From Octopus vulgaris (lineage: Eukaryota), in contig OX597842.1 of NCBI GenBank assembly GCA_951406725.2, forward strand, positions 20,150,001-20,214,000: a stretch of DNA of 64,000 bases, read 5' to 3'. The notes beneath the pieces are model-generated. The model had not been told where the DNA came from, ran no database searches, and saw only the letters and a program-made list of their open reading frames with translations. The translations under genes and the position numbers were made by a program. Within the stretch, counting starts at the first letter, position 1; the number at the start of each line of letters is the position of its first letter. This document shows positions 1-64,000 of this stretch, in pieces.

Positions 1-69
1 CACACACACACCTTGGTATTGACCCCCTCATCCTTTGCCCTTGTGGCAAATAAAAGAAACCCTTATTAT

Positions 70-598
70 ATACAACTATCACCTGAGTCCATTGTGAAGA
101 TGGCCCCTCTACTTTCCTTCAACCAAGAAGGGCAACCAGTATTTATCTGCTCGGGGCCCATGGCAAAGGGGATCATATAGTGGACATGTCTGAAAGGGCT
201 GAAGACCAGCAATTGCCATTTTGTCAAAACCCTAATAAACTTTGTCAGGTTTCACTTGAAGAGGAAAATCAAGGTGGAGAGGTAAGTGCTGGCTTCCAAG
301 CAGTTTGTTGAAAGGTGGGTGAGAGGGGTGAGCATTACCTGAGTGAATGGGCCTTCTCTCAGAGTGTACCTGTATATTGGAGAGGAAAGACCAGGAGAGG
401 GCATCCACCCTGGTGGTCAGGGAGACCATGGATTTTGTGGGCTTTCTTTACGTGTGGCCCTTCAAAGTCCCCAAACTATCAGGGATGTTACTTTGAATTT
501 CTTTTATTCTTTGTATGACTTTTTACATGCTAAAACCCACACTGGACCCTCCCGAATGTTTTGCTTTGAGTTAGCCCTCTGTGGTTAATAAAGAAATT
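70..598 (+). mobile_element. Tx1/L1-like LINE 3' fragment (degenerate ORF2 C-terminus plus 3' tail)
   Basis: Translates with stops to ...LSPESIVKMAP...FRFHLKRKIKVER-like text and ends in TTAGCCCTCTGTGGTTAATAAAGAAATT. Same family as 25826-26349; inverted copy at ~58560-59090. Clade assignment is from memory. Confidence 0.55.
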
Positions 599-618
599 AC
601 TATAAATCATTTCCTTAC

Positions 619-867
619 TCTTTATCTCCAAATCAATTCTTCCAATATTAAGGTTGTCATCTTCAAATTTCCAAGTCAAACATTTCTCAGTTACTTTTTT
701 GATCCAAAGCGTGGAGGTATCTCTTAAATGAGTCACTTTATAGTCAGGGCCATCAGCGCATGTCCTGTCACATTCATATTTATAATTCTGGCACTTCCAA
801 ACCACCGGTCGTTTCATATTAGGTATTGTTATCGAAAGGGTGAGGTTTCTATTGAGCACAGCAGGTC
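619..867 (-). CDS. 249-nt exon (phase 1-1) encoding a non-canonical Ig-like domain, left gene copy
   Basis: ttatttcAG acceptor and GTaagg donor; open frame GPAVLNRNLTLSITIPNMKRPVVWKCQNYKYECDRTCADGPDYKVTHLRDTSTLWIKKVTEKCLTWKFEDDNLNIGRIDLEIK; paralogues at 58292 and 63840. Confidence 0.8.
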
Positions 868-1227
868 CTGAAATAACGAAATCAGTTAAGAAGTTTGCTT
901 CCAAATCATATGGTCCTGGGTTCAGTCCCACTACACAGCACCTTGGGAAAGTGTCTTCTACTACAGCATCAGCCTTGTGAGTGGATTTGGTAGATGGAAA
1001 TTGAAAGAAGCCCATTGTATGTATATGTGTGTGTGTTTGTGTATGTATATGTGTGTGTATATATATACATACACACTTGTGTGTTTCAAAGCCTTGTGAG
1101 TGTATTTGATAGATGGAAACTGAAAGAAGCCCATTATTTATATATATGTAAATAGAAATAGAAAATTATTATTTCTAAGTCACTGAACAAGAAACATTCA
1201 GTAACATTAATCGAGAGTAAAGATTAC

Positions 1228-1735
1228 TTGCCAACATAATATGGCAGTCCTAGCTAGGATGATTGTTACTGTTATTTAGCCCCAGGAAACACTGCCTCCA
1301 GCTGGGTATATGACACGCTATCTATGTCTTATGGGATGCTAAACTCCCTTGTTTGAAAATATAAGGATGCAGCTAGTGCGTCATATAGCCAGCTGGAGAC
1401 GATGTTTACTAGGGCTAAAGAACAGTAACAATCGTCCTAACCAGGACCGCCACATTATGTTGGCGAATAATCTTTACCCTAGAGTACTGTTACTCAATGT
1501 CTTGTTCAGAGATTTAGAAATAATTTTCTATTTGTTAGATCAGTGACTGTGTGTCACTTTGAAAAGTATATATTTTGGACTAGAGTTTAGTGGAGTCATC
1601 TCTAGCTGAGCAGTTATTCTGTGCTGATGAAGGGAAATAACCCAGAGACCATTGGTATGCAGATAGATGATGTTTCCTAAGACTAAATTTACAGTATCAT
1701 TCGTCCTAACCAAGACTGCCACATTATGTTGGCAA
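1228..1735. repeat. Cluster of three diverged ~100-bp repeat units (first two inverted) containing a degenerate hammerhead motif
   Basis: Unit GCCAACATAATGTGGCAGTC.TGGTTAGGACGA... at 1228 (+), ~1370-1470 (-) and ~1660-1735 (-); the same cluster occurs at ~57195-57730 and ~62730-63265. Confidence 0.6.
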
Positions 1736-1878
1736 ATATATATATATATAAGTTCAGCAAAAATTTAGATTCAAATGAATATGGTACTTAATTTAGATGC
1801 ACCAGAATTTTGTATGGTGTTATCCATAGAAATCCGTGGGGTGATTATAATGAAAATAAGCAACAAGAATGACTCCAG

Positions 1879-1971
1879 TAATTTGGTACGATCGTTTCGT
1901 ACTACATCATTTTATTAAATTTTGTAAGTATTACAACAGTTTTAAAATACTGAGCACTCATCAGCCAATTA
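1879..1971 (-). ncRNA. Minimal type I hammerhead ribozyme (Penelope-like)
   Basis: Minus strand: stem I UAAUUGG/CCAAAUUA, core CUGAUGA, stem II GUGCU/AGUAC with a long AU-rich loop, GAAA, palindromic stem III ACGAUCGU, GUA cleavage triplet. Confidence 0.7.
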
Positions 1972-2232
1972 TAGAGGTTTTCTGTTAATACAAAAATTTT
2001 CATATCACGTGGCAACATTATAGAGAAGGTAGATATATAGACAAAGATGTGGATTTTAATTTTAAGAACGTATGATGTAGTGGAACAACCAAATCTTAGT
2101 ACCTCATATGTTCTTAAAATTTAAATCCACATCTTTGTCTATATATCTACCTTCTCTATAATGTTGCCACTTGATTTGATAACTTTTTTATTAATGGAAA
2201 GCCTCTATAACTGGCTGATGAGTACTCAGCAT
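1948..2232. repeat. Long inverted repeat (~130-bp arms, ~20-nt loop), probable inverted Penelope-like terminal repeat
   Basis: 1948-2078 is the reverse complement of 2100-2232 with few mismatches and overlaps the hammerhead core. Confidence 0.8.
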
Positions 2233-2399
2233 CTTATAGAGGGATTAGGCTATTATCAGCTCCCGGAAAAGATTTTAACAGGATACTTTTAGAGATGATG
2301 CGGACAGCAGTAAAGAAGAAGCTGGATTTAGGAAAAACCGTTCATGTGGAGATCAAACCGCCACTCTTTGTATCATTGTAGAGCAAAGCGCAGAGTGGA

Positions 2400-2662
2400 A
2401 TGCACTCTATCTGCGACAATTTCATCTCAATCGAAGAAGAGGGGCTTTCTCCGTCCGGGTTGCGGATCCGTGGAATAAGCTGCCGGACGAGATAGTGAAG
2501 ATGCCAACGACCGCTCGATTCAAAGTCTCCCTTGACCACAAATGGCCTGAACTCTTTGCATGAACACCACCCTGTACATAACTCCATGTCCCCCTAAATG
2601 GCCTTGCTTTTTTGCTTTTTGAGCCCAAAAATTAACTTAACTTACCTTAACTTAGCTTAACT
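2400..2662 (+). mobile_element. CR1-like LINE 3' end
   Basis: Encodes FSVRVADPWNKLPDEIVKMPTTARFKVSLDHKWPELFA*, then a 3' UTR and an (AACTT)n tail; copies at 28355, 56290 and 61770. Confidence 0.7.
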
Positions 2663-2850
2663 TGGATATAGAAAGAAAGGTAGGCCTAAGAACTAGTGGC
2701 GTAGATCAACAAAAAACGAACTAGAGAAAGGGGGACATTCATGGCAGAGTATAAGTACAGAGGCGAAAAATTATGCAACATAGAATTCAATTATGAGTAG
2801 CCTATATTCCACGTTGGAGGGTCAAAGGCAAGAAAGAAGAATATATTTAC

Positions 2851-2889
2851 CACTTTGGGTGATATTATAATTTTGTGCACTTGACAAAT
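2851..2889 (-). CDS. 39-nt exon (phase 1-1): end of signal peptide and first strand of the domain, left gene copy
   Basis: ttttacAG/GTaaat boundaries; reads (Y)LSSAQNYNITQS(G) in frame with both flanking exons. Confidence 0.75.
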
Positions 2890-3432
2890 CTGTAAAAGAT
2901 GAAAACAAAAATTTTTGATTTTAAGATGAAATAATTCAAAACAATGTGAATAAATGAACATTACATTTCACAGTAATTTGATTGCTAAAGGATTAAACCA
3001 GCCATATCCGTTTTATGTTCTAAGTGGCTGGGTCCAGCCCCTCACACCTACCCTACAATGTCAGTCTAAAAATAAACAATCACATCAGCAAAATGTCAAA
3101 ACTACAAGATAACGAATGATTAATTCAAAAACCAAGTCTAAAGGAGCATTACATTAAACGGAATAAACTGATTGCTAACGAGTTAAAGTAGCCATACCTA
3201 GCACAAAGATTCTACCTGTTTCGTGTTTAAACTGGTAATGGGTCAGCCTTTTGCACCTGTCTTACAATGTCATTCTAAAAATGAACGGACAAGGACTGCT
3301 ATGTAAAGAAGTGCTGATCTTTAACTGCGGAGGCAATCTGTGGAAGAGGTGGACCCTGAAAGGTGCAGGACAAAACGGTGGAACATGAGGGCTTTGGATG
3401 TTGAGGCTGACATGTATTGATAAGTGACTGCG

Positions 3433-3635
3433 ATTGCCAAAAAAAAACTCATATTGCTCAGAAACTGCCAAAAGACATTGATGAAAAAATTTGTTCTGAA
3501 GGAGTGTAAAATGTTTGGGTTCTCCCTAGAAAATATTGGAAACATAAATGAAATTCCCACGTATTTCGATAAACCAGGAAACACTACAGCAGACACAGAG
3601 GGAAACGAAGCTGTTAAAGTAAAAACATCTGAGAA
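3433..3635 (+). pseudogene. pogo/Tigger-type DDE transposase fragment
   Basis: IAQKLPKDIDEK followed by IGNINEIPTYFDKPGNTT..EGNEAVKVKTSE resembles the pogo IGNMDETP-FD-P motif; frameshifted, and the catalytic D is replaced by N. Confidence 0.6.
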
Positions 3636-3644
3636 TTTATTAAA

Positions 3645-4968
3645 TAATGACGGGTTGTGGTTAAGAAAACGAAGATCATGTCAACAGCAGCCACAACAAA
3701 CACCAGCATCAAGATCGATAATGAAGAGATTGAAGTGGTTGATCATTTCGTCTTCCTTGGCTCCAAAATAAATCGAGACGGTGACTGCACTCCAGAAATA
3801 AGACGGTGGATGGATGGAAGCACTCCGTCGGTTACGACGACGAGGGTTCCGGTTGATCCGAATCAACGGAACAGCCTGCTCGTGAAATTAACGTGTAAGT
3901 GGCTGAGCACTCCACAGACACGTGTACCCTTAACGTAGTTCTTGGGGATATTCAGCGTGACACAGAGAGTGACAAGGCCGGCCCTTTGAAATACAGGTAC
4001 AACAGAAACAGGAAGTAAGAGTGAGAGAAAGTTGTGGTGAAAGAGTACAGCAGGGATCACCACCATCCCTGCCAGAGCCTCGTGGAGCTTTAGGTGTTTT
4101 CGCTCAATAAACACTCACAACGCCCGGTCTGGGAATCGAAACCGCGATCCTATGACCGCGAGTCCACTGCCCTTACCACTGGGCCATTGCGCCTCCACAA
4201 GACGGCGGATAGTACTAGGCAGAGAGGCAATGGTCAGCATGAGCAGGGCCTGGAAGAGTAGAGACATCAGACTCGCTACCAAATGCAGATTGGTGAATGC
4301 AATTGTCTTCCCAATAGCAACATATGGATGTGAGACCTGGACACTAAAGAAAGCTGACCAGAAGAGAATTAATGCATTCGAGCTTTGGTGTTGGAGAAGA
4401 CTTTTACGGATTCCATAGATAACGAGGCTCACCAATGGAGAAGTTCTTAAGCAGATCAGGCCAAAAATGTCACTAGAAGCTAGGATCACCAAGCATAGAT
4501 TGGCATATTTCAGTCATATTATGCGGAGAAAATCCCTGGAGAAGGACATCATGCTTGGAATGGTCAGTGGCAAGAGAGGAAGAGGCCGACCAAGAACCCA
4601 CTGGCTTGACACCATCAAGAGTGATACTGGAATGAACATAGCCAATCTGAAAAAAGCGGCCCAGGATAGAACTGACTGGAGGACACTGATCCATCGAGTG
4701 ACCGAGAGTCGACTTTGACTGAGCGGATATATATATATATACATATTTTGGTCATATGATGCGGAGAAAATCCCTGGAGAAGGACATCATGCTCGGAATG
4801 GTCAGTGGCAAGAGAGGAAGAGGCCGACCAAGAACCCACTGGCTTGACACCATCAGGAGTGATACCGGAATGGACATAGCCAGTCTGAAAGAAGCGGCCC
4901 AGGATAGAACTGACTGGAGGACACTGATCCATCGAGTGACCGAGAGTCGACTTCGACTGACCGGATAG
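3645..4968 (+). mobile_element. RTE-clade LINE 3' portion, SINE-interrupted, with its 3' end tandemly duplicated
   Basis: KTKIM...FVFLGSKI...YGCETWTLKKAD..INAFELWCWRRLLRIP...GKRGRGRPRTHWLD; 4510-4725 is repeated at 4745-4965. Confidence 0.85.
3807..4198 (-). mobile_element. Full-length tRNA-derived SINE with target-site duplication
   Basis: A box TGGCCCAGTGG, B box GGTTTCGATTCCC, (TCCA)n tail; TSD AAGACGG at 3800-3806 and 4199-4205; removing it restores the RTE frame EIRRRIVL. Confidence 0.9.
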
Positions 4969-5139
4969 AGAGATAGTGGTTTTGAAAGATAGTGGGTGAT
5001 TCTCATACACAGTACCAAGATTAGTGTTGTATGGGGTGGGGAAGGGTGTGAGGACTCACTGTTAATTAACCAGGGTGGGATATAGGGAATGTTTTGGGAC
5101 CTGAGGTTCTGTAAATAAGTTGTTAATGAGGCAGATAAT

Positions 5140-5310
5140 TTATAAAGTTAATCCAAACATGAAAGCACAAAAAAAAACACAACAACACGAGGACATGGAA
5201 CAAATATAGTATTATTGGACGCTCAGGAAAGAAGGAGGGTTTAACGTTTCGAGCGGAGCTCTTCATTGGAAACAAATGAGAAGGAAAGATCCAGAGAAGG
5301 GAAGACAGAG
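5140..5310 (-). mobile_element. Penelope-like terminal remnant with a degenerate hammerhead
   Basis: Minus strand 5273-5239: GUUU-CCAAUGA-A-GAGC(UCC)GCUC-GAAACGUU-AAAC, the minimal hammerhead layout with two core mismatches. Confidence 0.5.
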
Positions 5311-5542
5311 AATTTATAAGTGGGATTGTGGTGGAAAATCATGAATTTTCCAAAATTTTCTTGCATAAAATGCATCATTTCTAAAGCTGTGGTGAAAACA
5401 AAATTGGGAAAATCCCTACCAAAACAAAGAAAATCCTCCTTATGTGAGTGACCCCATTCCAGACCCCTGTGCACCTGAGTAAGTTTGCCTTAACAAAAAT
5501 AAGTTATGGAAAGAAATTAAATAAAATATAAATAAAACTTAC

Positions 5543-5588
5543 AGACAAATGTTACAAACAAACAGCAGAACAAGATCCATTTAGCCAT
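5543..5588 (-). CDS. Signal-peptide (leader) exon B, left gene copy
   Basis: ttttcAG-atcATG start; MAKWILFCCLFVTFV plus 1 nt, then GTaagt; matches 54013-54058. Confidence 0.8.
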
Positions 5589-5848
5589 GATCTGAAAAAA
5601 TAATTTTCAAAAGCTGCAAAATAACAAAGTTTATACCCCAGGGTCCGAGGCTGGTCAGGCTGAGAAAAACAAACAGTCACAATATCATCAGTCACTCTTT
5701 AATAGATTTGTGGTCGAGCCTGTGGCATTGGAGATCTTATTCTTAACTATTTCGAATACTACAGAACGCTGTACAGTAGAGACAAGTGCAGTTTGAACCA
5801 GGTTGGTATCAAAAGGCTTAAGAATTGTTTCTCTATTATATATTTTAA

Positions 5849-6298
5849 CCCTTTTCTTACCATATTTCTGTTGAGATGCTCCGTGTTTCTTTCAATTAAT
5901 TCTATATATAACAAAGATCTTAGCAAAATAACTTAGTTATCATTAAGCTAGTGTTAGGAACATAAATTGTGACTAATGTTTGGTGGAAAATTTTAATTCA
6001 AAGCTTATGAAAACAAGACATTTGTACTAAAGAGCCAGAGCCGGTTTCAGCTGGGTTGGTAACAAAAGGGTTAAGAATTGTTTCTCTATTATATATTTGT
6101 GGAGATGCTCTGTGTTTCTTTCAATTATTTTAAATATAACAAAGATCTTAGCAAAATAACTTAGTTACCATTTAGCTAGTGTTAGGAACATAAATTGCGA
6201 CTAAGGTTTGGTGGAAGATTTTAATTCAAAACTTATGAAAACAAGACATTTGTACTCAGAGCCAGAGGCCGGTTTCAGCTGGGTTGGTCACGGAAGGG
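5849..6298. mobile_element. piggyBac-type MITE (5849-6070) plus a tandem partial copy
   Basis: TTAA-CCCTTTTCTTACC ... GGTAACAAAAGGG-TTAA; the second copy ends GGG-TTAA at 6298; same family at 52070-52290. Confidence 0.75.
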
Positions 6299-6346
6299 TT
6301 AATGAGGATGAATTATTAAGAATAAGAATGACGAATAAAAACTTAC

Positions 6347-6389
6347 AAAATAATGCAGACAAACAACAAAAGAACTTTAGAATGTCCAT
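6347..6389 (-). CDS. Alternative signal-peptide (leader) exon A, left gene copy
   Basis: ttttacAG-atcATG start; MDILKFFCCLSALF plus 1 nt, then GTaagt; same architecture and phase as exon B. Confidence 0.6.
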
Positions 6390-6552
6390 GATCTGTAAAA
6401 GTAATTTTCTAAAATTGAAAAACAACAAAAATTATTTCAGTTACACAAAGTTTACAACAACGAACCAATGGCGGATATCTAATTAATTAAAAGTCTAGAC
6501 AAAATAGCTGGGAAATTGCAAATCCAATTATACAGGTTAATCCAGTTATACA

Positions 6553-6891
6553 AGCGCAGGAGTGGCTGTGTGGTAAGTAGCTTGTCTACCAACCACATGG
6601 TTCCAGGTTCAGTCCCACTGCGTGGCACCTTGGGCAAGTGTCTTCTACTATAGCCTCGGGCCGACCAAAGCCTTGTGAGTGGATTTGGTAGACGGAAACT
6701 GAAAAGAAGCCTGTCGTATATATGTATATATATTTATATATCTGTTTGTGTGTCTGTGTTTGTCCCCCCCTAGCATCGCTTGACAACCGATGCTGGTGTG
6801 TTTATGTCCCCGTTACTTAGCGGTTCGGCAAAAGAGGCCGATTGAATAAGTACTGGGCTTACAAAAGAATAAGTCCCGGGGTCGATTTGCT
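6553..6891 (+). mobile_element. Abundant octopus-type tRNA-derived SINE (family A) with internal (TA)/(TG) microsatellite
   Basis: Head GGCGCAGGAGTGGCTGTGTGGTAAG..GGTTCAGTCCC. Many further copies, e.g. 8330-8722 (-), 9508-9877 (+), 12203-12583 (-), 20529-20903 (+), 43633-43979 (-), 53312-53709 (+), 59170-59563 (-). Confidence 0.85.
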
Positions 6892-7017
6892 TCTAGTTTG
6901 AAGCATTCAATATACATTGAATGTGTTAGCAGGAACTTAAAAGATTTATCCAAAAACGTTATTTAGCTGTTATTTTTAGCACACCTCACAACCACCTCAA
7001 TAACAAAAAGAAGCGTG

Positions 7018-7894
7018 GGATCTTTTCGGTTTGAACGGCAGTTTTTCTAGCAGTGTCATATGAAATTGTCACCCATAATTATGACCCTAGTATCGATCTA
7101 TTGCATTTCAATCTGTTTTAGGGTTAGGGGTGGGGAAAGGGTATCTTTTCTTCTTCAGAAATGTAAATAAAACTCAATCTGTTTCTTAAACGAGGGACAT
7201 ATTCATACGGCACAGAATGTTTTCACCTCAATAGACGTCATTGATTGGTTGAAATTGCAGAAATTGAAGGGAAAAAAACAACAAATATCTTACAACCTAT
7301 AGAATTTTCTCAATAAAGCCAAGAGAAAAAGATGTTTTATAAACACATTCTACCAGTATACGAAGTTTAAGTGTTTAGTTACGTGGAAATTATTTTAAAA
7401 AACTGCCGTTCAAACCGAAAAGATCCCAAATATCTTACAAACTATAGACTTTTCTCAATAAAGCCAAGAGAAAAAGATGTTTTATAAACACATTCTACCA
7501 GTATACGAAGTTTAAAAGTGTTTAGTTACGTGGAAATTATTAAAAAAAACTGCCGTTCAAACTGAAAAGATCCCAAATATCTTACAAACTATAGAATTTT
7601 CTCAATAAAGCCAAGAGAAAAAGATGTTTTATAAACACATTCTACCTGTATACGAAGTTTAAAAGTGTTTAGTTACGTGGAACCTATTGAGGTAAAAAAA
7701 ACATTCTGTGCCGTATGAATATGTCCGTTTAATTAACAGATTGGGTTAATTTACATTTGTGAAGGAAAAAAGATACCCTTTCCCTAACCCTAAAACAGAT
7801 TGAAATGCAATAGATCGATACTAGGGTCATAATTATAGGTGACAATTTCATATGACTCCGCTAGGAAAAACTGCCGTTCAAACCGAAAAGATCC
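7018..7894. mobile_element. Composite of GGATC-terminal (Merlin-like) MITEs: full copy, two tandem end repeats and an inverted half
   Basis: TIR GGATCTTTTCGGTTTGAACGGCAGTTTTT at 7018; its complement ends at ~7427, ~7573 and ~7894. Confidence 0.75.
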
Positions 7895-7921
7895 GTTTCA
7901 GCTAATTTAGAAAACCGAACA

Positions 7922-8306
7922 TATATTTCTTTATTGCCCACAAGGGACTAAACATAGAGGGGACAAACAATGACAGACAAACGGATTAAGTCGATTATAT
8001 CGACCCAGTGCGAAACTGGTACTTTATTTATCGACCCCGAGAGGATGAAAGGCAAAGTCGACCTCGACAGAATTTGAACTCAGAACATCACGGCAGACGA
8101 AATACCTATTTCTTTACTACTCACAACGGGCTAAACATAGAGGGGACAAACAATGACAGACAAACGGATTAAGTCGATTACATCGACCCAGTGCGAAACT
8201 GGTACTTTATTTATCGACCCCGGCGGAATTTGAACTCAGAACGTAAAGACAGACGAAATACCGCTAAGCCTTTCGCCCGCCGTGCTAACGTTTCTGGCAG
8301 CTCACC
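7922..8306 (-). mobile_element. SINE family B (tandem dimer)
   Basis: Pol III-like head (GAGTTCAAATTCC), central GCCTTTCATCCT..GGGGTCGATAAATAAAGTACCAG and a CCTTGTGGG..TAAAGAAATA tail; copies at 29520-29822 and 39626-39892. Confidence 0.65.
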
Positions 8307-9134
8307 TGTCTTTCTATCAAACCTGGTATACTCTTTTACTTGTTTCAGTCATTTGACCGCGGCCATGCTGGAGCACCGTCTTTTAGTCGAGCAAATCGAC
8401 CCCGGGACTTATTCTTTGTAAGCCCAGTACTTATACTATCGGTCTCTTTTGCCGAACCGCTAAGTGACGGGGACGTAAACACACCAGCATCGGTTGTCAA
8501 GCAATGCTAGGGGGACAAAGACAAACATATACACACACGTACATATATATATATATATATATACATATATACGACAGGCTTCTTTCAGTTTCCGTCTACC
8601 AAATCCACTTACAAGGCTTTGGTAAGCCCGAGGCTATAGTAGAAGACACTTGCCCAAGATGCCACGCAGTGGGACTGAACCCGGAACCATGTGGTTGGTT
8701 AGCAAGCTACTTACCACACATCTCAACACCTGACATAAAACCATCTCCCTCTCTACATAGAAAGCCGCGTTATTTTGGCAATTCCATTTCGAATTTAATT
8801 AACCGTCAGTTTAGTTCAAATGCATTTCAACTCATAAACGCAGAACTGTTAATGACCATCCAGGGTCAATATAAAGACCCCTTTTTTTTTTACAGGATCT
8901 CACGTTTTTGGTTATGGAAGGATCCAATACCGAAAAAGAATTTTTTTTTCAAACAATCGCATTTTCAAAATTCCGGTATCCGCTCCAAGAATTTTTTGCG
9001 AAATACGTAGCAAAATAAAACTACGATTCTGAAAATTGGCTTGTAAAATTTAAATTTTTCAAAAACAATATATATATGGCGGTGCCCCAGCATGGCCACA
9101 GCTCATGAGCTGAAACTAGAATCAATCAATCAAT

Positions 9135-9494
9135 ATATGCGTGGTGCCTAGGACTCCAAATTTGCCATCAAGATGTAGGACAAGATACTGTGATAGCCTG
9201 GGCTTCCGAGGCCCACAGCTCTTCAATATCCTCCCGAAGAACCTGAGAGACCTGCATGGGGTGGATGCAGATGTCTTTAAAATGAAACTGGATCTCTTCC
9301 TGTCAGGTGTCCCAGATGAACCAACTTCACGGCAGGAGGTGCAGATGAGGACAGCTGCATCGAACTCTCTCATGCACCAAATGGCAGTTGCTAAAAAGCT
9401 TTCGTGAAGTAAAACCAAGTAGCAACACCAAATGGCGGTGCCCCAGCATGGCCACAGCTCATGAGCTGAAACTAGAATCAATCAATCAATCAAT
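9135..9494 (+). mobile_element. CR1-group LINE 3' end with (ATCA)n tail
   Basis: GPQLFNILPKNLRD..FKMKLDLFLSGVPDEP..AASNSL C-terminal motif; second copy at 20158-20510. Confidence 0.7.
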
Positions 9495-9876
9495 CATATA
9501 TATATATGTAGCTTGCTTGCCAACCACATGGTTCCGGGTTCAGTCCCGCTGCGTGGCACCTTGGGCAAGTGTCTTCTACAATAGCCTCGGGCCGACCAAA
9601 GCCTTGTGAGTGGATTTGGTAGACGGAAACATGAAAGAAGCCCCTCGAATATATACATATATGTATGTGTGTGTGTGTGTGTGTGTGTTTGTCCCCCTAG
9701 CATTGCTTGACAACCGATGCTGGTGTGTTTATGTCCCCGTCACTTATCGGTTCGGCAAAAGAGACCGATATAATAAGTACTGGGCTTACAAAGAATAAGT
9801 CCCGGGGTCGAGTTGCTCGACTAAAGGTGGTGCTCCAGCATGGCCGCAGTCAAATGACTGAAACAAGTAAAGAGAG

Positions 9877-9953
<77 letters not shown>

Positions 9954-9955
9954 GT

Positions 9956-9996
<41 letters not shown>

Positions 9997-10319
9997 CAGT
10001 AATGCAATACAAAGTATTGCCTTCCAGTAAAAAGTAGCCCGTGAGAGAAAAATACACAAATTAGTAAATAAAAGCAAAATATGGGTGAGAGACATATCTT
10101 GCAAAACCTGAAACCTGCAGGTACCACATTATCCATTTTCCGGGTGTTTCATCTTTAAGATGTTCTCCCTGGAGGTAAGACGGTTTTTTTTCTCTATTTT
10201 GTTGCACACACGCATTTTTACTAATACATACGCGGTGAAGCTACACATTAGCGTCGTAATTTTGCGTTCGCTATTTCCAGTAAATATCGGTACTTAGTTG
10301 TGCCATTTATTTACTAATT

Positions 10320-10367
<48 letters not shown>

Positions 10368-10751
10368 ATAATAATGCCGTCTATATAATATAAATAAATA
10401 TATTCAAGTGAAAAAATTTACAGATTTTTTCTCTTATAAGGTTTTTCACGCTAACTACCTGATAATTTCTTATTAAGATTTTATCCTATTTTTTAAATAT
10501 ATATATATATATAGATATGATTTAAAAATAGGATAAAATCTTCATAAGAAATTATCAGGTAGCGTGAAAAACCTTATAAGAGAAAAAATCTGTAAATTTT
10601 TTCCACTTGAATATATTTATTTATATTATATAGAGGGCATTATTACACTTAAATGCCGCATTCGGTACGATACGTTTATTTTGGTAGTTTTGACTTTAAG
10701 AGTCCCTCCTAGCGTGTGGCATTTATGTGTAATAATGCCCTCTATATAATA

Positions 10752-10752
<1 letters not shown>
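10368..10752. repeat. Overlapping palindromes (~130-bp arms around (AT)n; second pair with ~38-bp arms)
   Basis: 10368-10497 pairs with 10519-10646; 10623-10660 pairs with 10714-10752; repeated at ~21555-21950. Confidence 0.8.
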
Positions 10753-10783
<31 letters not shown>

Positions 10784-10984
10784 CCAACAATTGAGGAACG
10801 GCCTCAATAGGCCATTCGACCCATTAGAAAGAGCAGCCAGGACTCCAAGTTGAATTTATTTATAGCCTCTGACTATTTCCTCTTTCTCACTAGACCGCTG
10901 GTGGCAAAATAATTTCTATTGAATTTCTTGCTACCCTAAATTGATTAATTGAATATATATATATATATATATGTATGTATATAC

Positions 10985-11503
10985 CTTCAAGTAGGCGAGC
11001 CACATGCTAGAAATAACAGCCAAATCTCACAAAACTGCGATAACATAATGGACCTACCAACCTCTCTGCAAAGGGGGCCTTTCCTTCGTTTCAACTGGAT
11101 AATTCACTTTGGATATCTTCGTGACCTCCGTGACAAGTGTGCGGGTTCTGTTTTTAAGTATCTACGTGTTGTGGGATATAGATATAAACGAAATTATGCC
11201 AGTAAAAAGCCTTGCATCTTTGACATTCTTACGGCTCGGCATTCAGTGGTTTGTAGTGTTCTTGTACCGAAAGCAAATTCTCAGTTCACGAAGATATCAT
11301 TTGAATTGTCACGAAAAAAAAACCGGTCTTGTGATGGTTTTATTCCATTTAAAACGAAGGAACGCCCTGCAAAAGATATCTTCGGAAAGACCTCGGCTTT
11401 TTGGGTTTTACTTTTAGTGGTGGGAAGGGCAGAAGTCTAAGAAATTGAAGTATTTTTTGTGAGATTTGGCTGCCATTTCTAGCATGTGGATAGCCTCCAT
11501 GAA
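10985..11503. mobile_element. MITE-like element with ~50-bp imperfect TIRs
   Basis: CTTCAAGTAGGCGAGCCACATGCTAGAAATAACAGCCAAATCTCACAAAA and its complement at 11454-11503; present in every B unit. Confidence 0.55.
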
Positions 11504-12828
11504 GATACATACACACATATGGTACTAGTCGTGACTAATCGATCCTACAACGACTAGCAAGGTAAATAAAACACAAAGGATAGACTAGTCATGAGTAGCT
11601 AGTGCGGATGCGCGACTACGCGCACAGGGACCACTGTTCTCAAGTAGTACCCACACATATATATATATATACTCTTTTACTTGTTTCAGTCATCTGACTG
11701 CGGCCATGCTGGAGCCCTGGGACCATCAGCGCGCAATTCGGCGTAACTTCGGTATAGGTACCGGATACATTTCAAGAAAGTGTTTTTTTTTTTAATATAT
11801 ATATATAGGGGGTTAGGGGTGGGAGAAAAGGGCTTCTGTTATCTTCAGAAATGTAAAGAAAGCCAACCCCGGGACTTATTCTATCGGTCTCTTTTTGCCG
11901 AACCGCTAAGTTACGGGGACATAAACACACCAGCATCGGTTGTCAAGCAATGCTAGGGGGACAAACACAGACACACACGCATATATATATATACATACGA
12001 CGGGCTTCTTTCAGTTTCCGTCTACCAAATCCACTCACAAGGCTTTGGTCAGTCCGAGGGTATAGTAGAAGACACTTGCCCAAGGTGCCACGCAGTGGAA
12101 CCATGTGGTTGGGAAACAAGCTACTTACCACACAGCCACTCCTGCGGCTATATATATATCTTCGAAAAACTGAAATGTTACAAACCAATCTGTTTTCTCT
12201 TTCTACTTATTTCAGTCATTTGACTGCGGCCATGCTGGAGCACCGCCTTTAGTCGAGCAACTCGACCCCGGGACTTATTCTTTGTAAGCCCAGTACTTAT
12301 TCTATCGGTCTCTCTTTTGCCGAACCGCTAAGTGACGGGGACGTAAACACACCAGCATCGGTTGTCAAGCAATGCTAGGGGGACAAACACACACACACAC
12401 TTATATATATATATACATATATACGACAGGCTTCTTTCAGTTTCCGTCTACCAAATCCACTCACAAGGCATTGGTCGGCCCGGGGCTATAGCAGAAGACA
12501 CTTGCCCAAGATGCCACGCAGTGGGACTGAACCCGGAACCATGTGGTTAGCAAGCTACTTACCACACAGCCACTCCTGCGCCTATAAATCTGTTTCAGAA
12601 TCGCTAACTTATTTCTCTACGTATTTCGAAAAAAACCCCAAAAAAACTCCGGGACGGGTTAACTTTGAAAACGCAATTTTTTTTAAATTCCTTTCGAAAT
12701 GGGACCCTCCATAACCAAAACGTGCGATTCCGTAAAAAAAAAAACCCCACTTATTTTACCGGAAAAATCGGATTCTACGAATTTCCGAAAGCCCCCACCC
12801 TACCCCAGGGACCGTCAGCGCGCAGTTT

Positions 12829-12976
12829 GGCGTAACTTCGGTATAGGTACCGGATACACTATATATTTTTCTAAATATATATAGGGCGTTAGGGGTGTTA
12901 GAAAAGGGCTTGTTATCTTCAGAAATGTAAAGAAAGCCAACTCCGGCACTTATGGTACCTATACCGAAGGATCGCC
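12829..12976. mobile_element. Merlin-like MITE with 8-bp TSD
   Basis: TIR GGCG..CTTCGGTATAGGTACC / GGTACCTATACCGAAG..CGCC; TSD CGCAGTTT at 12821-12828 and 12977-12984. Confidence 0.75.
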
Positions 12977-13975
12977 CGCAGTTTTCCTCATATTCCTATT
13001 CCACACTTGCTAACACCCGCTAGGCTGGTTTATATTTTCTTGTTCCTCGTTGAAGGTCTTTTTATTGACCCGCAAATGCATCTTAACCAATCCATATTAA
13101 TCTTACGATAGAAAAGTTACTCTCAGAAAATGAACAAACAGAAGCGATTAGCATCTCAACGATCGAAAGAGAATAGTCAGGATTTACAGAAAAAAATAAA
13201 TTCGTTTGCGCAATCTCTCTCTATATAAAGCTGAAGTTGTCTGTGTGTGACTGGTTTGGTAGCCTTCAACTAATATTATCTCCTCCGAGACCCTGCGGCG
13301 CAAGTTGACCTAAATTGAGAGTATGATAGAAGAAGGCTTGCTCTTCCTTCCGTAGAAGAAAAAATTCAAATCGGACCATGTTAACACCAAAAATTATTTA
13401 CATCAAAAAGGTGCTTTTTTCGGTAAAATGACAGATTAACACCCGCACGATTTTCACTAAGGAAAAAAAAAAACTCGGCTTTTTTGCGTGGAATCAAGTA
13501 CCCTGACCTCCTAATATGCTGCAAATCCCATATTTTGGTCCGGAAAGGGGGGGGGTACACCCCCCTGGAATTTTCACATGGAAAAAAAAAAATTAGATTT
13601 TTTGCGTGGAATCAAGTAACCTGACCTCAAAAACAAAAAAAAAACCGAATTTTTTAGATACCTTTCTGCTTTTTAAGACAAAGTGTTATTGGTGGGAAAT
13701 CTGGCTGCTATTTCTAGCTGCCTGAATGACAACATAGCGATTTACAGATAAATGAATTAATTACTATTTTACAGAATAAAAGTAATGAATTAATTATATA
13801 AATTAAATAATTCTTGAAAATTAATTAATATTAATAATATTTTTTGAACAAAGTAAATAATTTATAAAACTTGGTTAATAATTTTTTTTTACACAAACGC
13901 GAACGTATATAATTTGTGAAACTTTTTTTTTACAGACGTATATAATTTGGTAAACTTAATGAATTAATTTCTTCT

Positions 13976-14350
13976 CATCATCATCGTTTAACGTCCGTTC
14001 TCCATGCCAGCATGGGCTGGACGGTTCGACCGGGGATCTGGGAAGCCAGAAGGCTGCACCAGACTCCAGTCTTATCTGGCAATGTTTCTACAGCTGGATG
14101 CCCTTCCTAATGCCAACCACTCCGAGAGTGTAGTGGGTGCTTTTTACATGCCACCCGCACAGGTGCCAGTCGAGGCGGCTCTGGCATCGGCCACGATTCG
14201 GATAGTGCTTTTTACGTACCACCAGTCCAGGGGTCCTGGCATCTGCCGGGTGCCACACTTGCCCCAACAGGTCTTCGCAAGCAAAGGGGGTTGGCATGGG
14301 TGCCTGTCGTGGGATGAGGTTCGATATCAACTTCGCTTGCCACAACAGGT
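13976..14350 (-). mobile_element. SINE/LINE-tail element with RTE-type (GAT)n end
   Basis: Minus strand ends GGACGTTAAACGATGATGATG and contains GGTTGGCATTAGGAAGGGCATCC; copies at 17788, 19666 (partial) and 25135. Confidence 0.55.
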
Positions 14351-14540
14351 CTTTGTGTATAAATGTATAAATTTTTCGCACTAAATTCTTTCCGTAGAAT
14401 TTATCAAAAAACGCGCAAAATTATTCCGTAGAATTTATCAAATTAAAAAACGCAAAATTAATATATTTTTTGAAATTGCAAATTATTTAGAATATAAAAC
14501 AAATGAAGTTAAATTTTAAAAAACATTTTATCCTATTTTT

Positions 14541-14576
<36 letters not shown>

Positions 14577-15579
14577 TATGATTTAAAAATAGGATAAAAT
14601 CTTCATAAGAAATTATCAGGTAGCGTGAAAAACCTTATAAGAGAAAAAATCTGTAAATTTTTCCACTTGAATATATTTATTTATATTATATAGACGGCAT
14701 TATTACACATAAATGCCGCATTCGGTACGATACGTTTATTTTGGTAGTTTTGACTTTAAGAGTCCCTCCTAGCGTGTGGCATTTATGTGTAATAATGCCC
14801 TCTATATAATGTAATTATATATATATACCAACAATTGAGGAACGGCCTCAATAGGCCATTCATCCCATTAGAAAGAGCAGCCAGGACTCCAAGTTGAATT
14901 TATTTATAGCCTCTGACTATTTCCTCTTTCTCACTAGACCGCTGGTGGCAAAATAATTTCTATTGAATTTCTTGCTACCCTGAATTGATTAATTGAATAT
15001 ATATATATATATATATGTATGTATATACCTTCAAGCAGGCGAGCCACATGCTAGAAATAACGGCCAAATCTCACAAAACTGCGATAACATAATGGACCTA
15101 CTAACCTCTCTGCAAAGGGGGCCTTTCCTTCGTTTCAACTGGACAATTCACTTTGGATATCTTCGTGACCTCCGTGACAAGTGTGCGGGTTCTGTTTTTA
15201 AGTATCTACGTGTTGTGGGATATAGATATAAACGAAATTATGCCAGTAAAAAGCCTTGCATCTTAGACATTCTTACGGCTCGGCATTCAGTGGTTTGTAG
15301 TGTTCTTGTGCCGAAAGCAAATTCTCAGTTCACGAAGATATCACGTGAATTGTCAAGAAAAAAAAACCAACGTGTCTTGTGATGGTTTTATTCCATTTAA
15401 AACGAAGGAACGCCCTGCAAAAGATATCTTCGGAAAGACCTCGGCTTTTTGGGTTTTATTTTTAGTGGTGGGATGGGCGGAAGTCTAAGAAATTCGTGTG
15501 AAATTGAAGTATTTTTTGTGAGATTTGGCTGCCATTTCTAGCATGTGGATAGCCTCCATGAAGATACATACACACATAT

Positions 15580-15743
15580 GGTACTACTTGAGAATAGTGG
15601 TCCCGGTGCGCGCTACCTAGTCGTGACTAATCGATCCTACAACGACTAGCAAGGTAAATAAAACACAAAGGATAGACTAGTCATGAGTAGCTAGTGCGGA
15701 TGCGCGACTACGCGCACAGGGACCACTGTTCTCAAGTAGTACC
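15580..15743. mobile_element. GGTAC-terminal Merlin-like MITE
   Basis: TIR GGTACTACTTGAGAA.AGTGGTCCC.GTGCGCG; the copy at 11521-11651 is flanked by the 9-bp repeat CACACATAT; related copy at 46974-47193. Confidence 0.7.
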
Positions 15744-18351
15744 CACACACACACACATATATATATATATACTCTTTTACTTGTTTCAGTCATCTGACTG
15801 CGGCCATGCTGGAGCCCTGGGACCATCAGCGCGCAATTCGGCGTAACTTCGGTATAGGTACCGGATACATTTCAAGAAAGTGTTTTTTTTTAATATATAT
15901 ATATAGGGGGTTAGGGATGGGAGAAAAGGGCTTCTGTTATCTTCAGAAATGTAAAGAAAGCCAACCCCGGGACTTATTCTATCGGTCTCTTTTTGCCGAA
16001 CCGCTAAGTTACGGGGACATAAACACACCAGCATCGGTTGTCAAGCAATGCTAGGGGGACAAACACAGACACACACGCATATATATATATACATACGACG
16101 GGCTTCTTTCAGTTTCCGTCTACCAAATCCACTCACAAGGCTTTGGTCAGTCCGAGGGTATAGTAGAAGACACTTGCCCAAGGTGCCAATCATGTGGTTG
16201 GTTAGCAAGCTACTTACCAAACAGCCACTCCTACGCCTATATATATATATATATATACATATATACGACAGGCTTCTTTCAGTTTCCGTCTACCAAATCC
16301 ACTCACAAGGCATTGGTCGGCCCGGGGCTATAGCAGAAGACACTTGCCCAAAATGCCACGCAGTGGGACTGAACCCGGAACCATGTGGTTAGCAAGCTAC
16401 TTACCACACAGCTACTCCTGCGCCTATAAATCTGTTTCAGAATCGCTAACTTATTTCTCTACGTATTTCGAAAAAAACCCCCAAAAAAACTCCGGGACGG
16501 GTTAACTTTGAAAACGTAATTTTTTTTTAAATTCCTTTCGAAATGGGACCCTCCATAACCAAAACGTGCGATTCCGTAAAAAAAAAAAACCCCACTTATT
16601 TTACCGGAAAAATCGGATTCTACGAATTTTCCGAAAGCCCCCACCCTACCCCAGGGACCGTCAGCGCGCAGTTTGGCGTAACTTCGGTATAGGTACCGGA
16701 TACACTATATATTTTTCTAAATATATATAGGGCGTTAGGGGTGTTAGAAAAGGGCTTCTGTTATCTTCAGAAATGTAAAGAAAGCCAACTCCGGCACTTA
16801 TGGTACCTATACCGAAGGATCGCCCGCTAGGCTGGTTTATATTTTCTAGTTCCTCGTTGAAAGTCCTTTTATTGACCCGCAAATGCATCTTAACCAATCC
16901 ATATTAATCTTACGATAGAAAAGTTACTCTCAGAAAATGAACAAACAGAAGCGATTAGCATCTCAACGATCGAAAGAGAATAGTCAGGATTTACAGAAAA
17001 AAATAAATTCGTTTGCGCAATCTCTCTCTATATAAAGCTGAAGTTGTCTGTGTGTGACTGGTTTGGTAGCCTTCAACTAATATTATCTCCTCCGAGACCC
17101 TGCGGCGCAAGTTGACCTAAATTGAGAGTATGATAGAAGAAGGCTTGCTCTTCCTTCCGTAGAAGAAAAAATTCAAATCGGACCATGTTAACACCAAAAA
17201 TTATTTACATCAAAAAGGTGCTTTTTTCGGTAAAATTACAGATTAACACCCGCACGATTTTCACTAAGGAAAAAAAAAAAAAAAATTCGGCTTTTTTGCG
17301 TGGAATCAAGTACCCTGACCTCCTAATATGCTGCAAATCCCATATTTTGGTCCGGAAAGGGGGGGGGGTACACCCCCCCCGGAATTTTCACATGGAAAAA
17401 AAAATCAGATTTTTTGCGTGGAATCAAGTAACCTGACCTCAAAAACAAAAAAAAAAACCGAATTTTTTAGATACCTTTCTGCTTTTTAAGACAAAGTGTT
17501 ATTGGTGGGAAATCTGGCTGCTATTTCTAGCTGCCTGAATGACAACATAGCGATTTACAGATAAATGAATTAATTACTATTTTACAGAATAAAAGTAATG
17601 AATTAATTATATAAATTAAATAATTCTTGAAAATTAATTAATATTAATAATATTTTTTGAACAAAGTAAATAATTTATAAAACTTGGTTAATAATTTTTT
17701 TTACACAAACGCGAACGTATATAATTTGTGAAACTTTTTTTTTACAGACGTATATAATTTGGTAAACTTAATGAATTAATTTCTTCTCATCATCATCGTT
17801 TAACGTCCGTTCTCCATGCCAGCATGGGCTGGACGGTTCGACCGGGGATCTGGGAAGCCAGAAGGCTGCACCAGACTCCAGTCTTATCTGGCAATGTTTC
17901 TACAGCTGGATGCCCTTCCTAATGCCAACCACTCCGAGAGTGTAGTGGGTGCTTTTTACATGCCACCCGCACAGGTGCCAGTCGAGGCGGCTCTGGCATC
18001 GGCCACGATTCGGATAGTGCTTTTTACGTACCACCAGTCCAGGGGTCCTGGCATCTGCCGGGTGCCACACTTGCCCCAACAGGTCTTCGCAAGCAAAGGG
18101 GTTGGCATGGGTGCCTGTCGTGGGATGAGGTTCGATATCAACTTCGCTTGCCACAACAGGTCTTTGTGTATAAATGTATAAATTTTTCGCACTAAATTCT
18201 TTCCGTAGAATTTATCAAAAAACGCGCAAAATTATTCCGTAGAATTTATCAAATTAAAAAACGCAAAATTAATATATTTTTTGAAATTGCAAATTATTTA
18301 GAATATAAAACAAATGAAGTTAAATTTTAAAAAACATTTTATCCTATTTTT

Positions 18352-18387
<36 letters not shown>

Positions 18388-20902
18388 TATGATTTAAAAA
18401 TAGGATAAAATCTTCATAAGAAATTATCAGGTAGCGTGAAAAACCTTATAAGAGAAAAAATCTGTAAATTTTTTCCACTTGAATATATTTATTTATATTA
18501 TATAGACGGCATTATTACACATAAATGCCGCATTCGGTACGATACGTTTATTTTGGTAGTTTTGACTTTAAGAGTCCCTCCTAGCGTGTGGCATTTATGT
18601 GTAATAATGCCCTCTATATAATGTAATTATATATATATACCAACAATTGAGGAACGGCCTCAATAGGCCATTCATCCCATTAGAAAGAGCAGCCAGGACT
18701 CCAAGTTGAATTTATTTATAGCCTCTGACTATTTCCTCTTTCTCACTAGACCGCTGGTGGCAAAATAATTTCTATTGAATTTCTTGCTACCCTGAATTGA
18801 TTAATTGAATATATATATATATATATATGTATGTATATACCTTCAAGCAGGCGAGCCACATGCTAGAAATAACGGCCAAATCTCACAAAACTGCGATAAC
18901 ATAATGGACCTACTAACCTCTCTGCAAAGGGGCCTTTCCTTCGTTTCAACTGGACAATTCACTTTGGATATCTTCGTGACCTCCGTGGCAAGGGTGCGGG
19001 TTCTGTTTTTAAGTATCTACGTGTTGTGGGATATAGATATAAACGAAATTATGCCAGTAAAAAGCCTTGCATCTTAGACATTCTTACGGCTCGGCATTCA
19101 GTGGTTTGTAGTGTTCTTGTGCCGAAAGCAAATTCTCAGTTCACGAAGATATCACGTGAATTGTCAAGAAAAAACCAACGTGTCTTGTGATGGTTTTATT
19201 CCATTTAAAACGAAGGAACGCCCTGCAAAAGATATCTTCGGAAAGACCTCGGCTTTTTGGGTTTTATTTTTAGTGGTGGGATGGGCGGAAGTCTAAGAAA
19301 TTCGTGTGAAATTGAAGTATTTTTTGTGAGATTTGGCTGCCATTTCTAGCATGTGGATAGCCTCCATGAAGATACATACACACATATGGTACTACTTGAG
19401 AATAGTGGTCCCGGTGCGCGCTACCTAGTCGTGACTAATCGATCCTACAACGACTAGCAAGGTAAATAAAACACAAAGGATAGACTAGTCATGAGTAGCT
19501 AGTGCGGATGCGCGACTACGCGCACAGGGACCACTGTTCTCAAGTAGTACCCACACACACACACATATATATATATATACTCTTTTACTTGTTTCAGACA
19601 TCTGACTGCGGCCATGCTGGAGCCCTGGGACCATCAGCGCGCAATTCGGCGTAACTTCGGTATAGGCCAGAAGGCTGCACCAGACTCCAGTCTTATCTGG
19701 CAATGTTTCTACAGCTGGATGCCCTTCCTAATGCCAACCACTCCGAGAGTGTAGTGGGTGCTTTTTACATGCCACCCGCACAGGTGCCAGTCGAGGCGGC
19801 TCTGGCATCGGCCACGATTCGGATAGTGCTTTTTACGTACCACCAGTCCAGGGGTCCTGGCATCTGCCGGGTGCCACACTTGCCCCAACAGGTCTTCGCA
19901 AGCAAAGCGGGTTGGCATGGGTGCCTGTCGTGGGATGAGGTTCGATATCAACTTCGCTTGCCACAACAGGTCTTTGTGTATAAATGTATAAATTTTTCGC
20001 ACTAAATTCTTTCCGTAGAATTTATCAAAAAACGCGCAAAATTATTCCGTAGAATTTATCAAATTAAAAAACGCAAAATTAATATATTTTTTGAAATTGC
20101 GAATTATTTAGAATATAAAACAAATGAAGTTAAATTTTAAAAATAAATGTCATCAATATATGCGTGGTGCCTAGGACTCCAAATTTGCCATCAAGATGTA
20201 GGACAAGATACTGTGATAGCCTGGGCTTCCGAGGCCCACAGCTCTTCAATATCCTCCCGAAGAACCTGAGAGACCTGCATGGGGTGGATGCAGATGTCTT
20301 TAAAATGAAACTGGATCTCTTCCTGTCAGGTGTCCCAGATGAACCAACTTCACGGCAGGAGGTGCAGATGAGGACAGCTGCATCGAACTCTCTCATGCAC
20401 CAAATGGCAGTTGCTAAAAAGCTTTCGTGAAGTAAAACCAAGTAGCAACACCAAATGGCGGTGCCCCAGCATGGCCACAGCTCATGAGCTGAAACTAGAA
20501 TCAATCAATCATATATATATATATATATGTAGCTTGCTTGCCAACCACATGGTTCCGGGTTCAGTCCCGCTGCGTGGCACCTTCGGCAAGTGTCTTCTAC
20601 AATAGCCTCGGGCCGACCAAAGCCTTGTGGGTGGATTTGGTAGACGGAAACATGAAAGAAGCCCCTCGAATATATACATATATGTATGTGTGTGTGTGTG
20701 TGTGTGTGTGCGTGTTTGTCCCCCTAGCATTGCTTGACAACCGATGCTGGTGTGTTTATGTCCCCGTCACTTATCGGTTCGGCAAAAGAGACCGATAGAA
20801 TAAGTACTGGGCTTACAAAGAATAAGTCCCGGGGTCGAGTTGCTCGACTAAAGGTGGTGCTCCAGCATGGCCGCAGTCAAATGACTGAAACAAGTAAAAG
20901 AG

Positions 20903-20969
<67 letters not shown>

Positions 20970-20979
20970 GTATATATGT

Positions 20980-21037
<58 letters not shown>

Positions 21038-21355
21038 ATGCAATACAAAGTATTGCCTTCCAGTAAAAAGTAGCCCGTGAGAGAAAAATACACAAATTAG
21101 TAAATAAAACCAAAATATGGGTGAGAGACATATCTTGCAAAACCTGAAACCTGCAGGTACCACATTATCCATTTTCCGGGTGTTTCATCTTTCAGATGTT
21201 CTCCCTGGAGGTAAGACGGTTTTTTTTCCCTATTTTGTTGCACACACGCATTTTTGCTAATACATACGCGGTGAAGCTACACATTAGCGTCGTAATTTTG
21301 CGTTCGCTATTTCCAGTAAATATCGGTACTTAGTTGTGCCATTTATTTACTAATT

Positions 21356-21422
<67 letters not shown>

Positions 21423-23705
21423 TTATATATATATATATATATATGTGTGTTATATATATATATATATATATGTGTTTATATATATATATATATATATGTT
21501 TATATATATATATATATATATGTGTGTTTATATATATATATATATATATATATTTAATAATAATGCCGTCTATATAATATAAATAAATATATTCAAGTGA
21601 AAAAATTTACAGATTTTTTTCTCTTATAAGGTTTTTCACGCTAACTACCTGATAATTTCTTATTAACATTTTATCCTATTTTTTAAATATATATATATAT
21701 ATATAGATATGATTTAAAAATAGGATAAAATCTTCATAAGAAATTATCAGGTAGCGTGAAAAACCTTATAAGAGAAAAAATCTGTAAATTTTTTCCACTT
21801 GAATATATTTATTTATATTATATAGACGGCATTATTACACATAAATGCCGCATTCGGTACGATACGTTTATTTTGGTAGTTTTGACTTTAAGAGTCCCTC
21901 CTAGCGTGTGGCATTTATGTGTAATAATGCCCTCTATATAATATAATATATATATATATATATACCAACAATTGAGGAACGGCCTCAATAGGCCATTCAT
22001 CCCATTAGAAAGAGCAGCCAGGACTCCAAGTTGAATTTATTTATAGCCTCTGACTATTTCCTCTTTCTCACTAGACCGCTGGTGGCAAAATAATTTCTAT
22101 TGAATTTCTTGCTACCCTGAATTGATTAATTGAATATATATATATATATATGTATGTATATACCTTCAAGCAGGCGAGCCACATGCTAGAAATAACGGCC
22201 AAATCTCACAAAACTGCGATAACATAATGGACCTACTAACCTCTCTGCAAAGGGGGCCTTTCCTTCGTTTCAACTGGACAATTCACTTTGGATATCTTCG
22301 TGACCTCCGTGACAAGTGTGCGGGTTCTGTTTTTAAGTATCTACGTGTTGTGGGATATAGATATAAACGAAATTATGCCAGTAAAAAGCCTTGCATCTTA
22401 GACATTCTTACGGCTCGGCATTCAGTGGTTTGTAGTGTTCTTGTGCCGAAAGCAAATTCTCAGTTCACGAAGATATCATGTGAATTGTCACGAAAACAAA
22501 ACCGGTCTTGTGATGGTTTTATTCCATTTAAAACGAAGGAACGCCCTGCAAAAGATATCTTCGGAAAGACCTCGGCTTTTTGGGTTTTATTTTTAGTGGT
22601 GGGAAGGGCAGAAGTCTAAGAAATTCAAGTGAAATTGAAGTATTTTTTGTGAGATTTGGCTGCCATTTCTAGCATGTGGATAGCCTCCATGAAGATACAT
22701 ACACACATATGGTACTAGTCGTGACTAATCGATCCTACAACGACTAGCAAAGTAAATAAAACACAAAGGATCGATTAGTCATGAGTAGCTAGTGCGGATG
22801 CGCGACTACGCGCACAGGGACCACTGTTCTCAAGTAGTACCCACACACACACACATATATATACTCTTTTACTTGTTTCAGTCATCTGACTGCGGCCATG
22901 CTGGAGCCCTGGGACCATCAACGCGCAATTCGGCGTAACTTCGGTATAGGTACCGGATACATTTCAAGAAAGTGTTTTTTTTTAATATATATATATAGGG
23001 GGTTAGGGGTGGGAGAAAAGGGCTTCTGTTATCTTCAGAAATGTAAAGAAAGCCAACCCCGGGACTTATTCTATCGGTCTCTTTTTGCCGAACCGCTAAG
23101 TTACGGGGACATAAACACACCAGCATCGGTTGTCAAGCAATGCTAGGGGGACAAACACAGACACACACGCATATATATATACATACGACGGGCTTCTTTC
23201 AGTTTCCGTCTACCAAATCCACTCACAAGGCTTTGGTCAGTCCGAGGGTATAGTAGAAGACACTTGCCCAAGGTGCCAATCATGTGGTTGGTTAGCAAGC
23301 TACTTACCAAACAGCCACTCCTACGCCTATATATATATATATACATGTATACGACAGGCTTCTTTCAGTTTCTGTCTACCAAATCCACTCACAAGGCATT
23401 GGTCGGCCCGGGGCTATAGCAGAAGACACTTGCCCAAAATGCCACGCAGTGGGACTGAACCCGGAACCATGTGGTTGGTTAGCAAGCTACTTACCAAACA
23501 GCCACTCCTACGCCTATATATATATATATATATATACATATATACGACAGGCTTCTTTCAGTTTCTGTCTACCAAATCCACTCACAAGGCATTGGTCGGC
23601 CCGGGGCTATAGCAGAAGACACTTGCCCAAAATGCCACGCAGTGGGACTGAACCCGGAACCATGTGGTTGGTTAGCAAGCTACTTACCAAACAGCCACTC
23701 CTACG

Positions 23706-23743
<38 letters not shown>

Positions 23744-25825
23744 TACGACAGGCTTCTTTCAGTTTCTGTCTACCAAATCCACTCACAAGGCATTGGTCGG
23801 CCCGGGGCTATAGCGGAAGACACTTGCCCAAAATGCCACGCAGTGGGACTGAACCCGGAACCATGTGGTTAGCAAGCTACTTACCACACAGCCACTCCTG
23901 CGCCTATAAATCTGTTTCAGAATCGCTAACTTATTTCTCTACGTATTTCGAAAAAAAAACCCCAAAAAACTCCGGGACGGTTAACTTTGAAAACGCAATT
24001 TTTTAAAAATTCCTTTCGAAATGGGACCCTCCATAACCAAAACGTGCGATTCCGTAAAAAAAAAACCTCACTTATTTTACCGGAAAAATCGGATCCTACG
24101 AATTTCCGAAAGCCCCCACCCTACCCCAGGGACCGTCAGCGCGCAGTTTGGCGTAACTTCGGTATAGGTACCGGATACACTATATACTTTTCTAAATATA
24201 TATAGGGCGTTAGAAAAGGGCTTCTGTTATCTTCAGAAATGTAAAGAAAGCCAACTCCGGCACTTATGGTACCTATACCGAAGGATCGCCCGCAGTTTTC
24301 CTCATATTCCTATTCCACACTTGCTAACACCCGCTAGGCTGGTTTATATTCTCTTGTTCCCCGTTGAAAGTCTTTTTATTGACCCGCAAATGCATCTTAA
24401 CCAATCCATATTAATCTTACGATAGAAAAGTTAATCTCAGAAAATGAACAAACAGAAGCGATTAGCATCTCAACGATCGAAAGAGAATAGTCAGGATTTA
24501 CAGAAAAAAATAAATTCGTTTGCGCAATCTCTCTATATATAAAGCTGAAGTTGTCTGTGTGTGGTAGGTTTGGTAGCCTTCAACTAACACTATCTCCTCC
24601 GAGACCCTGCGGCGCAAGTTGACCAAAATTGAGAGTATGATAGAAGAAGGCTTGCTCTTCCTTCCGTAGAAGAAAAAATTCAAATCGGACCATGTTAACA
24701 CCAAAAATTATTTACATCAAAAAGGTGCTTTTTTCGGTAAAATGACAGATTAACAACCGCACGATTTTCACTAAGAAAAAAAAAAAAAAAAACTCGGCTT
24801 TTTTGCGTGGAATCAAGTACCCTGACCTCAAAAACAAAACAAAAAACCGAATTTTTTAGATACCTTTCTGCTTTTTAAGACAGTAAAGTGATATTGGAGG
24901 GAAATCTGGCTGCTATTTCTAGCTGCCTGAATGACAACATAGCGATTTACAGATAAATGAATTAATTACTATTTTACAGAATAAAATTAATTAATAATAT
25001 TTTTTGAACAAAGTAAATAATTTATAAAACTTGGTTAATAATTTTTTTTACACAAACGCGAACGTATATAATTTGTGAAACTTTTTTTTTACAGACGTAT
25101 ATAATTTGGTAAACTTAATGAATTAATTTCTTCTCATCATCATCGTTTAACGTCCGTTCTCCATGCCAGCATGGGTTGGACGGTTCGACCGGGGATCTGG
25201 GAAGCCAGAAGGCTGCACCAGACTCCAGTCTTATCTGGCAATGTTTCTACAGCTGGATGCCCTTCCTAACGCCAACCACTCCGAGAGTGTAGTTTGTGCT
25301 TTTTACATGCCACCCGCACAGGTGCCAGGCGAGGCTGGCAACGGCCACGGTCGGATTGGTGCCAGTCGAGGCGGCTCTGGCATCGGCCACGATTCGGATA
25401 GTGCTTTTTACGTACCACCAGCCCAGGGTCCTGGCATCTGCCGGGTGCCACACTTGCCCCAACAGGTCTTCGCAAGCAAAGGGGGTTGGCATGGGTGCCT
25501 GTCGTGGGATGAGGTTCGATATCAACTTCGCTTGCCACAACAGGTCTTTGTGTATAAATGTATAAATTTTTCGCACTAAATTCTTTCCGTAGAATTTATC
25601 AAATTAAAAAACGCAAAATTAATATATTTTTTGAAATTGCAAATTATTTAGAATATAAAACAAATGAAGTTAAATTTTAAAAATAAATGTCATATACTTA
25701 TACTCTGTAAGGTGCTGTGTTCACACTTCAATTTACTATTTTTTTCATATTCGTTTAGAGGAAGTTGTTTTTTTAACACCTATTACACAAATTTTTATTT
25801 TGTTTATTTGACCGGGTTTAACCGC

Positions 25826-26349
25826 TATTTCTTTATTACCCATAAGGGTTTACATAGATGGGGACAATACAATGATTTGGGGTCATGAAATGGAACTATT
25901 TACAGTGAAATCGAATGGATCATTTACAATGAAAATGAAATTGAATGAGTCACAAGAACAAAAAGGGACGGACATATGAAGTCAAAAGAACAGGATAGCC
26001 GACCCTACGAGCCCTGTTATTTAAACTGAAACCTTTTGGTAAGTGATCATAGCGTGTTCATGCAGGGCCTTTCACACCTAGCATCCGTGCAACACGCATC
26101 CATCTTTTTTTGAATACAGACACCTTTTCTCTAGCCCCACCTTCCTTTTCAGATGGAACCTAAAGTCCGTTAGGGCGGTGCCAGATATCATAGTGTCTGC
26201 CATTATACCTTTCACTAACCTCTTTCGCAACTGCTACTATCACGAGAAAGCAATGCTTACCTTCGTTCGTCATGGAACCAGGCGGGTCAATTTTTAAGAT
26301 TGACTCAGACGACAGCTGTACTCTCCTTCCGTCCGACAACACAAGATGA
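25826..26349 (-). mobile_element. Tx1/L1-like LINE 3' fragment immediately downstream of H4
   Basis: VQLSSESILKIDPPGSMTNEGKHCFLVIVAVAKEV...FRFHLKRKV...KKRWMRVARML plus tail CCCTTATGGGTAATAAAGAAATA; near-identical copy at 36670-37192. Confidence 0.6.
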
Positions 26350-26394
26350 AGCACATTGCGATTTAGAAGAGTTGACTTAAATTAAAAAGTGGGT

Positions 26395-26410
26395 GGCCCT
26401 GAAAAGGGCC
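26395..26410 (-). promoter_or_regulatory. Histone 3' stem-loop (H4)
   Basis: GGCCCTTTTCAGGGCC followed by ACCCA. Confidence 0.95.
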
Positions 26411-26441
26411 GGTATGTTCAAAGAAGCTTAAGGTTCTTAGC

Positions 26442-27443
<1,002 letters not shown>

Positions 27444-27472
27444 GTCGCCGTTGCTTTGTCAGCATATTAAAT

Positions 27473-27488
27473 GGCCCTTTTTAGGGCC
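27473..27488 (+). promoter_or_regulatory. Histone 3' stem-loop (H3)
   Basis: GGCCCTTTTTAGGGCC. Confidence 0.93.
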
Positions 27489-27647
27489 GCCACATTATAT
27501 CCTAAGTATTCTCTTTCGATCGTTGATATGCTACTCGCTCCTGTTTGTTCAGTTTCTGTCTTCTCTTAGTTTTTCTTGGTCAATGTTAAGGTCCTCGCTC
27601 TTTAGCGAAAACAGGAGACGATCCAGTCAGCTGGGTGTTAGCAATTG

Positions 27648-28127
27648 GGATCTTTTCGGTTTGAACGGCAGTTTTTTTAACATAATTTCTAGGTGACTAA
27701 GAACTTATAAACTTCGTATACTGATAGAATGTGTTTCTATGACTTTCAGTTTAAATCGAAGTTCTAAGTTTGTAGAACGATATATAAAATACATATTATT
27801 TGAGTATATTTTTGATATTTACTCTATGCAAACTCATATAGCATCTTTGTCTTTCGTTTGTCTTGTATTGTCTCATTTTATATAAAATCGCCATGATCAT
27901 AATAGAGATACTCTATTGAGGTAAAGAAACATTCTGTGCCTTATGAATATGTCCCTCGTTTAATAAACAGATTGGTTTTATTTACATTTCTGAAGAGAAA
28001 ATTATATCCTTTCCCCACTAACCCTAAAACAGATTGAAATGCAATAGATCGATACTAGGGTCATAATTATGGGTGACAATTTCATATGACACCACTAGAA
28101 AAACTGCCGTTTAAACCGAAAAGATCC
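27648..28127. mobile_element. GGATC-terminal Merlin-like MITE
   Basis: ~29-bp TIRs; flanks AGCAATTG/AGTAATTG (7 of 8 match); copies at 38486-38966, 30373-30876, 42881-43219 and 48309-49132. Confidence 0.75.
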
Positions 28128-28354
28128 AGTAATTGTGTAGAAATCGAATATGAATAGAAAGGATTTGCGCAAACGATCCTGGCGGGTGGGGACCAGGATC
28201 CGATTTTCCCCTTATAATGCACATTTTCAGTTCCAGAAGCATGCGATGTTTTGCGCTGGGTATTTTTTGTTGTTTTCGCACTTATTTTTTTGTATCTTTA
28301 CTTTGTCGTTTACTGCGGGAGGTTTCTGATAGAAGAATGTGCAAAGGTGAGTAG

Positions 28355-28567
28355 TTAGTTAGTTAGTTAATTTGGCTCAAAAGCAAATAGCAAGGCCATG
28401 TAGGGGGACATGGAGTTAAGTACAGGGTGGTGTTCATGTAAAGAGTTCAGGCCACTTGAGGTCCAGGGAGGCTTTGAACAAAGCGGTCGTCGGCATCTTC
28501 ACCATCTCGTCTGGCAGCTTGTTCCACGGATCCGCAACCCGGACGGAGAAAGCTCCTCTCCTTCGAT
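28355..28567 (-). mobile_element. CR1-like 3' fragment present only in histone unit 1
   Basis: WNKLPDEMVKMPTTALFKASLD plus (AACT)n tail; TSD TGAGTAG at 28348-28354 and 28568-28574; empty site at ~39185. Confidence 0.8.
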
Positions 28568-28858
28568 TGAGTAGGTTGTTTACAGGTTTCTTTCGTTCTG
28601 TTATCGCAGTTTTGGAGATTTGGCTGTTATTTTTAGCACGTGGGAATGCTAATCTGCAAAAATAGACATTTCTAATTTATAACCCCCACTTCTTTCCTTC
28701 ATTTTAAACTTTTTTCATCACGAAATTATGCCAGCAATGTCTCATTTAAAACTTGGAGAGAAAGAATCCTTGCAGATTTGGTGTGATTTCTTTTTTGAAA
28801 ACAATAATGAATAATGCAAGAATATATTTATTTATAAAGTTTAAACAGAACATGGAAT

Positions 28859-29394
28859 GGGCGAAGTTTCGTTTGTCGTAGCACACGTTTCCGTCGATTT
28901 CCGTAAAAAATGTAAACACTGAATCGGCCATACATACATAGATACATACACACACACACATATATCATACACCGAGTAAAAAATTACACTGAATCGGCCA
29001 TACATACATACATACACACACACACACATACATAGATACATACACACACACACACATACATAGATACATACACACACACACATACATATACACATACACC
29101 GAGTAAAAAATCAGTTATCTCTCTCTTTCACACATTACTCTCTCTGTCTCTTCGCACACACTAACAGAAGCACTTCACTTACACAACATACTTTCTGTCT
29201 CCCACACCCCATCAAACACACATGTACATCAATGCTTCCCCTGGACGGTAACTTCAAAAGAACTTCCCTCGTCATACAATCGCTTTCTCTTAGTCTCTTT
29301 CGCTCTCATTACTTCAAATATTCCCGCAAAGCCATATGTAAAAAAATAAAAGTTTTTTACGGAAACGTGTGCTACGACAAACGAAACTTCGCCC
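28859..29394. mobile_element. MITE with perfect 36-bp TIR, unit 1 only
   Basis: GGGCGAAGTTTCGTTTGTCGTAGCACACGTTTCCGT and its exact complement; the interior is shared with 35350-35747. Confidence 0.8.
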
Positions 29395-29884
29395 AAACTG
29401 AACTTCAATTGTTTTATAAACCTAACAGCGTGGTGGTACGTAAATTAACGAAGGTATAAACCTGACCACGTAAATACACGAAGTTGACTACTTTCACTTC
29501 TGACAACTAGAAGCATGACAGTTCTCTTTATTACCCACAAGGGGCTAAACACAGGGGACAGACATAGGTATTAAGTCGATTATATCGACCCCACTGCGTA
29601 ACAGGTACTTAATTTGTCGACCTCGGCGGAATTTGAACTCAGAACGTAACGGCAGCCGAGATACCTATTTATTTATTACCCACAAAGGGCTAAACACAGA
29701 GGGGACAAGTAAGGACGGACAATGGGATTAAGTCGATTGCATCGACCCCAGTGCGTAACTGGTACTTATTTAAATCGACCCCGAAGGGATGAACGGTACA
29801 GTCGACCTCGACGGAATTTGAACACAGCGAGGGCAGCTAAGATTCAGAGTGGTCTCCCTTGTGCCGTTGTGGTTAAAAGTCCAA

Positions 29885-30370
29885 CTATATTAATAAGCTG
29901 AAGTTGTCTGTGTGTGGCAGGTTTGGTAGCCTTCAACTAACACCATCTCCTCCGAGACCCTGCGGTGCAAGTTGACCAAAATTGAGAGTATGATAGAAGA
30001 AGGCTTGCTCTTCATTCCATAGAAGAAAAAATTCGAATCGGACCATATTAACACCAAAATTTATTTACATCAAAAAATGCTTTTTTCTATGAAAATCCCT
30101 ATTTTCTTACGATTTTTTCACTGCTGTATCGACATTTTTCGGTGTATTTCAACCAGAAAAATGTTCACTTAAAGAGAATAATGCGAAATTTTTACTTCAA
30201 AAGTTCCAATTCTAAAGGATCGAAACAGACCCGGGCAGCACTGCTAGTATATATATATATAAAGCTGAAGTTGTCTGTGTATAGCAGGTTTGGTAGCCTT
30301 CAACTAACACTATCTCCTCTGAGACCCTGCGGAGCAAGTTGATCAAAATTGAGAGTATGATAGAAGGCTT
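29885..30370 (+). mobile_element. Non-autonomous Helitron-like element with tandem restart
   Basis: Start TATATAAAGCTGAAGTTGTC, end CCCGGGC..ACTGCTAGT; copies at 39956, 47478, 13221, 17029 and 24535. Confidence 0.55.
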
Positions 30371-31141
30371 GCGGATTTTTTCGGTTTGACCGGCAGCTTT
30401 TTAAAATAATTTCCACGTAACTAAACACTTTTAAACTTCGTATACTGGTAGAATGTGTTTATAAAACATCTTTTTCTCTTGGCTTTATTGAGAAAATTCT
30501 ATAGTTTGTAAAATATTTGGGATCTTTTCGGTTTGACCGGCAGCTTTTTAAAATAATTTCCACGTAACTAAACACTTTTAAACTTCGTATACTGGTAGAA
30601 TGTGTTCATAAAACATCTTTTTCTCTTGGCTTTATTGAGAAAATTCTACAGTTTGTAAGATACTTGTTTTTTTTTTCAACCAATCAATGACGTCTAGTGA
30701 GGTGAAAACGTTCTGTGGTCCCTTACATTTCCGAAGAAAAAAAAGATACCCTTCCCTCCAAACCCTAGCCCTAAAACAGATTGAAATGCAATAGATCGAT
30801 ACTAGGGTAATAATTATGGATGACAATTTCATATGACACTGCTAGAAAAAAAACTGCCGGTCAAACCGAAAAGATCGTGAGAAACAACCCCAGCCACTGG
30901 TAGAATACATGCGTATAGACACAATACAGTGTACATAAATAAACAATTCGTAGGGAAAAGATGAATCACGTCCACATAAAATAGACTTAAGTAAATTGGT
31001 AAAGATAAAACAGCTGATTACAATGACGTCTCTGCTACCATTTCCGAAATATTGGTTACGCTAATGTTATGGAAGCGGGTGGCGAATCTCTGGAGACTAG
31101 ACCAATCGTTTCCCCCTGCGTGAGAAAAAATGCAAAAATTC

Positions 31142-31340
31142 GGTAGTACATAACGAGGTCCCGGTGCGCGCACTCGCAACGAGACGATCCTAGCAAAGTA
31201 AATAAAACACAAAATAAATAATTATTTCTAAACAAAGTAAATAAAACACAAAATGAATTAAAGTAAATAAGAAACACAAAGGATCGACTAGTCACGTCTA
31301 GCTAGCGCGGTCACCGGGACCACTCTTCTGAAGTAGTACC
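31142..31340. mobile_element. GGTAC-type Merlin-like MITE with 8-bp TSD
   Basis: GGTAGTAC...GTAGTACC flanked by AAAAATTC on both sides; the same insertion occurs at 40818-41018. Confidence 0.8.
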
Positions 31341-31407
31341 AAAAATTCTTCAGACGAAAAAATCGCAAATATTAAGTCGAGAGAAGACGAATACGCAAAG
31401 TGTGAGA

Positions 31408-31423
31408 GGCCCTGAAAAGGGCC
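31408..31423 (-). promoter_or_regulatory. Histone 3' stem-loop (H2A)
   Basis: GGCCCTTTTCAGGGCC. Confidence 0.95.
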
Positions 31424-31461
31424 GTTGATACGGATAAAGCCAAAAATGCCACCGAATTAAT

Positions 31462-31839
31462 TTACTTGGAAGCCTTCTGGGTTTTCTTGGGCAGAAGAAC
31501 AGCCTGAATGTTGGGAAGAACACCACCCTGGGCGATGGTCACTCCGGACAAAAGTTTGTTCAATTCTTCGTCGTTACGGATGGCCAACTGCAAGTGACGG
31601 GGAATGATTCTCGATTTCTTGTTATCTCTGGCAGCATTTCCTGCCAATTCCAACACCTCAGCAGCCAAATATTCCATCACAGCGGCCAAGTAGACTGGGG
31701 CTCCGGCACCGACACGTTGGGCATAATTTCCCTTACGGAGAAGACGGTGGATACGACCGACAGGGAACTGAAGTCCGGCACGGGACGAACGGGTCTTGCT
31801 CTTTCCCTTTACTTTTCCTCCTTTACCACGTCCAGACAT
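31462..31839 (-). CDS. H2A: Histone H2A (canonical)
   Basis: 125 aa, [19 protein letters not shown]...[12 protein letters not shown]; no SQ(E/D)Y tail. Confidence 0.99.
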
Positions 31840-32108
31840 ATTTCAAAGTTCGACAGTAGTTCTCAACAAAGAAGACGGCCAAAGTTTAAAAAAGACGGCG
31901 GCTTTTGCCTTTAAATAGCAGTCATGAGGCTCCAGCAGCCACAAACTGCCGAGCGAAAAAGGAGCGGGTTTACGTCACGTGATTAGACTGCTGTCAAATT
32001 CCACCAATTAAATTGATTGGCGCGAAACGTCAGCAAGGTGCTCGGCTGAGCCTACTTGTCAATTATAAATAGCGTGGACGAGGGTTGATTAGTAGAGCAA
32101 GTGACATT
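31840..32108. promoter_or_regulatory. Bidirectional H2A/H2B promoter
   Basis: TATAAATA at 32064-32071, TATTTAAA on the minus strand (~31910), opposed CCAAT/ATTGG boxes and GTCACGTGA. Confidence 0.8.
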
Positions 32109-32486
32109 ATGCCACCAGCACCAGCAACTGCTTCGAAAGGAGCCAAGAAGGCCTCCAAGGCCAAGACCTCTCGCCCTGCCGGGGACAAGAAACGTAAGAA
32201 GAAGAGGAAGGAAAGTTATTCCATCTACATCTACAAAGTGATGAAGCAAGTCCACCCGGACACTGGCATCTCCAGCAAAGCTATGTCCATCATGAACAGT
32301 TTTGTCAACGATCTGTTCGAAAGAATAGCTTCTGAATCCAGCCGCTTGGCTCACTACAACAAACGTTCGACCATCAGTAGCCGTGAGGTGCAGACTGCTG
32401 TCCGTCTTCTCCTTCCTGGTGAGTTGGCCAAACACGCCGTCTCTGAGGGTACCAAGGCCGTCACCAAATACACTAGCAGCAAATAA
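32109..32486 (+). CDS. H2B: Histone H2B
   Basis: 125 aa, [15 protein letters not shown]...[26 protein letters not shown]...KYTSSK; ATG at 32109. Confidence 0.99.
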
Positions 32487-32518
32487 ACCTGCTTCGTTTC
32501 TCTTCATCGAAGAATAAC

Positions 32519-32534
32519 GGTCCTTTTCAGGGCC
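32519..32534 (+). promoter_or_regulatory. Histone 3' stem-loop (H2B)
   Basis: GGTCCTTTTCAGGGCC-ACCCA with one U-G pair. Confidence 0.95.
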
Positions 32535-33251
32535 ACCCACATTCTCATGAAAGTTAATTCAGATTTTCTGCCGATTTGCGATCCATGTTTTTGGGGTTAG
32601 GGTGTTAACGGCCATAGAATGGACTGGGGGAAGTAAAGGTACGTGATTTATACACATCGAAGCAGGTGGGGTATTTATATAAAATTTTTTTTTAATATTT
32701 TCCTAAATAGTGGAAAAGTTTGGATGTTGTGAATTTTCCGACGTCTGCTTTCTGCGCATTTTTGTTTTCATATTCGTTTTCTACACATTTTTATTTTACA
32801 ACCGTTGAAATTATACATCCATGCAAGTGACAAGCCTGGGATGTGCTAGAAACAATGACCAGTCCTCCCCGTAAGTTGCATCTTTCAGACTGAAAGTACT
32901 AAGACTTTGCTACGGAGTATGATGGGTGTGTGGTAGATTTAGATTGTAATCGTCAAATTTGAACAGCGGAATGACGACCGAATTTTAATGTTAAGAGAAT
33001 TATTCAGATGCAAAAAAGTGTGATTAAAGGGAGATTAGGCTGTTGTTTCTAACAGACAACCTTCTTCGTCTCTGATTTTTAGTGTTTTCTCAATTCTTTT
33101 AAAGATTTTCCTAAACCCAACACGTCATGGAGAATGCTAGAAACAACGGTCCGGAGAGGGAGCTAATTGAAAAAAGAAAAAGGCGCCGTTTTCGCCTACG
33201 GATAATACGATTTTTTTTTTCAAATTATGCGGAAAGAAAATACGGAGTTTT

Positions 33252-33950
33252 GGTTAATATCTAGATCCGCACCCGGTGGGAAAAATGGAAACGAAAATGT
33301 GTAACAGTTGTAAGGCATCGTATATTGACGGAATAAGACGGGAAAAAAGCGCGCTGACAAACGGGGGGGGGGGGCTCGGGAAATTCCCAGGATCAACCGT
33401 AGAGGCAAAAATGGAAAAAAATATGTGTAACAGGTGTAAGGCATCGTATATTGAAGGAATATGACGAAAAAAAAGCGCGCTGACAAACGGGGGGGGGGGG
33501 CTCGGAAAATTGCCTACGATTTAAAGAAAAATTTACCATCAACTTTCACCATTGTGTTTCTGATTCGCGACCCCATGTCGAATTTATCGATTTTTTTCAG
33601 AACTGGGGAACTTTTCAAAATTTTCGCTGCGTTAGTTTTGAATTATGACATTGGGCTATGTGTGAGATGCGTTTAAAATGGTGAAAATTGATGGTAAATT
33701 TTTCTTTAAATCGTAGGCAATTTTCCGAGCCCCCCCCCCCCCGTTTGTCAGCGCGCTTTTTTTTCGTCATATTCCTTCAATATACGATGCCTTACACCTG
33801 TTACACATATTTTTTTCCATTTTTGCCACCTGGGCGTGGATCCTCTACGGTTGATCCTGGGAATTTCCCGAGCCCCCCCCCCCCACCCTTACAACTGTTA
33901 CACATTTTCGTTTCCATTTTTCCCACCGGGTGCGGATCTAGATATTAACC
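33252..33950. mobile_element. Foldback-like element with ~270-300-bp modular inverted arms
   Basis: GGTTAATATCTAGATCCGCACCCGG... mirrored to 33950; arms contain tandem subrepeats and poly-G/poly-C runs; ~125-bp spacer; GTTTT on both flanks. Confidence 0.75.
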
Positions 33951-34640
33951 GTTTTTATATTGAAATTTTACATGAATCAGAGGTATTATCCGTAGTCGAA
34001 AACGGGGGTTTATGTAGAAATGAAAACTTTTTTTAAGGGTGGTGCAAAGAGTAGAGAAAAATGTGCATGAAAGCAACCGGGGAAAATTCACAAGATCCGA
34101 GTCTTTTGCTCATGAATTTTAGGAAATGTGGGGGTTTTTTTTCAAGCGACAGATTACTATTATAAAGAAATTTGTGGGGAAAATCTTTTCCGAGGGGGTT
34201 CAAAGAGAAGGAAATACATAAATTACTTATCTGCTTAAGGGTATTCCATTGAAATAGAGAAATGCTTTTAAAAAGATCCCATGTACCATGGTGAGAGACA
34301 ACTGTTGTTTTTAGCATATCTCACGCCCGTCCGATACCCTCCTTATCTTAATATTTTCGGTTAATTACTACAAGTTCTCTCTCAGTCACCAATAAGGAAA
34401 GTTAACAAGATCTATATTTAATGTTTTACAACATAAAAAATGCGCCAATGTACCTAGCGGTATACATTCTTCCGTGTCATTAGGGACACGGGTATATAAG
34501 CCTCCAAAAGAACGTTATCAAGTCGCTGGGTCGGCGATGACCCGTATGAATAATAACCGAGCGACATTCCAAATACATTTTTACCTGCTTCCCCATAAAC
34601 GCTCAATATTGAGTGTGAATTGAAAGGTATTCATATAAAA

Positions 34641-34917
34641 CTAGCAGTATCGCCCGGCGTTGCTCGGATTTGTAAGGGAAATAACTATAAAGCATTTTTA
34701 GAGAGTTATAGCCAAAAGATAGCAAAAAATGCATTAAAATGGAAAAAATGATGGTAAATTATTTTTAAAATCGTAGACGCGCGCTAATACCCAGAAGGGC
34801 TCGATATGAATCACGACTATAAGATACCCGGTTTTGGTTACACTGCACCGCAAAATGTGGGAGTAGTTAGGAATCTAAATCGTAGGAGACAGACACAACC
34901 TTACTTTTATATATAAA
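34641..34917 (-). mobile_element. Non-autonomous Helitron-like element
   Basis: Minus-strand 3' end CCGAGCAACGCCGGGCGATACTGCTAG-T (subterminal hairpin plus CTAG). Confidence 0.65.
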
Positions 34918-34971
34918 ATTTCATTAAAGCTTTTGTTCTCCGCAGCAGCCGGGGCTTCGTCCTCACCAATA

Positions 34972-35140
34972 CAATAACCCCTCGGCTATCGCAGGTGCTA
35001 CGTTCCAAAAAGTCCCGCGTTAGGTGAAAATCCGAAGTAGAAACTACTGTATATATTTTTAAATATTTGAATATACTATTTATAAATACAGAACTCCACG
35101 GAGGAATCGTAAACCGTGATATAGCGACGAGAGACTACTG
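34972..35140. mobile_element. Tigger/pogo-like MITE
   Basis: TA-CAATAACCCCTCG ... CGAGAGACTACTG-TA degenerate TIRs. Confidence 0.45.
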
Positions 35141-35349
35141 TATACTGAATATCGTCTGCTTTTCACGATCATGTGAGTGAACACGCTCGCACACACCCAT
35201 TATCTTTCACACGTAAAGATGTACAATAATACTTACTTACCTTTACGAGTTAATAAGCTTAACACCCGGCCACCAAAACAAAAAGTCGTCTAATAGCGGT
35301 AAAAAAGTGTAAGAACCGATTACTCGGCAGAGGCAAAGAAAAATTCACC

Positions 35350-35747
35350 GGCGATCTTTCGTCTCTTGTAGACCTTTCCGTCGATTTCCGTAAAAAAATT
35401 TTTTTTTTTTACATATGGGCTTGCGGGAACTTTTGAAGTAATATACATACATATACACATACACCGAGTAAAAAAGTTCAGTTATCTCTTTCTTTCACAC
35501 ACTAACAGAAGCACTTCACTTACACAACATACTGTCTGTCTCCCACACCCCATCAAACACACACACACATGTACATCAATGCTTCCCATGCACGGTAACT
35601 TCAAAAGAACTTCCCTCGTCTTACAATCGCTTTCTCTTAATCTCTTTCCCTCTCATTACTTCAAAAGTTCCCGCAAGCCCATATGTAAAAAAAAAATTTT
35701 TTTTTACGGAAATCGACGGAAAGGTCTACTAGAGACGAAAGATTGCC
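35350..35747. mobile_element. Merlin-like MITE with ~90-bp TIR and 8-bp TSD
   Basis: GGCGATCTTTCGTCTC... / ...GAGACGAAAGATTGCC; TSD AATTCACC at 35342-35349 and 35748-35755. Confidence 0.85.
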
Positions 35748-36201
35748 AATTCACCTTGCATCCGAACCGCTAACATTTTTCTTTTACAATTCTTCCTAAC
35801 TTTTTCGATTGTCTTCTGCATAATGGAATGACTATGCAATAACAAAACCTACTAACGGGGGCTAAACAAGGACAGGGAAATACACACCCAAAAATTAAAC
35901 CCCGCCCGTATTTCTATTGGAGGCTGCAGACTTCTTGTTCCGTAGCTGGCACAAAATTTAATTTTCATTTTCAATAGTTTTTAAATATTACTCCCAAGTG
36001 TTACTAGACTTTCTAAAGAGAAATCTACTTAGTCCCTGTGAACCAGCAATCGCGTCAACGATATAATAAAACGTAAATTGTTTAGGGTAAAGGATCGCAC
36101 TTCGGTGTGAAATAACCCTTCTCCCCAAAAGGGCGTGCACCAACTTTGCCAAAGGGGCACCTCGAAAACCAGTAGCTGCAAATTAACGTCTAAACACAGA
36201 A

Positions 36202-36280
36202 GAAGCACATCGCGATTTAGAAGAGTTGACTTAAATTAAAAAGTAGGTGGCCCTGAAAAGGCCCGGTGTTTTGAAGAAGC
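36202..36280 (-). pseudogene. Orphan H4 3' end (mutated stem-loop plus downstream flank, no CDS)
   Basis: Matches 26348-26428; stem-loop GGGCCTTTTCAGGGCC at 36249-36264 has one broken pair. Confidence 0.8.
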
Positions 36281-37286
36281 TATTTCGGTCAAACTAAAGC
36301 GTTAAACCCGGTCAAAAAAGCAAAAAAAAACCCCAAATTTGTGTAAAACTACTTGCTCTAAACGAATGACGAAAAGGATGCGCGCTCGCGATAGGGGTGC
36401 TTTTTTTTCCGAAATACGTACAAGAATACGGAGTTTATGATTCATGTGTGAGTGTGTGTTCTTGATAATCGTTTAGAACAAGTAGTTTTACACCAATTAC
36501 ACTATTCTTTTCTTAGTTTAAAGGCCGTGGACTGAAGATGTGAAATTTCGAGGCCTCTCCCCAACTCCTAGTTCGCGCATTTTCTTTTTCATATTCGTTT
36601 AGAGGAAGTTGGATTTTTAACACCTATTACACAAATTTTTATTTTGTTTATTTGACCGGGTTTAACCGCTATTTCTTTATTACCCATAAGGGTTTACATA
36701 GATGGGGACAATACAATGATTTGGGGTCATGAAATGGAACTATTTACAGTGAAATCGAATGGATCATTTACAATGAAAATGAAATTGAATGAGTCACAAG
36801 AACAAAAAGGGACGGACATATGAAGTCAAAAGAACAGGATAGCCGACCCTACGAGCCCTGTTATTTAAACTGAAACCTTTTGGTAAGTGATCATAGCGTG
36901 TTCATGCAGGGCCTTTCACACCTAGCATCCGTGCAACACGCATCCATCTTTTTTTGAATACAGACACCTTTTCTCTAGCCCCACCTTCCTTTTCAGATGG
37001 AACCTAAAGTCCGTTAGGGCGGTGCCAGATATCATAGTGTCTGCCATTATACCTTTCACTAACCTCTTTCGCAACTGCTACTATCACGAGAAAGCAATGC
37101 TTACCTTCGTTCGTCATGGAACCAGGCGGGTCAATTTTTAAGATTGACTCAGACGACAGCTGTACTCTCCTTCCGTCCGACAACACAAGATGAAGCACAT
37201 TGCGATTTAGAAGAGTTGACTTAAATTAAAAAGTGGGTGGCCCTGAAAAGGGCCGGTATGTTTCAAAGAAGCTTAAGGTTCTTAGC

Positions 37287-37658
<372 letters not shown>

Positions 37659-37861
37659 TTACACTCAATCGGACGTAGCAGAAAACACCTCGAGAAATAG
37701 GTCACGTGCTCTGAAGCCGCGAATGAAAATGTGTCACATCAGCAGCAGTCGGTTTGGCGGGCAGCTGTCATTTGTAAATCTAACAAAGCCATCTTCCCGC
37801 CCAACCTTTCCTTCTTTAACGGTCACTATATAAAGTGTGACGGTTGGCCCCTATCTATTGA

Positions 37862-38281
<420 letters not shown>

Positions 38282-41139
38282 GTCGCCGTTGCTTTGTCAG
38301 CATATTAAATGGCCCTTTTTAGGGCCGCCACATTATATCCTAAGTATTCTCTTTCGATCGTTGATATGCTACTCGCTCCTGTTTGTTCAGTTTCTGTCTT
38401 CTCTTAGTTTTTCTTGGTCAATGTTAAGGTCCTCGCTCTTTAGCGAAAACAGGAGACGATCCAGTCAGCTGGGTGTTAGCAATTGGGATCTTTTCGGTTT
38501 GAACGGCAGTTTTTTTAACATAATTTCTAGGTGACTAAGAACTTATAAACTTCGTATACTGATAGAATGTGTTTCTATGACTTTCAGTTTAAATCGAAGT
38601 TCTAAGTTTGTAGAACGATATATAAAATACATATTATTTGAGTATATTTTTGATATTTACTCTATGCAAACTCATATAGCATCTTTGTCTTTCGTTTGTC
38701 TTGTATTGTCTCATTTTATATAAAATCGCCATGATCATAATAGAGATACTCTATTGAGGTAAAGAAACATTCTGTGCCTTATGAATATGTCCCTCGTTTA
38801 ATAAACAGATTGGTTTTATTTACATTTCTGAAGAGAAAATTATATCCTTTCCCCACTAACCCTAAAACAGATTGAAATGCAATAGATCGATACTAGGGTC
38901 ATAATTATGGGTGACAATTTCATATGACACCACTAGAAAAAGCTGCCGTTTAAACCGAAAAGATCCAGTAATTGTGTAGAAATCGAATATGAATAGAAAG
39001 GATTTGCGCAAACGATCCTGGCGGGTGGGGACCAGGATCCGATTTTCCCCTTATATTGCACATTTTCAGTTCCAAAAGCATATGTTTTGCGCTGGGTATT
39101 TTTTGTTGTTTTCGCACTTATTTCTTTGTATCTTTACTTTGTCGTTTACTGCTGGAGATTTCTGATAGAAAAATGTGCAAAGGTGAGTGGATTAATTACA
39201 TGATTTTTTGTACTGTTATCGCAGTTTTGGAGATTTGGCTGTTATTTTTAGCACGTCGATAGCCTGCTTCAAGTCGACGGGGAATGCTAATCTGCAAAAA
39301 TAGACATTTCTAATTTATAACCCCCACTTCTTTCCTTCATTTTTAACTTTTTTCATAACTAAATTATGCCAGCAATGTCTCATTTAAAACTTGGAGAGAA
39401 AGAATCCTTGCAGATTTGGTGTGATTTCTTTTTTGAAAACAATAATGAATAATGCAAGAATATATTTATTTATAAAGTTTAAACAGAACATGGAATGAAA
39501 TGTATTTATTTATAAACTTTATAAACCTAACAGCGTGGTGGTACGTAAATTAACGAAGGTATAAACCTGACGGAAATACACGAAGTTGACTACTTTCACT
39601 TCTGTCAGCTAAAAGCATGACAGTGCACTTTATTACCCACAAGGGGCTAAACACAGAGGGGACAGACATAGTTATTAAGTCGATTATGTCGACCCCACTG
39701 CGTAACTGGTACTTTGTCGACCTCGGCGGAATTTGAACTCAGAACGTAACGGCAGCCGAGATACCTATTTATTTATTACCCACAGAGGGGACAATGGGAT
39801 TAAGTCGATTGCATCTACTCCAGTGCGTAACTGGTGCTTATTTAATCGATCCCGAAGGGATGAACGGTAAAGTCGACCTCGACGGAATTTGAACACAGCG
39901 AGGGCAGCTAAGATTCAGAGTGGTCTCCCTTGTGCCGTTGTGGTTAAAAGTCCAACTATATTAATAAGCTGAAGTTGTCTGTGTGTGGTAGGTTTGGTAG
40001 CCTTCAACTAACACCATCTCCTCCGAGACCCTGCGGTGCAAGTTGACCAAAATTGAGAGTATGATAGAAGAAGGCTTGCTCTTCATTCCGTAGAAGAAAA
40101 AATTCGAATCGGACCATGTTAACACCAAAATTTATTTACATCAATAAATGCTTTTTTTCTATGAAAATCCCTATTTTTTACGATTTTTTCACTGCTGTGT
40201 CACCATTTTTCGGTGTATTTCAACCAGAAAAATGTTCACTTAAAGAGAATGATGCAAAATTTTTACTTCAAAAATTTCAATTCTAAAGGATCGAAACAGA
40301 CCCGGGCAGTACTGCTAATATATATATAATGCTGAGGTTGTCTGTGTGGTAGGTTTGGTAGCTTTCGACTAATAACTATCTCCTCCGAGACCCTGCGGCG
40401 CAAGTTGACCAAAATTGAGACTTCGTATACTGGTAGAATGTATTTATAAAACATCCTTTTCTCTTGGCTCTATTGAGAAAATTCTATAGTTTGTAAGATG
40501 TTTTTTTTTCAACCAATCAATGACGTCTATTGAGATGAAAACGTTCTGTGCCGTATGAATGTCTCTCGTTTAAGAAACACGAAAAAAAAGATCCCCTCCC
40601 TCCAAACCCTAAAACAGATTGATACTAGGGTCATAATTATGGATGACAATTTCATGACACTCTTTAGTAAATTGGTAAAGATAAAACAGCTGATTACAAT
40701 GACGTCTCTGCTACCATTTCCGAAATATTGGTTAAGCTAATGTTATGGAAGCGGGTGGCGAATCTCTGGAGACTAGACCAATCGTTTCCCCCTGCGTGAG
40801 AAAAAATGCAAAAATTCGGTACTACATAACGAGAGATCCCGGTGCGCGCACTCGCAACGAGACGATCCTAGCAAAGTAAATAAAACACAAAATAAATAAT
40901 TATTTCTAAACAAAGTAAATAAAACACAAAATGAATTAAAGTAAATAAGAAACACAAAGGATCGACTAGTCACGTCTAGCTAGCGCGGTCACCGGGACCA
41001 CTCTTCTGAAGTAGTACCAAAAATTCTTCAGACGAAAAAATCGCAAATATTAAGTCGAGAGAAGACGAATACGCAGAGTGTGAGAGGCCCTGAAAAGGGC
41101 CGTTGTTTTGGCTAAAGCCAAAAATGCCACCGAATTAAT

Positions 41140-41517
41140 TTACTTGGAAGCCTTCTGGGTTTTCTTGGGCAGAAGAACAGCCTGAATGTTGGGAAGAACA
41201 CCACCCTGGGCGATGGTCACTCCGGACAAAAGTTTGTTCAATTCTTCGTCGTTACGGATGGCCAACTGCAAGTGACGGGGAATGATTCTCGATTTCTTGT
41301 TATCTCTGGCAGCATTTCCTGCCAATTCCAACACCTCAGCAGCCAAATATTCCATCACAGCGGCCAAGTAGACTGGGGCTCCGGCACCGACACGTTGGGC
41401 ATAATTTCCCTTACGGAGAAGACGGTGGATACGACCGACAGGGAACTGAAGTCCGGCACGGGACGAACGGGTCTTGCTCTTTCCCTTTACTTTTCCTCCT
41501 TTACCACGTCCAGACAT
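41140..41517 (-). CDS. H2A: Histone H2A
   Basis: Protein identical to copy 1; stem-loop at 41086-41101. Confidence 0.99.
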
Positions 41518-41786
41518 ATTTCAAAGTTCGACAGTAGTTCTCAACAAAGAAGACGGCCAAAGTTTAAAAAAGACGGCGGCTTTTGGCTTTAAATAGCAGT
41601 CAGGAGGCTCCAGCAGTCACAAACTGCCGAGCGAAAAAGGAGCGGGTTTATGTCACGTGATTAGACTGCTGTCAAATTCCACCAATGAAATTGATTGGCG
41701 CGAAACGTCAGCAAGGTGCTCGGCTGAGCCTACTTGTCAATTATAAATAGCGTGGACGAGGGTTGATTAGTAGAGCAAGTGACATT

Positions 41787-42164
41787 ATGCCACCAGCACC
41801 AGCAACTGCTTCGAAAGGAGCCAAGAAGGCCTCCAAGGCCAAGACCTCTCGCCCTGCCGGGGACAAGAAACGTAAGAAGAAGAGGAAGGAAAGTTATTCC
41901 ATCTACATCTACAAAGTGATGAAGCAAGTCCACCCGGACACTGGCATCTCCAGCAAAGCTATGTCCATCATGAACAGTTTTGTCAACGATCTGTTCGAAA
42001 GAATAGCTTCTGAATCCAGCCGCTTGGCTCACTACAACAAACGTTCGACCATCAGTAGCCGTGAGGTGCAGACTGCTGTCCGTCTTCTCCTTCCTGGTGA
42101 GTTGGCCAAACACGCCGTCTCTGAGGGTACCAAGGCCGTCACCAAATACACTAGCAGCAAGTAA
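41787..42164 (+). CDS. H2B: Histone H2B
   Basis: Protein identical to copy 1; stem-loop at 42197-42212. Confidence 0.99.
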
Positions 42165-43619
42165 ACTTGCTTCGTTTCTCTTCATCGAAGAATAACGGTC
42201 CTTTTCAGGGCCACCCACATTCTCATGAAAGTTAATTCAGATTTTCTGCCGATTTGCGAATTTTCTTTTTCTTATTGTGAGTAGGCTTTAAGGAGAGTTT
42301 TGAAAATAACGGTTTTTCCTACAAATAACAGCCCTTGAATCATACCTTTTCGCTTGAATTTTTTTTTACCGAGAGTTTTCTAGACTGCTTAAAGTTGCTT
42401 CAGATAGTTTCAAACGGTTCTCTGGAAATATCCGAGAGATTCCCGTCAAAACGGAGAAATTCCAACTTATAATGTTGATGTTCGCCGGAGTATTTTCGAA
42501 AAGGAAAGCTTAATATTTTACTTTCACTCCTGGTCACCGAAACAAAAGCGAAATAACCCAGTGAAAAGGGTGTGAGAAAAATGTGCATTAAACGAATATG
42601 AAACGAAAGATTTACGCCAACGGACTTTCGGAAGATTCACAGGATCCGATTTTTTCCCCTCAACTTAGGAATATGGATATTTTTAATTAAATTTTTTCCG
42701 AGGGAGTGGGGCACGGATTTCCCAACCTTCGGGAAAAAGATAAAAATATACAAACGAGGAATTTTGTAGAAACACAGCCAATCTCGCTTTTCGTCTGTAA
42801 TGGTTTTTGAGTTACGAAGTGAGGTGCCAAAGTGAAAGCATTTTTAAAAGGGCAACCATCGTTGAATCAACAGACATTACGGATCTTTTCGGTTTGAGCG
42901 GCAGTTTACTTCGTGTACTGGTGGAATGTGTTTATAAAACATCTTTTTCTCTTGGCTTTATTGAGATGTTTTTTTTTCTGCAATTTCAACCAATCATTGA
43001 CGTCTATTGAGGTGAAAAACATTCCGTGCCGTATGAATATGTACCTCGTTTATGAAACAAATTGCGTTTATTTACATTTCTGAAGAAAAAAAGATACCCT
43101 TCTCCCACTCCTAACCTTAAAACATTGAAATGCAATAGATCGATACTAGGGTCGTAATTATGAGTGACAATTTCATATGACACTGCTAGAAAAATCTGCC
43201 GTTCAAACCGAAAAGATCCCTTTTTAAATTAAAAGAAACAACTATCGTCGCATCAACAGATATTGCACTATCTGTCCGTTGCATGATGCCGTAATGGTGA
43301 AAACAGGACAAGTAGAAATGTAAGGCTGCAACGGTAGCAGTCGATAAGGCGCGCTCTTTCTTGTACAGATATGCTCTGCGATTGTTGATGTCACACGTAA
43401 CGGTGAAATAGAAATGTTTTGTATAACTTCGACTGCTGTCGTTCTATGGAAGCAATCTCATCATTTTCTACGTAGCATACCGTTCGTTACATAAACATAC
43501 ATGCAAACAACAAGCAAAAACGAAAGGTATATCTTCTCTCTATCTCTCCTCGCACACGCATATGAACATGTATGCAGTAGGTGTACGTACGTATGTTTGT
43601 GACAAAAGCCATGCACACA

Positions 43620-44550
43620 TACCGTGTATCCTTTCTCTTTTACTTGTTTCAGACAGCGGCCATGCTGGAGCACCGCCTTTAGTCGAGCAAATCGACCCCG
43701 GGACTTATTCTTTGTAAGCCCAGTACTTATTCTATCGGTATCTTTTGCCGAACCGCTAAGTGACGGGGTGTAAACACACCAGCATCGGTTGTCAAGCAAT
43801 GCTAGGGGGACAAACATACACATACGACAGGCTTCTTTCAGTTTCCGTCTACCAAATCCACTCAAGGCATTGGTCGGCCCGGGGCTATAGCAGAAGACAC
43901 TTGCCCAAGGTGCCACGCAGTGGACTGAACCCGAAACCATGTGGTTGGTAAGCAAGCTACTTACCACACAGCCACTCCTTGTGTATAATATGCACCCTTT
44001 CTCTAACTTGAGTCAAGGAGGTCTATGTAATGTCCTTGGTTTGTAAAAATGTATACGGTAAGGTCCTTTATTATTATTGTATATATAACATAATACAAAC
44101 GTAGCTTTTTTGTGCATTTTGTTTGCAGAAAACAAAGAAATAACAGTAATAACGTTTAAGAAAGATTTTTAGGGGGCTGTACCTCTGAAAAGCCTAAACC
44201 TTTATAACGTCCTTGGTTTGTAAAACTATACGGTAACGTCCTTTATTATTATTGTATATATAACATAATACAAACGTGTAGCTTTTTTGTGCATTTTGTT
44301 TGCAGAAAATAAAGAAATAACAGTAATAACGTTTAATAAATGTTGCTTACTGCAAGTTATGGATGATTCTTTTATGACTTCATTGCTTTCAGGCTTAGCT
44401 TAAGATATTTTCACTCCCGACATCACAAAATGCGTCTGAATAAACATTGCCGGACATGCTTAGAAAATATTTTTCATTTTTAACCTCGTATATAGTATGC
44501 ACTAGGGATTTTGACCCTTAAATTTTAGGGGGAAATGCGGATTTACGGTA
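43620..44550. mobile_element. Tigger/pogo-like non-autonomous element with a nested SINE
   Basis: TACCGTGTATCC at the left end and GGATTTACGGTA at the right; SINE A inserted just inside the left end; internal ~130-bp tandem duplication. Confidence 0.5.
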
Positions 44551-45816
44551 CATAACCTCTTTCTCTGTCATTCACTCACTACAAAAAGTAAAAGAAAGAA
44601 ATTTCAGTTATGGCTCTCTCTCTCTATGACGCACACACACCAGCAAAACACCTTCAGACACATTTTCTCTCTGGCAAACCTCATCAACACACATACATCC
44701 ATTGCTCACTCTGTCATCACACACACACTAACAAAACCACTTCATATACACACCACACTTTCTGCCTCGTGCACCCCATCAACACACGCCCACACATCAA
44801 TTCCTCTCTCTTTCGCTTTACGCCGACTTCAAAAGAAAAGCCCCCTGTCCTCCCACGTACGTAAAGAATAAAGTTTTTACGGAAAGCACCGATCATGTTC
44901 AGGAGAAACATAAACAAACCTACGTGGTTTAGAAGTGATGTGAACTGTACTGAAAACGAAAGATCGCCAAAATTGGGGCTCCGTTTCCTTAATTTGTAAG
45001 CACATGACTACGTTTGTCTGCCAGTACTTGGCAGATATTTTATTAGCCCCCGGGGGAACGCAAGGGTTGAATTCCGAAAAGAGCCGGAAAGAATACCACA
45101 AGGCATTTCTGGCATTCTTTCGATATAACTCGACAAAATCAAAACACTTCACTTCGGGTATTTCCGTGGAAGCAAACGACAGTTCGATTCTGTTTTCTTC
45201 TTGGAAATTTGCGGATTTTACAGACACAAACGAAATGGGTTAAGAAGAAATATGCAAAGCTTTTTTTTTCAGGTTTAAAATGGAATCTTTATTATGATCA
45301 GAACGATCTTATACAGAATGCGACAACACAGGACAAACAAATGTGTTATATGAGTTCGTATGATATCATTTAAAAATTTACTAAAATATATTTTATGCAC
45401 CATAGGTGCAGGAGTGGCTGTGTGGTAAGTAGCTTATTTACCAACCACATGGTTCCGGGTTCAGTCCCACTGCGTGGCATCTTCGGCAAGTGTCTTCTAC
45501 TATAGCCCCTAGCCGACCAAAGCCTTGTGAGTGGATTTGGTAGACGGAAACTGAAAGAAGCCTGTCGTATATAGGCAAAGGAGTGGCTGTGTGGTAAGTA
45601 GCTTATTTACCAACCACATGGTTCCGGGTTCAGTCCCACTGCGTGGCATCTTCGGCAAGTGTCTTCTACTATAGCCCCTAGCCGACCAAAGCCTTGTGAG
45701 TGGATTTGGTAGACGGAAACTGAAAGAAGCCCGTCGTATATATTTATACTATAAAATTGGATTTAATCCTAAATCTAATTTTTCCCTGTAAGTTTGGATT
45801 TATTCCCTAATATTAT

Positions 45817-45858
<42 letters not shown>

Positions 45859-48800
45859 TTATATATATATATATAGATAGAATAAGTACTGGGCTGACAA
45901 ACGAATAAGTCCAGGAGTCGATTTGCTCGATTAAAGGCGGTGCTCCAGCATGGCCGCAGTCAAATAACTGAAACAAGTAAAAAAGTAATTAATTTAACCT
46001 TAGACTAAAACTTTAAAAAAAGCAAAAAAACACATAAGAAAACGAATAAAAAGATTAAAGGATCGAACCCGGCACCCTATAAGGCCCGGCAACGATCTTT
46101 TCCTTTCGTCAATGATTAAGCTGGGTTACTGACACCCACCTTTCTCATCACATCCTTCCATCGTTATATCTATACTCCACAACCCACGGAAATACCCGAA
46201 GGGAAACGTTTTGATTTTGCCGAGTTATATCGAAGGAATGCCTTGCAGAAGTTCTTGGCATCCTTTTGTCTCGGGAGACAATGGGAGTTGAGCATAAACT
46301 AATCTAGTCTGGTTTTTTACATTTCATGTCCTCTCCAGTTTTGCGCAGGCCTGGGCTAGATGTAAGAAAATCCTGGGTAGCCCAATCGTCAGGATTTCTC
46401 TCTCGACCTTGCTGACGTAGTCCAAAGGAGTGCAGAGCATTACGTTTGGCACCAGCTTGGTTGCAGGAGCTGCCGGAAGAGTGTCGAGTCGAACACTAAA
46501 CCGCCTATAGTAGCGATTTTCTTCACTACTTCAGGCAGTGACGACCCTGCCTGACACGAGTCCCGGGCTCAGCTAGCTCCGGCTGACAGTACCCGGTATG
46601 GCCCCTATCCAGAGTTACAGAAAGGAGGTAATAGCTAGTTAGACGCTCAGAAATTAAGTTTTTACAATGAAGCATGGAAAATCTTCAAAACCCATTGCAT
46701 GTCGTACAGTCGCTATCACTAAAACCTTACCTCACTTCCATGACCCATACATTCCTTCTCCCACGAGTGTTCTTGTAGTAAACAGTATCTGCTACGGCCC
46801 ATGCGAGATCAAAGTGTCTGTGGTCGATCGGTGTATTAGAAAGGGCAGCCAAATTCGAACATAAAAAGGGAATGAGGTGTATCAGTGGTGGTATGTTTCG
46901 ACCAATGGTTTACTGTTCTACACGAATCCCTAGTTTGTCAACTCAAACATATTTACAAAGTGTTCAGAAAGATGGTACTACTAGCGAACTTGCGCGTATG
47001 TTTGTATTTCAAGGCTGAATACATATCAAAGGAAATTAATTAATATTTTTCGAACAAAGTAAATAATTCTTCAAACTGAGTAAATAAATGATTTTTATAA
47101 ACAAAACTAAGGTTAGGGTTAGGTTTAAAAAGTCGTAGGATCGACTAGCTAGCGTGAGTGCGCGCCCCGGGCTCACTGTTCGCTAGTAGTACCAAAGTGT
47201 ATTTGATTGTGGCATTTTACTTCATTCTCAATTCCTTTTGATTTCGGTCGAGACGCATGTTCTAGCCTCTTCAATAGTTACTCAGACAGGAGACAAAAGA
47301 TCAATCTAAAGCAATTTTCCTTTAAATAACGAACAAATATCTTTGTTTTACCGTTTAGTGATCGAGGTAAGAGCCGCGGGTTCGAGTTCCTATTCTTAGC
47401 TTATGAAAGAAATCACAGAGCGAGGGCAGCTAAGATTCAGAGTGGTCTCCCTTGTGCCGTTGTGGTTAAAAGTCCAACTATATACTTAAAGCTGAAGTTG
47501 CCTGTGTATGGCAGGTTTGGTAGCCTTCGATTAACACCATCTCCTCCGAGACCCTGCGGCGCAAGTTGACCAAAATTGAGAGTATGATAGAAGAAGGCTC
47601 GCTCTTCATTCCGCAGAAATTCAAATCGGACCATGTTAACACCAAAAATTATTTACATCAAAAAGGTGCTTTTTTCTATGAAAATCCCTATTTTTTACGA
47701 TTTTTTCACTGCTGTGTCGCCATTTTTCGGTGTATTTCAACCAGAAAAATGCTCACTTAAAGAGAATAACAAGCTACATAATGCAAAATTTTTACTTTTC
47801 AAAAATTCCAATTCTAAAGGGTCGAAACAAACCCGGGCGATACTGCTAGTATATATATAAAGCTGAAGTTGTCTGTGTGTGGTAGATTTGGTAGGCTTCA
47901 ACTAACATCATCTCCTCCGAGACCCTGCGACGCAAGTTGACCAAAGTTGAGAGTATGATAGAAGAAGGCTTTTTATTTTCGTTTTGTTTTTCAGAAATTA
48001 GAACAGATAAATTTGGTGGGTGGAGCATAATTTTGTAGCTGGGAACGTAAGTACAAAATATGCCTATTTATGACAAAACATTCGACAATAAAACTTTTTA
48101 AAAGTGTTGGTTAATGTCTATGTGTTGACCCGGAACTGAAAATCAAAGAGAAAAAAAAGAAAAAGAAAAAATATTCGAATGGATGTAAGACAATGTGTAG
48201 GCAACGAATAGGGAACAAAATGCGTGCTACGCAACGGGAGGGTGGGGAGAGGACTTGGGAAAATTCACAAGATCCGAGTTTTTCCATCAACTTTTAGGAA
48301 AATGGGGGGATCTTTTCGGTTTGACCGGCAGTTTTTTAAAATAATTTCCACGTAACTAAACACTTTTAAACTTCCTATACTGGTAGAATGTGTTTATAAA
48401 ACATCTTTTCTCTTGGCTTTATTGAGAAAAGTCTATAGTTTGTAAGATATTTGTTGTTTTTCTTTCTGCAATTTCAACCAATCAATGGACGTCTATTGAG
48501 GTAAAAAACATTGTAACATATTTCGTAATAAATATTGTAACATATTTCGTCTAAAATTTCTTGCATTTCGGCAATTTTAACCAATCAATTACCTCCATTG
48601 ACGTAAATAACATTCCGTGCTGTATGAATATGTCCCTCGTTTAAGAAACAGATTGGGTTTATTTACATTTGTGAAGAAAAAAGATACTCTTCCCCCACCC
48701 CAAACCCTAACTCTAACTCTAAATCTAAAATAGATTGAAATGCAATAGATCGATACTAGGGTTATAATTATTGGTGACAATTTCATACGACACTGCTATA

Positions 48801-50012
48801 AAAAACTAAGCATTTCAATCTATTTTAGATTTAGGGGTGGGGGAAGAGTATCTTTGTTCTTCACAAATGTAAATAAACCCAATCTGTTTCATAAAGAAGG
48901 GACATATTCATTATGTACAGAATGTTATTTACATAAATGGACGCCAGTGATTGGTTAAAATTGCCGAAATGCAAGAAATTAAAGACGAAATATCTTACAA
49001 CCTATAGAATTTTCTCAATAAAGCCAAGAGAAAATGGTGTTTTATAAACACATTCTACCAGTACAGGAAGTTTAAAACTTTTTAGTTACCTAGAAATTAT
49101 GTTACAAAGTGCCGTTCAAATGGAAAAGATCCGATTCCGTGTAATTTCCATAGTGTGTGTGTGCCTGTTCTGTTTTTATCTACCAAATCCACTCACAAGG
49201 CTTTGGTCGACCCGTGGCTATAGTAGAAGACACTTGCCCAATGTGTCAAGCAGTGGGAATGAACCCGGAACCATGTGGTTGGTAAGCAAGCTACTTACCA
49301 CACTGCCACTCCTGCGCCTTTGGTGAAAGTTTCGTTAAAAAGTATGAACTTCTTGGAAGTTTTGAGGCAACAAAGTCGGTGGGGTATTAAACTGTATGTA
49401 TGCCTCTTGTTCAATAAACGTTAACCCTACCTTCCGTTGAATTTCCAAAGAATTAACGAAGTGAACTTTTAGATTAACCGTGCCCACCTCTGTATATATG
49501 TATAGGCTTGTATGGGTCCGTATGTACAACATGTATGTATACGAGTGTCGTACGAGACCAAATAATGTTTATTTTTGAACTTAGTACGCCCTCGCCCACA
49601 CATCCCAACCGTCGAAGCTGCAGTGGTTAATTCTATTAGTGGAGAACTTTGCATCCTTTTTAGTCTTCGACAGCAGATGCTACGTCGTCGTTACTGGAAT
49701 ACTTGTTCTCGGGTAAGTGTTTTTAAATTCCAATGTTGGACAGGGCCGTCGAGTACCTAAGCTCTTAAAAGATTTGGGTATCTCCGTAAAAGATTATGTA
49801 ATTCGAAATATTAAATGAATCTTTTCGGTTTGAATCGGAAAAAATTTTCTATGAATTCTGATGATCTCCTAATATGCTATAAAATCCTTTTTCGAGTCCC
49901 GAAATCGGGGTGGGGTGAGGTGGAAACCTCAGAAATTTCACCCGCACCCCTATTAAGCTTTTCACCTGCACGATTTTCACCGAGGAAAAAAACTCCAGCA
50001 AAATAATAATAA

Positions 50013-50143
50013 GGATCTTTTCCTTTTGAAGGCCAGTTTTCAACACAATTTCTAATTAACTAAATACTTTTAAACTTCGTATACAGGTAGAATGTGTCAA
50101 AATAAAACATTGTTGAAAACTGGCCTTCAAAAGGAAAAGATCC
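50013..50143. mobile_element. 131-bp mini-MITE of the GGATC family
   Basis: Perfect ~33-bp TIR GGATCTTTTCCTTTTGAAGGCCAGTTTTCAACA. Confidence 0.75.
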
Positions 50144-52069
50144 AACAATAGTTTAAACAATACACGTGTGTCTCAAAACAAAAACAAAACGAATAATTTT
50201 AGACACACGCGTAACAATTAAATTAATTTATTAATTAATGAAAAAAAAACGAAAGGCTAAAATTAGGGTTAGGGTCAGTGTTAGTGAATTTTTTTTAAAC
50301 AAAGTAAATAAAACTCAAAAACACAAAGTAAGGATTGACTAGTCATGACTAGCTTGTGCGGATGCGTGACTACACAAGTGCGCGCACTGTGACGTCTATA
50401 CTCAAGTAGTACCGCCTCTTCGTCTGTGCCATAAGAGAAGTTTGTGTCAGTGACTGACGTTGTTTACCAAAACTGAAGAATTACGTCTGGAAATCTTTCG
50501 GCTTTGGCTGCAGAAGCGTCGAATTTGATCAGCGGATTGTTCGTAAATTCCCGTAAAAAATTATTTTCTTTTCTTTTATTTTGATGATGAGTGGAAGGCG
50601 ATATTTGCTTCTGAGAGGAGAAAGTGAAAGATGTGTGTCCCTGTTTATGAAAGATAACGGATGTACGCGCCATCACGCCATATTCAGCTGTATCTACTTG
50701 TAGTTAGTCACACCCAAACACACATCTACACTCCTTATCTTTCATATACATGTACGTAATAGACCGATAGAATAAGTACTGGGCTTACAAAGAATAAGTT
50801 CTAGGGTCGATTTCCTCGATTAAAGGCGGTGCTCCAGCATGGCCGCAGCCAAATGACTGAAATAAGTAAAAGAGTAAAGAGTAATATTGAAGTCTATTAT
50901 GAAAAAAAAATATGATAGGTTTGCACACACACACACATACTGACAGATATAACATTGTTCTATCAAAATTTCAAGTTTCAATTCACGATGTGTATGTAAT
51001 TATGTATGTGTGTGAGCCCACAAATTTTGTTTACATATTAAATTCTGAGATAATCGTTACCTTCACAATCCGAATGATATTTGTAGGAAATTCCACTAAA
51101 AAAATATCCATTTTTCCAAAAGTTATGAGGAAATAAAGCCAACTGATGTGAATTTTCCAAAACTTTTCACTCCACCTTCGGAAAACTTTTTCACATCAAA
51201 TTCCGATATATCCATTAATATCCATTTGTCAGAAAGTTATGAGTAAAGAAAGGTGTGTCATTTAAGGGAGATCTGCCTGTTGTTTCTAACACATTCCACA
51301 ACCACCTTTCTTGTTTCTTCCTCATTCTAACATGTATTCATGTTTTTCAATATTGTTGTCCCCATAAAAACATTTATGCTATTAAAAAAAACTGGTTTGA
51401 AAATTTGATTTTTGGTGGAATTCTCGTTTAAGAACCCCATATGACCACTCATAACCTTTTTACTTTTTGAATTTTTTAAAAATTCAGTACATTTTCAGTA
51501 AAATTCTAAAAAATAATATCTTTTATTTTTTTCTTTCAGAAACTAAGTTCTTTTCGTTGTTTGTATTTCCCAGTTGGTTTTTGAAACTTCCCATTGCATC
51601 AAGCCACAACTATAAGGTTTGTCCAAAAAGAAGAGATTCTGTTGTAAATATTGGATTGTATTGTAATAAAAACACAAGATATATATTAAAGATTATTTCG
51701 TAAAATTAAGGTGAACATCAGTAATATATCGATATGCTATTTTCTGATACTGATTCTCTTAAATTAATAATTAAGATGATATTTCATTTTATGATCCATT
51801 TTATGTCTTTTCAATAATTATATTAATTTGTGTGTGTTGCAAAAATTTTCTGAAATTATAAGAACTGTTTAAACCAGGATTCTACCTGGAAGGCCACAAT
51901 TATACAAATACCTGTAATTTGGTATTTGTTTTCATTCAGCAAGAAGAAAGAAAGAGACAAAAAATGCAGTTGCTTTAGTGTTGTATAGTAATTGATAAAA
52001 CTCAAAAAAAAAGGGGAGGAGGCGGAAACAATGCAAAGTTTAAATCTGTCTCTTCAAATTTTACATTAA

Positions 52070-52290
52070 CCCTTTTGTTACCAACCCGACCGAAACCATC
52101 TCTGGCTCTGTAGTACAAATGTCTTGTTTTCTTAAGTTTTGAATTCAAATCTTCCACCAAACCTTAATCACAATTTATGTTCCTAACACTATCTTAATGA
52201 TAACTAAGTTATTTTACTAAATTCTTTGTTATATTTAAAGTAATTGAAAGAAACACAGAACATCTCGACAGAAATATGGTAAAGAAAGGG
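52070..52290. mobile_element. piggyBac-type MITE
   Basis: TTAA-CCCTTTTGTTACC ... GGTAAAGAAAGGG-TTAA. Confidence 0.75.
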
Positions 52291-54012
52291 TTAAGGAATG
52301 GAACATACAGTTTGTTGTAATTCAGACCACCTCAAGGTCCCAGCAGACAAAATAGAAAAGGAGTTGCCCTAGAGGAGGGCAATGGAGACCCACAGGGCTT
52401 GCACATGCAGGTAGCCATTTCTGCCCGATAGCTGTGAGCAGGGATACAGCTGAGGGCCCTAGGGTGCCAGAGGTCTCCAATGTGCACACTCGACCATAAA
52501 CCCACCATTCCAAAAAGATTTCATTCCAAAAATTTTCCTCAATAAAAATCGTTATTTTATCTTTTTTTGTATGTAGTTTTAATTTAGAGGGTACCATTTG
52601 AAATAGGTGTCACCATGAATTTTTGAAAATATTTAAATGTAATTTCTACTGTTTTTTTGTTTTTCTTGGTGAAATGAAAGGATGAGTGATTTTCACATGA
52701 AAAGATGGGTGATATGAGGGAGATTTAGCTGTTGTGTCTTGCATATCACACAGACACTGTGTACCTTTCACAGAATTACATGTAGACATAGATTAAAGAA
52801 CAAACAAAATGTGAAAACTAATTCCTTATTTTAAGCATTAAAAATGTAAATTCAAGACTCTATCAATATCTGTAACTTACTGGAAACTCATTAGGAGATG
52901 TGGAGAGAGAGAGAGACAACCCAAAGACCGAGGAGCCGCCAGTTGCTGAAACAGACACTCCGAGGATTTTCACCAGAGCACCGTCTGCCGGGTTGTGGGC
53001 CTAATACCACTCGGTGTAAGACCAATCTGCCTTGGGTGGCCCTACAAGGAACCGAAGTTCCCGACAGCATAGCTCTGACACTACCCGTTGCCAGTGTCCC
53101 CACCACGGTGAGGAGGGGATGGACTTCGGGGACGCATGATTTTTTAATGCAACATGAGTTATGGTGCTTGAGTGCATTGAACTAGAACGAGGGTTGTCAT
53201 TCAACAGTCCAAGAAAAAAACAAAGTTTGTAAATGCGAGGAAATACCATGGAGTTTCAGGGACCCTGACATGATCTGTAACTGTTGGATTTTCAGAAAAA
53301 CTATACAAGAAGGCGCAGGAGTGGCTGTGTTGTAAGTAGCTTGCTTATTAACCACATGGTTCCGGGTTCAGTCCCACTGCATGGCATCTTGGGCAAGTGT
53401 CTTCTGCTATAGCCCCGGGCTGACCAATGCCTTGTGAGTGGATTTGGTAGATGGAAACTGAAAGAAGCCTTTCATATATATGTATATATATATATGTATG
53501 TATGTGTCTGTGTTTGTCCCCCTAGCATTGCTTCACAACCGATGCTGGTATGTTTACGTCCCCGTCACTTAGCGGTTCGGCAAAAGAGACTGATAGAATA
53601 AGTACTGGGTTTACAAAGAATAAGTCCCGGGGTCGATTTGCTCGACTAAAGGCGGTGCTCCAGCATGGCCGCAATCAAATGATTGAAACAAGTAAAAGAG
53701 TAAAGAGTAAGAAGAATGTTCATAGTTTCAAATGATTTAGAATTTTCTTCAGAAAACGTTTATTTTGACGTGAAAATGCTGTAGCAAAAAGTGTTTGTGC
53801 AAGTTCAAACTGCACTTGTCTCTACTGTACAGCGTTCTGTAGTATTCGAAATAGTTAAGAATAAGATCTCCAATGCCACAGGCTCGACCACAAATCTATT
53901 AAAGAGTGACTGATGATATTGTGACTGTTTGTTTTTCTCAGCCTGACCAGCTTCGGACCCTGGGTTATAAACTTTGTTATTTTGCAAATTTTGAAATTTA
54001 TTTTTTCAGATC

Positions 54013-54058
54013 ATGGCTAAATGGAACTTGTTCTGCTATTTGTTTGTAACATTTGTCT
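54013..54058 (+). CDS. Signal-peptide (leader) exon, right gene copy
   Basis: ttttcAG-atcATG; MAKWNLFCYLFVTFV plus 1 nt; GTaagt donor. Confidence 0.8.
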
Positions 54059-55775
54059 GTAAGTATTATTTATATTTTATTTAATTTTTTTCCATAACTT
54101 GTAAGTAGGGTTTGCAATTATTAAAATTTTTAAACCAAAGATTGGGGTGACTGGATGTCAAAAAAATACCAAATACCAAACTTCCAGTTTCTGCTTTCTA
54201 GTAAACATTGCAGAAAAGTTTCCATAACAATTTTAAAACTGAAAAGCCCAGGTCCAGGGTATGCCATGGACCTCCGATGCACCACTTCAGATCCCTGTGA
54301 TATCTATTGGATAGTTTGTACCCCTGATTTTTATCTAAATTTTTGGTGAAAAAAAAGTGAGACCTATTTGTGAGTATGGATGGTACATCTACCAACAATG
54401 AAGTAACCCCGATTGCCAAGAAAGGAGCTGTAACACCATACATTCTCCCCTTTGATTTTCTGTACCTTTCTAGTCTGTGTAAGTTTGCTCTGTTAATATT
54501 TAATTCAGATTTCTGATGCTTGAATATTCTCCGTCTGAAATTTTTCAGTCTTTGCTTCCTCTCTATTAACGTGTACGCATGGATGTATATCTAACCCACT
54601 CAGTTTTATTTGTTTATTTACATCGTTATCTCCATATCTGCCCACCTGGATTCCCCTTATAGCCACTCTTTACCCCATGGACTTTGTTCTTGGTAAAGAT
54701 TTCAGAGTGTAGCTTCATTTGAGTAGGGCTAAGTGTTTTCAATACAGACTGTCCCAGAATTAATTATCTATTTCAGTGAAATTGGACCCTTTTTTTTTAA
54801 AGGTCCTTTTTGTTTCTGCTTCACATATTTAATATATGTTAATTGATTAAATTTTTAATTTTGTTTATAATTTTATTTTCATTCCTTATCTGTCCATGAC
54901 AGCTTTTTTCAATATGACTGCAATAAATTACTTTACCACAATGCCCCAGATGGAGCAATCTTTTAGCTGAACTTAAAGAATGCATTCAGTTAGCAGTGCA
55001 GAAGATAAACTCCAGAAATACTTCCAAATGTGTTTCACAAGTCTACAGATACATTTGAAATTTCCAGGGGGCCGATGGAGCACATTTTGAAAATTCTCAA
55101 TAAAGTTTTGATGAAAGATTTATAAATTACACGTTACTGGCACAGGTGCCTTTTACTAATTACCGACACTGGCCACATCCTTGATTTCCATTAGCTTGAC
55201 ATATCTTCTGAAGAAGAGCAAATCCCCAGGAATCACAGTCACTTATCAATACATGTCAGCCTCAACATCCAAAGCCCTCATGTTCCACCGTTTTGTCCTG
55301 CACCTTCCAGGGTCCACCTCTTCCACAGATTGCCTCCACAGTTAGAGATCAGCACTTCTTTACATAGCAGTCCTTGTCTGTTCATTTTTAGAATGACATT
55401 GTAAGACAGGTGTAAAAGGATGACCCATTACCAGTTTAAACACGAAACAGGTAGAATCTTTGTGCCAGGTATGGCTACTTTAACTCGTTAGCAATCAATT
55501 TATTTCGCTTAATGTAATGCTCATTTAGACTTTGTTTTTGAATTAATCATTCATTATCTTATAGTTTTGACATTTTGATGATGTGATTGTTTATTTTTAG
55601 ACTGACATTGTAGGGTAGGTGTGAGGGGTTGGACCCGGCCACTTAGAACATAAAACAGATATGGCTGGTTTAATCATTTAGCAATCAAATTACTGTGAAA
55701 TATAATGTTCATTTATTCACATTATTTTGAATTATTTCATCTTAAAATCAAAATTTTTGTTTTCATCTTTTACAG

Positions 55776-55814
55776 GTTTGTCAAGGGCAAAAAAGTATAG
55801 GATCACCCAAAGTG
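55776..55814 (+). CDS. 39-nt exon, cassette 1
   Basis: ttttacAG/GTaaat boundaries; (C)LSRAKKYRITQS(G). Confidence 0.75.
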
Positions 55815-55829
55815 GTAAATATATTCTTC

Positions 55830-57048
55830 TTTCCTGCCTTTGACCCTCCAACGCGGAGTATAGGCCACTCATAATTGAATTCCATGTTTCATAATTTTTC
55901 ACTTCTGTACTTATACTCTGCCAGGAATGTCCCCCTTTCTCTAGTTCCTTTTGTGTTGATCTACGCCACAAGTTCTTAGGCCTACCTTTCTTTTTACATC
56001 CAACCGGTTTCCACTTTAAACACTTTTCGCTACATTTAGTGTGTCTTTTCTAATTGTGCTACCAATCCACTTCCTCCTTTTCTTAAATATTTGCTCCCTA
56101 ATCAAAACTTGATTTGTTCATTGCCATAGCTCCATATTGCGTATGTGTTGGGGCCATCTAATTTTAAGTATACTACGCAAGCATCTGTTGATGAATGATT
56201 GTATTTGCTTATTTGACTTGACTGTTGTTTGCCATGTCTCAGCCCCATACAATAACACCACTTTTACGTTAGTGTTAAAAATTCTTAACTTAAGTTAAGT
56301 TAATTTTGGGCCTCAAAAAGCAAACAGCAAAAGGCCATGTAGGGGAACATGGAGTTATGTACAGGGTGGTGTTCATGCAAAGAGTTCAGGCCATTTGTGG
56401 TCAAGGGAGACTTTGAACCGAGCGGTCGTCGGCATCTTCACTATCTCGTCCGGCAGCTTATTCCACGGAACCGCAACCCGGACAGAGAAGGACCCCTCTC
56501 CTTCGATTGAGATGAAATCGTCACAGATAGAGCTTTTCGGAGTGACCCCGCAGCCGACGCTCTGGAGCAGGAGTGAAGAACAGCTCTTTCGAGAGGTTAT
56601 TTTGTTGTTTATTGAAATTACACTTGCGCTCCATACCTTCTTTAACAGGTGAAAAACGGTCCTTGCCTTACTTATTCTCACCTTAATATCTTCGTCGGTG
56701 CCACCTGAAAACGTTATCTTACTACCTGAATACATAAACTCAGCTACATCCTTCAGTTCACCAGTTTCTAGTTGAATACATTCAATGTTTACTACATTAA
56801 CGTGCATAATTTTTGATTTGAGGTTGACTTTCAATCCTAGTTTGGCAGCTATTGCTTCTAATTTTGACATTTTATTTTGCATTTGGCTATGTTTGTGAAA
56901 GCAGCCCCCTATCATCTGCAAAGTCGAGATCTTCTACAGCTTCCACATCCGTCCATTCAATGACTGTTTGGCTTTCAATCGTAGTTTCCTTCATGATCCA
57001 ATCTATGACTAATAGAAATAAAAAGGGAGAAAGTATACAGCCCTGTCC
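55830..57048 (-). mobile_element. Degenerate RTE-clade LINE (RT C-terminal half) with a nested CR1 3' fragment (56290-56597)
   Basis: GQGCILSPFLFLLVIDWIMK...DLDFADD...GGTDEDIKVRISKAR...LLYGAETW; duplicated at ~61320-62536. Confidence 0.8.
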
Positions 57049-57149
57049 TATTAAATCTAAATAATTAGTTAATAAATTATATGAATTGGTATTATCTGGA
57101 AGTTGATGATTGAAAGGAATCTATTCATCCATTTTCTTATTTTGTGTGT

Positions 57150-57186
<37 letters not shown>

Positions 57187-57986
57187 TAAAGAGTATTTGC
57201 CAACATAATGTGGCAGTCTTGGTTAGGACGAATGATACCGTAAATTTAGTCTCAGGAAACATCATCTCCGGCTGGTGATACAGCACACTATCTGCATACC
57301 AATGGTCTCTGTGTTATTTCCCTTCATCAGCACAGAATAACTGCTCGGCTAGAGATGACTCCACTAAACTCTTGTCCAAAATATATACTTTTCAAAGTGA
57401 CACACAGTCACTGATCTAAAAAATAGAAAATTATTTCTAAATCTCTAAACAAAAGACATTGAGTAACAGTACTCTAGGGTAAAGATTATTCGCCAACATA
57501 ATGTGGCGGTCCTGGTTAGGACGATTGTTACTGTTCCTTAGCCCTAGGAAACATTGTCTCCAGCTGACTATATGACGCACTAGCTGCATCATTATATTTT
57601 CAAACAAGGGAGTTTAGCATCCCATAGGACATAGATAATGTGTCATATACCCAGCTGGAGGCAGTGTTTCCTAGGGCTAGATAACAGTAACGATCATCCT
57701 AACTAGGAATGCCATATTATGCTGGCAAATAATCCTTACTCTCGAGTAATGTTACTGAATGTTTCTCATTCAGTGACTTAGAAATAATAACTTCCTAATT
57801 ACATATATATATACATTTATATAAACAATGGGCTTCTTTCAGTTTCCATCTATCAAATACACTCACAGGGCTTTGGTCGGCCTGAGGCTATGGTGGAAGA
57901 CACTTGCCCAAGGTGTCATGCAGTGGAACTGAACCCGGAACAATGTGATTGGTAAACAAGCTACCCACCACACAGCCACTCGTGAA

Positions 57987-58031
<45 letters not shown>

Positions 58032-58291
58032 CAATGGGCTTCGCTCAGTTTCCATCTATCAAATCCACTAACAAGGCTTTGAAACACACAAATGTGTATG
58101 TATATACATATATGCACACACATATACATACACACACACACACATACATACAATGGGCTTCTTTCAGTTTTCATCTAGCAAATCCACACAGGCTGTAGTA
58201 GAAGACACTTTCCCAAGGTGCAGTGTAGTGGGACTGAACCCGGGACCATATGATTGGAAAGCAAACTTCTTTACTGATTTTTTTATTTCAG

Positions 58292-58540
58292 GAATTGCTC
58301 TGCTCAATGGATGTCTCACCCTTTCGATAACAACACCCAATATGATACGACCGGTGGTTTGGAAATGCGGCAATTATAAATATGAATGTGACAGGACATG
58401 CGCTGATGGCCCTGACTATAAAGTGACACAGGATGGAAATACCTCCACGCTTTGGATCAGAAAAGTAACTAAGAAATGTTCGATTTGGAAATTTGAAGAT
58501 GACAACCTTAATGTTGGAAAAATTAATTTGGAGATAAAGA
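58292..58540 (+). CDS. 249-nt Ig-like domain exon, cassette 1
   Basis: ttatttcAG/GTaaga boundaries; GIALLNGCLTLSITTPNMIRPVVWKCGNYKYECDRTCADGPDYKVTQDGNTSTLWIRKVTKKCSIWKFEDDNLNVGKINLEIK. Confidence 0.8.
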
Positions 58541-61261
58541 GTAAGAAATGATTTATAATAATTTCTTTATTAACCACAGAGGGCTAACACAAAGCAAAAC
58601 ATTCGGGAGGGTCCAGTGTGGGTTTTAGCATGTAAAAAGTCATACAAAGAATAAAAGAAATTCAAAGTAAAACCCCTGATAGTGGGGGGACTGTCAAGGG
58701 CTACACGTAAAGAAAGCCCACAAAATCCATGGTCTCCCTGACCACGAGGGTGGATGCCCTCTCCCGTCTTTCCTCTCCAATATACAGGTACACTCTGAGA
58801 GAAGGCCCATTCACTCAGGTAATGCTCACCTCTCTCACCCACCTTTCAACAAACTGCTTGGAAGCCAGCACTTACCTCTCCACCCTGATTTTCCTCTTCA
58901 AGTGAAACCTGAAAAAGTTTATTAGGGTTTTGACAAAATGGCAATTGCTGGTCTTCAGCCTTTTCAGACTTGTCCACTATATGATCCCCTTTGCCATGGG
59001 CCCCGAGCAGATAAAAACTGGTTGCCCTTCCTGGTTGAAGGAAAGTAGAGGGGCCATCTTCACAATGGACTCAGCTGATAGTTGTATATAATAAGGGTTT
59101 CTTTTATTTGCCACAAGGGCAAAGGATAAGGGGGTCAATACCAAGGTGTGTGTGTGGGGGGTTATATTCTCTTTCTCTTTTTACTTGTTTCAGTCATTTG
59201 ACTGTGGCCATGCTGGAGCACCGCCTTTTGTCGATCAAATCGACCCCAGGATTTATTCTTTGCAAGCCTAGTACTTATTCTATCGGTTCTCTTTTGCCAA
59301 ACCGCTAAGTAATAGGGCCGTAGACAAACCAGCATCAGTTGTCAAGCGATGTTTGGAGGACAAACAGACACACAAACACACATATATATATACATATATA
59401 TGACGGGCTTCTTTCAGTTTCTGTCTACCAAATCCACCCCTAGGCTTTGGTCGGCCCAAGGCTATAGTAGAAGACACTTGCCCAAGGTGCCACACAGTGG
59501 GACTAAACCCGGAACCATGTGGTTGGTAAGCAAGCTACTTACCACACAACCACTCCTTCGCCTATTGATAACTCTTACTATAACTTTGTAAGTAGGGTTT
59601 GCAATTATCAAAATTTTTAAACTAAAGATTGGGGTGACTGGATGTCAAAAAAATACCAAATACCAAACTTCCAGTTTCTGCTTTCTAGTAAACATTGCAG
59701 AGAAGTTTCCATAACAATTTTAAAACTGAAAAGCCCAGGTCCAGGGTATGCCATGGACTACCGATACACCACTTCAGATCCCTGTGATATCTATTGGATA
59801 GGTTGTGCCCCTGATTTTTATCTAAAATGTTGGTGAAAAAAAGCGAGACCTATTTGTGAGTATGGATGGTACATCTACCAAAGATGAAGTAACCCCGATT
59901 GCCAAGAAAGGAGCTGTAACACCATACATTCTTCCCTTTGATTTTCTGTGCCTTTCTAGTCTGTGTAAGTTTGCTCTGTTAATATTTAATTCAGATTTCT
60001 GATGCTTGAATATTCTCCGTCTGAAATTTTTCAGTCTTTGCTTCCTCTCTATTAACGTGTACGCATGGATGTATATCTAACCCACTCAGTTTTATTTGTT
60101 TATTTACATCGTTATCTCCATATCTGCCCACCTGGATTCCCCTTATAGCCACTCTTTACCCCATGGACTTTGTTCTTGGTAAAGATTTCAGAGTGTAAGG
60201 TCATTTGAGTAGGGCTAAGTGTTTTCAATACAGACTGTCCCAGAATTAATTATCCATTTCAGTGAAATTGGACCCTTTTTTTTTAAAGGTCCTTTTTGTT
60301 TCTGCTTCACATATTTAATATATGTTAAGTGATTAAATTTTTAATTTTGTTTATAATTTTATTTTCATTCCTTATCTGTCCATGACAGCTTTTTCAATAC
60401 GATTGCAATAAATTTCTTTCCCACAATGCCCCAGATGGAGCAATCTTTTAGCTGAACTTAAAGAATGCATTCAGTTAGCAGTGCAGAAGATAAACTCCAG
60501 AAATACTTCCAAATGTGTTTCACAAGTCTACAGATACATTTGAAATATCCAGGGGGCCGATGGAGCACATGTTGAAAATTCTCAATAAAGTTTTGAGGAA
60601 AAATTTATAAATTACACGTCACTGGCACAGGTGCCTTTTACTAATTACCGACACTGGCCACATCCTTGATTTCCATTAGCTTGACATATCTTCTGAAGAA
60701 GAGCAAATCCCCAGAAATCACAGTCACTTATCAATACATGTCAGCCTCAACATCCAAAGCCCTCATGTTCCACCGTTTTGTCCTGCACCTTCCAGGGTCC
60801 ACCTCTTCCACAGATTGCCTCCACAGTTAGAGATCAGCACTTCTTTACATAGCAGTCCTTGTCTGTTCATTTTTAGAATGACATTGTAAGACAGGTGTAA
60901 AAGGCTGACCCATTACCAGTTTAAACATGAAACAGGTAGAATCTTTGTGCCAGGTATGGCTACTTTAACTCGTTAGCAATCAGTTTATTTCGTTTAATGT
61001 AATGCTCATTTAGTCTTGGTTTTTGAATTAATCATTCTTTATTTTGTAGTTTTGACATTTTGCTGATGTGATTGTTTATTTTTAGACTGACATTGTAGGG
61101 TAGGTGTGAGGGGCTGGACCCGGCCACTTAGAACATAAAACAGATATGGCTGGTTTAATCATTTAGCAATCAAATTACTGTGAAATATAATGTTCATTTA
61201 TTCACATTATTTTGAAATATTTCATCTTAAAATCAAAAATTTTTGTTTTCATCTTTTACAG

Positions 61262-61300
61262 GTTTCTCAAGTGCAAACATTTACAAGATCACCCAAAGTG
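61262..61300 (+). CDS. 39-nt exon, cassette 2
   Basis: ttttacAG/GTaaat boundaries; (x)FSSANIYKITQS(G). Confidence 0.75.
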
Positions 61301-62658
61301 GTAAATATATTCTTCTTTCCTACATTTGACCCTCCAACGTGGAGTATAGGCCACTCATAATTGAATTCCATGTTGCATAATTTTTCACTTCTGTACTTAT
61401 ACTCTGCCAGGAATGTCCCCCTTTTTCCAGTTCCTTTTGTGTTGATCTATGCCACAAGTTCTTAGGTCTACCTCTGTTTCTATATCCAACCGGTTTCCAC
61501 TTTAAACACTTTTTGCTACATTTGGCGTGTCTTTTCTAATTGTGCTACCAATCCACTTCCACTTTTTCTTAAATATTTGCTCCCTAATCGAAAATTGATT
61601 TGTTCTTTACCATAGCTCCATATTGCTTATGTGTTGGGGCCATCTAATTTTAAGTATACTACGCAAGCATCTGTTGATAAATGATTGTATTTGCTTATTT
61701 GACTTGACTGTTGTTCGCCATGTCTCAGCCCCATACAATAACACCGCTTTTACGTTCGTGTTAAAAATTCTTAACTTAGGTTAAGTTAAGATAATTTTTG
61801 GGCTCAAAAAGCAAAAAGCAAGGCCATGTAGGGGAACATGGAGTTATGTACAGGGTGGTGTTCATGCAAAGAGTTCAGGCCATTTGTGGTCAAGGGAGAC
61901 TTTGAACCGAGCGGTCGTTGGCATCTTCATTATCTCGTCCGGCAGCTTATTCCACGGATCCGCAACCCTGACAGAGAAGGACCCTCTCCTTCGATTGAGA
62001 TGAAATCGTCACAGATAGAGCTTTTCGGAGTGACCCTGCAGCCGACACTCTGGAGCAGGAGTGAAGAACATCTCTTCCGAGAGGTTACTTTGTTGTTTAT
62101 TGAAATTACACTTGCGCTCCATACTTTCTTTAACAGGTGAAAAACGGTCCTTGCCTTACTTATTCTCACCTTAATATCTTCATCGGTGACACCTGAAAAC
62201 GTTATCTTACTACCTGAATACATAAACTTGGCTACATCCTTCAGTTCACCGGTTTCTAGTTGAATACATTCAATGTTTACTACATTAACGTGCATAATTT
62301 TTGATTTGAGGTTGACTTTCAATCCTAGTTTGGCAGCTATTGCTTCTAATTTTGACATTTTATTTTGCATTTGGCTATGTTTGTGAAAGCAGCGCTATAT
62401 CATCTGCAAAGTCGAGATCTTCTACAGCTTCTAAATCCGTCCATTCAATGACTGTTTGGCTTTCAATCGTAGTTTCCTTCATGATCCAATCTATGACTAA
62501 TAGAAATAAAACGGGAGAAAGTATACAGCCCTGTCCTATTAAATCTAAATAATTAGTTAATAAATTATATGAATTGGTATTATCTGGAAGTTGATGATTG
62601 AAAGGAATCTATTCATCCATTTTCTTATTTTGTGTGTATATGTATATATATATATGTG

Positions 62659-62722
<64 letters not shown>

Positions 62723-63521
62723 AAAGAGTATTTGCCAACATAATGTGGCAGTCTTGGTTAGGACGAATGATACCGTAAATTTAGTCTCAGGAAACATCAT
62801 CTCCGGCTGGTGATACAGCACACTATCTGCATACCAATGGTCTCTGTGTTATTTCCCTTCATCAGCACAGAATAACTGCTCGGCTAGAGATGACTCCACT
62901 AAACTCTTGTCCAAAATATATACTTTCCAAAGTGACACACAGTCACTGATCTAAAAAATAGAAAATTATTTCTAAATCTCTGAACAAAAGACATTGAGTA
63001 ACAGTACTCTAGGTTAAAGATTATTTGCCAACATAATGTGGCAGTCCTGGTTAGGACGATTGTTACTGTTCTTTAGCCCTAGGAAACATCGTCTCCAGCT
63101 GGCTATATGACGCACTAGCTGCATCCTTATATTTTCAAACAAGGAAGTTTAGCATCCCATAGGACATAGATAATGTGTCATATACCCAGCTGGAGGCAGT
63201 GTTTCCTAGGGCTAGATAACAGTAACAATCATCCTAACTAGGACTGCCATATTATGTTGGCAAATAATCCTTACTCTCGAGTAATGTTACTGAATGTTTC
63301 TCATTCAGTGACTTAGAAATAATAATTTTCTATTTACATATATATATACATTTATATAAACAATGGGCTTCTTTCAGTTTCCATCTATCAAATACACTCA
63401 CAGGGCTTTGGTCGGCCTGAGGCTATGGTGGAAGACACTTGCCCAAGGTGTCATGCAGTGGAACTGAACCCGGAACAATGTGATTGGTAAACAAGCTACC
63501 CACCACACAGCCACTCGTGAA

Positions 63522-63576
<55 letters not shown>

Positions 63577-63839
63577 AATGGGCTTCGCTCAGTTTCCATC
63601 TATCAAATCCACTAACAAGGCTTTGAAACACGCAAGTGTGTATGTATATACATATATACACACACACATATACATACACACACACACACACATACATACA
63701 ATGGGCTTCTTTCAGTTTCCATCTAGCAAATCCACACAGGCTGTAGTAGAAGACACTTTCTCAAGGTGCTGTGTAGTGGGACTGAACCCGGGATCGTATG
63801 ATTTGGAAGCAAACTTCTTAACTGATTTCTTTATTTCAG

Positions 63840-64000
63840 GAATTGCTCTGCTCAATGGATGTCTCACCCTTTCAATAACAATACCTAATATGAAACGACC
63901 GGTGGTTTGGAAATGCGGCAATTATAAATATGAATGTGACAGGACATGCGCTGATGGCCCTGACTATAAAGTGACACAGGATGGAAATACCTCCACGCTT
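63840..64000 (+). CDS. Ig-like domain exon, cassette 2 (truncated by the window end)
   Basis: ttatttcAG acceptor; GIALLNGCLTLSITIPNMKRPVVWKCGNYKYECDRTCADGPDYKVTQDGNTSTL. Confidence 0.75.

Follow-up and report, generated by a model that had tools for sequence, protein, structure and literature searches.

The window, by which we mean the whole 64,000-nucleotide stretch of Octopus vulgaris DNA that was analysed, is the centre of an inverted gene layout on contig C29, with genes g01–g09 on the minus strand and g10–g13 on the plus strand. It holds parts of g09 and g10, whose domain exons at 619–867 (the single domain of g09) and 58292–58540 (domain 1 of g10) are paralogous, 249 nt long and phase-1/phase-1 (Table 1). 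About 0.5 kb outside the left end of the window sits the tail exon of g09, which carries a stop inside its hydrophobic helix and is likely to act as a GPI signal. Domain 3 and the tail exon of g10 follow 7–9 kb past the window end; this tail exon stops after two codons, and the g10 product is likely to be secreted. Two tandem alternative signal-peptide exons were seen in g05, g06 and g09.

Table 1. Features of the window, with positions counted from its first base
Feature	Position	Strand	Basis or remark
Sole domain exon of left-hand gene g09	619..867	-	249 nt; splice sites, open frame
39-nt exon of g09	2851..2889	-	Gene model
g09 signal-peptide exon A, coding part	5543..5588	-	Gene model
g09 signal-peptide exon B, alternative, coding part	6347..6389	-	Both exon types start annotated isoforms
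Core histone genes (H4, H3, H2A, H2B), intact and in two sets, between g09 and g10	26442..42164		Translations
Probable upstream (5' untranslated) exon, precedes most cluster genes	51531..51650	+	Inferred from position
g10 signal-peptide exon, coding part	54013..54058	+	Same exon type starts annotated homologues
39-nt exon: end of signal peptide and first strand, g10 domain 1	55776..55814	+	Exon type spliced to domain exon in 4/4 runs
Domain exon 1 of right-hand gene g10	58292..58540	+	249 nt; strands A'-G of predicted V/I-set Ig domain; AG/GT splice sites, open frame; family contigs cover exon and end at its borders
39-nt exon: linker and first strand, g10 domain 2	61262..61300	+	Domain-to-39-nt joins of exon type in 3/4 runs
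g10 domain exon 2, cut by window end	63840..64000	+	Gene model

The genes between g09 and g10 are, from their translations, what we take to be histone genes. Intact histone genes (about nine H2A, 12 H2B, 7–8 H3 and 7 H4) are interleaved throughout the cluster (C29 19.73–20.48 Mb), and the Ig-type and histone genes are therefore likely to have been duplicated together; repeats of the histone genes might seed unequal crossing-over. Closer to g09, a 15-kb block (9129–24829) consists of nested recent duplications (units of 1–3 kb, 95–99% identical), is rich in short interspersed repeats and contains no exon of the family.

Searching the 2.8-Gb genome yielded 77 domain matches, none with an internal stop, of which 67 lie on C29. 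All 30 exons fetched were exactly 249 nt long with intact splice sites, and all 28 matches found at DNA level with at least 82% identity were likewise intact 249-nt exons, without a single broken close copy among them. Mapping a region of 754 kb that surrounds the window resolved 16 separate genes, which together hold 26 domain exons; one further gene lies 1.9 Mb away. Every one of the 17 genes has a signal exon, of which there are two types, and a tail exon of its own, with one to four cassettes between them that each pair a 39-nt with a 249-nt exon in a uniform phase. A single locus with a shared constant region was thus rejected, in contrast to clustered protocadherins and sDscam, where variable exons are spliced to one shared constant region. 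The gene g10 mirrors g07 in both sequence and domain number.

The tail exons fall into several classes. Five of the 17 genes end in a membrane helix followed by a tail of 6–8 residues, which we read as transmembrane; in four, including g09, a shared TGA lies inside the membrane helix, and what is left comprises small residues together with a spacer and a hydrophobic end; five have a different tail exon that is short and hydrophobic; and three, including g10, share a TAA that ends the reading frame of the tail exon after two codons and are read as likely secreted. The second and third classes (4 + 5 of 17 genes) are likely to be GPI-anchored, as judged by eye and hydropathy, presuming that GPI-signal rules apply here. 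A signalling tail, ITIM/ITAM motifs and a fibronectin-like region were all absent from the 17 mapped genes, whose tails span 0–8 residues. More distant family members (P0008–P0010, P0045) have longer cytoplasmic tails with tyrosines and might be signalling partners.

Splicing was assessed by placing reads on the domain exon with 25-base flanks, using four runs from four studies whose RNA status is the tool's guess, no run in the list being recorded as RNA. In all four runs, contigs covered the domain exon and ended at its borders, bar one shallow contig. Loose contig ends matched the preceding 39-nt exon in four runs, the following 39-nt exon in three and a tail exon in two, with paralogues supplying most splice joins. 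All four runs contained contigs identical to g10 domain 1, which differs there from g07 domain 1 by just one base; alleles and paralogues look the same in such contigs when set against a single assembly. Exons of the early-stop gene type were also found spliced.

No Pfam match was obtained for the single domain; the Pfam I-set cut-off was passed by the multi-domain homologues P0002 and P0009, and Atlas assigned the single domain to V/I-set clusters at 0.87–0.90. An AlphaFold model of the paralogue P0015, built on a 44-sequence alignment, reached a pLDDT of 95–98 over the domain and folded into a sandwich of two sheets, its strands being A', B, C, C', D, E, F and G. Compared with V/I-set domains including CEACAM1, CD8 and CD58, the model gave Z scores of 9.7–10.7 and an rmsd of 2.2–3.1 Å over 82–93 residues at 4–17% identity. 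Its top Foldseek and VIA matches were again V/I-set domains, with V and I-set tied, and DSSP, inspected for the C'' strand peculiar to V-set domains, returned one bridge residue after C'. The C-strand tryptophan W23 is invariant in 30 of 30 exons and the E-strand L53 is present in at least 90%. No cysteine that could form the B–F disulfide occurs on the predicted strands B or F, and the F strand reads x-W-x-F, without a tyrosine corner; conserved cysteines are found instead at positions 25, 32, 36 and 62, and probably pair as 32/36 and 25/62. The domain is thus predicted to be a non-canonical V/I-set member of the Ig superfamily, since the usual B–F disulfide is absent here, as it is in Hydractinia Alr proteins. 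A PDB sequence search returned CD2 as its sole match, at a nonsignificant E value of 0.43.

Comparing the two domain exons, we reproduced the 18 amino-acid-changing and three silent codon differences of the earlier note, among 82 whole codons rather than 83, the exon ends being split codons. The changes cluster as described (PAVLNRN/IALLNGC and HLRD/QDGN), and NYKYECDRTCADGPDYKVT is indeed invariant at protein level, with one silent change at codon 45. The three 39-nt exons, with the readings QNYN/KKYR/NIYK, differ at 6–7 of 39 bases, compared with 1.5–3.5% of 200 intron bases upstream and 4.7–9.3% of 150 downstream. Each of the three variable clusters flagged in the exon pair and the 39-nt exons gains or loses an N-x-S/T glycosylation site; as an enriched feature, glycosylation-site toggling was discarded, with four polymorphic sites being matched in 177 of 660 simulations.

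Taken against its own silent sites, the pair gives an omega of 1.4–1.8 with a one-sided p of 0.23–0.39, that is no significant excess of dN over dS, since 18:3 is close to what a site ratio of about 3:1 permits. Measured against their own flanking introns, the exons are more diverged (28 of 249 bases versus 40 of 857, Fisher p = 4 × 10⁻⁴). Cassettes 1 and 2 of g10, when set against each other, show no exon excess (10 of 249 bases versus 23 of 449 in the downstream intron). The excess of amino-acid change that had been read from the quoted pair is therefore not significant for that pair alone, but holds once paralogues are added to give 22 domains; it is this larger set, at an omega of about 2.1, that supports the proposed diversifying selection.

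The 22 domains come from the 27 mapped ones and represent g01–g12, genes g13–g17 being omitted as older or as having introns that are not fully alignable; they derive from one genome and one haplotype. Tree-free minimum counts gave 93 nonsynonymous changes at 186 sites (0.50), 19 synonymous changes at 60 sites (0.31) and 84 changes at 462 intron sites (0.18). The comparison of nonsynonymous with synonymous counts is marginal, with p = 0.04 at the intron-estimated kappa of 2 and p = 0.12 at kappa 1. Nonsynonymous change density, in turn, is 2.7 times that of introns (p = 3 × 10⁻¹¹), which, with no close copy broken, does not match neutral pseudogene decay, the outcome the earlier note had set against selection. 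Seven of 104 steps involved several bases; with single-base steps only, the count ratio is 1.41 (p = 0.11) and the comparison with introns remains at p = 8 × 10⁻⁸. Because synonymous sites also exceed introns (p = 0.04), part of the exon excess may reflect intron homogenisation. Neither CpG mutation (11 of 108 exon changes versus 7 of 84 intron changes were of CpG type) nor an A>G bias derived from RNA editing (no A>G strand bias) was supported as a cause of that excess.

The codon-model analysis across paralogues suggested earlier, performed here with our own code rather than codeml or HyPhy, yielded an M0 omega of 2.15 and a 2dL of 62.5 for M1a versus M2a, with 44% of sites at an omega of 4.6; optimising branches changed the 2dL to 61.2. 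Segment-wise trees gave a 2dL of 41.9 with three segments and 32.9 with five, while omega stayed at 2.2. Recombination on its own inflates this test: simulations with recombination and no selection passed the nominal cut-off in 28 of 40 and 39 of 60 cases (67 of 100), with maxima of 41.2 and 57.6, compared with one of 40 without recombination. Still, 2dL stayed short of 62.5 in all 140 no-selection simulations, in which omega never exceeded 1.56 nor the count ratio 1.10; a count ratio of 1.6 was reached in three of 200 fully neutral simulations. The number of invariant sites (35) was reached in 15 of 200 neutral simulations and is thus not clearly above neutral. A further point against selection is that omega is 0.17–0.67 between old subfamilies, with 14 of the 15 tested pairs belonging to comparisons across or inside such groups, although the one young pair in another subfamily gave 2.5.

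Exchange between copies, which had been raised as possible gene conversion, is borne out as well. In a permutation test on the 22 domains, neighbouring informative sites were more compatible than shuffled ones in both exon and intron (p = 2 × 10⁻⁴ each). Moreover, the exon at 58292–58540 sides with g07 domain 1 at 12 of 15 sites and its downstream intron with g07 domain 2 at 18 of 20, a switch with p = 5 × 10⁻⁵ that was chosen after the fact. A triplet max-chi scan gave p values of 5 × 10⁻⁵ to 8 × 10⁻³ for the best triplet of each of the 22 domains; being best-of-many and uncorrected, these were not counted as proof. Cassette 2 does carry both IPNMK and QDGN, as had been pointed out, but IPNMK sharing fails as evidence of conversion, being only the majority state (I14 in 19 of 22 domains, K18 in 18 of 22).

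Selection and exchange in functional genes are, on these data, very probable. The opposite account holds that there is no positive selection at all, the genes being relaxed or decaying duplicates and the signal stemming from recombination, mutation bias or homogenised introns. It can draw on the nonsignificant quoted pair, the marginal tree-free test, the inflated site test and the stop in the membrane exon of 7 of 17 genes. However, about five stops would be expected among 112 changes and none was seen, nor was any exon indel; the tail stops are common to several genes and located in the last exon, and exons of the early-stop gene type are spliced. Together with the simulation ceilings on omega and the mutation-class counts given above, this leaves decay without selection largely refuted and, in our judgement, very improbable.

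The codon models placed 21 sites at a posterior above 0.95. Strands C, F and G show an alternation of variable and invariant residues; most residues of strands C', D and E are fixed, while the loops vary. Because of this alternation, rather than from coordinates, the variable residues are likely to face outward on the C-F-G sheet, a common adhesion face. Such a location would also suit a code for self or cell identity comparable to Hydractinia Alr, Dscam or protocadherins, in which each variant binds its own kind and diversity is selected for distinct identities. A GxxxG motif in the membrane helix would fit such a code, and an invertebrate allorecognition complex does hold clustered, diverse, non-canonical V-set genes, as far as the available text of PMC9546547 describes it. 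Against such a code stand the short tails of the 17 mapped genes, with neither ITIM/ITAM nor a fibronectin-like region, and the heavy exchange between copies, which would blur matched pairs. Secreted copies, too, suit decoys better, and with a tail exon per gene there is no variable-to-constant cassette layout. We regard an identity code as unlikely, though the likeliest of the competing functional or neutral accounts.

Labels on the homologous proteins name Octopus vulgaris, O. sinensis, O. bimaculoides and Argonauta, all of the proteins being uncharacterised. Looking up ten proteins returned names for nine, none of them from squid or cuttlefish and one from abalone; this abalone tandem-Ig protein scores an HMMER E value of 3 × 10⁻¹³ over five stretches and an hhalign probability of 9%. 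Matches to bacterial HYR-domain and ankyrin proteins were set aside as likely noise. Only two of ten distinct O. sinensis-labelled domains lie within two residues of a domain found here, indicating rapid turnover between sister species. The g15 domain (C29:20445205–20445504) is one residue from an O. sinensis domain, and this member may be a conserved orthologue; most young domains lack a one-to-one match.

Rapid turnover between sister species would be expected if reproduction, that is recognition between gametes or within the reproductive tract, or chemical contact with prey or conspecifics drove the fast evolution, and CEACAM/PSG families include reproductive members according to the portion of PMC2832619 at hand. 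Close copies, scored at no fewer than half of words, were nevertheless present in 15 runs from 6 studies under one organism label, which is unlike expression in one narrow tissue, although the runs lack tissue labels. Overall, we consider a reproductive or contact-related driver distinctly improbable.

Several known systems resemble the octopus cluster in part. The V domains of the CD2/CD58/SLAM type share the V-like fold (CD58, Z 9.7), and CD2 and CD58 likewise do without the B–F disulfide; the octopus proteins, in contrast, have no C2 domain and form a multigene mosaic cluster. Molluscan FREPs and VIgL proteins are diversified, contain Ig domains and have a proposed immune role, but a C-terminal fibrinogen or lectin domain is their defining feature, and no such domain appears in the octopus gene models or in Pfam scans of homologues.

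The closest parallel in design is CEACAM/PSG, which, in the text available of PMC2832619 and PMC11646289, likewise comprises clustered Ig genes with species-specific expansion, V-like domains and high dN/dS. The same sources, so far as their available text goes, report that stop codons in membrane exons created GPI signals, that the CFG face is where variation lies and that genes in inverted orientation convert each other. In both families, altered membrane exons account for a mix of transmembrane, GPI-anchored and secreted products, in octopus on prediction, with GPI use judged by eye. Further marks of CEACAM/PSG are the binding of pathogen adhesins and homophilic binding. Structural identity, however, is only 8–10%, and a sequence search of the PDB with a cut-off of E 10 gave no CEACAM match, nor was one present among the named homologues. 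All octopus domains share a single V/I-like type, carrying CxxxC plus another cysteine pair, and include no IgC domains; no ITIM/ITAM member occurs among the 17 mapped genes, even if distant members with tyrosine-bearing tails exist. Judged by sequence, the octopus family is not a member of CEACAM/PSG, and since it is octopod, the likeness is to be read as convergent.

Hydractinia Alr, as presented in the accessible part of PMC9546547, is similarly an invertebrate Ig cluster without the diagnostic B–F cysteines that was found by structure only. According to the same text, Alr proteins retain the salt bridge, while the C-strand tryptophan, invariant in octopus, has mostly been lost from them; they combine V+I+I domains with a fibronectin-like region and a long cytoplasmic tail, none of which is seen in the octopus gene models. 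Allorecognition function has been shown for Alr1/2 (PMC9546547, part of the text), whereas the octopus family is known here from genes and predictions. High allelic polymorphism is another hallmark of Alr. The octopus family is not an Alr member. The role as an immune or allorecognition receptor suggested earlier is putative: fold and architecture fit, and a signalling tail is missing from all 17 mapped genes.

On balance, we lean with modest confidence towards an intact, spliced family under diversifying selection that trades sequence between copies and provides binders or decoys, on the surface or shed, for microbial partners that change quickly. In such a birth-and-death cluster, a changing partner would push the binding surface to differ; new variants would arise by point change, be favoured and then be recombined by gene conversion and unequal crossing-over, with the inverted layout and symmetric exon phases being of help. 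Stop codons in the tail exons would switch copies among membrane-spanning, likely GPI-anchored and likely secreted forms, the shed or secreted copies acting as decoys or opsonins. Because the mapped genes have no signalling tail, we propose that their products would not rely on signalling alone but would bind, block or be shed.

A bolder reading, which we offer tentatively and doubt somewhat more than we believe, is that octopods independently built a germline-diversified Ig recognition system of CEACAM-like membrane, GPI and secreted binders, with faces reshuffled by gene conversion and differing between individuals, as their main diversified immune or self-recognition repertoire. None such is described for octopuses in the literature searched. 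For molluscs, the available text of PMC13428168, a review of immune diversification from 2026, mentions FREPs and their diversification; for cephalopods it gives only haematopoiesis. No description of the octopus family itself was found in a search of main texts that included gene identifiers; supplements and subscription papers may list the genes. For diversified recognition in octopuses, the cluster offers a concrete candidate that can be put to the test. It would also be an invertebrate convergence on the CEACAM design, with its fast binding face, inverted-copy conversion and anchor switching by stop codons. As the proteins are small, their expression, polymorphism and binding are directly testable.

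Finally, in run X5, a contig joined the domain exon (at 58540) to a hybrid tail exon with a membrane-type start and a GPI-like-type remainder; this tail exon is absent from the 17 mapped genes and represents another gene, an allele or a recombinant.
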